Source of the DNA: Octopus sinensis
Taxonomy: Eukaryota
DNA: 64,000 nucleotides
Assembly: GCF_006345805.1 (NCBI RefSeq)
Contig: NC_043014.1
Span: 25,296,001 to 25,360,000 of the forward strand
Direction: 5' to 3'
Shown piece after piece: positions 1 to 64,000 of this stretch. The notes beneath the pieces are model-generated. The model was not told the DNA's origin and made no database searches. It saw only the letters and a program-made list of their open reading frames with translations. The first letter of the stretch is position 1. Each line of letters opens with the position of its first letter. The translations under genes were made by a program, and so were the position numbers.

Positions 1-131
1 GCATGGACATGCAGCCTACAAGAAACTCTCAGAATCTTTCCAGCTTGAACTGGAAAGGCAAACTGGAAACAAATTGAGAAAGAGATTCTCAAACAAAACT
101 GGCCTAAATGTCTCTCCTCACCAGACATCGA

Positions 132-249
132 CACTGTAGGATAGGGCCACTCCTTGAAAAAGATGGTACACTCACAGGAAATCTAATGAGGATAAGTGAA
201 ATACTAAATGAGCAATTCAAAAGTATTTCACTCCACTCATTTTCAAGTC
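132..249 (+). repeat. 118-bp exact direct-repeat copy of 549-666 inserted within the LINE
   Basis: CACTGTAGGATAGGGCC...CATTTTCAAGTC is identical at 132-249 and 549-666 (offset 417). Confidence 0.95.
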
Positions 250-624
250 TGTAATGCAAGCCATATGCTATAAATGTGTCCCAGAGAGAAAGGCCACTGT
301 ACACAAGAACAAAATCCCCAGAGAGAGGAATTTTCTCATGAGACGGCGTACAAAAGTTTCAAATCGCCTAAACAAACAAATTGAAAGCAGTGAAAAGTCC
401 CACCTGAAAATAAAACTGCTGGAAATTGAAAAATGTCTGCAACTCTCCCATGAAAAAGAAAAGAGCAGACAAAGAAGCCTGGGCTATAGACAACATAAAA
501 TCTAACCCCAGAGCTTTCTACAAGTTTGCCAAAGAAACAGCTACGGTGCACTGTAGGATAGGGCCACTCCTTGAAAAAGATGGTACACTCACAGGAAATC
601 TAATGAGGATAAGTGAAATACTAA

Positions 625-1959
625 ATGAGCAATTCAAAAGTATTTCACTCCACTCATTTTCAAGTCAGCAATCCAACTGACTTCTTTACCACTGCAGATA
701 TAAAATCAGAGGCAACGATGATTGATTACATCAATATAAAGGAAGACGATGTAATAAGGGCTATAGATGAAATGAACCCAAACTCAGCTACTGGCCCCGA
801 TGGATTCCCAGAAATCCTTCTAAAAGTATGTAAGAGAGTCCTAGCAAGACTACTGCAGTTCCTCTTTCAGAGCTTCCTTGCAACTGGCAAACTTCCAAGA
901 AATCTGAAGGAGGGTAAAATATACCCTATTCATAAAGGAGGTAGCAGAGCAGAGGCCAAGAACTACAGACCTATCTCTTTGACCTCACACATCAGCAAGG
1001 TCATGGAACGAATAGTCATAAGGAAACTCATTGCCTTCCTTGAAGAAAATAACTTGCTGCCCGACACCCAACATGGTTTCCGACCAGGAAGAAGCTGCCT
1101 AACTCAGCTCCTACAACACTATGACTGGATGCTGAAACAACTGCTCAACCACTCAAATGTGGAAGTGATATATCTCGACTTTGCAAAGGTCTTTGATAAA
1201 GTCGATCATGGAATGATACATCACAAACTGCATGATCTTGGCATGGTTGGAAAATTGGGAGAATGGCATCATGACTTTCTGAAGGATAGAAGTCAGGTGG
1301 TAGTAGCCAATGGGGCCACCTCCATTAACACGCAAATAGTGAGCGGTGTTCCGCAAGGCACTGTTTTGGGACCACTACTGTTCATAATGGCCCTCTCAGA
1401 CATGCTCTCAGCCATGCAGAGAGCCACAATCACAAGTTATGCAGATGATACAAAAATTTCACAGGTAATACAGAACCCTGAAGACACTATGCACCTGCAA
1501 TGTGAGCTGGACAAAATATACAAGTGGGCTGAAAAGAATAGCATGCAGTTCAATGCTGAAAAGTTTCAAGCTTTATGCTATCAGCATGCAAAACTAAATG
1601 CAATACCCAATAAATACACTGGACCCGGAGAAATTGCAATCCCAGAGGCACAATCAGTGCGAAACCTAGGTATTTGCATGAATAATGATGCAACCTTTCA
1701 TGTGCATGTTGCTAAATTGGCAATGAAATATAGGTGGCTGACCGGATGGATTCTTAGAGCTTTTAGAACAAGAGACCAAGAAACCATGATGGTCCTCTGG
1801 CGGACACCTGTTCTAAGCCACCATTGCTCTCAGCTATGGTCATCAACCAGTGTCAAATTAATCACAGAACTTGAGGCGATCCAACAAAGCTACACAAAGA
1901 AGATAGCCTCTGTGCAGCATATAAGCTATTGGGAAAGACTCAAGAGATTAAGACTCTAG
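625..1959 (+). pseudogene. Non-LTR reverse transcriptase domain (LINE ORF2 fragment, 444 aa)
   Basis: RT motifs NYRPISLTSHISKVMERIV, QHGFRPGRSCLTQLL, YLDFAKVFDKVDH, GVPQGTVLGPLLF and YADDTKI. The upstream part is frameshifted and there is a premature TAG at the end. Confidence 0.92.
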
Positions 1960-2419
1960 TCCTTAGAATGTAGGCGAGAAAGATATGCCATAATATACAT
2001 CTGGAAGATCGTGGAAGGACTTGTCCCAAACTTTGGCATCGAGAGTTACACAAATACTAGAACTGGGCACCACTACATAGTGCCAAGGACTCCAAATGTG
2101 CCGTCAAGATGTAGGACAAGATACTGAGATAGCCTGGGCTTCAGAGGTCCGTAGCTCTTCAATATCCTTCCAAAGGACCTGAGAGACCTGCATGGGATGG
2201 ATGCAGATATCTTTAAAATAAAACTGGATCTCTTCCTGTCAGGTGTCCCAGATGAACCAACTTCATGGCAGGAGGTGCAGATGAGGGCAGCTGCATCAAA
2301 CTCTCTCATGCACCAAATGTCAATTGCTAAAAAGCATTCGTGAAGTAAAATCATGTAGCAATACCGAATGGTGGTGCCCGAGCATGGCCACAGCTCATCA
2401 GCTGAAACTAGATAAAATG

Positions 2420-2433
2420 AAATGAAATATATG

Positions 2434-2472
<39 letters not shown>

Positions 2473-2551
2473 AAATATATGTATATATATATTTATTTAT
2501 ATATATACACATACATTCATATATGTGTGTGTGTGTGTATATATATATATA
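2420..2551. repeat. (TA)n/(TG)n compound microsatellite
   Basis: Directly visible dinucleotide runs. Confidence 0.95.
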
Positions 2552-2686
2552 CTGGGTCATCCCATAAATAATGCAATTTTTTTCAATTGCATGAACTAAA
2601 AGTCGGAGGATAACGGGATAAACTACCCGCATCAGTTTGCGATAAAAGCAGGCAGTAATTTTACCTTGTATTTACTCTTAACGCAA
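2552..2686 (+). mobile_element. 5' end (left TIR + 5' UTR) of mariner copy 1, separated from its transposase by inserted elements A and B
   Basis: Begins TA|CTGGGTCATCCCATAAATAATGCAATTTTTT, which is mariner-TIR-like. Ends in TTACTCTTAACGCAA(G)TTTTGAAG, a diverged duplicate of the sequence where the mariner resumes at 5447. The right TIR is not present for confirmation. Confidence 0.65.
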
Positions 2687-3785
2687 GTTTTGAAGAATTT
2701 TGTTTGTATTGCAGTTGTATTGTAGTTTAAATATTGTTGTACTGTTGTATGAATTGTTGTAGTGTTCGCTGAACACTTTGGATTTTGCTGCACTGTGTCA
2801 GTCTGGTTGTACTTTCCCTCCTCATAGAAAAATGGAAGACATCAGATTTTCAGATAGCAGCTACACTGAGGTGTCTGGTTCTGAGCAGTCGGACATTTTC
2901 ATGGACCATTAGGAAGGGATAAAAATCAAGGCTTGATAGAAGCTTCGCAGAGGTGGCAAAAATATTGGAGTTCAATATGGAAAGGAATGAGTGGAAGGAC
3001 TATTCAAAAATGATGAAAAGGGAAGGAACTAATGTGAAAGTGACAGCTCCAATGGAAATTATCATTAATAGGATGGAATGTACGGTAGTATACAAAAGAC
3101 ATTCAGTAGACACAGGAAGAATTAACAAAATAATAATGAATCAAGTGGAGAAAGCACTACTGCCAGTCTGGAAGGAAATCAAATATCTAACCAGAGGGAG
3201 TAAATTTGGAACAGTTAAAGTTTGATTTAAGGATGCAACCATAGCAAATTTGAACGCGGCAACAATCTTAAAAACTGATGAAGTGGTGATGTTGCCGATA
3301 TATCGTGGAAGGTGTGCCATAAGGGTCAATGTAGAGGGAATCCCCCAGATGTCAACGTGGCCTGGATAGCAGCTGCTGTCTTGCTCAGCAATGAGGAAGA
3401 GATAGCGGTTCTCCAGGCCACTAAGACGGAAACAAGAAACTGGAAAGTGCAATCCCTAAACATAGTGATACAGAGGCCAAAGGAAATAATAGAAGAGTTG
3501 CTGGAAACAATAGCATTTGATGGTGTAATAATGGTAGTTAAAGTAGAAGGCAGGATTGCCAAATGCTACAAGTGTGGCTAGAAAGGCCTTATTAGGGCAA
3601 ACTGCCCTCTACAAGACAAAAAGGGAAAGGAAGAACTGGCAAGAGAAAAGGAAAGTATACACCACCACCAACATCAGAAACAGAAGAAGAATGCAGAACT
3701 GATGGCAAATGGGTGACACCAAGCAAGAAAAGGAAAAGAAAAAGGAGGAAACCAGGTAAAATATTGTGGGCAATAAAAAATCAAT
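2687..3785 (+). mobile_element. Element A: ORF1-only Tx1-clade retroelement, internally deleted (~1.1 kb)
   Basis: Degraded ORF1 (2953-3225, 3312-3581) with YLTRGSKFGTV and a gag-type knuckle VEGRIAKCYKCG*KGLIRANC. No EN or RT. Ends GTGGGCAATAAAAAA. Bounded by target-motif copies at 2672-2686 and 3786-3800. Confidence 0.8.
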
Positions 3786-3800
3786 TTATTCTTAGCGCAA
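3786..3800 (+). repeat. Target-site motif copy (TTATTCTTAGCGCAA) between elements A and B
   Basis: 14/15 match to TTATTCTTAGTGCAA. Confidence 0.9.
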
Positions 3801-5446
3801 GTCATAGAGTTCGTATCGTGCTAGTGTGTTTACTGATTGTGTGAGTAGTTGACTGGCCTGTGCTGCTTTGCAGTGGTTTTCTGGTTGTGCTTTCTCTCTG
3901 CCTTGAGGAGGGTCAGCAATGTCAACAGTAAGAAACATGTTCTATTCGGACCTTAGTGGGTCCGAATTGTCCTCTTCAGAGGAAGAACTCATATGAGCAG
4001 TTGGTAGAATGGACAAGCGCTTAAGGAAGAAAAGTTTTGCAGAAGTGATAGAAGTCACAAAAAAGGAGGTGGATCTGACAAACATGCAAAAATATGAGAA
4101 AATGGCATGTAGGATAGGTGGTGACGTTAAGCTGTCACCATCACAGAAAGTATTGGAAGAAATGGATAAGAAAACAGTAATATATAAGGTGCACTCAGTG
4201 GAAGAAAGGAAAATTGAAAATGTTGAGGCAGAAATAATAGAAAAGGCATTGTGCTCCGTCTGGCAAGACATAACATATCTTGCCAGAGGAAGCAGATACG
4301 GAACATTTGTGGTTCATTTCAAGTCAGAAGGAAAAGCAAAAGAACACGCAGTAAACACAGTAAAGTTGGATAAAGTGGTCTTTCTTATCTTGGAAGAAGG
4401 ACTTCCAGGATTAGGGTGGAGGGAATCCCACCAGAAATAAATGTGGCTTGAGTTGCGGCGGCTGTTTTTCTAGGAAGTAAAGAAGAAATAGCCGTCCTCC
4501 AAGCCACGAAAACAGAAAATTCAGTATGGAAAGGCCAAACATTGGACCTGATCATACAGGGCACTGCAGAAACACTGGAAAATGTGGTGGAAACAGTGAC
4601 CATTGAAGATGTAGTGTTGAGAATGTGGATGGAGGGTAAAACCTCTCATTGCTTTAACGGTGGCCAAAAGGTCACATTAGAACACACTGCTCTCTACAGA
4701 AGCAGAGAAGTCAGGAGAAAGTTAGAAAGGAGCCGGAGGAGGTACAAGAGGAAGAAATGAGAAATGAAGAACTGTGGATGGTAGCTGAAGGAAGAAAAAA
4801 GAAGGACACAGTGAAGTAGAACCCCAAACCATACCCACACCATCCATACCCTCTCTGACCTCCCTCCCCCACAGACACCAAACCCACCTATTCCCCTCCA
4901 ACACAAAGCAAAAGAAAAAAGAAACACAAGCACACAAGGAACAACAAACTCCCCCTCCCACTGAAAATTGTTTTACGTCTATGATTGTTGAAGGTGTGGA
5001 CAAGGAACTGCTCAATAAGATAACAAAATGGAAGAATGCAAGATTTGTCCATGTCAAAGGATGGACAAACATTGATGGATGGCAGTCATGTGTTCTGGTG
5101 TCCGAAAGCCAAAAAAATGAAATATTGAAATTCAAGAGGGGTTATAAGTGTTGGAAGGTGAATTGTAAGTTAAAGACGATACCAAACAATATAAAGTACA
5201 AGGAACTGACCGAGAAATATGATATAGACATTTTAAAGTACTTGGAATTTAAAAAATAAAAGGAAGCAAGTGAGGCTGCTTGTGGTGGGGCAAGTAGCTC
5301 ATTTTCATTGTATCATTCATTTATATCATACATTTTAATTTTTAATTTTTTTAATTTTTATTATTTTTTTTCGTTTTTATATGTCCCCACATGGTTTTGT
5401 GTTGTCCCTTCTATGTTGGCCCGTTGTGGGTAATAAAAAAATCAAT
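3801..5446 (+). mobile_element. Element B: ORF1-only Tx1-clade retroelement (~1.65 kb) with conserved C-terminal ~95-aa module
   Basis: ORF1 pieces 4009-4440 (YLARGSRYGTFVVHF) and 4542-4760 (knuckle remnant HCFNGGQK/GHIRTHC), then ORF 4981-5259, a T-rich 3' UTR and GTGGGTAATAAAAAAA. No EN or RT. Confidence 0.85.
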
Positions 5447-6045
5447 TTATTCTTAGTGCAAATTTTGAAGTGTGCAGTTCGATTTCAACAATTATTTTTT
5501 CAAAGCTAAAATGAAAGTGACAAAGGAGCATATTTTGCTTTATGAGTTCAATAAATGCACCAACGCAATGGAAAGTGCGAGGAATATTAAGGCGGTATAT
5601 GGGGATCAGACAATAAGCGTAAGCTAGTGTCAATGGTGGTTCCAGAAATTCTGAGCTGGAAACTACAGCCTAGAAGACATGCCTCGTCCTGGAAGATCTG
5701 CAGAACCCGACGAGGACGTTCTGCAAACCATGGTGGAACAAAGTGTTGAGGAACTAGCAGTGAAGCTTGGATTTGGTCGTTCAATCTTTCAGCAACACCT
5801 GCATGCCATCGGAAAAGTCAGCAAATTCAATCGATGGGTTGCTCACAAACTTTCCAAGTCTAATTGCATGCAGAGAGTGAATGTGTGCTCTTCTTTGCTG
5901 TTACATCTCATGAATGAACCATTTTTGGACTGAATAGTAAATGGTGACGAGAAATACGATCTCTATGAAAATGTCAAGCACCAATGACAATGGTTAGGGA
6001 AAGGAGAAACACTAGCTCCCCAGGCTAAAGAAGGTCTTCACCAGT
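5447..6045 (+). mobile_element. Mariner copy 1, transposase N-terminal half (pseudogene), 3'-truncated
   Basis: ATG at 5511 (MKVTKEH...). HTH region EDMPRPGRS, then WVAHKL, IVNGDEKYDLYEN and PQAKEGLH. Begins with the target motif at 5447-5461. Confidence 0.9.
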
Positions 6046-7344
6046 CAAATATTGGGTCAATGCACAATCCTAAAATATATCCTAAATATGAATGGAACTA
6101 AAATAGAAAAAAAAAATTGATTTGAGGCTAAAGAATAACAAAAACAAAGAAAATCAAAATTTAGTAATACTGAAATTTTAAATTTAATTTTCTATTTATT
6201 GTTTGTAAACCAAGTGAGATATAGGTCTCTTTGAGAGTAAAAGAAATATCTTCATTTCTTAGTTTATAAATCTGCCATTGAAATATAATCACAAATGTGC
6301 TAAAATCTGTCATGTTGTTGAGTGATTGAAACAATTTATTGACTGGTTTGCCTAGAAATTTGTTTAGAAACATTCTGTCAGTTGCCAAGCAATTTTTCAA
6401 TTTATCTCATTAAAAAGTAATGCATTTGTTAGAATTATTGACTTCTGCAGAGGTTAGTTTAACCAGTAAGTTTGTAGTTTTTTTCTGTTGTTTAGTTCCA
6501 CGTCAGCCCTGACTGAAGCAGACTTTTGATCAGTAGCATTCTAGCTATAACCTTTCTTTCTTTTTTCAGATACAAACTATCTAGGAATACATTTTCTAAT
6601 AAGTCGTTCCTTTTTTAAGGGAGGTTTGTGTATTTTGAGGGCGAGTGGACTACTATTTCTAGTAGTTCGTCCAGCAAGTCTTCTGTGGTATATAAGAGAA
6701 AAGTCATTTTGGCAGAACCCTTCTCTCTTTCTAACCCAGCGCTCCAAAACCTTTTTCACTTAAAGTACACATATTCTTTTCAAAATTTGGTGGCACACCT
6801 GAACTAAAAATATTACTAAAAGTATAGGGAAAAAAATTATATTCAGGTTACACTGTGAAATACCTAGCACCGTCATGCAGCATACAGGCTGTGGAGCACT
6901 GTTCTAAGCTGTACTCATAGGAGTTGAAATCATTACTGCTAACTAATAGTATATTCGTTTATGGTACAAAGATCTCGCTTTATACAGCACCTATTTGTTC
7001 CTTTTCTGTGGTCCACATTTATTGCTACATTGATATGATCATTTGTAAGCACCAGCAGAGGCACGGGCTATGTAGTTTAGAAGTATGCTCCGTAATTATG
7101 TGGTTTCGAGTTTTTAGTTCGATTTCTCTGCATGGCACATTGGGCTGGTGTTTTCTCTTTTAGATTTGGGTGCCTTTAGCAGAGTTTATTCTGTTGCAAG
7201 CATTCAGACCAAGTCTCTAGTCCGAATGCTCGTAACTGTCTCCATTCATCCCGCCAGTCTTGGATGCCATGAAAAAGGTAATTAACGCTGTTCTTCCTCC
7301 TCTGGCTACTAAAATCAAAAAGAAAAATGTACTTAGTAAGGCTT

Positions 7345-7540
7345 CCATGACAGGTTACTAACCACTAGTCCTATGGTTTTGTACACTATCTCCTCAGCTC
7401 AGTTCTGGACCTCCAGTTCTTAATACATCAATTGATCTCATTAAATCTCACTCGTCTCTTCCAATCTTTTCTACTTCATCTCCCATATTGAGCCTAGGAT
7501 GGCTTATTTCTGGAATCCCAACCTCTTCTGTCTGTTTTCT
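7345..7540 (-). mobile_element. Possible old RTE-like LINE 3' fragment
   Basis: Minus strand gives purine-rich degenerate coding sequence resembling the G-R-x-R-x-R-[WF]...EL...W end of RTE ORFs. Heavily decayed. Confidence 0.3.
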
Positions 7541-8139
7541 TTACAGTTACTGATCATCATAAATGCAAACATTTATTGTATTAATCTTATTCGACTGTCC
7601 CTACCCTAAGAGAGCTCTTGGACAGCTATAGACATGCTATTCCTTCTGAAACTGAATCATAAATATAAAAAGAAACTAATATATCTTTAACAATGAAAAT
7701 GAACTGTACCTCTTAATAGATCACTTGGCCAAGACTGGAGACTTCGTTTAGATGTAATTCAATTACAAACTAGCCTGCAAAGTTCCGTCTCTCTTCCGGC
7801 CATTGATTTCCATCCAAAAGTACTCGTATGATTAATAAGTACAATGGCTCAAGAGAAAATCGAACATGCATTGTAGGTTCGTCTGTCTGGAACTTAGCAC
7901 AATTCTACATCACTTGTACTGATGATAGTATTAACAAAGAATGACATATTAGTATGATTAACAGTAAAAATGGATTAGAAGTTGATAGTAATATGTGGCT
8001 TTAAAGTAGGTACCTCTTTTGCCCAGTCTTTATGGATATCACACTTCTTTTAATTTTTTTATCGATATCGGTCATTGGACTGCATCCATACTAGGTCACT
8101 GTCTACAATAGCCTTACTTTATCATATCAGCTTCAGTTT

Positions 8140-8310
8140 TGACAGAATTGTTAGCAAGCCAGGTAAAATGCTAAGCGGCATTTCGGTCATCCACCGGTGC
8201 CGACTTTACCTTTCATCTTTTCGGGGTCAATAAAGTAAATACCAGTTGAACACTGGGATTGACTACAATCGATTTTCTCCCACTCTGAAATTGCTGGTCT
8301 CTCTGATTCT
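8140..8310 (+). mobile_element. tRNA-derived SINE (GGCGGCGAGCTGG family), internally deleted
   Basis: Shares GACTTT.CCTTTCATC.TTTCGGGGTC.ATAAA...ACCAGTTGAACACTGGG with the copies at 10.5-11.8 kb. Confidence 0.75.
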
Positions 8311-8489
8311 TAGTCTTTCACTGTCTGTTCGTGTGGCATTTTTTACTCATTACCTACCACTAACCCAAATATGTCCACTCACCCTACACTTCATATGTTA
8401 ACTCTCTCTTTTACTCTCCTCCTTTCTTTTTCTATACGATGTAAAGCATGGCTGGAGAATGCAACCAACCAACACTTATACCTGATCTA

Positions 8490-9719
8490 TAGGGGGAAGT
8501 TAAAAATTATCTGCACTTCACCAAAACTTTCTTTAGATTGGCTGAACTACCTTTAGTTCTCGCATGCTAAAAGGTGGTACATAACCGAGTTTGACAGATC
8601 GTAGCTTCTTTTTTCTTTTTTGCGTTACAGAGCAAACACAGTTGCTTCACTGGCAATGTGCACCAAGGAAGAACAGAGATCAGTGATTCTATTTCTCTGG
8701 TCTGAAGGTGTGTCAGAAGGTGAACTTCCTCGCAGACATTCAGTACAATACAAGGACAGCGCTCCACCATATGTATGAGTGGATCGAGTTTTAAAATAGC
8801 CGGACAAGCTGGATGCATGAAAAGGGAATATGATGTCCATCAACCATCACCACCATCATGAAGATTCAACAAGTTCAAGAGATGGTTCTGGTGAACCGGC
8901 GAATGATCATCGATGAGGTGGTATATTTTCTACAAATTAGTTATAGTTCTGCATGCAAAATAATCCATGACATGCTTTGCTTCCATAAAGTCTGTGCAGG
9001 ATGGATGCCAATAGAGCTTACCGAAGTGCACAAGTGCAATCGTGTGGAAATATGTCAATGCTTATTCGACTGCTACAACAATAAAGGTGAGAGATTTGGG
9101 TCCTTCACTTTGAGCCAGAATCCAAGTCACCCAGAATCACCAGTAAAAAAGAAATTCAAAACTCACTCATCAGCAGAATAAGTGATGCTAATCGTTTTTT
9201 GAGACACAAAAGGGCCTATAGAGGAACATTAGCAGGAAAAGGGTTCTGTCCTGCAGTTACCAGTGTAGGCTACAGTGAAATACTGGCCAACAAACTAAAA
9301 CCAGCAGTTTGCACCAAATGTCGAGGTCTACTGTCAAAGCAAGTGTTATTGTTGCACGACAATGCACGTTCGCATACAGCTGCTCACACCATTGTAACCA
9401 TTGAAAAATAGGGTTTCAAGTTGCTGGAACACCCAGTATACAGTAAAGATCTCGTCCTTTCCGACTATCACCTATCCTGACTGCTTAAACGTTCTTTATG
9501 AGGTCGTTGATTACTACTGACAAAGAAGTGCAGGAAGTAGTGCATGAATGGCTGCATGACCAGCCGAAAACTTTCTTCACTGATGGAATAAGCAAGCTTG
9601 TGGACCCCTGGAAGAAGTGCATCAAATAGCAAGGAGACTATGTCAAAAAATTATGTAATTATTCAACCCCTGTATTTGTTACTGAAACAATAATGCGTAC
9701 AATTTTTGACTTATCCTCG
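8490..9719 (+). mobile_element. Full-length degraded mariner (DD34D) transposon
   Basis: Imperfect 26-bp TIRs (17/26 match) at 8490-8515 and ~9694-9719, with TA at 8488-8489. Transposase remnants QRSVILFLWSEG, KVCAGWMPIEL, LLLHDNARSHTA and YSKDLVLSDYHL. Length ~1.23 kb. Confidence 0.9.
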
Positions 9720-9736
9720 TGTATGTGTGTGTATGT

Positions 9737-9795
<59 letters not shown>

Positions 9796-9804
9796 AATAT
9801 ATAT

Positions 9805-9985
9805 ATATTGTTTCAGTCATTTGGGGTATCGCCTTTAAGGGTTTAATCGAACAAATCGATCCCAGTGCTTATTTAAAAAAAAAACCCATACTTATTTTGC
9901 AGGTTTCTTTTTGCGGAACCAGGGATGTAAATGACACCAGTTGTCAGGTGATGGTTGGAACAAACACCCCCAACACACACTCACA
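9805..9985 (-). mobile_element. 3' half of the long tRNA-derived SINE (same family as 45083-45455)
   Basis: Reverse complement matches the TGTTTCAGTCATTTG / ATCGA.CCCAG..CTTATT / GGGA.GTAAA tail region. Confidence 0.7.
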
Positions 9986-10538
9986 AATATAGGGTGTTTG
10001 GGCTAAATTTGACAGTTTGTGTAAAATGAAAAGAAAATACAATATCTCATCCAAAAATAAAAGTTTTTTGAAATATTTTAAAAAATATTAACAAGATTAG
10101 GAGAGAACAGTTTACTCAAGGCAGTCGCTCTGAGCTTCCACCATGGCCTCAAGATGGCTCCAGAATCTGATGCATATGTTCCCTGTATCCCTGGGAAGAC
10201 CTTCGAACACCTCCTTGGATCCTTGTGGGAAATGAACTCCGAACATAAACTGCCGAAGCAAGTTACACAAAGCGTTTTTACCAACACTCTAACAGTTTTG
10301 CAAATCCCTTTCCCATTTTCTTGGTTTGTAACAGTGACATTGACCAATAAACAAACCAGTTACAAAATGTTAAAGATATCTGTTATGAATCTTGCCGTTA
10401 CTGTTGCTATTACCTGCTCTGATTTCAAAATTCTCGTTACATATTACCATTTTGTTATTCAAAGATATATTCTTAAGGAGTCTATGTGGTGAATGTACTT
10501 GAACTTAGGATTAATTTCCTTTCAGTATTTATTTCTGT

Positions 10539-11810
10539 TAAGGGGGCGAGCTGGCAGAGTGCTTAGTGCATTTCGTCCATCTTTATGTTCTGTGTTCAAA
10601 TTCTGCTGAGGTCGACTTTGCCTTTCATCCTTTCAGGGTTGATAAAATAAGAACCAGTTGAATGTTGGTTGTAATCGACTTTTGAAAACCAGTTGAAAGG
10701 GTTGATGTAATCAACTTTTACTCACTCCTGAAACTGCTGTCCTTGAGCCAAAGTCTGAAATTAATATTTATTTCTGTTAAGGCGGCGAGCTGGAAAAATT
10801 GTTACTGTACCGGAAAAAATGCTTAGTGGCATTTCATCCGTCTTTACGTTCTGACTTCAAATTACACCGAGGTCGACTATGATTTTCATCTTTTCGGGGT
10901 CAATAAAGTAAGTACCAGTTGAACACTAGGGTTGATGTTATTGACTCATGCTCTACTCTGAAATTGCTGGCTTTGTACTAAAAATTGAAACCATTATTTA
11001 AGGCAGAATCGTTACTGCACCGGGCAAAATACTGTTAAGCATTTTGTCTGTCTTTATGTTTTGAGTTCAAATTCCACTGAGGTCGACTTTGCCTTTCATC
11101 CTTTCGAGATCGATGAAATAAATACTAGTTAAGCCCTGAGGGTCTATGTAATCGACTTATCTCCTCCTGCTAAATTGTTGGCCTTGTGCCAACATTTGAA
11201 ACCACTATTTCTATTCTTTTACATTCTGTATTCAAATCACGGCCGACCTTACTTTCCTTTCCTTCTATGGTTATGAAACCAGAACGTAATCATTCATTTG
11301 CTTACACTCCTCTTTACACATCTATGGGCTTGTTTGAATGTCGCTTAGTAATGATAGATAAGTTGCATCCTTTTATGCTTTGTGTTCAGATCCTGTTAGG
11401 GTCGACTCTGTTGTTACCTCTCAGGATTGATAAATACCAGTCAATTACTGAGATTAAATCGAATGGATTATATCATTCCACACATATTTATGACAGACTT
11501 CTGCACAGTTTCCGTCAATCTAAGTCAGTTCACAAGTCATTTGTCTACCCCAAGCTATAGTAGAAGACATTTGCCCACAGTATCGCACAGTTGAATTGAA
11601 CTCAGGACTATATGGTTGCGAGGTGGATTTTATAAGAAGTATTTGCTCTGCCTTTTTACGTATTGAGGTTAAATCTCATTGAGGTTACCTTTGCCTTTCT
11701 TCCATCTGGGGTCAACAAAATAAAGTATCAATCAAGTACTGGGGCCAATTTAATCAATTAATTCCCTCCCCTCAAAATTTTAGGGCCCTGAGCCCAAATA
11801 AGAAAGTGCT
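10539..11810 (+). mobile_element. Cluster of five head-to-tail tRNA-derived SINE copies (~10539-10764, 10778-11000, 11000-11200, 11320-11460, 11640-11810)
   Basis: Repeated GG.GGCGAGCTGG head, GTTCAAAT B-box-like motif and GAGGTCGACTTTGCCTTTCATCC core. Copy 1 is flanked by the direct repeat TATTTATTTCTGT(TAAG) at 10526 and 10765. Confidence 0.85.
11495..11625 (-). mobile_element. Head fragment of the long SINE family, antisense within the SINE cluster
   Basis: Reverse complement reads CTTCTACTATAGC...GACGGAAACTG..CAGAAG, matching 45130-45215. Confidence 0.7.
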
Positions 11811-12839
11811 GTTAACAAATTGTTTTATCATCATACCCTATTCCTTTAACATTAGACGACATATGAAAACAGTTTAAATTCTGATTACAATTCTTTTTCT
11901 ATTTATTACATGTTAACTTGAAATTTTCTCCTGATCTAAGAACACACCTTCGTATTAACTTAAGAAATTTGTTATAGGAAGAATGAAAGGAGACAAAATG
12001 AGAGAGAACAAGAGGAAATGAAGAGAGTAAGAAAATCAGAAATGCCCAGGAAAGAAAGAGTGAAGAAAAGAAACACAGAATGGAAGGAAGAGAGAGAGAG
12101 AGAGATGAAGAAAAAAGACAGGTGAGAAAACGCAAGTCAGTATGTGAGGGATGTAGGTTGGAAGAAGAAGGAATAATAAAATATACTTATGACTGGAATG
12201 GGGTAGGGGAAATGATGTGGGTAGTGTTCATAATTTTGTGCACAGACTTGAATTTTTTCGATACTTCTGAAAGATAGTATCAAATTTGGAAGTGATTTGG
12301 TTAACATAAGATTATTTGCTGTGAATAGATATATGATAACTTTATTATCACACCAACTCTTCCAGAATGCATTTTTAATAAGGAACTTTCATGTCTATAA
12401 GATAATGGCCGTGCAGTTAAAGGTTTTGCTTCGCAATCATATGGTACTTTGGGTAAATAAGGGTCTTTACCATTGTCTTGGGTTAGTTTGGTCTTGAAGT
12501 ATGTTTGCAAATCTTTTCGTGTATCGTAGATTTAATATGTTGCTCAGTTTATCACTACCAGCTGTCCTTTAAGTACTTACAACAAAGTCCATTCTGTGTC
12601 AAGAATTCGGATCAAGTCTCACATCTGAGGGCATGATCTTTGCCCATCAATCAGAGAAGCTATATGAGAACGGCCATGGATGCTGCCGTTTTCCTCTAAG
12701 TCATAAACTTTTTGCTCACAATGCGACACACTTTAAAGATATAGAAGATTAAATTACTTTCCATATATTGAGGTCGAAAACAAAAACGAAACTGTAATAT
12801 TGCAATACAATTACTATAATTACATTATCATCATCACCA

Positions 12840-12880
<41 letters not shown>

Positions 12881-13434
12881 GAGTGAGAGAGCAGTGCATA
12901 CCATCAAAGTGACACTGGGGTAAAATATACGAAGCCCAATATACCCATCATGACTACCCGTCTGATAAAGGTACACCAGGCACATGCATCACAACCATAT
13001 GTGCGCAACATGGTGATCTCATATCAAGATAAACAGCGCATGGCCTTGCAGGTGGGGCCCAGTTAGAATTTTCTTCAGGTTGAGTAGCCCATCCCGCTCA
13101 AAAGGTCCCTGAATAAGGATTGTTTAAGGATGTTGAAAGAACCACCCATGTTTCCAGAGGTGAATTATTAAAACCCCAAAGAATCCCTCTCAACACATGG
13201 CTATGATGCTCCCCCACTACTTCTGCTCGTGATCAGAGATGCACATATCGTCAGCCACTAAGGGACATGCTCAACTGGTTAAGGTCAAACAACTGACAAG
13301 CAAATCTGTGGTATTGAGCAGAATATTTGCTGTAGCCCATCTTTTATACCAAGACAAAACAATGTACATGATAACACTTCCAATCAGTTAAGATCAGAAG
13401 CCATGAGAGCCACTGCCTGGTACTGCATCAGGGC

Positions 13435-13438
<4 letters not shown>
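12881..13438 (-). mobile_element. ~560-bp non-coding retroposon-like repeat embedded in (AAT)n
   Basis: (ATT)n on both sides (12842-12880 and 13437-13500). No meaningful ORF. Its 3' terminal ~130 bp recurs, with a short deletion, at 45981-46075 followed by (AAT)n. Confidence 0.8.
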
Positions 13439-13501
<63 letters not shown>

Positions 13502-13507
13502 ATAATA

Positions 13508-13538
<31 letters not shown>

Positions 13539-13578
13539 AATAATAATAATAATAATAATGATAATAATAATAATAATA
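13437..13578. repeat. (TTA)n directly followed by (TAA)n: palindromic AT-rich microsatellite
   Basis: About 64 bp of TTA repeats abut about 78 bp of AAT repeats. Centre at 13499/13500. Confidence 0.95.
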
Positions 13579-15170
13579 GTCAATACGAAGAGCATGTTTC
13601 AATTGTATGATATTTTATTGGTAGAACGATATTTCAACAGTAAGTCTGTCCGTCAAGTTCAAACTAAGAAGTGATAAAAATTCAAAATTATAGAAATTTA
13701 AATGTAAAGTATGAACGAGAGCAACCAGCATCCACACGTTGATGGAATGACATCATCAGTTTTTAAGTTACAATTTTATAACAGGCGAAAAGAAAAAGAC
13801 AGAAAAAAAAGCAGAAAAAAGAAGACAACAGAAAAAAAAGAGGAAAGAAAAAGGAGAGAAAGAAGAATAATCAAACAGTTTTGTATAAATTTGATGATAT
13901 TCTCCTGTCATCTTATTCATTCCTCCAGGGTGTGATGTTAATAACCTGCAAACATATTTCTCCTCATACATTCTGAGAAGTGAAAGTGAAGCAGATACAG
14001 AATATTTTTTGAGAATATGCACTTTCAAGTCTTCTTCAAAATTGCAACCACTTGAAACAAAATGTTCAGCAAGTTCTGTCAAACTGCTGTTATTGTGCCT
14101 GACATCAAATCTGTGCCCATTAAACCTTTTGTTTAATTGTTCTGTTGTACAACCAACATAAAGTAAGTTGTGTTTCATGCATTCTCCAGCATACACCAAA
14201 TGGGAATCTTTACATGTTCCACCTTCTGTATAAATCATAACATTTCTGTAATGATTTCTGATGGAATTCACTTCACTCATGTTGTTGCACAATGAACAGG
14301 GCTTACCTCTCTTGCAGCTGTTCTTTAAGGTACAGCGTGTAGATATTCCAATGTTAGTTTTCTTCGAGTCATATAGAGGTCAATAATTCTCTTATATTCT
14401 TATCCTGCCTAAAGGCTACACTAGACGACTGAGGAAATATCTGTTCGAAGCGAGGATATTTTTTCGCCACATGCTGGTAACTTTCATGCAACACTTTTGA
14501 AATGCCAGCGAAATGTCGGTGCCAGTTAATCACTAAAGGAATTCTGTCATCCATTTTATTGTGTTTCCTAAAATTATGTGTGAAGGTTTGACTATCTTTG
14601 CTGATCTTAACTATTTCATTTGCTATATCCTTTAATCGTGATTCACTGTAACCGCTTTTGACATAATGATATACAAAAGCATTTGTCTGTCTCCAGTAAT
14701 CCCCTATGTCAGTACAAATCCATTTTATCCTCAAAAATTGGGATTTCGGATTTGACCGAATAAGATGATATGGATGATTGGATTGGTGGTGGAGATAAAT
14801 GTGGGATGATGTAGGCTTGCAAAATAACTCTGTTACTATTCTGCCTCCAGAAAATTTGACTTTTGTGTCCAAAAATTCAATGCTAGTTTTTGAAAAATTA
14901 GATGTAAAGTTTAAAGCCATAGTTTTTAGCATAACAGCCGCAGAAATGCAAGAAGTCCATTAAACTATCCTCTGATCCTTCCCAGATAAAAGATATGTGA
15001 TCAATGAACCGTAACCAGAGTATTGGTTCATAACTATGAAGGGATTTGAATGTCTTCAGTAACTGTGTCTCGAATTTCGTCATGAAGACATTAGCGAAAT
15101 TAACTGCCATGGGGGTACCCATGGCGCAACACTTCGTCTGGTGGTAAAATCTTTGTCTAAACTTTGGACA
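13579..15170 (-). mobile_element. Penelope-like element, 5'-truncated: RT C-terminal half + GIY-YIG endonuclease
   Basis: RT motifs AMGTPMAVNFANVFM and WLRFIDHISFIW (14898-15122). Thumb FLDTKV...LFCKPT...YLHHQSNHP (14369-14932). GIY-YIG LVYAGEC...LLYVGCT...RFNGHR...EEKY...GMN (13768-14292). Confidence 0.92.
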
Positions 15171-18100
15171 GAAGGGACATGTCTCTCCAGGTGTCGAGTT
15201 GCAAGCCCACTGATTTTTCTACGTTAATTTTTGCACCTGTCACCACTTCATATTCTTGTAGTGTGTCACCAATCAGATCTATATGCCTGTGGCTGGTCAC
15301 TATGGCATGACATCGTCAGCGTAAGCAGACACACTTCTCTCACATCCTAGATCATGTAGGACACCCCTCAAAACTTCTGCAGTAAAGGCTCAAAAGTACA
15401 TACGGAGGGCACCCTTGACGGACCGAATGCAAGAATCTGAATGGTTCCTGAACAACCGAGGAGATGCCGCTGTACAAAGCAGTGATTCAACCGCGGAAAA
15501 CTGGACCGAAGCCGGCTGCCTTGAGGACAGCTGCCAAGTATTGATGGTTGACTCTATAAAAGGCTTTAGATTGATCTAAATTGATTAGAGCCTCATCCAT
15601 GCCAGCTTCGTTATCTACCCTCTCTATGATGTAGCGCATAAGGTGGAGGTTGCCGTGAATAGTTCTGGTAGGGATGGCGCATGTTTGCGCCTCGCCAACT
15701 AGCTTGTCCACAACAAGCAACAACCTCTTAGCTAATACCTTGGCGAAAATCTTTAACTCTACATTAAGCAGAGTGATGAGCCTGAAATTTTCGATAACAT
15801 CCCTCTTGTTTGAGTCCTTTCTCAGCAATGCCACCGCCCCTCAACAAACAAAAGTGGGAATTCTTCCATTTTGTTGCCTGTTGCAGTAGACGTCTGCTAA
15901 GAGATCCGCAAACAAGTCTGGCATTGAAATATAAAGCTCGTAGGGCAGACCATCCAAACCTGGCAATCTGCCTCTTGTGCAGCTTTTCATCACTTCCTTA
16001 TCTCCACGGCTGTTATTGGCCTTTTGTGGCACTCCGCCTCGTTTGCCGAGAGTCATGGCAGGCCGTTCAGGTACACACCAAAAATCTGACCTGTTATTCA
16101 TCCTACCATTCATCCCGAACAGTCGAGCAAAGTGCTGCTGAAAAGCCGCATACACTTGTTTTGGTTTGAACACCTCGTGTTCATTCTGGTCCAGCAAAGA
16201 CCAAATGGTGGCATTATTGCTACTTTTTGCCTCCGCCATGTGGGCCCATCGTGACACTTTCATTCCCTCCCCACTTAGTGAACATGGCTTAGCTCTGACA
16301 ACGCAACCTTCATGTTTGGCGTAAATTGGTCGAGGGCCAGCTTCACCGCCAGAACGTCGGTTGCGATGCCTGTCCTAAGCGCCTCATCTAACTTTCTAAC
16401 TAAATCTCCCTCTATTATATTTCATTCTATCGCTAATGCCTTGCTAAACCTGATTGATTGTTCTCTAATTACCCTTTTAAGAGCAAACCACCAGTTGTTG
16501 ATGGTTTCCCCTGTCAACGCCCGCTTAACTAATTTGCTAATCCGGTCTGTGTAAGCTTGACACACCGGTAACGATGTCTTCAGCTTCCAGTAACTGGGAC
16601 CCTTTCTATGAAGCCTGTCTAAATCAACTATACAGATCACAAATTTGTAGTCTGTGTAGCTGACCATGTGAAATTGTGGACACCCTGCACTATCCTTGTC
16701 TGCTAGCCGATAAAATACTCTATCTAAATACAATCTAGATGACACAGTGCGGTTTGTCCAAGTCCACATTGGTACATTCGGGTAATCTGTCAGACAACTG
16801 AAAACATATTAGCAGGTTTTTGAGGCTTTTGCATTCCACTATCTTATCAGATACTCCCACGCAATCGAAAAGTCCATCTAAGGCAGCGTTCCAAATCCCC
16901 TACTAACATTAATCCCTGAGACGTTCCCAAGAAAACCTTTAGATGCTTGAAGTAATCAGACAGCCCTGCCCCTGTTGGAGCATAGGCAGGCACCAGTCTG
17001 ATAACACCGACATCATTGCTCTTAATCACCATATTAAATTTAGAACGGAGAAGAGCTCTACTTATCACTGCTGTCTGGTATGGTGGTTCCCTTGGTCTTT
17101 TGTACTGGTGTTTCCATGAGGTTTTTATATATTCTTTTTGTGAAAGTCTTTTGGAGCGACCCAACAGCTTCCGGGGATATTGTTTTTATGGTGTTGTAAT
17201 TTTGTTGTCATTTAAAAAATTTGTATGTGTGGTGGTGGTGAGTTGTAATCTGGTGCCATCGGGTAGGTTAATTGAGTCAGGGATTGAATTTAAGGCTTCT
17301 TGTTCAATTTGAACAAGGAGCTCCGACCCCTGACCCATCCAATTTTGTTGGTGCAATTTATGCCCCTCCAGTATTGTGGCGGTGTCCTCTATATCAAAGA
17401 GGACAGCTGCCACCAGCCAACATATATTTATTTCAGGGGGCACCGCCCCAGTCTTAATTTTGTCACGCATCAACTAAGGTATGTCGACACGGGCAGTAAT
17501 TCCTCTGTTTTTAGGGGCACAGTGGAATGCTATCTTTCCCCCTGCTCAGTTGAAAAATGCACTTCCATCGTGCCGAAGCGTTTTCCTCTTGTCACATAGG
17601 TTTTGTTCGTCCAAATTGGTTTGAGGGCCATTTCTAACTGTTTTTGGGTAGCTTGTTCTACTCTTTTCTTCTTGATGTTTAAAACTTTCCTTCCTTAACC
17701 CCTTTGCATTTATATTTCATTTGTTGTTAAATTCAACATTTCTTTTGTCTGCTTTGCCGCTGAGGTGAAACCGTTGCCTCTGGATTTGTAGTTGTTCATG
17801 TTTGTGGTGGTGGTGTCAGTGTCATTTTTTCTTCTTTTCTCTCTTCCTCCATCAGGAACAATAGTGGTGATTTTTTTAGTTTTCTTTGTTGTTGTTGATT
17901 GTGGTGGCAGTGTTGGTGCTGCTGTGCATGCTAGTGCTGTGAAGAGAGGGAAATCAACAATGTAATGGCTGTTTCAACAGCCAGAATCACTCTCCTTCAT
18001 GTCAGACTCCATATTGTTTTTTGTGTGAAAATGAAAAACACAGTTTTGGTAAAAAAAAAAGGACCAATCATCCAAAATACGACCCTAAAAGGGGGAACTT

Positions 18101-18200
18101 TTAACAAAACAAATCCTTCTACACATCAAAAGGGGTTCAGAAAATAACAGTTAAATAAAACAGTCAAAAACCTTCAATAACACTACAAAAATTCCAACTT
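15171..18200 (-). mobile_element. Element G: L1/Tx1-clade LINE (ORF1 + partial EN + RT), 3'-truncated
   Basis: ORF1 (KRFGTMEVHF...LPVSTYLS, 17186-17599). EN remnants AYAPT...LMLVGD and YTDYKFV. RT motifs PGLDGLPYELY, NFRLITLLNVELKIFAKVLAKRL, LINLDQSKAF and AYADDV (~15310-15325). Confidence 0.9.
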
Positions 18201-18888
18201 ATGGATCTCCTTTGTTAGCATTTGGTTTGGGCTTAAATGTTCAAAGTGGACTAAACCTTTCACATATCATCAAACAGATAACAACATCTTACGTGGGTGA
18301 AGACCTTCTTTAGCCTGGGGTTCCAGTGTTTCTCCTTTCCCTATCCATTGTTGAAGGTGCTTGACATTTTTATAGAGAACCCATTTCTCGTCACCAGTCA
18401 CAATTCGGTCCAAAAAAGGTTTATTTGTGAGACGTGACAGCAAAGAAGGGCACACATTCACTCTCTGTGCGCGATTAGACTCAGAAAGTTTGTGAGGAAC
18501 CCATTGATCGAATTTTCTGACTTTTCTGATGGCACGAAGGTGTCGATGAATGGTTGAATGACCAATTCCAAGCGTCTGTGCTAGATCCTCAACAGTTACG
18601 ATGGGAATGTCCTCGTCGAGTTCTACAGATTTTTCAGGACGAGGCTTGTCTTCTAGGCTGTAGTTTCTGGTTCAGAATTTCTGCAACCACTGTTGACACT
18701 GGCTTACGCTTATTGTCTGATCCCCATACACTGCATTAATATTCCTTGCACTTTCCATTGTGTTGTTGTCTTTATTGAACTCATAAAGCAAAATATGCCG
18801 AATATGCTCCTTTGTCACTTTCATTATAGCTTTGAAAAAATAACTGTTGAAATCGAACTGGGCTCTTCAAAATTTGCACTAAGAATAA
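18201..18888 (-). mobile_element. Mariner copy 2 (same family as 5447-6045), transposase N-terminal half
   Basis: ATG at 18824 (MKVTKEHIRHILLYE), then IVTGDEKWVLYKN and PQAKEGLHPRKMLLSV. Begins at the target motif 18874-18888. Roughly 85-90% identical to copy 1 by eye. Confidence 0.92.
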
Positions 18889-20549
18889 GAAATTTTTTAA
18901 TCACCCACAAGGGGCAAACATAGAGGGGACAACACAAAACCATGTGGCGATACAGAACACGTAAAAAATAAAATTTAAATAAAATTTAAAATATGGTAAC
19001 ATGAAAATAAGCTGCCTGCCCCACCTCAAGTAGCAACACTTACTTCCTTCTGAATCCCGAGTCCTTCAAAATGTCCAATCCTAATTTTTCTCTCAGTTCC
19101 TCATATCCTACTTCTGCTGGTATCCTTTTTAGGTTTGCATCAGTCTTCCAAAACTTATAACCTTTTTTATATTTTGCAATCACTTCCTTCTGGCTCTGAG
19201 ACACCAGCACACACATGTGCCAACCCACAACATTAGTATATCCTTCCACATCCACAAATTTTACTGTCTTCCACCTTGTTACCTCGTTTATTAGTTCCTT
19301 GTCTACATCCTCTGTTAACACACATACATAGCTATTTTCATGGTGGGGTGGGATTTTGTGTATCTTGTGATGTCTGTTCCTCTCTTTTTTTTTTTACATT
19401 TTGAATGAAGGGAATCACTTATTCCCTTCATTCTGTGATTTCTGTGGGGAGAGGTTATGAGTGGGGTGGGGATGGCTTGATTTCCACATTACATTGTCCT
19501 TTCTTCCTCTTTTTCCTTCTTCATAAAGCATAATATGCCGAATATGCTCCTTTGTCACTTTCATTATAGCTTTGAAAAAATAACTGTTGAAATTGAACTG
19601 TCCATAATTCTTCCTCTTTCCTTTCTTCCATCTGTACCTCCTCTCACTTCTTCTCCAACCCTTTATCCATTTTTTCCAGACTATGCTTCTGCAGAGGGCA
19701 GTGTGCTCTAATGTAGCACTTTTGGCCACATTTAAAACAGCGAGGGATTCTGCCCTCCACTCACACTTTGAAGATTATATCTCCTATGGTCACTGTCTCC
19801 GCCAAATCTTCCAAGGATTCTACTTTAGCCTGAACAATAAGTTCTAATGTTTTTCCTTTCCACATCACCTCCTCCTCACTTCCAAGGAGGACAGCCGCTG
19901 CAACCCAAGCCACATCTATGTCTAGCGAGATTCTCTCTACCCTCATCTTGGATGTCCTCCTTCCAAGATACATGGATAGAAGGACCACTTTATTTGACTT
20001 CACTGTATTTACAGCCAGCCTCCTTGCTACTTCCTTCATCTTGTACTGGACCACCACCATCCCATCTTTGCTTCCTCTTGCCAAAAACACAATATCCTTA
20101 GATACCACACACAACGCTTTCTCAATTGTTTTGGCTTCTACTTGATCTACCCTTTTCTGTTCTACTGAATAAACTTTATATACAATGGTTCTTTTCATCA
20201 TGTCCTCCATAACTCTCTGTAGAGGCAACAATTTGACATCCCCACCTACTTTATGTGCCATTTTTTTTTATGTTCTTCCATTTTAGACAAGTCTATTTCA
20301 TTCCTTTTTAACTCCGTTACCTCAGCAAAGCTTTTTTTCCCCAAGACATCTGTCCATTCTGTTTACTGCCTTTATTAATTCCTCTTCTGAAGTGGACAAT
20401 TCCAACTCGCTAAGGTCCGAATAGAACATTTTTTTCATTAGCCATCGCTCCCTCTTGAAACAGAAGGAAAGCACAACAGGTTAACCGCTGCAAAGCAGCA
20501 CAAAAATCAGCACTTCGATACAACTCAATACATGTTCAAAAAATACGAC
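18889..20549 (-). mobile_element. Element C: ORF1-only Tx1-clade retroelement (~1.66 kb), same family as B
   Basis: ORF1 19761-20261 (FLARGSKDGMVVVQY), knuckle CFKCGQKCYIRAHC, C-terminal module 19040-19345 and 3' tail CCCCTTGTGGG. Contains an 80-bp mariner insert at 19521-19600. Confidence 0.85.
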
Positions 20550-20583
20550 TTGTACTAAGAATAAGGACTTGCACTAAGAATAA
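20550..20583 (-). repeat. Two tandem copies of the target motif (20550-20564 and 20569-20583)
   Basis: GACTTGTACTAAGAATAAG-GACTTGCACTAAGAATAAG: 19-bp period, 1 mismatch. Confidence 0.95.
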
Positions 20584-22106
20584 GATGATTTTTTATTGCC
20601 CACAAGGGGCCAACACAGATGGGACAACAAAAACACATGTGGGGACATATAACACACAAAAAAATAAAAAATAAAAAAACAATTCAATTATGATAATATT
20701 AATGATTCATGAAAATGAGTAAATGAAAATGGGCTGCTAGCCCCACGTCTAGCAACTTCACTTCTTTTTAAGTCCTGATACTTTTAGAACATCCAGATTA
20801 AAATTTTCTTGTAGCTCCTTGTACCCTATTCTTGCCAGTATCCTTTTTATATCAATGCCCATCTTCCAACACTTATATCCCCTTTTATATTTAACAATTA
20901 CATCCCTTTGAACTTGTGACACCAACAGACACATGTCCTAACCCACTACACTTGCTTGTCCTTCCATATCAACAAATTTTGCCGTTCTCCAACCAGTCAC
21001 CTCATTGATCAGTTCCTCCAGTGCATCTTTCGTTAAAACGCATACATACCCTGTTTCACTGGGGAGGGGATTTTTTTGTATTTTGTGTCTGTTTCTCTTC
21101 TTTTTCCTTTTTATTTTGTAAAGGAGGGTAATGGGTGGGTTTGGTGTCTGTAGGGAGAGGATGGGGATGGATTGGGGTTCCATTTTGTACTGACCTTTTT
21201 TTTCCTTATCTCTGCCAATGTTCATACTTCCTCTCTCTCTTTTTCCTCTATTCACCCCTCTTGTTTCTTTTTAGACTTTTCCTCTATCTTATCCGTATTG
21301 TTGAAGGAAGTGTGCTTTAATGTGGCCTTTTTGGCCACATTTATAACACCAAGGTATCCTGCCCTCCACCCATACACTCAAAGTCACCTCTCCTACTGTC
21401 ACTGTTTCGGCTAAACTTTCCAAAGTTTCAGTGTCTGCCTGAACCACGAGTTCTACTTTCTTCCCTTTCCATTTTGCTTTCTCAGTTTCTGAAGCTTGTA
21501 GAACAACCACCTCCATGTTTCCATATAGGACAAGGTGCGTGGGCTATAGTACCACTTTATTTGTCTTTATTGTGATTCCTGCCTGTCTCCTTGCTATTTC
21601 TTCTGACCTGTATTAGACAACTACTGTCCCAAATCAGTTACTTCTCTACATGAACACAATATTTTTGTGTACTGCATTCAACGCCTTTTCTATTATTTCC
21701 ACTTCCACTTGAACTATCTTTTCCTCTTCCACTGCATACACTTTGTAGATGATGGTTTTCCTTGCCATGTCCTCCATAATCCTCTCTGGTGGTGATAACT
21801 TCACATCACTGCCCACTCTGCTTGCCATCGTTTGGTGTACCTTGACATTTACAATGGTTATTTCTTTTCTGTTTATCTGTCATCTCTGCAAAACTTCTTT
21901 TTTAACAAACACTTGTCCAACTTGTTCGCAGCTTCAATTAATTCCTCCTCCAAAGAGGGTATTCCTTTTAGCCATGGCTATCTCTTGATAAAATTGAGAG
22001 AAAGCACAACTTGACACCGCTGCCAATGGAGCACAAAACAATTCAAATAACAATAATTCGATTAATGGTAATCACTAATTTAAACTTCAACTCACCAAAC
22101 GACAAC
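20584..22106 (-). mobile_element. Element D: ORF1-only Tx1-clade retroelement (~1.52 kb), B/C family
   Basis: ORF1 21646-21828 and 21289-21516 (VEGRIPWCYKCGQKGHIKAH), C-terminal module 20758-21060, tail TTGGCCCCTTGTGGGCAATAAAAAA. Confidence 0.85.
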
Positions 22107-22121
22107 TTGTACTAAGAATAA
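22107..22121 (-). repeat. Target-site motif copy between D and E
   Basis: TTATTCTTAGTACAA on the minus strand. Confidence 0.9.
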
Positions 22122-23810
22122 GATTATTTTTTTATTGCCCACAAGGGGCCAACATAGAGGGGATAAACATACATGCAGGGACAATTAACACATGAAAAAT
22201 GAATAAAATGAAATTTTACAATGAAGTTGAAATGGTCATCCCGGCCCTGCTCCTGGATGATTGCGTGATTTATTTCAAACAAAGAGTCTCTAACAGTTCT
22301 TTAAAAATAATCTCAATTTACCATTTTATGTCACTTTTAATGTCATCATAATTCACCACTGGGGTGCTGGGTTTAATACTCACCTCGGCCCCAGTAGATT
22401 TACATCTGAAGGAAAAGCTTCTTTCTGAGTTCTATATTTTCCTTCCTCCATCAGAATACATCTTATATCCTTATTATATCCCTTTGAAAGATTCACCCTA
22501 ATGATCCTTTTCATTTTCGCTATTTTCTTCTCCAGATTTTGAGTTGTATGATAAGTCACTAAAAAAATTTTGTTTCTCTGTACATCTTGTGTGTCTGCGT
22601 GCTGTGTCTGTGTTTCTGTGCTTTTATGTTTCTGTAACTCTGTTATCAGGTATCTGTCTGTCTCTATTTCCATGTGTTAGTATGTCTGTGTGTTTATGTA
22701 TCTGTGAGTCTGTATGTTTGTGTGACTGTAAGTCTATGTTTGCTTGGTGCTACTGTTCTGCTTGTGGCATTTTTCTTCAGTGATCCCAAGGGCATACTGC
22801 TTCTTCTTGTCATTATTGGTTGGTCCAATTCCTCCTGTACTTTATGTTTCTTCTGTTGTTGCTCCGTTTTAGGTGGTGAACTCCTCCTCTCTCTCTCTTC
22901 CTTTGTTTTGGTCTCCATAAACTCTGTGTTCTGTTCCACTTCCATTACGCCTTCTTGTATTTCTATTTCTGTGGTTTCCATCGTTTTTTGTGGACACCTT
23001 CTAATGTGCCCCTTCTCTCCACATTCAGAACACGTCAGAGGTCTCCCCTCTAACATTACATTTAGTTTGTCTTCATTGGGCAGCTCCAATGTTTCTGGTA
23101 TATCTTCGTACTCTTTTTGATTCACCATAAAAATTATCTCTACCTCAATCCCCCCAACAATTTGCTTGTTGGGTTCGGTTTATCATTATTATTTCCACCT
23201 TCTTGTTGTCTCTTTTCTCTCTTGTGGTGAAACTTGCTGCTGTTATCCATTCTGGATCGATTCTAGGTGGGATCCTACCCACCCTAATTCTGGTAACTCG
23301 TTTACCCAGGTAAGTGGGCAGGAGTGTCCATTTTTCTCCCTGTAGTACCTTAGTGGAATGTCTTTTTGCCTCCTCTTCTGAGACAAAGGTAACCACCACT
23401 GAAGTGTTATGCTTTCCTTTAATTTTTCCAGACATTTGCCCACCTCCCCCTGCATTGCATTCTTCAGCTTCTTACTTTTTTTTGAAAAAGTCCTATAAAT
23501 TATCACTGCTTTCCATCTTCACCTTGTCTTCCTCTGGTGGGGTCAACTTTGTGTTTGACCCCTCCCTCTTTACCATATATTGATATTTCCAAAGCAGGTC
23601 TAAATTACAATGCAGTTCATTCTGTTTCAGCAATCCTGGGATGACAGAACCCTGACTTCCCGTTGCTGCCGCATAGCTCTTCGTTTTGCTCATCCATCAC
23701 AGGCCACCAAATAAAGATGGCGCCACACACAAAAAACTGTTGCTAAGCAGCACAACACACTCCTCAGCACAAACCAATCCTCAGTATAAAACCATCCTCA
23801 CAAAACAAAC
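22122..23810 (-). mobile_element. Element E: ORF1-only Tx1-clade retroelement (~1.69 kb), different ORF1 lineage but same 3' tail
   Basis: ORF1 pieces 23493-23693, 23145-23435 (LLPTYLGKRVTRIRVGRIP) and 22694-23128 (LEGRPLTCSECGEKGHIRRCP). No EN or RT. Tail CTATGTTGGCCCCTTGTGGGCAATAAAAAA. Confidence 0.85.
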
Positions 23811-23825
23811 TTACACTAAGAATAA
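23811..23825 (-). repeat. Target-site motif copy between E and F
   Basis: TTATTCTTAGTGTAA on the minus strand. Confidence 0.9.
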
Positions 23826-25545
23826 GGTGATTTTTTATTTCCCACTAGGGGGACAACATAAAATGGGACAGCACAGTCTGATTGGGGGGTCAGATTAACG
23901 AATGATATTTACACAAAGATGAATTTTAAAATGTTTAACAAATATAAAAATGGATGATAACACAGAACGGAAGACACTACCAATGGAGTGGGTAGGTGGG
24001 CTCAACTCTGACCCCATGAGCCCCGCCTTACCACTGATGCCTGAGACTCGCGTTGCATCGCATTCAAGAGGTACCATTCATACACAACATTCGTACAACA
24101 TTCATCCATCGATTGTCAAACATTTTCGCAGTCAGGCATTTTCTCTCTAGCCCTATTTTCCTTTTCAGGTGAAAGGTGAAATAATTCACCGATTCAGGGC
24201 AAGAGATGAAGATGCCTCACTCTAACCCTTTCAGCCTCGTCTTCCAAATCACCTCTCTTGCAATTGCTACTACAATGAGAAAACAATTCTTACCTTCTTT
24301 TGAACGGAAATCAGGCTGGTCAGTTTTTAGTATAGATTCAGTTGATAGCTGTACTCTTCCTGCACTTGATAACAGATGTTCAGCATAAACCCACACGTCT
24401 GACACCTCTAAACACTGAACAATAGCGTGTGGGACAGTTTCCCTATCCCGCTCGCATCTTGGACAGGTCGAAGGGCAGTGGCCACCATGCCTTGTGAGCT
24501 TGTCCCAAACCAGTAAGGCTCTTTGGTAACACTACCATGCCAGAGACTTCTGAAAGTTGTCCAGGGTCTTCAGCTTGAATGTACATTGGAACAGACTGGC
24601 CAGCTGATTATCGTCGAGATCTAGGGTTTCCCGTAAGGTATCGTCATATTCCGTCTCTACAAGCCCTCTATAAAAGAATGTGGTGGAACCACCACCACAG
24701 GCATTGCCCGAGCGATGGAATAGCAGGTGTGTCTTTCGACACTCCATAAACCATGTACCCAATTTCGATCTATGATAGAACCAGGTTTCCCATCCACCGA
24801 AACTAGTGAACTTGGGAAACATCTGTTTCGCTAGTGAAGACCACACCCATTCACCACCCAGGTAGAGCTACAGATGCCTCAACCTCAGCACATGTCTGCA
24901 CATCAACAGCCAAGGCATCCCTAGCCCACCCTTTAACAGTTGTTGGCAGCAAATAGAGTGTCTCACAAGCGGTTTCGAGCCCTTCCACAAGAAGTGAAAT
25001 AGCTGTCTTTCCAGCTCGATCAACCACAAATCAGGGCAAGGAACAACGGTTAGGCAGTAAGTGATGACTGATATGATGAACGCATTGGTTACCTTCACCC
25101 TCCCTTTCAGGGATAGCCACCACCAAGACAAGGTCTTGACTATGTGGGTCACCCTGCTCGATACCTCAGCCTAGTTCTTCTCTATTTGGAGGTCTGGTCT
25201 GAACCAAACTCCTAGCAACTTAATTGGACCCTCCATTCAACGTCTCACAACACTGTCAGGGGGCATCGACTTGCCTCTCCAGGTTCCAAGCTGCAAGCCG
25301 ACTGACTTTTCATGATTAACTTTTGCTCCTGCTACCGTCCTGTAAATCTTAATGGCCTTGCCTACCCTCTGTAGATGATCCATGTCGGTTACGATGATGA
25401 TGTCATCTACGTCAGCTGAAACCGACTTTCCACAACCTGGCTGTCTCAGGATGCCACTCAATTTTTGCAGTAATGGCTCAAAAGCCATCACATACAAAAG
25501 CGAGGAGAGCGGACACCCTCAATGAACCGAGTATTCCAAGTAGAA
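23826..25545 (-). mobile_element. Element F: 3' half of an ORF2-coding Tx1-clade LINE, 5'-truncated at the inverted-repeat element
   Basis: RT C-terminus (GCPLS.LLYVMAFEP, VDDIII, GAKVNHEKSVGL), GGLGMP, LDNFQKSLAW and the C-terminal ORF2 region. 3' tail GTCCCCCTAGTGGGAAATAAAAAA abuts the target motif. Confidence 0.9.
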
Positions 25546-27615
25546 CAGCCCCTAGATGTGACATGATGTAGTTTATATATACTAAAAAGCTGGTGGTGAA
25601 ATTATATGATATAGTAGTGCAATCCATCAGTGCTAACGAAATTTAGTTAACCAATAGAATTTCAATGCTTTTAGCATTTGTAGGTGCAGTTACTTCCCCT
25701 GACAGTGGCTGCCTATATTAGTTGGACAATAGAGGGCATATGCAAAATTAAGGTTCAGAGATTCACTTCCTCTTTTGGCATCTTGACGTCGTAGAGCAAA
25801 AATGTGATCTAGATGGCTCTCTCACACCACACACCAGCTAGCAGACAGGAGGCAATGCACAGGAGAAGATCATAGCCTCCACACATCAAACCATTTCCAT
25901 TCATCATTCAGCTTGTATATATATGTGTTGGCCACATTAAAGGTATTTAAGTTACCACCTTGTTCCATGTATTTCTTTATACTGTGTTCCTGTCAAATGA
26001 TATTACAGCCTTCTGAAGGGAGTCATGTTTAGATGGCTCCACAACCATGATACAAATAGACCACTACTCCATCTAAACATCTGTTGTGTTCACGAAATGA
26101 TTTTTGGGACAGTTACCACAGCCTATGGTGTTATAAACAGCACATCCAGGCTAAGTTGGATGTGTTAATTCATTTTTGTTACAAAGGCTGCTTCTCTCGC
26201 TAATTTTAGCTAATCTATACACAGCGTACCAGCTTTTCACAACATCACTGGGTGTTCGGCTAGCACAATTCTATGTCGGTTTGATTGTTATTCGGTGCCG
26301 TTCACCTGAACTACTGAGTCGATGTTGTCATAAATCTGAATGATCCAGCTGTAACATCAATTCCCCGTTTACTAGACGTGAATAAAGTATTTTATTATGT
26401 CGGCTACGGTTGAGTGATTCCAACCTGCAACAGCAGGGGATTGTACAGAGCTGTGCCAATATAAAGTAGGCTAAATATAGTAATATTAGTATAGTAATAA
26501 TAATGATAAAAATAATAATAATCATCCATGGATGGAATTTATTAATATTTTAAAATATTTATAAATTCCATCCATGGATTTGTAGCGCTTAGTGAAATAC
26601 ATTATCTCTCTTTGAGAGATATCATACAAATGCGGATGTGGCGTATAACAGCCGGCCTTCCACTGCTTGGGCCCAGTTGTGTCCGCTACTCTGATTGGTT
26701 GGTTTTGGTGCAGTTTTAACTCTTGCTTTGAATTGACAACAAATGCTAAAAACCATTGAAATTCTATCGGTCAACTAAATTTCGTTAGCACCGGCAGATG
26801 GCACTGCTGTACCATTGTATTAATTTCATTGTATTGTGGATAATCAACAGTAGAAAGCCAAGCACCGAATAACAATCAAACCGACATAGAATCGTGCTAG
26901 CCGAACACCCAGTGATGTTGTGAAAAGCTGGTACGCTGTGTATAGATTAACTAAAATTAGCGAGAGAAGCAGCCTTTGTAACAAAAATGAATTAACACAT
27001 CCAACTTAGCCTGGATGTGCTGTTTATAACACCATAGGCTGTGGTAACTGTCCCAAAAATCATTTCGTGAACACAACAGATGTTTAGATGGAGTAGTGGT
27101 CTATTTGTATCATGGTTGTGGAGCCATCTAAACATGACTCCCTTCAGAAGGCTGTAATATCATTTGACAGGAACACAGTATAAAGAAATACATGGAACAA
27201 GGTGGTAACTTTAAATACCTTTAATGTGGCCAACACATATATATACAAGCTGAATGATGAATGGGAATGGTTTGATGTGTGGAGGCTATGATCTTCTCCT
27301 GTGCATTGCCTCCTGTCTGCTAGCTGGTGTGTGGTGTGAGAGAGCCATCTAGATCACATTTTTGCTCTACGACGTCAAGATGCCAAAAGAGGAAGTGAAT
27401 CTCTGAACCTTAATTTTGCATATGCCCTCTATTGTCCAACTAATATGGGCAGCCACTGTCAGGGGAAGTAACTGCACCTACAAATGCTAAAAGCATTGAA
27501 ATTCTATTGGTTAACTAAATTTCGTTAGCACTGATGGATTGCACTACTATATCATATAATTTCACCACCAGCTTTTTAGTATATATAAACTACATCATGT
27601 CACATCTAGGGGCTG
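25546..27615. mobile_element. 2.07-kb non-coding element with ~750-bp near-perfect inverted arms (foldback-like element or local palindrome)
   Basis: Arm 25546-26298 (753 bp) is the reverse complement of 26862-27615 (754 bp), with only about 3 substitutions and one 1-bp indel seen. Spacer 563 bp. Termini CAGCCCCTAG...CTAGGGGCTG. No TSD and no ORF. The repeat structure is certain; its identity as a transposon is not. Confidence 0.75.
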
Positions 27616-28228
27616 ATTTGCCCCTAGATACATTACGTAAAGACAGCCTTCAAGAAACCAGTTACTTGTTACTTAACAGCAGCACTAGAATCTAGATAAA
27701 TCAGAAGCACAAAGTTCTACTTGGAATACTCGTTTCAAAAGAAGAAATTTAAAGGGTGAAAGCAAAGTTAACTTCGATGGGATCTGAACTCAGAACACAA
27801 AATGTTTTGCTTATACTCCAGCAGCTTACCCTGGATTTTCTTCAGCTATGGTTTTCAAAAATTTCAAAAATTTTGACATGTCCAGAGACTTAAAATATCA
27901 TTTTCATAGTAGAATGCATATTTCTTTCCACTTTCATTGCTGGAGAGCCCATTTTGAATTCATACTTCATACTGTCTCTGACTGAATTGGATCTGATCTA
28001 AACTTCATTTTAAAAAGAATAAAATCTATTCGAATTTAACCATTATGGCATAAAGTAATCTGCAAAGAAAACAACCTTTTAGCATGTAAAAATTAATGCT
28101 TATTTTACTATTTTTATTGAAAAAGTACCCTCAAAGTGATTATATAAAAAATGCAACAGGTCTTACGAGCTAGTATTTTATATATATACATGTATATAAA
28201 GACAATTACACACCTGAGTCCTTTATCC

Positions 28229-28255
28229 CTATCTATCTATCTCTCTATCTATCTC

Positions 28256-28332
<77 letters not shown>

Positions 28333-28350
28333 TTGTCTGTCTGTCTGTCT
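28229..28350. repeat. (TATC)n/(TGTC)n microsatellite
   Basis: Directly visible. Confidence 0.95.
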
Positions 28351-28949
28351 ATATTCATATACAGTAATGTTCTTTGGTGCCATGACTGCTCTTTCACACA
28401 ACCATGGTACCTGACTCTGAAAAATACTACCAATCTTTTGTTATTGGTTTTAATTAGCAGTATTCTCAGAAACCTCTTATTCTGCTTTGTATCATTTCTG
28501 TTTTCTATTCTGTTTTGTTTAGTAAGCAACAACCTCTAAGCACCATGATAGCTGTATAATCCTTATTACTGCTGTTGGTTATGAATTATTATTGCTTCTA
28601 TATTGATATTTTCATAAATTTATATAATCTCACCTATGCCATTTAGGTAATATTATCTTCCACTCTCGTTATTGTCACCACACTCTGAATCCCTAATTAA
28701 GTGTCTTCTCTTTCTATTCAGTTTTAAAGTTTTTGGTAAACTCTTATTAAATGCTTGATTGCCGAATGTACCCATTATCTTAATTTCATTTCCAACTCAG
28801 ATCTGAGTGTAATAAAGCTGTCACAAAATAAAATAAAACAAAATAAATCTGATAGAATGAATAGCAGGGAGATATGCATATATTGTTAACTCAAACATTT
28901 TCCTACAGCGTGATTATGAACAAGACTGCTTGGCTCTTTTTCTCTCTCC

Positions 28950-31900
28950 CACCACTAACATACACACTGACTGCTCTGAAGCAGTAAATCTTTTGAATAA
29001 ATGGATAAAACAGGGCAGAGTGGGTGGATGGTATAGCAATATGAATAGAATTAACAAAATAAAAGTTTTCCGTGACAATTATGTTATAACAAGATGAAAT
29101 GTTGGGCATGGAGACCCCACAAGCCACGACCTAGCACTGCTCTCACACAGAAGACCAAGGTGTTCCGTTCAAGTTGGCCATATTCTAACTTAACAATCGT
29201 GTCACTGCATCCATCTAGTTTTAAACTCTCTCTCTCTCCTTACTTTTCTTTTTAGAAGAAACGAGAAATATTTAATTAAACCGAAACCATCTTAATTCCT
29301 TTCACTCTCATCAGCCATACGACCTCTTTGGCTACAGCTACCGAGCAGAAAAAGGTTGCCTACCTTTCCTAACTAAGGGAAGGAGGTAGAACAATCTTAA
29401 TGATGGACTCAGTTCATAACTGTACTCCTCCTTGATACAACAGCAGCTGTTCTACGTAAACCCAAAGATCTGAAATCAACAGACACTGTACGATAGTGTG
29501 CAGAATAGTTTCATTGCTCTGCTTGCATCTCAGACATGTCTGTGTGTCTGCATATACCTAAAGTGTCTATTGCAAACAAGCAAAGCTCCTCGATAGCACT
29601 GTGAGGCCAGGGATTTCTGATAGTTATCCATGGGCGCTGGCCCAAACATCCTCCAGAACAGACTGGTGAGTTGACCATCATCGAGGCCTAGAATTTCCTC
29701 CACAGCATCATCACACTTACCAGCCCCTAACTCTCTATAAAATGACGAGGTGGAATCCTCACCGCTTGCATTGCCTGTCCAGCAGAGAAGTCAGAGAGCC
29801 TGACAGCACTCTGCTTGCCAAGCACCCAGCCCAGGTCTATGCTTGATCCATGAGTTCAATTTGCTAAAAGAGTCGAACTGTGGGAAGATCAGTTTCATGA
29901 AGGGTGACCATACCTGTTCGCCATCTATGTAGAGCCGGAGATGTCTCAACCTTAGTGAATGTCTGCGCATTTTAGCCCTCCATTTAGCAGTAGTTGACAG
30001 CAAATAGAGCATCTGACAAGTGGACTCCTGTCTCTCCACAAAAAATTTGAAAAGCAGGCACTCCAGCATGACCAGACATGAATCTGGGCAAGGTGCGATG
30101 GTTAGGCGGTAGATGATGATGGATGTGATTGTCACCTCTGCCCTCCTTTCAGGGACAGCTTCCTCTCAGCCCATTTCTTGGTGAGATTGACCACTCTGCT
30201 CGTAACCTCACCCCAGTTTCTTTCTATTTGGAGGTCTGGACCAAACCGGACCCCGAGCAATTTCACCAGGCCACATGATCAATGTCCTACAACATTGTTA
30301 GGTGGTATCAACCTGACTCTCCAGGTGCTGAGCTGCAGGCTGACTGACTTATCACGGTTTATTTTTGCCCCTGATACTGCTTCGTACTCCCTAATGGCAT
30401 CACCTACTAGAATCAGGTGTCTGTCAGGATACAATGACAGTGATGTCGTCTGCATATGCTGGCATGGATCTCCCACACCCCAGATCACATGGGATTCCCC
30501 TCAAGGTCTCCAATTTCTGCAGTAATGGCTCAAGGGCCAGAACATACAGAAGGGAGGGTAGGGGACATCCTTGGCAAACTGAATGCACGATACTAATGGC
30601 TCTGAAAGATAACCATTCATTTGAACTACTACTTTAATGTTACTATATAATGCAGTGATCCAACTGCAGAAGGCTGGGCCAAACCTGGCCACTTCGAGGA
30701 CTGCTACCAGATAGTGATGGTCAACCCTATCAAATGCTTTAGACTGATCTAAATGTATCAGTGCCCCTCCCAGGAATATTAACCACCTTGTCTATGGTGT
30801 AGCATATGAGGTGGAGTTTGTCGTGGATTGTTCTGGATGGACTGGCGCATATTTGTGCTTTCCCAACCAGTTTGTCTGCAACAAATGCCAACCTCTTGCC
30901 TAGCACCTTGGCCAAAATCTTCAGCTCTGCATTAAACAGAGTGATGGGCCTAAAGTTATCTATAACGTCCCCATTGTTTGGGTCCTTTCTTAGCAGCACC
31001 ATGGTCCCCTGGCTCACAGAGCTAGGAATACTCCTATTCTGTTGCCTGTTGGTGTAGATATTTGCCAGTAGGTTCCCAAACAAGTGTGTCATATTACAAT
31101 AGAATTTGTAGGGCAGACCACCTAGACCCAGCAATTTTCTCCCAATGCAGCCCGATAGGCTTCTTCCACCTCCACAGCTGTGATCAACCCTTCACAGCAC
31201 TCTGCCTCCTGCACTGAGAGTCACAGTAGACCAATCAGGAAGTCCAAGAAGTCCATCCAGCGATCCAGCTCACCTCTCATCCTGAATAACCGAGCGAAAT
31301 GCTGGTGAAGGACCTTACACATCTTTGTTAACTGTACATCCATTTTGCTCAACCAAAGATCATATGGTGGCTTTGTTGCCACGTTGGTTCTCTGCCATAC
31401 AGGCCCATTTCGCGGCATTGATTCCCTCTTGTCTTATAGCACGTAACTTAGCTCTGACAATGCAACCTTTTTGCTTGACATTGAGGTGTTGGTCAAGGGC
31501 CAATCTCACTGCCAGTATGTTAGAAGCATTGTCTGATTTTAGTGCCTCTTCTAGTGTGCAAGCTAATTCCCATTCTATTCTGCTTTTTTCTAATGCTAAA
31601 ACTTTGCTATATCTACGTAACTCAAATTTGATGGCTCTTTTTAGGGCATACCACCAGTTGTTATTGATGATGGCTGTTAGTGCCCTTTTCACTAATTCAC
31701 TAACCTGGTCACTGTAGGCATTGCATGCCAGGAGTGATATGTTTAGCTTCCAGTAACCAAGGCCCAGTCTACAAAATCTAAGTCAAGCTTACAGATCACA
31801 AACTTGTGATCCATATAACTGACGATCTAAAATTGTGGACATCTAACACTAGATTTACCACCTAACTTAATGAATTCTTTATCTAAGTAAGATCTGGTAG

Positions 31901-33880
31901 ACCAGGTGCTGTTGGTCCATGCCCACATAGGAGCATCTGGGTGATCCATTCTAAACCTGTCAGCCAGTTGAAAGCTACTGAGCAGGTTAGTGAGGCAAGT
32001 ATTCCCTTTTCTATTTAGAGTTGAGCTAACACAATCCACACATGCATCTAGGATTGTGTTAAAGCCACCTACTAACACGAATGTGCTTGACGTCCCAAGG
32101 AAAGCCTCTAGGAGTCTGAAGTCGTCAGATTGCTCTGTATCATTTGGGGCATATACTGCAACCAGTCTGAAGGCACTTACACTGCTATGTGTCATGTCAA
32201 GGACAACCAGCTTGCTTAAATTTCTAAATCCAGGCCTTTCCGGAATAAAACCACAATTCTCCCACCTCCTCTAGACTGGCTTGGAGATATGTAGATCTGA
32301 GAACCATCGAAGAGGGGCTTGTGACCCGGTCAGCCTAGTTTCACTGGTGTCTATGATATCCAAATCCTATGACCTGAGAATGTTTAACAAGCAAGCTTAC
32401 TTTCAATATGATCCCAGGCCACGCACATTAATACTGCCTAGCTTGAATGAAACCATGATGAAAAGAATTTATTATTTATTTGGTGATGGTGAGGGTTAGA
32501 TTTATCCCCCCCTCTCATTATGACTTGTGTGGCATTGTTGATTAAGTTCTGGTAAATGTTCCAATGTGGTTAGGATGTTGTTCTTTCAGTTCTGTATATG
32601 AATGACAGTCAAGTTTTATTATTTTGATGTGTTCAGGAATTTTTGAATGTGAGGGGGAGGCATTGAAAGGTGATATGTGGGTATTTTCGATTATATGTTC
32701 TGTTAATTGTGTGTTCTTTGCACTGATTGGCATGATGTTGAAGACAGATTCAGGAGAATGAGGTTCAGGTGTGTGTGTAGAGGGGAGGTGCTTGTATTGT
32801 GGTGTGTGTCTGTGGGCAGGTGGGAGGTTGGGGAAGTGTTTATTCTTTTCCTTCTTTTTTTAGCCACCTCTTCCCATTCTTGTTCTGTTGTGGGGTTATC
32901 TTCCCTTTTTGTGGTAGTGTTTGTGCTGGTGGGTGTAGGTTTTGTTTGTTGGTATTATCTTTTGGGGGTCTTATTTGTCTTGGTGTCCTGGTAGTATTGT
33001 TGGTGGTATTGGGTTGGTGTTGGTTACTTTGGCCAGGTATTTTGGAGGCCCATCTGGTGGAGGGTGGCCCGTTTCTAAGGTATCTAATGGGCAAGAGCTA
33101 ATGTGACGCTTTTAACCACATTTGTAACATCTGGGCCTTCGACCCTCCACCATGACTCGGAGGGCTGTGCCATCTGGTAAATTTATTAAATCAAGCATAA
33201 TCTCGAGATCCTGCTGTGTGGCCCCACCAGTTTTGTAAGCACAGTTTCATGACCTGTAGTATGGAAACACTACTTTCCAAATCAAGCAAAACAGTGACCA
33301 CAAGCCACATCACATCAGTTTCTGGTGGGACCATCCTAATTTTTAGTTTGGATGTATGTTTACCCATGTAAGTAGGCAGTAGCACCAGTTTGTTGGTTTT
33401 CACAGGCACTGTGGAGTTTTCGTTTGCTTCTTCTTCGGAAGTGAACCTTACCTCCACAGTGCCATATCTTTTTCTTCTTGCTATGTATGTGAGCTGTAGG
33501 CACTTTTCTATTGTTTCCTTTGGCATATGTTTGACTTTATATAGTTTTTAGTGAAAGAGGTTTAAATATTGTTTTTCTAGCTATTTGTTGAATTATATCA
33601 CTGGGTGTGGTTAAATTTATGTTGTTCCCTTCACACTTTGCTAAGCTTTTATATTTTTCTAGGTCTGACTGAGTAATCTTTAGGTTTTCCTGGTTTATAG
33701 TTTGGTTTGGTTTGGTTTGGTTGATTCATTTTCTTTGTTGGTTAATTCCTTTTCACTGTTGCGAATTGGGGTGTCCTTTGTAGAATCTGTTGTATATTTC
33801 TGGGTATTTACTTGGTTCACCTCCTCCTGTTCACAAAGGGAAGTGCTGGGAACATTACTTAGTACATCTCGTCAAGCCTG
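28950..33880 (-). mobile_element. Element H: near full-length L1/Tx1-clade LINE (~4.9 kb), degraded
   Basis: ORF1 (YIARRKRYGTVEVRF, 33191-33526, plus knuckle region). ORF2 starts at 32456 (MVSFKLGSINVRGLG), then AVYAPND...LVGGFN, NFRPITLFNAELKILAKVLGKRL, AYADDI (~30445-30460) and a C-terminal C/H region near 29400-29530. The 3' boundary is approximate. Confidence 0.9.
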
Positions 33881-34105
33881 TTAGTATTGGGGGTGTTGTC
33901 AACATTTTGGCCAGAAGCTATAATTTAAAAAAAGTGTAAATAGATTACATAAGAAGAAGTTACAAAAAAAATTTCAATTTGTCCCTTAATGGGGGAATTT
34001 CTAAACTCAATAACTCACGTGAGGGAAAAACATCTGCACAGCCAAAATTGTTGAACCTTCATACATTGTCTAACAACAGGAGAATCTATCATATATATAT
34101 ATATA

Positions 34106-35086
34106 TGTATCAAGAAGTACTGTCTTGAAAGTAATGACAGCCTTTGAGAAAAAGGGAAAAACCTCCTCGTCAAAACAAAACTCCGGAAGAAAACCAAAAC
34201 TTTCAGATAGAAACTGTCGAACTCTTACACGAATTGTTAGAAAGGATCACAAAAGTACAGCTCCCAAAATTACTGCAGAGCTTAATGACCACCTCAAGAA
34301 CCCAGTTTCCACAAAAACTGTTTGCTGGGAGCTGCACAAAGCTGGATTTCATGGGAGGGCTGCATTCAGAAAACCACTACTTTCAAAAACAAACATTGCA
34401 AAGCATTTAGAGTGGAGTAAAAACCTACAGAGTTGGTCCCTAGAGCAGTGGAAGAATGTTATTTTCTCGGATAAGTCATCCTTTAACTTACTTCCGACAA
34501 CTGGCTGAATATACGTGTGGAGACAGCCAAAAGAAGCATTTGATCCTGACTGCCTTCTTCCAACTGTTAAACATGGAGGAGGACCTGTGATGATCTGGGG
34601 GGGTTATATCTTGGAAATCCACCAGCCCAATGTTTTCCCTTCATGGCAGAATTAATAGTCAAGACTATTTAAGCATTTTATCTGATCAAATTCATCCTAA
34701 GGTTGCAGAATTATTTCCGGAGGGAAACGCAATCTTTCAGGATGATAATGCACCAATTCACACAGCTAAAGTTGTTACTGAATGGCATGAGGAACATTCT
34801 AGTGAAGTTGAACATCTTATCTGGCCGTCACAGTCCCCAGATCTCAATATTGTTGAACATTTATGGTGCATTTTAGAAAAACAAGTAAGAAGTCAATATC
34901 CTCCACCATCATCACTACAAGAACTGGAGACTGTTTTAGCTGAAGAATGGACAAAAATTCTGTTGGAAACAATTCAAACCTTGTACAAGTCCATACCTCA
35001 GAATTCAAGCTGCTAAAGGCAGTCCTACCCATATTAAAATAAATTTGTTTGAAATTTTAAGGTGTTTCCATTATTTTGTCCAACCC
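34106..35086 (+). mobile_element. Tc1 (DD34E) transposon, 5'-truncated
   Basis: ORFs 34125-34508 (SGRKPKLS...W.NVIFSDKSSF) and 34630-35016 (FQDDNAPIH...SPDLNIVEHLW). Right TIR-like end GGTGTTTCCATTATTTTGTCCAACCC. Confidence 0.92.
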
Positions 35087-35199
35087 AGAGAGAGAGAGAG
35101 AGAGAGAGAGAAAAACAAGAACTGAAAATATTCAGATGAGTATTCATGCATAAGCATATAGATATTTACAAAATAGATTTACATGGAGTACAAAAAATA

Positions 35200-35920
35200 C
35201 AGAAATCTAAAGGGAGAGGGCTCGTAGTTCATGTCCGACAGCTGTTTCTGGGAGCTCAGAATTATGTAATAGTTATGTTGACAGATGGAGTATGTAAAAC
35301 GTTAAGGATATGTAAGTAGATTCATATAACTATTATCGTAGATCCTATCTCTGTCTTTAGAGTTGAGAGATAGGCATCTAAAATTACAGATCATAATGCA
35401 GTTAATTTAGGGGTAGAACGGATGAAGAAAGTAAATAGAAGTAGGTGGAAGGAGGAAGTAGGTGGTTTATAAGAATGAAATGTTAAAGCAGTGGAAGGGC
35501 AAAAAGAGATAGGAGAGGCAGAGCAGCGAAAGGGAGGTGGTGAGTAACCAGGAAATTGAGAGAAGTAGAAGTTGAGAGATGAGTGGGAAGAGATGGGATG
35601 GGTAGTATTGTGAAGGGCGACATCATTGTTGTGTGTGTTGACAACAGATATTAATCATGAATGATGAAAGCTATAGAATTGAGAAAGGGATGTAGTTATG
35701 ATGAGAGAAGTAAAATGTAGGTATTGAAATGAAGGGAAGGGTTCAAGTTATTGATACTGAGTGGGAAGCAAAGAATCAAGCTGGGTTGGCAGCAGAGGGA
35801 AAATATTGAAGTAGGTAGAGAGGTATGAGAATAAATAGAGATGGACAGAAAGGGAGGGAAATGCTGGTGGAAATGGCAAAGGGTAGGTAATGTTAAGTGG
35901 TTCTGGTTGTGAATGAAGTT
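35200..35920 (-). mobile_element. Very old non-LTR RT fragment (Jockey/I-like)
   Basis: Purine-rich plus strand. The minus strand gives decayed matches to YADDVAL-like (HNNDVAL) and KYLG-xx-LDSKL-like segments. Confidence 0.35.
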
Positions 35921-36002
35921 AGGAAGAGGTGAGGAAAAGAATTTGAAGGTGGAGTGATGATATAGAAGGATGTGCTAGGTAGGAGGAAAACACAAAGAGA
36001 TT

Positions 36003-36079
36003 CAATATATATATGTATGTATGTTTGTATGTATGCATGTATATATATATATATATGAAAATATATATGTATGTATGTG

Positions 36080-36137
<58 letters not shown>

Positions 36138-36150
36138 GTACATATATATA
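36003..36150. repeat. (TA)n/(TATG)n/(TG)n microsatellite
   Basis: Directly visible. Confidence 0.95.
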
Positions 36151-39100
36151 AGCACCAACATCTTCACTGACGCCTTAGCCAAAATTTTTTAATTTACATT
36201 CAGTAGAGTTATAAGCCTAAATTTTTTAATTTGGTCCCCCTTGATTTAGTTCTTTCTTAGCAGTGTCACCACTCCTTGACTCACAGAACTAAGAATTCTC
36301 GCATTCTGCTACCAGTTGTGGTAGATATCTATGAAGAGGCTACCAAACAAGTTTGGCATATAAAAGTAAAGTTCATAGGACAGGCCATCCTAACCAGGCA
36401 ATCTGCTCCCCATGTAGTTCATAATCACATACTGTATTTCTGTGGCTGTTATTGGTCTTTTGCAATGCTCAGCCTCCCTTGTCAAGAGTTGTGGCATACT
36501 GCTGTGGTTGTCACTGTAGTCTATCCAGCATTCTGAACTGCCATTTATTCCAGCAGTTGAGCAAAGTGCTACTGCAATGTAACACATGTCTATTCAGGCT
36601 CAAGTACCATGCACCCATTTTGGTGCACCAAAGACTGAATTGCGGCTTTGTTGTCACATCGCACCTTTGCCATTTGGGCTCATTAAGCAGCTTTCTTCCC
36701 TTCATTCTTAGAGCATGCATATTAGCTCTGACAATGCCTCCTTCATGCTTAGTGTTGAAAAATTGATCCAGGGCCTGTCTTGCCATGAGCACATTGGTTG
36801 TGATGCCTTTCCTAACTGCCTTCAAAGTTCCTCAGTTTTTCTCTATGCTAATCACTAATGCCTTGCTATCACTAATGCCTTGCTAAACTTAATCAATTCT
36901 ACTCTCATTGCCCTTTTCAGAGCAAACCATCATTTGCTGTGGACAACTGACCCCATCAACACCCACTTAACTAATTTACTTATCCAGTCTCTGAAAACTT
37001 GGCATTGCCAGGGGTGATGTGTTCAGCTTCTAGTTGCCAGAATCTTGCCTACAAAACCTATCTAGGTTGACAATGCAGATCACAAATTTGTGGTCTATGT
37101 AGCTGATGATTTTGAAAAGTGGACAACTTATGCTATCCTTATCTATTGGCCTACAGACTACTCTATCTAGATATGACCTAGATGACTTGATGTAGTTTGT
37201 CCATGTCCACACTGGTACATTTGGGAAATCTAGATGGTACCTGTCAGACAGCTGAAAACTTCTGAGCAGGTTTGTGAAGATTTTGCGCCCCACTCTTTTA
37301 ACAGCTAGCCTCACACAATCTAAACGTGTCCAACATAGCAGTCCCCTATCAGCACTAAAGGTTGAGATGTTCCAAGGAAAACTTCCAGATCTCTGAAGAA
37401 ATCCGGCTGTCCTGCCTTTGTTGGAATATAAACAGCCATCAGTCTGATATCACCCCTATCACCACTGTTTATATGCAGGACCATCAAGTTACCTCAGGGT
37501 TCAGGAAGATGGCTCTTATCTTGAGATTCAGGTATTTTTGCAAACGTCCCAGTTCCACCCTCTCTCATTCCCAGTTGACATGGAAAAAAGTAAATCTCAT
37601 ATCCACCAAAAATGGGCATGAAAGTTTGTTGAATGGAAAGTCTGGTTTCATTGATAGCCACTACATTAGTGACTTGAGATCATTGAGTAGGTGGCCCTGT
37701 TTCCAAAGAGACCCCAGACCACATGCATTTACACTGCCTATTCTGAACAAGACCATGTTTGTCAGAGAGGAGAGTGAAGAGAAACACTTAGCCTATTTTT
37801 GTGGAGAGACGAGTGTTCTGTCCTGGCTATTTGTGGATGTCTTTACAAATATTTCTTTATCAAGTCTTTTGTTTATGGTTCCATTCCTTTGGGATATTTT
37901 GTTTTCAGTTTGTTGTAAATTTGATGCTTTGTTTTTATAATTTTTCTGTTAATATGGGTGCTATGCATGGCTATGACATATTCATTTAGAGTAATGTCTA
38001 TGTTAATTTAGTGCTTGTTGTTTGTGTCTGTGACCATGTAATTGATGATGTCTTGGGAGTCATTGGTCTAGATTACTATGTGTTTTCATTTGTTGAAGGT
38101 GTTTGTAATGTTGGTGGTATTTGTTGGTGGTGTTGGAGATGTTTGTAGTTGTGTTGGTGTAGAGTGTGGGTGTGTGGTGGTTTGTTGGTTTTTGTGTCTC
38201 CTCTAGTCTCTTCGTTTTCATTTTGTAATTTCTTTTTCCTTTCACCAAACTGTTTTCATAGTGACAGAGGGAAGGTATGTCTGTGCAGTTGCATGTTTTT
38301 AGGCCAGTGGTCTGGTTGATTGGTGTGGGTGAGGTTTCTTTCAGTTGTGATGGTGCAGGTGATGTTATTGTTTTTCTCAGGTGTTGTACCAGTGCTTGCT
38401 GCTGCTGTTGAATAGATTTCTCCTATCTGTTGATGATGTTGTTGTTTTGGATGCTGCTGTCCTTTGTATTGATGCTGTTGGTGTATTGTTGCTGCTGCTG
38501 CTGTTCTTCTTTAAAGCTGATGTTGTTGTGGTAGAGGTGTCTGCAGCAGTGGGGTTTTCCTTTTCTCTGCATCGGGCAGAAAGCCTTTAAGTGGTTCCTC
38601 TCTCCACAAATGTGGCATCTCAGTTTTCTGTTCTTGACTACTATGAATAGCTGTGTACCATTAGGGAAATTGATCAGGTCAGGGATGACTTCAATACTTC
38701 CTATATCAATAATTCCTTTTCTGTGCTGGACCAATTTTCCTTTCTTGTTTTGTGCACCGGGAGAATTGTTTTATTCTCTATGCCATATAATATGGCTGTT
38801 ACCAACAAAGATATGTCCACTTCTGGTGTTACCTCTTCTACCTTTATTTTAACCACATTCAGACCAAAGTATGTCAGAATTAGCCACAATTCCTCACTTT
38901 TGAGGGATGTTTTGGACATTCTTTGGGTTTTTTTCCTCAGTTGGGAATCTCACCTCAACTGTCCCAAAGCATCTCCCATGGTTGACATAAGTTTTTATCC
39001 CCCAGATGGGTCTCAATTGCTGCTCACTCCAGTCTCCTAATTTTTGATGAAATACACTTGTAAATAATAGTTTTTTATTACTAGTATTTTCTCGTATATC

Positions 39101-39700
39101 CTTTGGAATGTCTAGAAATATTGTTCTGACATTCTTTGTCAAATGTGCTTTGGCATCACAACACTTTCTGATTCATCAACTCTCTCCATTCGATGACATG
39201 TTTGTGCAAAACCATTCCCTTTTTACTTAGAAATAAGAACCACCACTCTTTCTGTTGTATTGTTTGTGCTGTTGTTGGTGGTGTTGCTGGTACTAGTGGT
39301 GGTGGTGGTGGTGGTGGTGGTGGTGGTTGTTGGTGGTGGTGGTGGTTGTTGGTGGTGGTGGTGTTAGTGGTGGTTGATGGTGGGTGGTGGTGGGTGGTGG
39401 TGGTGGAAGTGGCAGTGTAAGTGTTCTTGCTAGTGTTGGTGTTACTTTTTGTTGACATTGTTCTCTTGTTTTTCCTGTGATGGTGAAAGCAGTGCCAAAA
39501 TTTTTAGCAGCAGAAAATTAGCTGCATACTTTTCTCTGCATACGTTTTGTGTTGCTGTTGTTGTTGTTCTTGTGGTTGTTGTTACTGCTGCTGTCCCTGA
39601 TTTTTACAATTTTGTTGTTCTGTTCTGCAGATAGCTGGCTGTTGTTTTCGGTGGACAAACAATCCTCATTCACTGTCTTCCATTTTTTAAAACAAAAATT
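36150..39700 (-). mobile_element. Element I: L1/Tx1-clade LINE (ORF1 + EN + start of RT), 3'-truncated
   Basis: ORF1 ATG near 39683, poly-Pro/Thr tract from (GGT)n at 39290-39420, HGRCFGTVEVRF and knuckle CHICGERNHLKAFC (38423-38734). ORF2 start MVLFRIGSVNACGLG (~37776) and YIDHKFV. Breaks off after KILAKAS. Confidence 0.9.
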
Positions 39701-40139
39701 GAGGGTCATGTTTATTAAGTAAACTGCAATATAGCTTCTAAGGCCTACAGTTTGTGAAAACTAACAATATCCCTAAAATTATGGTTAATTTATCTACAAA
39801 ATGATAACAAATGTTCAATAAATGATTTTGTATAGCAATAAAAATAAGAACAAACTTATGGGACCAATGTGCAATATATGTCGATAAATGAATAAACAAA
39901 ATGATCATGATCATGATGATAATAAACTAATACAACAGAAGACTCAAACCAAACCCCATGACAAAACATACTGATACAATACAATATACCCACCCCCAAG
40001 AAATGCAGTTCACACCACCCCACCAGCACAAAGGTACAACAACTAATGCAATAGAAAGTTGCTTGAAACTATCAGATGTCAAAAAATAATAGTGGTGATG
40101 TCATTGGTGATGGACATTACCTTACTGTAGTTTATAAGA

Positions 40140-43084
40140 GACAGGTGTTTCTGAAGAAACTCTGGTTGTAACAGCAAAAATGAAGCTGAACCTTTAAAGG
40201 AAGGCTTCTTGCTTGGCTCTGGTTCAGTGACTATGCAGACTGACCATGGTTGTTATCCTAATACAGCGTCAGCAGATAATGGAGTAAGGAGGAGGGAGTG
40301 GACCAGCAAAGAAAACAGGTTAGTGATACAGTGCTACTTATAAAGTGAACCTAAAAGAAGGGGCCATAGAAAACAGATGTTAACACTTTGGGTAGAGAAA
40401 GATGTATGTTTAAAGTGACTGAGCAGAGATTAGTAGATCAAGCTAATGCTATTACGAGAAGAAAGTGGATGACAGAATTGGAGGTAGAAGAGATCATAAG
40501 AGAACTGGAAAAGAAAGACCAGGCAGTAGGAAAGACAAACAGCTACATAATAGATACTGTTCAAACCAAAGACGAACCTAAAGGAAAAAATAATAATAGT
40601 GCTACTAATAAGGAAAGGACAACTGGCACCAGTGACTTAAGAAGATTTTAGATGAGTTGCAGGAAGTAATGAGTAAAGAAGTAAGAAAAAGATTGCCAGC
40701 ATTAAAAGGCATCAACAGAAGGAAGTTACTAGAAATGATTAGGAAAAGTAGATTATGTTATCAGTAGGATAGATACTAACTTACTTAGGAGACACTAACT
40801 TACTGATCTTTGTAGGAGGGGTAGTAGTCACTAGAATATTAGATATTACACAGGAAAAAATCAAAAAAGAGCAAATGTGGAAAAGGAGACTACAAAATAA
40901 AGTGAGGATTTTAAGACAAGATCTGAGTAGAATAGAAGCCTGGAAACTGAACAAGTTAGGAAACACAAGATGCAAATCTTCTCTTGAGAAAAGATAGTCA
41001 AAGAAAAAGGACTTGGGACAGTAATAGAAGAGTTGAAACAAAGTATCATAGCAGGTAAGCTCTCCAGATATTAGAAAACAATAGATCAGTATCCACAGAA
41101 GAAATTATTTGAGACAGACCAGAGAAGATTTTATACCCAAATAAATAAAATGGTGAACGAAGTACTGAAGATGAGAAACCTAATGCAGAAGAAGCTAGAA
41201 AGTTCTGGAGTAATATTTGGGATAAGCCAGTCAATCATAATAGAGATGCAGTATGGTTAAAGAAAGTGAGGGGAGAAATAGCGAGTGAGAAGCAACCAGA
41301 TCTAAGGCTAACTAATGCATTAATGAGTAAAGTGTTAGGAAAAATGTTGAACTGGAAGGGCCCAGGACCAGATTTAGTTCAAGGGTACTGGCTACAGATA
41401 TTAAGTAATTTACATGGCAGGCTGAGGGAACAACTTCAGGATTGCCTTAATGGAGGAATAATACCATATTGGATGACTAGAGGGAGGACATTACTCATGA
41501 AAGATAAAAGTAAGGGTGATACAACTAGCAACTATAGACCAATCACTTATTTACCATTAGTGTGGAAGCTGTATACAGGCATGCTTTCAGAAAGCATTTA
41601 TGGGCACCTTGACAACCAGAATTTACTGCCAGAAGAACAGGAAGGTTGCAGGAAGACTAGAGGAATGCATGGTCTATTATACATAGACAAAGCAGTTCTA
41701 AATGAAGTAAAAGCTAGAACGAAAAAATTAACAATAGCATGGATGGATTATAGGAAAGCCTATGACATTAGCACACACTCATGGATAAGTGAATATTTGA
41801 GTATATTCAGTTTAGCAAACAGTTAGAGAATTAATTAACTGTAGCATGAAGAAATAGAAAGTAGATCTCTACTCAGGTGACACACTCTCAAGGAAAGTTA
41901 ACATCAAAAGAGGAATTTTCCAGGGGGACTTGTTGTCCCTTTTAATATTTGTCTTATGTTTGATCCCCCTCAGTTTAGTATTAAGGGCAGCAAAGATAGG
42001 ATGTCATTTCAGAAATAGTAAGGGAAAAATTAACCATTTGCTCTACATGAAAAAGAGATAGATTCCTTAATACAGACTGTAAGATTCTACAGCAAAGATA
42101 TAGGCATGGAATTTGGCACAAATAAGTGTGCAATATTAGTCTTGAGAAGGGAACAGGTAGTCAACAGATTCTAATGCTGGAGGTGTACTATGGTGGCAGC
42201 TGTTTACAACCAGTGAACTAAGGTAACACTCCTTATTTTTCGAGCACCATCTGGAGTATTCAAGCGGTTCCTAGCAGTGCTGTTTTCTGCAAGTGCCCCA
42301 TGTATTGCCTGGTAGATTCCCAAAGATAGTTACAGCAAGTAGTAATAGTGAGACATGGCTATGGTTACAGAAAGGAAAGCTGAAAAGGGAGACAGAAAGT
42401 TTGTTAGTAGCTGTACACGATCAAGCATTAGAGACTAATTGGATAAAAGCCAAGATGACAAAAACCAAGTAGATTCCCATTGTAGGTTATCCAAACCAAA
42501 AGAGGAAAGCGTTACTCATATAGTCAGTGAATATAGCATACTGGCACAGGAAGAATACAAGAAAAGACATGACAACCATGGGAGTTATATAGAAAGCTAG
42601 GATTTGAACATACTAATAAATAGTATAAGCTTGAACCTAGTAAAGTACTAGAAAGTAAGATGTGTGGGACTTTAACATTCAGACTGACAGAGTAATAGAA
42701 GCTAGAAGGCCTGATTTAGTAGTAGTAGATAAAGACAATAGAAAGTGTCAGATAATTGCCTTTACAGTCCCAAATGATGGAAAGATCAATATGAAAGGTA
42801 CAGAAAAAATAGCAAAATACCAGTACCTAGCCATAGAATTACAGAGACTGGAAAGTGCAGGTAAAATGTATCCCAGTAGTTATAGGTACATTGGGAATTA
42901 TCCCTAAAGATCTCAACAGATGGATAGAGGAAATATGCATAAAACTCATTTTAGTACAGCTCTAGAAAACAGTGTTATTAGGGACAGCTAGGATACTTAG
43001 GAGGGTTCTTAGCATCTAAGGTTACTTGCTGTTGTCCCATGTTAGGATTTTTTCTTTTCCAACACTCTAATCTGTTGTGTGTAT
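40140..43084 (+). mobile_element. R4/Dong-clade LINE D1, near full-length with internal deletion
   Basis: N-terminal WTSKEN...EQRLVDQANAI region. RT NYRPITYLPLVWKL, AWMDYRKAYD and FQGD. RLE motif IEARRPDLVVVDK (42662-42907). Followed by (AAT)n at 43085-43173. Confidence 0.9.
42168..42296 (-). mobile_element. Inverted 3'-end fragment of another Dong family inside D1
   Basis: Reverse complement closely matches 45598-45722 (GCACTTGC.GAAAACAGCACTGCT...GTTACCTTAGTTCACTGG). Confidence 0.9.
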
Positions 43085-43093
43085 ATAATAATG

Positions 43094-43166
<73 letters not shown>

Positions 43167-43202
43167 ATAATAATCATAAGGAAGAAAGAAAAGTCGATAG
43201 AT

Positions 43203-43239
43203 AGGTGTAGGAGTGGCTGTGTGGTAAGTAGTTTCCTTA
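43203..43239 (+). mobile_element. 5' head (A box) of a tRNA-derived SINE split by element J
   Basis: AGGTGTAGGAG-TGGCTGTGTGG-TAAGTAGTTTCCTTA. The SINE resumes at 45083. Confidence 0.85.
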
Positions 43240-45082
43240 TGCTTGTCGTAGACGGACGTCTTTTTTTCGGCTACTTGATGTCATGTCTTTCGTCGTGAAA
43301 TATTGAACTTTGAGGCTCGACTACAGGTAGGTGTTTGTTGTATATTTTTGAGGGCTTAGTGGAGTTTGTTGCCCTGTATTGAATATTTTTTGGTGAGCAA
43401 CAGTCTCCACTCTGCTCCAGACATTTGCCTGCCTGTGGTCGTGCATGAAGACTCACTTTGCAGTGAGAATTGTATTTTTTTGAGGAGGCATAGCCCCTAC
43501 ACAAAAATTAATTTGTTTACGAAAATTGTCTTCTTGTCTGTGAATTTCCACTGGATTACCAAGGAGTACCAAGGCAGGAAGGACTATTTTTGCAGCTGGA
43601 GTACCTGTATCGGACTTGTGGAATTGTGTTGCCGTTGATTGAACTGTCTTCCTTCGTTCTTTTCTCTGCTCTGTCTTTCCGTTCTTTTTTTGTGTTTATT
43701 ACTGAACTTTTATTTAGAACATTTGAACTTTTGTTGAACTCTTTTTTGTTTCTTTGTGTTTTTAAATCATGGCTACAAGGAAAACCACTGTGCTGGAGTG
43801 GGAAATTGTGCCCCACAAGCAGTGGATAGAGGACTGAAATGAGAGAATGGTGGTGTTGAGGACATACTCCAAGTCACTCGACACCATCACTGTGTTCTCT
43901 CAGGACGAAATTGAAAAAGAGTTGGTAGAATACCTACCAACTATCAAGTATATTGCAAGGGTTGTCAAATTTGCAACAGTGTGGTTACTGTTTGACACCC
44001 CTAAAGAGGCTAGCTTGTTTGCTAGTCAGCCCCTGAAAGGGGAAAAAATTTTGTTTCTCCCCTCATATCAGGGAAGGAAATTGACAAGAGGCTGGGTGAG
44101 TGGCCTGCCACCCGGAATAGAGCCTGAGTGGATAGAGGATACTATCTGCCAGAGTCTGGTGGCAACGGAGCCTGGCTCTTGAATGTTAGAATGCTTCCTG
44201 TGGCTCATTGGGTGGGGTCAAAAGCAATTTTGACCTTATGGACCCAATCAGCCAAAGATCTGGTCTTCCCAGATTTTCTAAAGATGGCCGGTTCTAGGGA
44301 TCCGGTGACTCTTGAGGGATGCCCCCCCCCCCAAGTGTCACCTGTGCCTGTTATCGGGTCACATCAAGAGGAAGTGCCCCAACAACCATGCAAGGGCACT
44401 GGAAAAATTAATACAGGAGGATGTTTTTCCTCCAACGGAGCCTCCTGAGCATTTAAAGGAGGGAGGTGTAGAAAAAGTCGAGGAGGAGGTAACCCCCTCG
44501 AAAGGAAAAAAAGAAAGAAGGTGGACAACAATGGTTGCCCACCGATGGATCCTGTGGTGGCGGGAGGGAAGGAGGGACCTATGGACAAACTGGAGGAGCC
44601 TCACTCTCTCGAACCGAAAAAGGGGAAAAAAAGAAAAGAAAGAAAAACGGGACATTGCCGGCGGTTGCTGGTGCACCGGCAGCATGTTCCAAAACCCCTT
44701 CAGTGGAACGTGAGCCACCAGAGTGAGAGGCTCTATCAGAAGGAATTGTGCTTTCCTCTTTCCGAGCCCCGACCTGCCAATGCAGGCTTTCCTGCAGGCA
44801 CCGTGTCATTTGCTTAGGGGCTCCGATGAGGAGGATTGATCTTATAGATTGTGTGTATATTGAATAATTTATTATATATATTTGTAATGGACTATTAAGT
44901 CCAATAATTGTCGTTTTTGATGGAAAAAAAAGAACAATGTTTTAGAGAAGCAGAAAATCGGTGGGCATTTTCTGCCTTCTCTCATCAATATCATCCTTGT
45001 TTCCTCATTCACCTCATCAATGTATATGTCCAGCCCACAAGCTACTCTTTGTAATGCCTTTATGGCAAATCTTAATGAAATA
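43240..45082 (+). mobile_element. Element J: complete TSD-bounded ORF1-only Tx1-clade retroelement (1843 bp)
   Basis: 14-bp TSD AAGTAG(T/C)TTCCTTA at 43226-43239 and 45083-45096. About 530-bp 5' UTR. Frameshifted ORF1 43769-44817 (YIARVVKFATVWLLF, LPSYQGRK, knuckle CHLCLLSGHIKRKC). 265-bp 3' UTR ending AATAAA. No EN or RT. Confidence 0.9.
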
Positions 45083-45455
45083 AAGTAGCTTCCTTACGAA
45101 TCACATGGTTCCAGATTCAGTCCCACTGCGTGGCATCTTGGGCAAGTTTCTTCTACTATAGCCTCAGGCCGACCAAAGCCTTGTGAGTGAATTTGGTAGA
45201 CGGAAACTAAAAGAAGCCCGTCGTATAATATGTATATATATATGTGTGTGTGTATATGTTTGTGTGTCTCTGTTTGTCCCTCCAACATTGTTTGACAACC
45301 AGTGCTGGTGTGTTTACGTCCCTGTAACTTAGCAGTTCAGCAAAAGAGGCCGATAGAATAAGTACTAGGCTTACAAAGTCCTGGGATCAATTTACTTGAC
45401 TAAAGGCAGTGCTCCAGTATGGCCACAGTCAAATGACTGAAACAAGTAAAAGAGA
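45083..45455 (+). mobile_element. Remainder of the split tRNA-derived SINE (B box, body, 3' tail)
   Basis: GGTTCCAGATTCAGTCCC B-box region, CTTCTACTATAGCC...GACGGAAAC, (TA/TG) middle, and tail GTGCTCCAGTATGGCCACAGTCAAATGACTGAAACAAGTAAAAG. Confidence 0.9.
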
Positions 45456-45730
45456 GATATGACAAGTTAGCTTGGGAGATTAAGCAGTTGTGGTTGATGT
45501 AAAATGTAGTAGTAGTACCTATAATTGTTGGAGCCCTGGGAACATGAGTAAAAATTTGAGAAGTACATGGAACAAATAGGTGCTGCAATAAGGGTGGAGC
45601 ACTTGCGGAAAACAGCACTGCTTGGAACTGCTTGAATACTCCAGATGGTGCTCAAAAAATAAGAGGTGTTACCTTAGTTCACTGGTAGTGAACAGCTGGC
45701 ACTATAGTACATCTCCAGCAAAGACAATAA
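45456..45730 (+). mobile_element. R4/Dong 3' fragment D5 (D2 family)
   Basis: YDKLAWEIKQLW...VPIIVGALG...KTALLGTA matches 48703-48880. Ends in AATAAATAATAAT. Confidence 0.88.
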
Positions 45731-45739
45731 ATAATAATC

Positions 45740-45870
45740 CTTATTACTAAAGGCACAAAGCTTGAAATTTTGGGGGAGGAACTAGTCGATTATATCGGCC
45801 CCAGTACATAACTTGCATTTATTTTATTGACACTGAAAGGGTGAAAGTTGACCTCAGTGGTATTTGAAAT
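45740..45870 (-). mobile_element. SINE fragment (GGCGGCGAGCTGG family), antisense
   Basis: Reverse complement contains GAGGTCAACTTTCACCCTTTC and GTACTGGGG.CGAT.TAATCGACT. Confidence 0.7.
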
Positions 45871-45980
45871 ATAATAATATTAACAACAACAACAACAACA
45901 ATAAAAGTAATGCTGCTGGTGCTGCTATTACTACTACTACTACTACTGCTACTACTACTACTACTACTACTTCTTCTACT

Positions 45981-46075
45981 GTCGCACACATATGGTTGTG
46001 ATGCATGTGCCTGGTGTACTGGGCTTCGTATATTTTACCCCAGTGTCACTTTGATGGCATGCACTGCTCTCACTC
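45981..46075 (+). mobile_element. 5'-truncated copy of the 560-bp (AAT)n-anchored repeat
   Basis: Matches the reverse complement of 12881-~13010 with a ~30-bp internal deletion. Followed by (AAT)n at 46076-46124. Confidence 0.85.
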
Positions 46076-46124
<49 letters not shown>

Positions 46125-46126
<2 letters not shown>

Positions 46127-48890
46127 GAGAATGATTGCGGCATTATTTGCAACCTTAAAAAGGTTGATTGATGGAAATTGAACCAAGAAACGAAAAATGT
46201 CGATGAAATTCTGAAATACATCAGAACAAACAACACCACAGAAACAAATAATTTGATCAAGGCAGTAAGTATTGTTGTAGCAGAAAACGTGGGTGTTGAT
46301 GTCAAGGAAAAGAAATATTATGGGAGTGACAAAAGAAAAGATCCATGGTGGAAAAGAAAAATCCAGGCAGGGTTAGACATGCTCTCGGAGGAAATCTCTG
46401 TGTTAGACCGAAAAGAGAAAGGGGAGCTTAAAAGTGAACAAAAATACAGGGTGCTGGAAAGGAAGTATAATATTGAAAGAAAGGGCCTGAAAGTTGTAAT
46501 GGAGGAACTGAAACAGTGCCTCTTTGCAAAGAAAGCAAAGATGGTAAGATACGACCAAAGAATGAAGGATTACCACCAGAATAGGTTAGAATAGACCAGA
46601 AGAGATTCCATAAAGAAATAAATAGAGAATGTACAGATGGAAAGTTGATACCTGATAGCATTGAAAGTCAAAGGTTTTGGAGTGACATCTGGAGCAAAGA
46701 CAAGGAGCACAAGAAGGATGCTGAATGGTTTCAAGAACTGAAACAAACAGTAGTCTGTCCAAAACAGGCAGAACTAGTCATTTCAGTTAGGGAAGTGAAG
46801 GAAATCAGCAAAAAAATGAGCAACTGGAAGGCTCCAGGACCAGATGGAGTCCAAAAGATTTGGTGAATGTCATGCACGAATAGCTGCACAATTCAACACC
46901 TTGTTAAATACCGACCAAGTAACACCAGAATGGTTGACATTGTGCCTCAAAAACATCGAAAAGACAATACAGTAGACAATTACAGGCCGATATCCTGTTT
47001 GCCACATATGTGGAAGTTATTGACTGGAATACTCGCAGAGTCAATGTACGAACATCTGGAAAAAAATGGTGTCTTGCCACATGAGCAAAAGGGTTGCAAG
47101 CATAAGTGCAGAGGTACCAAGGATCAACTCCTGATAGACAAAACTGTACTTAGAGACTGGAAGAGGAGGAAAAGTAACTTAGCCATGCCATGGATCAACT
47201 ATCATAAGGTGTACAATATGATCCCACATTCTTGGATTATGGAGTGTATGAACTTATTTGGTAATGCATCGAATATTGAGTGATTGCTTGAAAAAAGTAT
47301 GGTGAATTGAAGGACGGACCTGACAGCATATGGAAGAAGTTTAGGGTCAGTAGAAATTAGGAGGGACATCTTCCAAGGGGACTGTGCCCCCAATGATCTT
47401 TGTCCTGTGCTTGATACCACTAACACTGATTCTGAGGAAAGCAAAAGTTGGGTATGTATTCAAAAGCCGCCAACAAAAAGTTAACCATTTGTTATTCATG
47501 GATGACCTCAAACTTTTTGGTAAAGATGAAGCCCAAGTCAGTTCCTTCGTTGATACGGTGTATACCTTCAGTGCTGATATCAGAATGGAGTTCGGACTGA
47601 GAAAGTGTGGAATGGTAGTCTTGAAGATAGGCAAAATCAAATGTATGGATGGGCTAACAATACCGTCAGGGGAGGTTATGGAGCAGATAGAAGAGATGAG
47701 CTATAAGTACTTGGAGATTTTGGAAATGGATAAATTGATGGAGAAAGAAATGACAGAAAAATTTAAGGTGGAGTACTTGTGCAGACTGAGTCTAATCCTT
47801 AAGTCAAAATTAAACAGACGGAATAAGATTGAAGCTATCAACACCTAGGTGGTTTCACTCCTTAGTAATTGCATGGACAATAGACAAACTAAACAGCTTA
47901 GACAAAAAGACAAGGAAGTTACTAACTAGATATGGGTCACTCCACCCAAAAAGTGACACAGACAGAGTGTATGCACCAAGAAAAATAGGGGGAAGAGGAC
48001 TTATTGGATGCAAACACAGCATTAGAGCAGAAGAAAACAACATAGCTTGGTATGTAAAAAATGCCACAGAACCGCTATTATTAGAAGTAAGGTCAGGCTT
48101 GTGTAGGATGAAAGATTGCAAAGATTAAGCACTGTACAAGCACTTGAGAGTGAATGAAACTGAAAGTAGGTGGGTAAAGAAAAGACTGCAATGGTCAATT
48201 TTATAGGGATGTTGAAGATAAGACAGAGTAAAAAGATGGCTGTGGATGACTAAAAGTGATTTAAAACTGGAGGTTCTAATCTGTGCTGCCCAAGAGCAAG
48301 CACTAAGAACAAACTACATAAAATACAGAATAGACAACACAGCAGAAAGGGATAAGTGCAGAATCTGTGGACAAAGCAGTGAAACCATATGGCAATGTAT
48401 GCCACTAACCCAGAAGGAATATGAGATGCCACAATATAGCCAGGCTTGTCCATTGGACACTTTGCAACAAGTATGAACTTGACAGAGCAAAAAAATTGGT
48501 ACGACCACAAACCTGAAGGCATCGTTGAAAATAGACATGCAAAGTTCCTATGGGATTTTTTGATTCCGTGCGACCATGAGATAGAGAATAGGAGGCCAGA
48601 CATAGTCTTAATTGAGAAAGAAAACAAGCTATTCTGGATCATAGACATAGCATGTCCAGCTGACAACAAGGTATGCGATAAGGAAGAAAGAAAAGTTGAG
48701 AGATATGACAGGTTAGCTTGGAAAGTTAAGCAGTTGTGGTCGATAGTACCAATAATTGTTGGAGCCCTGGGAACAGTGAGTAAAAATCTTGAGAAGTATG
48801 TGGAACAAATAGGGCTGCAAAAAGGGTGGAGCACTTGCAGAAAACAGCACTGCTTGGAACCGTTCGAATACTCCGGACAGCGTTAGAAGC
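46125..48890 (+). mobile_element. R4/Dong-clade LINE D2, 5'-truncated
   Basis: Starts directly after (AAT)n. Motifs [46 protein letters not shown] and RRPDIVLIEK (RLE). Confidence 0.92.
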
Positions 48891-50189
48891 TGTGCAAAGG
48901 CAATGATAAGAAGAACAACAACAACAAGACAAAGAAGAATGTCAGCTTTGACAGGAGCTGGATGTGTTCTTTGCTGCTCTGACCTGTCAACAGCTGAAGA
49001 AGACACCAAAACACTAATACAACCAAGTGGGACAACAGAAAAATAACTCTCAAAGACTGGGATATCTACAATTTTCTGGGAGTATTTTAAATTTCCCTCA
49101 AAATAAGGTAAGAAGCTTACATATCTACACTTTTCAAATACACAAATGATCAGCTTTAAAACCTTTAATATCTACAACTGCTGTGAATACCTATCCTTTC
49201 CTTTTCCCCTGAGTATTCGGAAATGTAAACATCCTTTTTATTCTAAGACCATTACAATTTTCTCTGTTCAGAAATGCAAAAGATCATCTTTAGTGTATTT
49301 TAAAACTTTAATATCTACAATTTTCTGTGAGAATTTTAACTTTCTTTTCTCCCTGGCTACTCAGATATGTAAACATACCTTTTATTGCAACAACACAATT
49401 AAATGCACGATAAAAAATTAAGGAGGTAAGCACCTGCCAATACATACAAACTGCACAATTACAAAAACTGTGTACCACAGCAAAACTTATAAAAGGAAAA
49501 TAATTTTTTTAAATAAAAAAAAAATTCAGAAATTCAAAAATTCAATGATGTGAATTTCAGTATATATATATTGTTATTTTTCTATCAGTTATTTAAAATA
49601 GTATAAGACAAATTGGTTCCTTTCAAGGCCAAGGTCAGTGCTCTCATTGATTGCTACTAGTAGTAAACACATTTGACCTCTACTCACCCTAAGGGCGTGA
49701 AATTTCTTCTGTCTCCTGATCACACAGGAATGCAAAAGCCCATTGTTGATCTCCTCACCATCTGCAGAACCTATTTACAGACCTGTGGAATTTGGTCTAT
49801 TCACCAAGCTGCTTCTCTTCCTCCTATTATTCCCTTCAACCCTCACATATTTATGATTATCTCAAGTACAAGACAAAAGTTAAAACTAAACAACATTTAA
49901 TAATACCACTCAGTAGTAGTAGCAAAGATGAGAGATTTAAATAGATAAAAGCTTTTCTGTTGCCATGGCTACAATGGTTAACCACAACACAAATCAAGGC
50001 ACTATTGGTGGTAACTAACGATGAGCAATGCTGTAAAAGCAAGGTTAAAGTAATGGTGGAGTCAACATTAGTTGCAGAGACAACAACCATCTCTACATCT
50101 GCCACAATACAGGATTCAATACTAATAATTTTAATGTAGCACAAATATGTCTAATGAAGCAAAAAGGAAAACTAAAATAGTACACTAAA

Positions 50190-53100
50190 CCGCTTGTCCT
50201 ATGGTTAACCTGGAATCACGTCCCCCAGGAGAGAGCCAGCCTGGGATCAAACTCCAGTGGCACAAACTCTTCTCTGAATACAAACCTGGATGGTCACTTG
50301 AACGGGAACTGCCCCAACTTGAGCCCTCCAAATGCAAGAGGATCAAATGGACCCGAGGAGTGTATACAGAAGTAATATATGCCTAATACTTTGCATTAGA
50401 CAGGCCATCAGAAGAGAAGCACACCACACACTCTTATCAAATATGGAGAATGGAGAACACGAAATCGAATTAGCAGACTATATTTGGATGAAAACAAGTT
50501 AGCAAATGTTAGGAAGGATATCTTAAGAAATAAAAGATTCACAGATAGTGAAAAAACTGCAATCAAGCACGTAGTGGAAAATGACCTAAATATAAGACAG
50601 CAAGGAAATGAAAAACTAGATCAAGAGAGCAACTCTCCACGAGTCTCTGTTGAAAGACTGCCATCTGACTAGAACATGCAAACATCTGGAGAAATAAATT
50701 GTAATGAACCTGATAAAGATAGCGAGGAAAGTGGTAAGAAACAATATTTGAAGACTACAAATTTACTGAAAAACATAGAGAGTCTATGATAGAACTGAAG
50801 CAGAAAATCATGAATAAGTTTGCATTTGTAAGACATAACAATATGTATGATAGAGAACCATTTCATAAGCCCTGAAATATAATCCAAAATAGAAAACAAA
50901 TTAAAATTGGAAACTATGTAACAAAGGAAATCATATAAGAACTAAAACCATATCTCACTGAATTAAATGAAATTATTTAAGCAACTGCTAAGACAATTGA
51001 AACAAATTGTATGCCTCTGAAAAAACAAAGAAATACAAACCTGAGAAGAATTCCAAGCTGGTAAAGTAAAATTGAAAAAGTGATTGAAATGATGAGAGGT
51101 GAAATATCAATATTGAATGAACCAATCTGTGGAAACGATGTAAAAACCAGAAAAGGAAGAAAGATGAAGAGAAAACATAGATTCTCACCAAGAGAACTGC
51201 TTTCAGGAAAAGAAACACTGCAACATAAAGTCCAAGCAAAATCTCAAAGAAGATAAAGATTTGAGAAGAGAAACAAATTTTACAAACAAAACAAGCTGTT
51301 CACATCCAATGTGAAAACAAACCATTGAAGACCCTACTGCCATAGAAGAAGTTGAAAACTTCTGGGAAAATATCTGGAGCAATGAAAAGACTAACCATGA
51401 AAATGCAGACTGGATTAGATGCATAGAAGGATCCTACCAAAACTTACCAGAACAAGAGTGGGAAGACATCACAATAGCACACCCAAGGATGACACCCACA
51501 AAGACTCATAAGTGGAAATCTCCTGGTAATGACAGAGTGCCAAATTTCTGGATCACTTCGCTCCCGTGCACACATGAATAGTTAGTCCAGTTATTCAACG
51601 AAATTCTGAGAGATCCCACAAAAACACCTGATTGGTTAGCAAGTGGTATTACTTACCTACTTCTGAAGAATAATGAAATCAAATTTCCCCAAAACTATTG
51701 ACCCATAATATGTCTATCTATCATGTATAAAATTTTAATGTCCATCCTTGTGGAGAAAACATACAAATTTATGGAATAAAACGATATTTTCCCCACTGAA
51801 CAAAAAGAGTGCCAACGAGGCTTATATGGATACAAAGACCAACTCTTAATCAGTCGCATGATCCTTGAGAACTGTCATAATAAATGCAGAAATCTCAGTT
51901 CTGCATGGATTGATTATAAAAAGGCCTTCAATGGCATACTGCATTCATGGATCCTGAATTTGCTGGATATCTTGAAAATTTCTCATATGATTTCAAACTT
52001 CCTGAAGCACATGTCAATGTGGAATATGAATCTCCAATTATACCATTCTAATGGAGTACTGACCACAAAAAAAATATTAATATCAACTGCAGCATTTTCC
52101 AAGGTGACTCACTTTCACCTTTAATTTTCTGCATAGCCCTAATACCCCTTACAAGTGAACTGAACAGAACAGGGTATGGATATAAAATTGGTGACAAAAT
52201 AATAAGTCATCTATTTTATATGGATGACTTGAAACTCTATGGCAAAGACGATAATGAGCTCGAAGGACTACTACATACTATGAAAGCATTCAGTGATGAC
52301 ATTCGGATGGAATTTGGTCTTGATAAATATGCCAAGGCCACTTTCCAGAAAGGGAAACTGAAGACATCACATTCAGTGGTGTTAGATGTTGTCACAGTCA
52401 TAAAAGAACTTGAGCAGGAACAAACTTATAAATACCTCAAAATAAATGAGGGCTCTGGCATTCAACATGCAAGTATGAAAGAGATGATCAGGAAGGAGTG
52501 TTACAGGAGAGTTCAAGCAGTCCTAAAATCCGAGTTAAATGCATGTAGCAAGTTGTTAGCTATGAATTCCTTAGCAGTTCTAGTTGATGTTTATATTTTT
52601 AATGTGTTGAACTGGAATATGAGTGAAATAAGGAAGATTGGCAAGAAAATCCATAAGCTGCTGACTTACAATAAGATGCACCACCCTAAGGCAGATGCAA
52701 ATCGTTTTTACCTACCCAGAGCTCAAGGAGGTCAAGGCTTGATGCAATTTTAAATCTACAAAACCACCACAATTGGACTGGTAAAATATCTCGAAACATC
52801 TAATGACTGGATGCTAAAGCTCATTGAAAACCATGAAAGATGTAAGAAGTTTCATTCTGTTACGAAGGAGAGCAAAAAATTTTCAAGTGAGTTAATGCAT
52901 AATACCCAGGTTGAATGGCATGAGGTAAGTGCAGTAACTGTAGTTGCAAAGAAGGTGAAATGAATAGGAGAACAAAATGCACTTGAACAATTGGCTGATA
53001 GGTGGGAATAAAAACCTCTGCATAGCAAATATGCAGCCCATAGCAAACAAGCTGATGTTGACCAGAAGTTACACCTATCAGTGGCTACAGAGCTCAAGGA

Positions 53101-53923
53101 TAAAGGCAGAGAGTGAAGGCTTTATCTTGGCTGCCCAAGATCAGAGCTTATTAACCCAGAACTATCAAGCCAATGTGATGAAAACTGGTGTAGACCCAAA
53201 GTGCTGATACTGCAATGATGGGATAGAAATAGTGGACCACCTAATCTCTGGATGTAAGGTTTTAGCACCTGTAGAGTATGATAGAGTTGGCCATTATTTA
53301 CATTGGATGTGTCAGCATAATAAATTCAAAACTGCTGACAAATGGTACAAGCACTACCCTGAGGCTGTAACTGAGGAAGAAAATGTAACCATTCTTTGGG
53401 ACTTCCCAGTATGTACAGACTGGACCATCAAGGCAAATAAACCAGATATTTTTGTGAAAGACAATAGCAATAAAGTCTGTTTATTGACTGACATGAGCAT
53501 ACCCTGTGACCATAATAACTCAGCAAAAGAATTTTATAAGCTCAGAAAATATAAAGATGTGGCATCTCAAGATGGCTACAATACCAGTGATTGTAGGAGC
53601 ACTCGGAATGATCAAAAAAGGAACTAAAAATTATTTAAGAATGATCCCTGGCTTACCATCCATGCAGGAAGTGCAAAAGATTGTCTTAAGTGGGATGTCA
53701 CACATATTGAAAAGAGCATTGTCGCTCTGAATTTTCTTTACTTTTTTCCCCTTTGTTTTATTTGTTGACTTTTCTATTTTTATTTGTTCCTTTTTCTCTG
53801 TCACATGATTCTGTAAATGAACAATCTGGTGTGTTTGTTTTAATGGCCTACCAATGTATACAGTATGTTTCTCTGCTCTAGGTGTCAGGAAGACACTCGG
53901 CAAGAAATGGAAACAGAACTGAA
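50190..53923 (+). mobile_element. R4/Dong-clade LINE D3, near full-length, degraded
   Basis: N-terminal KWTRGV...DENKLANVRKDI. RT AWIDYKKAF, HLFYMDDLKLY and HHPKAD...GGQGL. C-terminal HLISGC...LA and KANKPDIFVKD. The probable 3' UTR ends at (AAT)n 53924-53946. Confidence 0.9.
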
Positions 53924-53945
53924 AATAATAATAATAATAATAATA

Positions 53946-54565
53946 AATCATATTATCTCTGGCTGCCCAGTCCTGGCTAAGAAGGAATATATTCACAGAC
54001 ATGACAGAGTTGGGACCTACATACACTATGCCAACATTATGGAATAACAACAGAAAAAAGATGGTATAGGCACACACCAGAAAAGGTCACAGAAAACGAG
54101 AAAGCAACCATACCCTGGGATATGCCGATACACAGATAGAGAAATTAAGGCCAACAGACCAGATATAGTTGTCAGAGATCATGAAGAAAAAAATGCTTTC
54201 TAATTGATGTATCAATACCAGCAGATAACAACGTGTCTCTAAAAGAAATGGATAAACTTTCAAAATACAAAGACCTGGAAATAGAGGTGTCAGAATGTGG
54301 AATCTAAAAACAGAAACAATTCCTATCATAGTAGGTGCATTAGGCATGATAAAAAAATATTCAGACAAATACATAACAAAAACACTAGGACTTACAAACA
54401 CATATAACATACAGAAAATTGCACTACTAGGCACTGCACACATCCTACGCAGAACACTTTCCATACAATAACCATCAGAGCATCACAACAAATCACAGCA
54501 CATACCCAAGGCACACAGAGCTGCACTCGGTAGTGAAGTGAAAGCACACTATAAAAATAAAACTA

Positions 54566-54568
<3 letters not shown>
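53946..54568 (+). mobile_element. R4/Dong 3' fragment D4 flanked by (AAT)n on both sides
   Basis: NHIISGCPVLAKKEYIHRHDRV...KANRPDIVV...IPIIVGALG, then a 3' UTR and (AAT)n at 54569-54657. Confidence 0.92.
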
Positions 54569-54658
<90 letters not shown>

Positions 54659-54704
54659 CGGAAGAAAATTTGAAGAAAGAAGGAAAAATAATAATAATAA
54701 TGTT

Positions 54705-55690
54705 TTCTTTATTAATGACTAAAATTTTACACTAATGGAACTGGCTGATACAATATAATACAATGTAGGGTTACATAAAAGTGAGGAAGCAGTAAAACAA
54801 TAAAAATAACAAAAAAAAAAAAATTCAAACAAGAAATAATTTCTCAGAAGTGAGGTGGGAGGAGCCTCCAAGGGCTGCTCATGGAAACCCCTCAAAACCA
54901 TGGTCACTCTCACCACTAGGATAAATTCCTTCTTTGCATCCACCTCCTTCAGTTTACAGGTATGTGCTCAGAGTAAGCATGTTCACTCTGACCATCCTTG
55001 CCACTCTCATCCACCTTTTAACAAATCTCCACCTTCACTTTCCCTTTCAATTTAAACTTGAAAAATTTGATGAAGGCCCAATCAGAGAGCAAGGTGTCTG
55101 TCTTCAACCCTTTTAGTCTGGCTGACCACACAATGTCTTTTGCTAAGGCCACCGGACAGATAAATACTGCTTGTCCTTCTTGATCAAAGGAAGACAGTGA
55201 GACAATTTTCACAATAAACTCAACCGATAGCTGAATCTGCCAGTTGATTCTCATCAATGCCAAGTGTCTCTCCAAGAATGCCGTCATACCAATCCTCAAC
55301 TGAATGCTGAAATGAAACTTGCACTGACCACAATGCCTAACTGGCAAAGGTTTGTGAATGCTTTACAACACTCTAGATGCCAGGCATTCTGCCTCAATCA
55401 ACATTTGATCCAGGACTGTAGCTCAATTCATCAGACAAACTGCAGAAAAGTAAATCAGATGACCTGTGGCTACAACCACTCACTGTCAAGAAATTGCTAG
55501 AAATGCTGAAGCTTCATCAGTCACAGCCATACCCAGTCTGCTACTTAGCAGATGTTGACAACAAACAGAGCACCTGACCAGTGAAATGCATCCCTTTCAT
55601 AAAACTCTTAAGAGCAAGTGTTGCAGTCTGATGAGCTGTAAATTGGCTGCTATGAGCACAACCACTATGTATTAGTAGTCACATGCATTG
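54705..55690 (-). mobile_element. Element K: 3' fragment of a Tx1-clade LINE
   Basis: ORF 55018-55347 (VALAKDIVWSARLKGL...FIKFFKFKLKGK) aligns with the ORF2 C-terminus of F. AATAAA on the minus strand at 54708-54713. Confidence 0.8.
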
Positions 55691-55711
55691 TAAACTTTAA
55701 ATTGATTTAAA

Positions 55712-56950
55712 TTGATCAGGAAATAATGGCTGCTCAAAGTGTTGTGTTTTGAAAAGCAATTTTATCATAGTATTTTAAGTGAATTTTGACATACTTAATG
55801 ATTGATGTATGCTCTTTAATAATTTTCTACTTATTTCAAACACAAAGCATTTTTGAAGCATAGGTACCCTTAATTATGAACATGGCAAAAAAAGACCTTC
55901 CCTTACTTTCTTGCATGAGTTCAAGCTTGGGCACAATGCCTCCCAAACTGCTGCCAATATCAACAGAGCATGAGGAGAGGAGTCCACAAGTGATCACACA
56001 GTACGAAGGTGATTTCAGAAATTCCATAAGGGTGATGAGAACCTTAAAGATGAAGAAGGTAGAGGACAGTCATGCAATCTTGACAATGAGCTATTGAAAG
56101 CAATTGTTGAACAAAACCTACATCAAAGTGTCAGAAAAATATCTCAGGCACTTGGTGTTGGAATTGCAAAGGTCTCACACAATCTGCAGAAAATTGGTAA
56201 GATAAAAAGCTTGATAAATTGGTACTGCATGAGCTCAATGAAAATCAAAAAGTTCAGCATTTTGAAGTGTGCTTGATGCTTCTTTCTGCAAAACACCAAT
56301 GATCCTTATCTTGACAAAATAGTCACTTGTGACAAAAAGTGGATTCTTTATGATAACCATAAACAATCAGGTCAATGGCTTGATTGTGGTCAGTCCCCCA
56401 AACATTTCCCAAAGCCAAAGTTGCATGAGGAAAAGATTATGGTGACTGTCTGGTGGTCTGCAATTGGTTGTCCATTATAGCTTTCTGGAAGCCAATCAGA
56501 GCATTACAGCAGAGGTTTACTGCAACCAACTTGCTGAAATGTATGCTCATTTGCAAAAAATGAGACCTGCATTGGTGAATCGGCATGGCCCAATTCTGCT
56601 CCACAATAATGCAAAGCTACATATTGCAAGAATGATGCTGCAAAAACTCACAAGCTTGGGATATGAGACTCTGCTACATCCTCCATATTCTCTTGATCTT
56701 TCACTCATTGACTACCATCTTTTTAAACATTTAAACACGTTTTTAAGTGATAAAACTTTCAGGTCCAAACCAGAGGTGGATCATCTTTCAAAAATTTCTT
56801 AGCATCAAAGCCAATAAGTTTTTATCAATGAGGCATATATAATCTTGATTGATATCAAAGATGCATAGATGTTTAAGCTCATACTTTGACTAATGAAAAC
56901 ATCAATTTTTCCAGAATAAAATTATGTTTCTCAAATCAGCTATTATTTTG
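55712..56950 (+). mobile_element. Mariner transposon, cecropia/Hsmar1-like, near full-length pseudogene
   Basis: LHEFKLGHNASQTAANIN, IVTCDKKWILYDN, KPKLH..K.MVTVWW, PALVNRHGPILLHNNA and HPPYSLDLSLIDYHLFKHL. Weak TIR match AAATAAT(G/A)GCTG at both ends. Confidence 0.9.
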
Positions 56951-56992
56951 GGAACCACCAGGGGTCTATGGGCCTCAGGTTAGGAATCACTG
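56950..56992 (-). mobile_element. Terminal fragment of a hAT (Charlie/Buster-like) element
   Basis: Minus strand reads CAGTGATTCCTAACCTGAGGCCCATAGACCCC. The flanking CTCTAGGT resembles the NTCTAGAN hAT target consensus. Confidence 0.55.
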
Positions 56993-58220
56993 CTCTAGGT
57001 GGTCCTATATAATTATTTTCAAAATAGGATACAATTGACTGTGGAATAGCATCATCTACAAGTTGTTCATATCCATCTACAACATCATCAACTGGCAAGC
57101 AGGCAAGGGCAAAAAAACACCTCATTTTTAGACTAAAACTGTCATCTTCATGGTATCTGCCTTTTAGTCCTTCTTGTACAACATGCTTGTACACATTTTG
57201 TCCTAAATGAAAAACAAGTAGCATGCCAAATTCAACCCAGGAAATGATTCCAGAAATCCATTATGGGTTGCTTTCTCAAAATCCATAATTATATTATCAG
57301 GTCCCTCTTTCTGCAGTAATTCATTTATTTTGACAAAAAGTCTACTATATGTGTCTTGACTTTTGTCAGAGAGTAGTGCAAATAATCGTAGGGCATTGAA
57401 ATTATTAATTTGAATGTGAAGTATATATAACTGAAAAAATATACTAGAGCAACACTTAAACATTCCATCTACTGCCCAGTTCTTGTGCTGTTTTAACTGT
57501 CAAAGTGCTTCGTCACTTGCAAACATTAGTATTTGTTTTGAATCATCTGTCCCACTGTCATACTGTAAAAACGTTTCATCATTGTCAAGGGAGGAGTACC
57601 CACTTGGAATGGAAAGCCCAACATTTGTAAGTGGGGTGGCAGGATAGTTGGAATCAGCTTGCTTCCAACATCTAATATTCCTATTAAGCTGTGCAAATGG
57701 AGGTATTTGCCTTCACTAACGATAACTGAACAAGGGGCATCATGAGATGAAATAGACTTTACTTTAATATTTGAAACTATTATCCTTGCATTTACCTCTG
57801 CAGCAGTTGAAGTGTGATTATAGATCCCAATCTTCTTAAGCTCCTTATAATTTCCATCTGTTTGAAGTCTTGCCTTGCATACATGATTTTTGCACCTCCA
57901 GTATATCTTCAATCCATCTGCATTCTGCTTATTTTTTGTGTATATATAATTTTCTTGATTGACCACTTTGATTTTTCTTTTTTCTAAAGTTATGATTTTG
58001 CAGGTAGTTGTGTTGATGGGTAGGCATGGGGAGTAAGAAAGGAAAAATGTATCTAAAACTGTCCAACAACAATTTTAATTCTAAAATGATTGTTCTAAAC
58101 TTCCCTTGAAAATCAAATTTAAGAGTATTTTAGGACAAATTGGCCTGGGATCAAGGACAAATTGACTGGGGACAAATTAACCAACAACAAAATAACTGAG
58201 GATGAATTGTCCTAGCACCC
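56993..58220 (-). mobile_element. MULE (Mutator-like) transposon with FLYWCH zinc finger, 3'-truncated
   Basis: YIYTKNK...KIYWRCKNHVCKARL...YNH (57526-57966). MULE core AVDGMFKC...FFQLYILH...IIMDFEKA...FPG...C.FHLGQN. Terminal region 58133-58220 has GGACAAATT sub-repeats and ends GTCCTAGCACCC. Confidence 0.88.
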
Positions 58221-58770
58221 GTGGGCTTTATGCAACACTTTGCCACTCTTGCCCAGAGTCACAGAAGGCTGACAAAATCCATCCTACATTTTGACCCACT
58301 ATTCATCCCAAACATGCTATTGAAGTGCTGCTGCAAAGCCAAACACATCTACTAGGAGTCAAGTAACATGTACCCATTATCTTCAGCTTAGGACTAAATA
58401 GTGGCTTTGTTGTCACGTTGCACCTTCATCACTCAAGCCCATCCAACTGCTTTCATCCAATGTCTTAGAGTACACAACATAAATTTGATAACGCAGCCTT
58501 TGTACATTGTGTTGAAGAATTGGTTGGTTAAAAGTGAATACTTTTCCTAAGCACCACTTCTAAATTTCTGACTATTCTATTGTTCTCTATCATTATGACT
58601 TATCTAAACCTTATCACTTCTGCTCTAATACCCTTTTTTTTTTTAGAGGGAACTATCATTTGTTGTTAATTACTGGCCCTGTCAATGCCCACTTTTAACT
58701 AATTTTCTAATCTACAAGCTTGTCACACTGGGAGCAATACCTTCTGCATCAATGAACCCGGTCTCAGGTG
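58221..58770 (-). mobile_element. Element L: internal Tx1-clade ORF2 fragment (EN-RT linker); ORF1-like remnants may extend to ~59420
   Basis: Nucleotide similarity to 31200-31760 and 36500-37030 (GGCTTTGTTGTCAC, CCCTTTT...AGAG, TTAACTAATTT). Confidence 0.7.
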
Positions 58771-59549
58771 TGGCACATTGATTATCTTTTATTTTTACTC
58801 CCACCAAAGTAAAATGGTATAAGGACCAGTTCATCACTCTTTAGGTTTGTTGTGGAGTGATTCCTGGTCTTATCCCCTGTACTTTACTTCCTGGTGACAT
58901 AAGATTTGGTGCCTCAAATTCATCTGAGGCACTTTCCTTTTTGCATTGTGTCCCTTGCTCTATTTTCCTATTTTTTGTGGCTGTTATTTTGAAACCAACC
59001 TCAAAACCTCAAAACTAGTTTTGAGGTTGGTTTCTTGCAGGACAAATTTCAGTATGTTAGTATTTTGTCCATGTTAATGTTTTCCACATTAAAAAAAAAA
59101 ATTGCTGATGATAAAACAAATGTTACTTTTATCTGACAGACAACATTGGTGAACTTTCTTATGCTAGATTTGCAAATTGTTGTATCTTCATTTATTTTGT
59201 GTTGGCATTAATGGTGGTGGTGACAATGGAAGTGGGATGTGCTGGAGTGTTAAAAGGACAAATGTAATATTTTGGATTTTCTGTTCAACATTCTCATCTT
59301 GCTTTTCTTGTCATTGTTGCTTTTATTTTTCTTCCTGTTGTTCTTTTCATTTAACTTGTTGTTGTTCCAGTCAGCAGTGGTAGTGGCAGTGGTGGTAGTG
59401 ATGGGGTGCTTTCTTTTTAAAACAAGTTTTCCAATCTCTTATGTTACTCCCCTGACATTTTGTCAAAAAACTTTATTGCTATTTTTAGAAAAATGGATAA
59501 ATGTTACAAAACAAAACGCAAATTCCACCCCAAGGAGATGAACATTTCA

Positions 59550-59666
59550 CAAAGCCAACAAAATCCAATAACAACAAGTGTCTTGCTCAAGGACACAACA
59601 CACCACCAGATATTGAACTCACAACCTACCGATTGTGAGCCGAATACCTTAACCACTGAGCCATAT
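59550..59666 (-). mobile_element. tRNA-derived SINE head
   Basis: Minus strand: A box TGGCTCAGTGG, B-box-like GAGTTCAATATC, then GTGTCCTTGAGCAAGACAC. Confidence 0.8.
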
Positions 59667-60325
59667 ACCTTCAGATAAAAAAAAAATGTTTCATAAGAGA
59701 TAACAAAAATGCTATTCAATAAAAGAGGTTAATGTTTGTATACATAACAATACAAACTTCAGATTTTCTGTCATGGTTACAAACAGTTGCTTGTCCTATA
59801 TGCAATTGTTAGACCATGCTGTTTATTCCTTTCATTAAAATACATTTGGAAATAATATATTATGCCCACTTCCACAAAGGTGTAAGATAGTAGAATTATA
59901 TTATTTTGTTCTCACAATGGATATCAAATGTTATTAAGAAAATTAAGTCAATCAAAAACAGAAAAATATAATAAAAGCAGAAATGTGGTTATTATGAAAA
60001 TAAATGCAACAATAAATAAAGTGAAAAATAAAAGAAATTTAATGAAAAATTTGGATACAAATTTGTTTGTCTTATGTTAACAGTCAATCAGGTAAAGGTG
60101 GTATGGCCCAATTGCATAATATATACTTCTTTTTCTGCATTTCCTTAAAATTTAGTGTTCAAATAGATATCATGATTACGCAAGCCCATTGTGCAAAATT
60201 CTCATAAGTAAGGTCTTGATATTTCAAGAGCTTTCTTTTTTATTGTCAAATGTAGTCTGTTAATTTGGTGTTTATTCAATGTATGTAAAAGTATGGTTGT
60301 AGACTCTCGAACTTTTTTTTAATTA

Positions 60326-61189
60326 CGAAGAGGCATCCAAAAGTAAGCAAAACCATTCTTTGTGGGACAAGCCTGTTGTAGTTCCGGCTTTCGCCACTAG
60401 AAGCCACTTGATGTGACCCTCAGGCATCAATCTGCTGACTGGTGGTGTCAGGTGTAGTTGTACTACCATGTGATGGATCTTTGTTTTACAGTGCTTCTCC
60501 CTTGTTCATCAATTTTTGCAATGGCTGAAACAAAAGAACAGTATGCTTCCATGAAATTTTGTTTCCTGCTGGGGAAAACGGTGGCTGAAACAGTTGTCAT
60601 GCCTCAAACAGCTTACAAGGATGCTGCCATGAGCAAAACACAAGTTTACAAGTGGTTTCCATACTTTAGGAATGGTCACTTGTCACTTGAAGACCAACCT
60701 TGTTCCAAAATGAATACAAACATCATGAAAATTCATGAACTAATCTTGGAGGGCCATCACTAAAAATTGACAAACTTAATATGACTGGTGTGTCCTGGAG
60801 CTACTGCTAACGAATTTTGAGTGAGGAATTGCAAATGAAAAGAGTTGCTTGCCCACGGTATATGAGAAACAGTAATGACTGAATGCATGTCGTGAACTGA
60901 AAGAACAGCTGAAAGTTGATCTGGACCTTTTATGAAAGTCATCACTGGTGATGAAAGTTGATGCTATGGAATTTGCAGATGTGGAAGAGGTGAAGAAAAA
61001 AATGCCAGAGGCATTAAAAGGCATCACTTCACAAGTATTCCTGCACTGCTTTGAATAGGGGGAAATGCACCTGGACCAATGCATTGCTTCAAATGGAGAA
61101 TACTTTGAAGGTGATAAAAATGTAAACATGTAAAACTAAGTGAATAAAATAATATTGCAAAATTCCAGTTTCTTTTGGGTACCCCCTCG
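60326..61189 (+). mobile_element. Internally deleted mariner (864 bp) with both TIRs and TA TSDs
   Basis: TA|CGAAGAGGCATCCAAAAG ... CTTTTGGGTACCCCCTCG|TA. Transposase EQYASMKFCFLLGK...KTQVYKWF and VITGDESW; the catalytic core is deleted. Confidence 0.9.
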
Positions 61190-61369
61190 TATAATCATAT
61201 TTACATAATCATATTTACACACCATGTTAAAGTCTGGTTTTACAGAGGTAGCCTCTCCTTAATGAATTTAATAAATTAAACTCTACTGGTAAGGCTTCTT
61301 TGTGTTGGTGCTTTGTCTGTATACTTTTTATATCTATCTATCCATATATGCATATATAATATATGCATA

Positions 61370-61405
<36 letters not shown>

Positions 61406-63280
61406 CATGTATGTCTATATGTATATGTAAGTGTGTGTGGGGAGAGTATATATGTATATACATACCCGATATTCAAATTTTGATTTTTTTTTTTTCTGTA
61501 AATTCTCAGTTCGAAAATGCAAGTGAAACGTAAATCAAAATCATTGTATAAATATAAAACACTATCAAACACAGAGACTGCCACAGAAAATTCAAGTTAT
61601 CTACGAAATAAGTAAGTAACTATTTACTTGTTACATAACTATCTGTTGCATGTTTTGTTATATAAATCACTGCAGTGAACTCTCATGCAATTCTTCTTGT
61701 GTGATTATAGTACCTCTCTGCAAGTATTCTTTCATTTTCTTAAGCTTTTTAGTAACTTGATTGTAACCTTGCTATGGTACCACCTTTAAGGATTTTGATC
61801 AATTATATTGATCTCAGTATTTTTTTCAGTTTGTTATTTATTTTATTGATCGCTATCAAATTGCTAAAAAGCATACTTTTTACCTAAAAGGGTGGAATTT
61901 GATGTTCTACATTATACAAATAAACATAAACATAGGACACATAAACATACACCTATAGGCAATAACGCATACCCACACATATATGTATATATGTTAGCCA
62001 TAACACATACCCACATATATGTATATATGTTAGCAGAGTTGCCCGTGTTACATGCAATTGAAGAATTAGACTTTTCTGTTATATTTTCTGTAATGAACTG
62101 GAATATCTATGTTTCGAATTTCATCAAAATTGCAGATGAGGGTTATCTCCCTCTTTACACACCCTAAAAAAAATTGTAATCGTGCCACATGTATCCCATA
62201 CTACTGATTTTTATGCACATATTCCAAAATTCCAGTCTTATTGAACCTGTTAAAAGGATTTTGCACCTGAAAAATGGTCATGGCGCTCTAAAATGTGAGA
62301 GATAAGGCCCCTGTTGGGGGTGGGTGTCTTAATGTCAACCAGAGAAGTTGAATTGTTGAGAATCTTTTTAACTTGGGTCTTATATCTATTGTTTGAATTT
62401 CTTTGAAATAGGAAATATATGTTCACTGGGTTTGTAAAAGAGAGCAAAGCTACAGGAAACCAAAAGACGAATGATCACAATAAGCAGTTAGTTACCCTAC
62501 CCTAGTCATTACCACTTCCAATGTAGGATTCCTCACCATCCAAGTGGCAGGCAGAGCCATAAGTTGCACTACGAATCTATAGCAATTGGAAGGGCGTGAC
62601 CCAACTGAAATAAACATTAACAACTGTGTGACGTGAGGGCTAAGGAGAAATGAAAGTGTCACCTCTGGAGTTTGCAAATGACCACTATACTGATATGTAA
62701 CTGGACAGAATAAATTTACAATCTATAAATGTCTTTGAATAACCAGTCACTCATCTGGGAAGGCCTTGAAATCAATGTGACCATCTGGGGACCATGTGTG
62801 ACCCAGTGATAATAAAAAGACTGAAAGGAGGTCTGCAATCAAATAACTTTACTCAACACTTTGCAACTGAATCAGTGGAGGCAAAGATGCCTCTCATTTA
62901 TTTGACAATTTATGTATCACATTGCAGAAATCACAATGTAAGTGTATGTCAAAGCAAAGTGTTACACTGTTGTACCATTGAATTACAAATAATGCTCATC
63001 TTTTATGCTTGGGTAACCCTACAGCTTCCAAGAGTACAACTGTATTCGTCTTTGCTTATAAGAAGATGAAATTTTATAAATATTACTTCATTTGTGTCTA
63101 ATATCTGTGATTAAAATTTCATCAACAGCAAAAATATATGAATTGTAATGGGGGTTATGGCCCTCATGCATAGAATATAATTTCCAAATTTCATAAAGAT
63201 CCATTCAGTACTTTTCAACTAGTTTTGAATCATAAGAGAAATGACTAAAATGTGGGAGTTAAGGCCTCCATTAGGGTGTT

Positions 63281-63302
63281 ATATATATATATATATATAT
63301 AT

Positions 63303-63357
<55 letters not shown>

Positions 63358-63380
63358 TAGATACACACACACACACACAT
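63281..63380. repeat. (TA)n/(GATA)n/(CA)n microsatellite
   Basis: Directly visible. Confidence 0.95.
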
Positions 63381-63419
63381 ACAAAAATAAATTGATAGAT
63401 ACAACTGAGTGGGCAAACA

Positions 63420-63640
63420 AATATGAGCCTAGTGCTTTTTTTATGTTGATAAGCCTGGTACTTATTCTATTAGTTTGTTCTTGTGAAACCAGTAAGTTAT
63501 GGGGATGTAAATAAATGAACAGCAGTTGTGAAGCAGTGATGAGGGAGAAACACAGAGATAAAGATACACACATACACTTACATATATACATACATATATA
63601 TATACGATTGATTTGTTTCAGTTCCTGCCTATGAAATCCA
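63420..63640 (-). mobile_element. Degraded 3' part of the long SINE family
   Basis: AAGCCT.GTACTTATTCTAT...AAGTTA.GGGGA.GTAAA matches the SINE tail in antisense. Confidence 0.65.
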
Positions 63641-63644
63641 TATA

Positions 63645-64000
63645 TATTGTTGTTGGCATCCTTTTTGTCTCGGGAGACAATGGAGTTGTGCATAAAATAA
63701 TCTAGTCCGGCTTTTACATTTCATGTCCTAATACATCTCCTGCTGTGGCTGTGAAGTCCTATCCTGAACAAACACTCCCTCTGGCAGGTACCGCAAATGT
63801 AGCGAAGACTTTGCCTGGCTAGTTGTAATGTAACAGTTTCTTGTTGACATCTTTTCTTGTCGTTCAATTTCTCCTCTCTCTCACTATGTTACTCCTTTGT
63901 GTTCCCTCTTTTACGGTATGTTGCCAATCTCCACGGTTGCTGGCAACTGCTTCCCAGTTGGTAATATTGATGTTGCAGGCATTCATGTCCCTTTTGCAAA
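63645..64000 (-). mobile_element. RTE-clade LINE 3' end
   Basis: Minus strand CKRDMNAC...WEAVASNRGDWQ...YICGTCQREC.FRIGLHSHSRRC. The 3' UTR contains a TTGTCTC/GAGACAA hairpin. Runs off the window. Confidence 0.88.

Follow-up and report, generated by a model that had tools for sequence, protein, structure and literature searches.

The question raised by this locus is whether the retroelements stacked in two mariner copies were directed there by a mariner sequence. The 64,000-nt stretch of DNA that was analysed, hereafter the window, contains two such arrays (Table 1). On the plus strand, array 1 consists of a mariner 5' arm, element A, a target copy, element B, the target and the mariner body. 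On the minus strand, array 2 reads F, motif, E, motif, D, doubled motif, C, motif and mariner in the 5' to 3' direction, the order already given by the first-pass annotation. We consider it likely that a LINE of the L1 group (most likely of the Tx1 clade) and its ORF1-only partners insert at one sequence in the mariner 5' UTR; the evidence for specificity comprises seven events in two arrays within one window.

Table 1. Coordinates of the features of the two arrays in the window
Feature	Coordinates	Strand	Description
Mariner 5' arm, array 1	2546..2696	+	Inverted terminal repeat; diverged upstream target copy 2670-2696
Element A	2697..3783	+	ORF1-only; internal deletion removes C-terminal region and most of 3' UTR
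Target-site copy A/B	3784..3802	+	AT TTATTCTTAGCGCAAGT
Element B	3803..5444	+	ORF1-only; B/C/D group
Mariner body, array 1	5445..6042	+	Target site, ATG 5511, transposase residues 1 to ~188
Mariner copy, array 2	18201..18890	-	Target site 18872-18890, 5' UTR, ATG 18824, transposase residues 1-216
Element C	18891..20547	-	ORF1-only; architecture as B and D
Two adjacent 19-nt target-site copies	20548..20585	-	TCTTATTCTTAGTGCAAGT / CCTTATTCTTAGTACAAGT, nothing between
Element D	20586..22104	-	ORF1-only; 5' UTR, ORF1 with CCHC knuckle, conserved C-terminal domain, 3' UTR with tail
Hairpin GCCC-CTTGT-GGGC (example in D)	20598..20610	-	Just ahead of AATAAAAAATCA
Target-site copy E/D	22105..22123	-	TC TTATTCTTAGTACAAGT
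Element E	22124..23808	-	ORF1-only; RRM-like region, CCHC knuckle; same tail
Target-site copy F/E	23809..23827	-	CC TTATTCTTAGTGTAAGT
Element F	23828..25545	-	5'-truncated LINE: C-terminal RT part, zf-RVT CCHC domain, 3' UTR, conserved tail

The exact 24-mer TTATTCTTAGTGCAAATTTTGAAG occurs twice in the window, at 5447-5470 (+) and 18865-18888 (-), with an expectation of 0. The 16-mer core TTATTCTTAGTRCAAR, allowing at most one mismatch, has five minus-strand copies (23825-23810, 22121-22106, 20583-20568, 20564-20549 and 18888-18873), in agreement with the previously listed motif positions (23811, 22107, 20569, 20550 and 18874), and two plus-strand copies (3786-3801 and 5447-5462). There is also a diverged copy of the core at 2672-2687. 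The tail pattern CCCYTNGTGGGNRATWAAAAA matched five times in the window (0.18 expected), each time directly preceding a motif copy, and element A, judged by eye, has an internally deleted tail ahead of the motif copy at 3786. TTATTCTTAGTRCAAGT directly follows the ~65-nt tail in F, E, D and C alike. All tail-bearing elements in the window (6/6, in the two arrays) adjoin the target at the same nucleotide, in one orientation and with a precise 3' junction. The spacing of 49 nt between the last motif copy and the transposase ATG, noted before, is identical in the two arrays (ATGs at 18824 and 5511). The dinucleotide ahead of the motif follows the local mariner, being AT in array 1 and TC or CC in array 2. 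The doubled motif is a clean tandem of 19+19 nt, and it resembles what a staggered cut would leave behind if it were repaired by fill-in with little or no sequence inserted. GCAAAT is found in both mariner-proximal motif copies and GCAAGT in the other six (6/6), a split that is unexpected under simple duplication of the local target.

The mariner assignment is based on the HTH_48 and Transposase_1 domains (Pfam) and on tblastn matches, and the protein has a Mos1-type HTH and a DDE transposase. Short terminal inverted repeats were found in the external copies (both, where the copy is complete) and in the array 1 5' arm. The target sequence, (TC/AT)TTATTCTTAGTGCAAGT, lies ~125 nt from the mariner 5' inverted repeat and 49 nt ahead of the ATG, and the retroelements are inserted in the same orientation as the mariner. 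The array 1 5' arm aligns continuously with the empty mariners L001-L005 and L112, and its first ~40 nt recur inverted at the 3' ends of those mariners. An empty, uninterrupted site is present in L001 (Octopus sinensis), L002, L003, L005, L109-L111 and L112; the L004 site has no element, but a 13-nt filler splits its motif. Since none of the nine external mariner copies sampled (9/9) carries an element, occupancy is low. Because the site is empty in external mariners and array 1 keeps the mariner 5' arm upstream of its inserts, the motif is mariner target DNA, and its copies represent target-site duplications of ~19 bp. The motif was previously taken to be native mariner sequence and not wholly part of the element termini, and its empty counterparts bear this out. 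The mariner of array 2 is broken off where another LINE (G) starts. A mariner 5' arm was also sought upstream of F in array 2, and none was found; an inverted duplication was found there instead.

The aligned mariners of the two arrays are ~87% identical (82-93% per 100-column block), but B and C are only ~66% identical (56-81% per block, mostly 60-75%), close to the 85-90% and ~65% estimated by eye in the first-pass annotation. The step from the B/C level to the mariner level falls at the conserved tail. Because of this difference in identity, the arrays are independent hits by different families and not one duplication, as had been argued. An origin of the arrays other than repeated integration, whether recombination or segmental duplication of a composite block (elements plus mariner fragment) or an assembly artefact, is very improbable. 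The two arrays do lie 12 kb apart, in inverted relative orientation and in a very repeat-dense region, and a 99.3%-identical inverted duplication adjoins F. However, the jump in identity, from ~66% to ~87%, coincides exactly with the junction, neighbouring elements are mutually only 48-68% identical, the junctions have single-nucleotide precision, and the site is found empty elsewhere. Copying of one block into arrays 1 and 2 was ruled out by the identity step.

The only array element of the autonomous type is F, which has RVT_1 and zf-RVT domains (Pfam) and has lost its endonuclease through 5' truncation. Its reverse-transcriptase homology stops at 25545, and its 5' end coincides with the inverted duplication. 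F shares 46-56% amino acid identity with cephalopod LINE ORF2 proteins. A full-length relative, L105 (49% amino acid identity to F), encodes a CCHC ORF1, an AP-type endonuclease (Exo_endo_phos), RVT_1 and zf-RVT, and F together with L105 displays the L1-group ORF2 architecture. The best solved-structure match of the full-length relative is human L1 ORF2p (7e-43, versus 1e-22 for R2). Judged from these sequence comparisons, the lineage of F is classified as L1-group, and it probably belongs to the Tx1 clade. Among the recently active LINEs listed for Octopus vulgaris, L1-Tx1 alone represents the L1 group (PMC13282606). No informative cluster names such as 'Tx1' were found among the database matches to the LINE proteins, and the endonuclease fragments of LINEs G and H, too decayed, gave no Pfam match. 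A full-length Argonauta relative has a 17-bp target-site duplication; at one Argonauta locus, four copies of relatives with the same tail type have four unrelated flanks. Another relative on one JGI contig (L106, ~52% amino acid identity) directly abuts (ATT)n. Because relatives of the same tail type sit at other sites, mariner specificity is not a property of the whole lineage. One O. sinensis SINE copy with a similar tail was found in non-mariner DNA. Octopus SINE copies in the window were considered as sharing the tail and rejected, since the tail is absent from them.

The remaining elements, ~1.5-1.7 kb long, encode ORF1 without endonuclease or RT and form at least three families (A; B/C/D; E). 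Overall nucleotide identity is 68% for B-C, 67% for C-D and 62% for B-D, and that to the other elements is 53-56% for A and 48-50% for E, against a random level of 45%. With ~50% nucleotide identity, near this level, E is assigned to a different family from B/C/D. The same structure (5' UTR, ORF1, C-terminal domain and 3' UTR) is kept in the diverged B, C and D, and their ORF1 is homologous to that of the resident LINEs G, H and I. Because the C-terminal domain of B/C/D has a dN/dS of 0.13-0.30 with saturated dS, the ORF1-only elements must have diverged as functioning families before insertion. This domain had no Pfam match, and its AlphaFold model was poor (mean pLDDT 48), with a beta-alpha-beta-like pattern. 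A search for ORF1 homologues gave a single match, P0071. Element C carries an 80-bp patch at 19521-19600 that was copied from the neighbouring mariner.

The ~65-nt tail is common to all six elements, and the tails of A-E are 77-85% identical to that of F, so that the 3' end is shared between the ORF1-only elements and the autonomous-type LINE. The earlier proposal that both kinds of element use one target is supported by this common tail and site. The 3'-terminal hairpin is 100% paired in eight sequences, with compensatory changes in two of its four pairs. No Rfam family was found in the window. When metagenome contigs were scanned for the tail alone, the 100 matches were all random, and the motif was absent from every one of them. 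Viral contigs scanned for the motif, and prokaryotic genome contigs scanned for the motif and for the junction, yielded no match.

These features suggest a putative insertion mechanism. The AP-type endonuclease of the LINE would nick the bottom strand at the 5' edge of the site, and reverse transcription would start on the element RNA, recognized by means of the conserved 3' hairpin and the AAUAAAAAAUCA that comes after it. The ORF1-only elements, because they have the same tail as the LINE, would be copied in trans. The second strand would be cut ~19 nt downstream, so that the site is duplicated on both flanks of the insert and remains available. Since the site would be regenerated at each insertion, repeated hits would build head-to-tail arrays. 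Each hit parts the mariner 5' arm from its gene. An abundant, mostly dead transposon family may offer retroelements a harmless landing place, and the hits may inactivate mariners.

It could be argued that the endonuclease reads only a short AT-rich motif (about TTATTNTTA, (TTA)n-like) and that the arrays mark a local hot spot, not mariner targeting. The relatives at other sites fit such a reading: L106 ends directly in (ATT)n, the Argonauta target starts TATTTTTAA, each of these two sites differs from TTATTCTTA at one of the first 8-9 positions, and the four Argonauta copies have different flanks. However, TTATTNTTA occurs 126 times in the window, for the most part within (TTA)n microsatellites, and of these sites only the seven TTATTCTTAG copies are occupied, all of them (7/7) in the arrays, whereas the other 119, including about nine (TTA)n tracts, are without such an element. 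Considering also that two mariner copies were hit at the identical nucleotide by different families and that the duplicated stretch is at least 19 nt long, we regard recognition of a short motif alone as quite unlikely.

Recognition of the mariner site could also be combined with a different origin of the 5' motif copies, which might have been brought in on RNA read from a mariner at the source locus, the cDNA end then pairing with the target. This would alter only the 5'-joining step and leave the targeting unaffected. Position 16 of the motif is G in all internal and upstream copies and A in both local mariners, the 5' junction of A has eight extra mariner nucleotides (TTTGAAGA), and the two distal copies of array 1 share a derived C at position 11. 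The doubled motif could represent a local copy plus an uncollapsed leader, and read-in transcription from a mariner has been proposed for SINEU-2B (Kojima 2015, PMC4494074). The sample is tiny, however, and each motif is preceded by the dinucleotide of its own mariner (AT versus TC), the two units of the doubled motif form an exact 19+19 tandem, and the duplication made by the Argonauta relative is an ordinary one of 17 bp in unique sequence. We therefore consider RNA-borne motif copies somewhat unlikely, and duplication of the local target by integration remains our preferred reading.

Mariner targeting, to which the first-pass annotation knew no precedent, has been described: in crocodilians, Tx1-Mar LINEs and SINEU SINEs target Mariner-N4_AMi, and tandem insertions sandwich a ~16-bp target-site duplication (Kojima 2015, PMC4494074). 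Tx1 elements with targets in mariner, piggyBac and Harbinger transposons are on record in that paper, which takes target specificity to mean that >20% of a family's genomic copies flank the target (PMC4494074). As with Tx1-Mar/SINEU, the site here is a defined one in one mariner family, the preference is common to the LINE and its dependants, and insertions occur in tandem. Unlike the reptile system, the present one has a cephalopod-like host and a sense site in the 5' UTR, whereas the Tx1-Mar/SINEU sites are at positions ~240 (antisense) and ~830; its dependants are ORF1-coding elements of 1.5-1.7 kb, whereas the crocodilian ones are snRNA-headed SINEs. A putative origin independent of the crocodilian Tx1-Mar system is likely. 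Tx1-9_AMi (PMC4494074) likewise targets a DNA transposon family close to its 5' terminus, at a distance of ~300 bp in Harbinger, but superfamily and host differ.

Xenopus Tx1L/Tx2L, as cited in PMC4494074, sit in Tx1D/Tx2D, a non-autonomous piggyBac. On that account they too are LINEs with a single target site in a DNA transposon, the target superfamily being piggyBac in place of mariner, and LINE and target together were initially regarded as one element. The Xenopus elements make a short duplication (4 bp), compared with ~19 bp here. To our knowledge, ORF1-only partners have not been described for Tx1L/Tx2L.

The HAL1 ('half-L1') elements of mammals are ORF1p-only LINE derivatives dependent on the parent ORF2p (Bao and Jurka 2010, as given in PMC5753468). 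So described, they resemble the array elements in being non-autonomous and ORF1-only; HAL1 is dispersed and not site-specific, whereas the array elements sit at one site, and B/C/D differ from HAL1 in their extra conserved C-terminal domain without a Pfam match. The arrays also resemble R1/R2 and similar target-specific LINEs of multicopy genes in having a repeated, dispensable target, a precise 3' junction and a possible reliance on target-derived transcription. The targets of LINEs of the R1/R2 type are rRNA or other host genes and not a transposon, and R2 uses a restriction-like endonuclease.

What is possibly new here is the cephalopod-like host, the 5'-UTR site and the protein-coding ORF1-only partners. 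It is quite possible, if far from assured, that a cephalopod LINE lineage with strict specificity for ~19 bp of the mariner 5' UTR evolved independently of crocodilian Tx1-Mar, maybe from ancestors using (TTA)n-like sites, and now sustains a community of long-lived ORF1-only parasites which encode protein and have the same tail hairpin and target as the LINE. If so, the system would have three layers, i.e., a DNA transposon, a LINE parasitizing it and half-LINEs parasitizing the LINE. The arrays add an invertebrate case to the short list of retrotransposons aimed at DNA transposons, and suggest that such targeting arose more than once. With a defined ~19-bp target, relatives that have different targets, and empty and filled sites both at hand, they are a compact system for studying how an AP-type endonuclease gains a long recognition site. 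The retention of ORF1 by some LINE parasites is a question to which the ORF1-only partners, with their additional conserved domain, are relevant. Genome annotation should list the mariner, LINE and half-LINE parts of such composites separately and not as one repeat.

The window is repeat-dense animal DNA with a G+C content of ~38%, and its mariner and LINE proteins are most closely related to those of the octopods Octopus sinensis, O. bimaculoides and Argonauta hians. Six retroelements (A-F) abut a short motif in the mariner 5' UTR, and array 1 is built on the same design as array 2. The coordinates and spacing in the first-pass annotation, including the two transposase ATGs, were right. The arrays are genuine, with counts that clearly exceed chance: an exact 24-mer occurred twice in the window against zero expected, and the degenerate tail pattern matched five times against 0.18 expected, with the motif directly after each of the five matches.

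Coordinates of the two arrays, the extra ORF1 domain and neighbouring repeats in the window
Feature	Position	Strand	Remarks
Array 1 mariner 5' arm	2546-2696	+	
A	2697-3783	+	ORF1-only; then motif copy
B	3803-5444	+	ORF1-only; then motif copy
Array 1 motif copy and mariner body	5445-6042	+	ATG at 5511
Array 2	25545 down to 18201	-	F, motif, E, motif, D, motif twice, C, motif, mariner
F	23828-25545	-	LINE 3' half; then 19-nt motif copy
E	22124-23808	-	ORF1-only; then motif copy
D	20586-22104	-	ORF1-only
Doubled motif	20548-20585	-	Two adjacent copies between D and C
C	18891-20547	-	ORF1-only; then motif copy running into mariner
Array 2 mariner	18201-18890	-	ATG at 18824
C-terminal domain of B	4972-5256	+	
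C-terminal domain of C	19043-19330	-	
C-terminal domain of D	20761-21048	-	
G	15177-18200, 13768-15122	-	L1/Tx1-like LINE with ORF1, endonuclease and reverse transcriptase
H, I	28900-33600, 36150-39500	-	Decayed LINEs
ORF1 fragment	43802-44146	+	
Tc1-like transposase	34125-35016	+	HTH_Tnp_Tc3_2 and DDE_3; adjoins H
Other-family mariner-like fragments	8837-9644, 55902-56846, 60527-60760	+	

The mariner carries Mos1-type HTH_48 and Transposase_1 domains. The first-pass annotation held that its proposal would fall if the motif had no counterpart in empty mariners; a counterpart is present. Outside the window, nine mariners of this family, one at an O. sinensis chromosome locus, five on JGI contigs and three on Logan contigs, have TTATTCTTAGTGCAAGTTTTGAAGAG unbroken at ~125 nt from their 5' inverted repeat, and none has an element at the target. 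Most of these copies are ~570 bp long and internally deleted, with both inverted repeats present. The mariner 5' arm upstream of A also ends in a diverged motif copy, which extends to TTTTGAAGA. Judged from sequence, the motif is mariner DNA. It was absent, with up to three mismatches allowed, from the three mariner-like fragments of other families. One otherwise empty external mariner (L004 5928-5960) has a 13-nt filler inside the target (TTATTCTTA tatatatagttcc TATTTTAGTGCAAG) with the motif partly repeated, which may have been left by repair after cleavage.

If the arrays were one duplicated block, even divergence would be expected. Block-wise alignment of B plus mariner with C plus mariner instead gave 56-81% identity in the elements (mostly 60-75%) and 82-93% from the conserved tail onward. 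This step at the tail bears out the earlier claim of independent arrays; different families therefore struck the identical nucleotide in two mariners, and the window gives good support for a retrotransposon system that targets mariner. Among 126 TTATTNTTA sites in the window, mostly within (TTA)n microsatellites, A-F-type elements are associated with only the seven TTATTCTTAG sites of the arrays.

The dinucleotide preceding TTATTC matches the local mariner variant: array 1 has AT, like its own 5' arm, and array 2 has the mariner family consensus, TC or CC. Once these two bases are counted in, the doubled motif separating D from C resolves into two clean 19-nt tandem units. The motif copies before B, C and D have a common end point, that before E could be up to 3 nt longer, and A's copy is 27 nt. 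Because of the 19-nt tandem, these end points and the 17-bp target-site duplication (TATTTTTAAAATTTGTA) of a relative in Argonauta, the first nick would be fixed and the second, ~19 nt downstream, variable in position. Each insertion would regenerate the target on both sides of the insert, so that elements could stack. The doubled motif is best read as a cut repaired without an insert.

Both mariner-proximal motif copies have GCAAAT, and the six others and the family consensus have GCAAGT; position 11 of the motif is a derived C in the two distal copies of array 1, and eight extra mariner bases lie at the 5' junction of A. From this small sample, new insertions may enter the distal motif copy that has kept its link to the mariner 5' arm, or some of the 5' motif may have been brought in on the RNA via read-in transcription, as proposed for SINEU-2B (Kojima 2015, PMC4494074); the same three features are hints for either reading. 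Array 2 has no mariner 5' arm upstream of F. A 754-bp inverted duplication (25546-26298 vs 27615-26862; 99.3% identity, 563-bp spacer) starts exactly where F stops (25545, its truncated 5' end), and 18 nt of F's end lie inverted at 27715-27732, 100 bp past the far arm. The structure resembles the product of a fold-back rearrangement, or it may be an assembly artefact; a later rearrangement would therefore have taken away the upstream sequence of array 2.

A ~65-nt tail, closing with GCCC-CTTGT-GGGC and then AATAAAAAATCA, is common to the 3' ends of A-F. The four-bp stem is paired in 8/8 sequences having the hairpin, relatives from other species included, and two stem pairs are altered on both sides (G-C to U-A in F; C-G to G-C in the relatives at L105 and L106). 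1/500 shuffles matched this level, and slid registers pair at 25-53%. The hairpin, a very short helix, would fit the 3' recognition hairpin by which certain LINEs identify their own 3' end, and hence would serve dependants too. A SINE copy at another O. sinensis locus (L001 2260-2490) has a very similar tail (GCCCCTTCTGGGCAATAAAGAAATAAG) and a non-mariner flank; SINE copies in the window (e.g., 10553-11159) end in a different tail.

Element F retains the end of a reverse transcriptase and a zf-RVT CCHC domain, with 46-56% identity to intact ORF2 proteins from cephalopod-derived data. One of these is encoded by a full-length, nearly intact relative in Argonauta hians (L105 6869-12666). In this relative, ORF1 contains a CCHC knuckle, RVT_1 and zf-RVT accompany an AP-type endonuclease (Exo_endo_phos), and the 3' UTR holds a duplicated stretch. 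The L1 group comprises the L1 and Tx1 clades. The best solved-structure match of the Argonauta ORF2 was human L1 ORF2p (7e-43), far ahead of R2 (1e-22), which places the F lineage, as predicted from homology, in the L1 group. Among the LINEs listed as active in Octopus vulgaris, the L1 group is represented by L1-Tx1 (PMC13282606), and a putative Tx1-clade label is plausible.

A-E lack endonuclease and reverse transcriptase and encode an ORF1 with homology to the ORF1s of G, H and I, LINEs resident in the window. B, C and D have an extra C-terminal domain of ~95 residues (51-60% amino acid identity), which had no Pfam match, is missing from the LINE ORF1s in the window and gave a poor AlphaFold model (pLDDT 48). 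DNA identity is 62-68% among B, C and D, and 53-56% for A and 48-50% for E against the other elements, values not far above the 45% given by a shuffled sequence. The present reading frames are broken. Because dN/dS of the C-terminal domain among B, C and D is 0.13-0.30, with synonymous sites saturated, the ORF1-only elements are, on coding evidence, separate families that worked before landing in the arrays. Within the ORF1 region of C, 19521-19600 copies 80 bp of the neighbouring mariner (18781-18860; 97.5% identity), comprising 5' UTR and first codons, in place of ~10 nt found in B. The patch is flanked by TATG(G)A microhomology and is a local event, at or after insertion.

Mariner targeting is a trait of the sub-lineage in the window and not of the whole group, because relatives sit in other flanks: four tail-bearing copies at the Argonauta locus, three within 3 kb of the full-length element, have different and unrelated 3' flanks, one JGI relative ends in (ATT)n, and the O. 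sinensis SINE tail lies outside mariner. The relatives' targets (TTATTATTA, TATTTTTAA) are similar to the start of the mariner site (TTATTCTTA), and it is a reasonable idea that specificity shifted from a simple AT-rich or (TTA)n target.

Target-specific families are a known Tx1-clade trait: Tx1L targets the piggyBac derivative Tx1D, Keno U2 genes, and Kibi and Koshi microsatellites, and Tx1-9_AMi lies in Harbinger elements ~300 bp from the 5' end (Kojima 2015, PMC4494074). The crocodilian Tx1-Mar and SINEU SINEs insert in Mariner-N4_AMi, with tandem insertions around a ~16-bp duplication (Kojima 2015, PMC4494074). The octopus system operates like Tx1-Mar, so the phenomenon is not wholly undescribed, contrary to what had been supposed. 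Our literature search (Repbase not included) found no such system for cephalopods, nor this site, nor site-specific ORF1-only partners. Mammalian HAL1 elements are ORF1-only LINE derivatives (PMC5753468). The one unusual feature of the octopus system is that its ORF1-only partners code for protein.

The array 2 mariner breaks off at transposase residue 216, exactly at the start of G, which is itself interrupted by an element whose ORF weakly matches GIY-YIG (E = 3e-4) and which may be Penelope-like. H, I and the ORF1 fragment have a homologous ORF1 and lack the conserved tail. An unrelated LINE (1-2400, +) has an open 444-aa reverse-transcriptase ORF (625-1959; RVT_1 1.6e-31) and a 128-bp internal duplication (132-259 vs 549-676), and ends in a (GAAAT)-like repeat and a (TA)n/(TG)n microsatellite directly before the mariner 5' arm.
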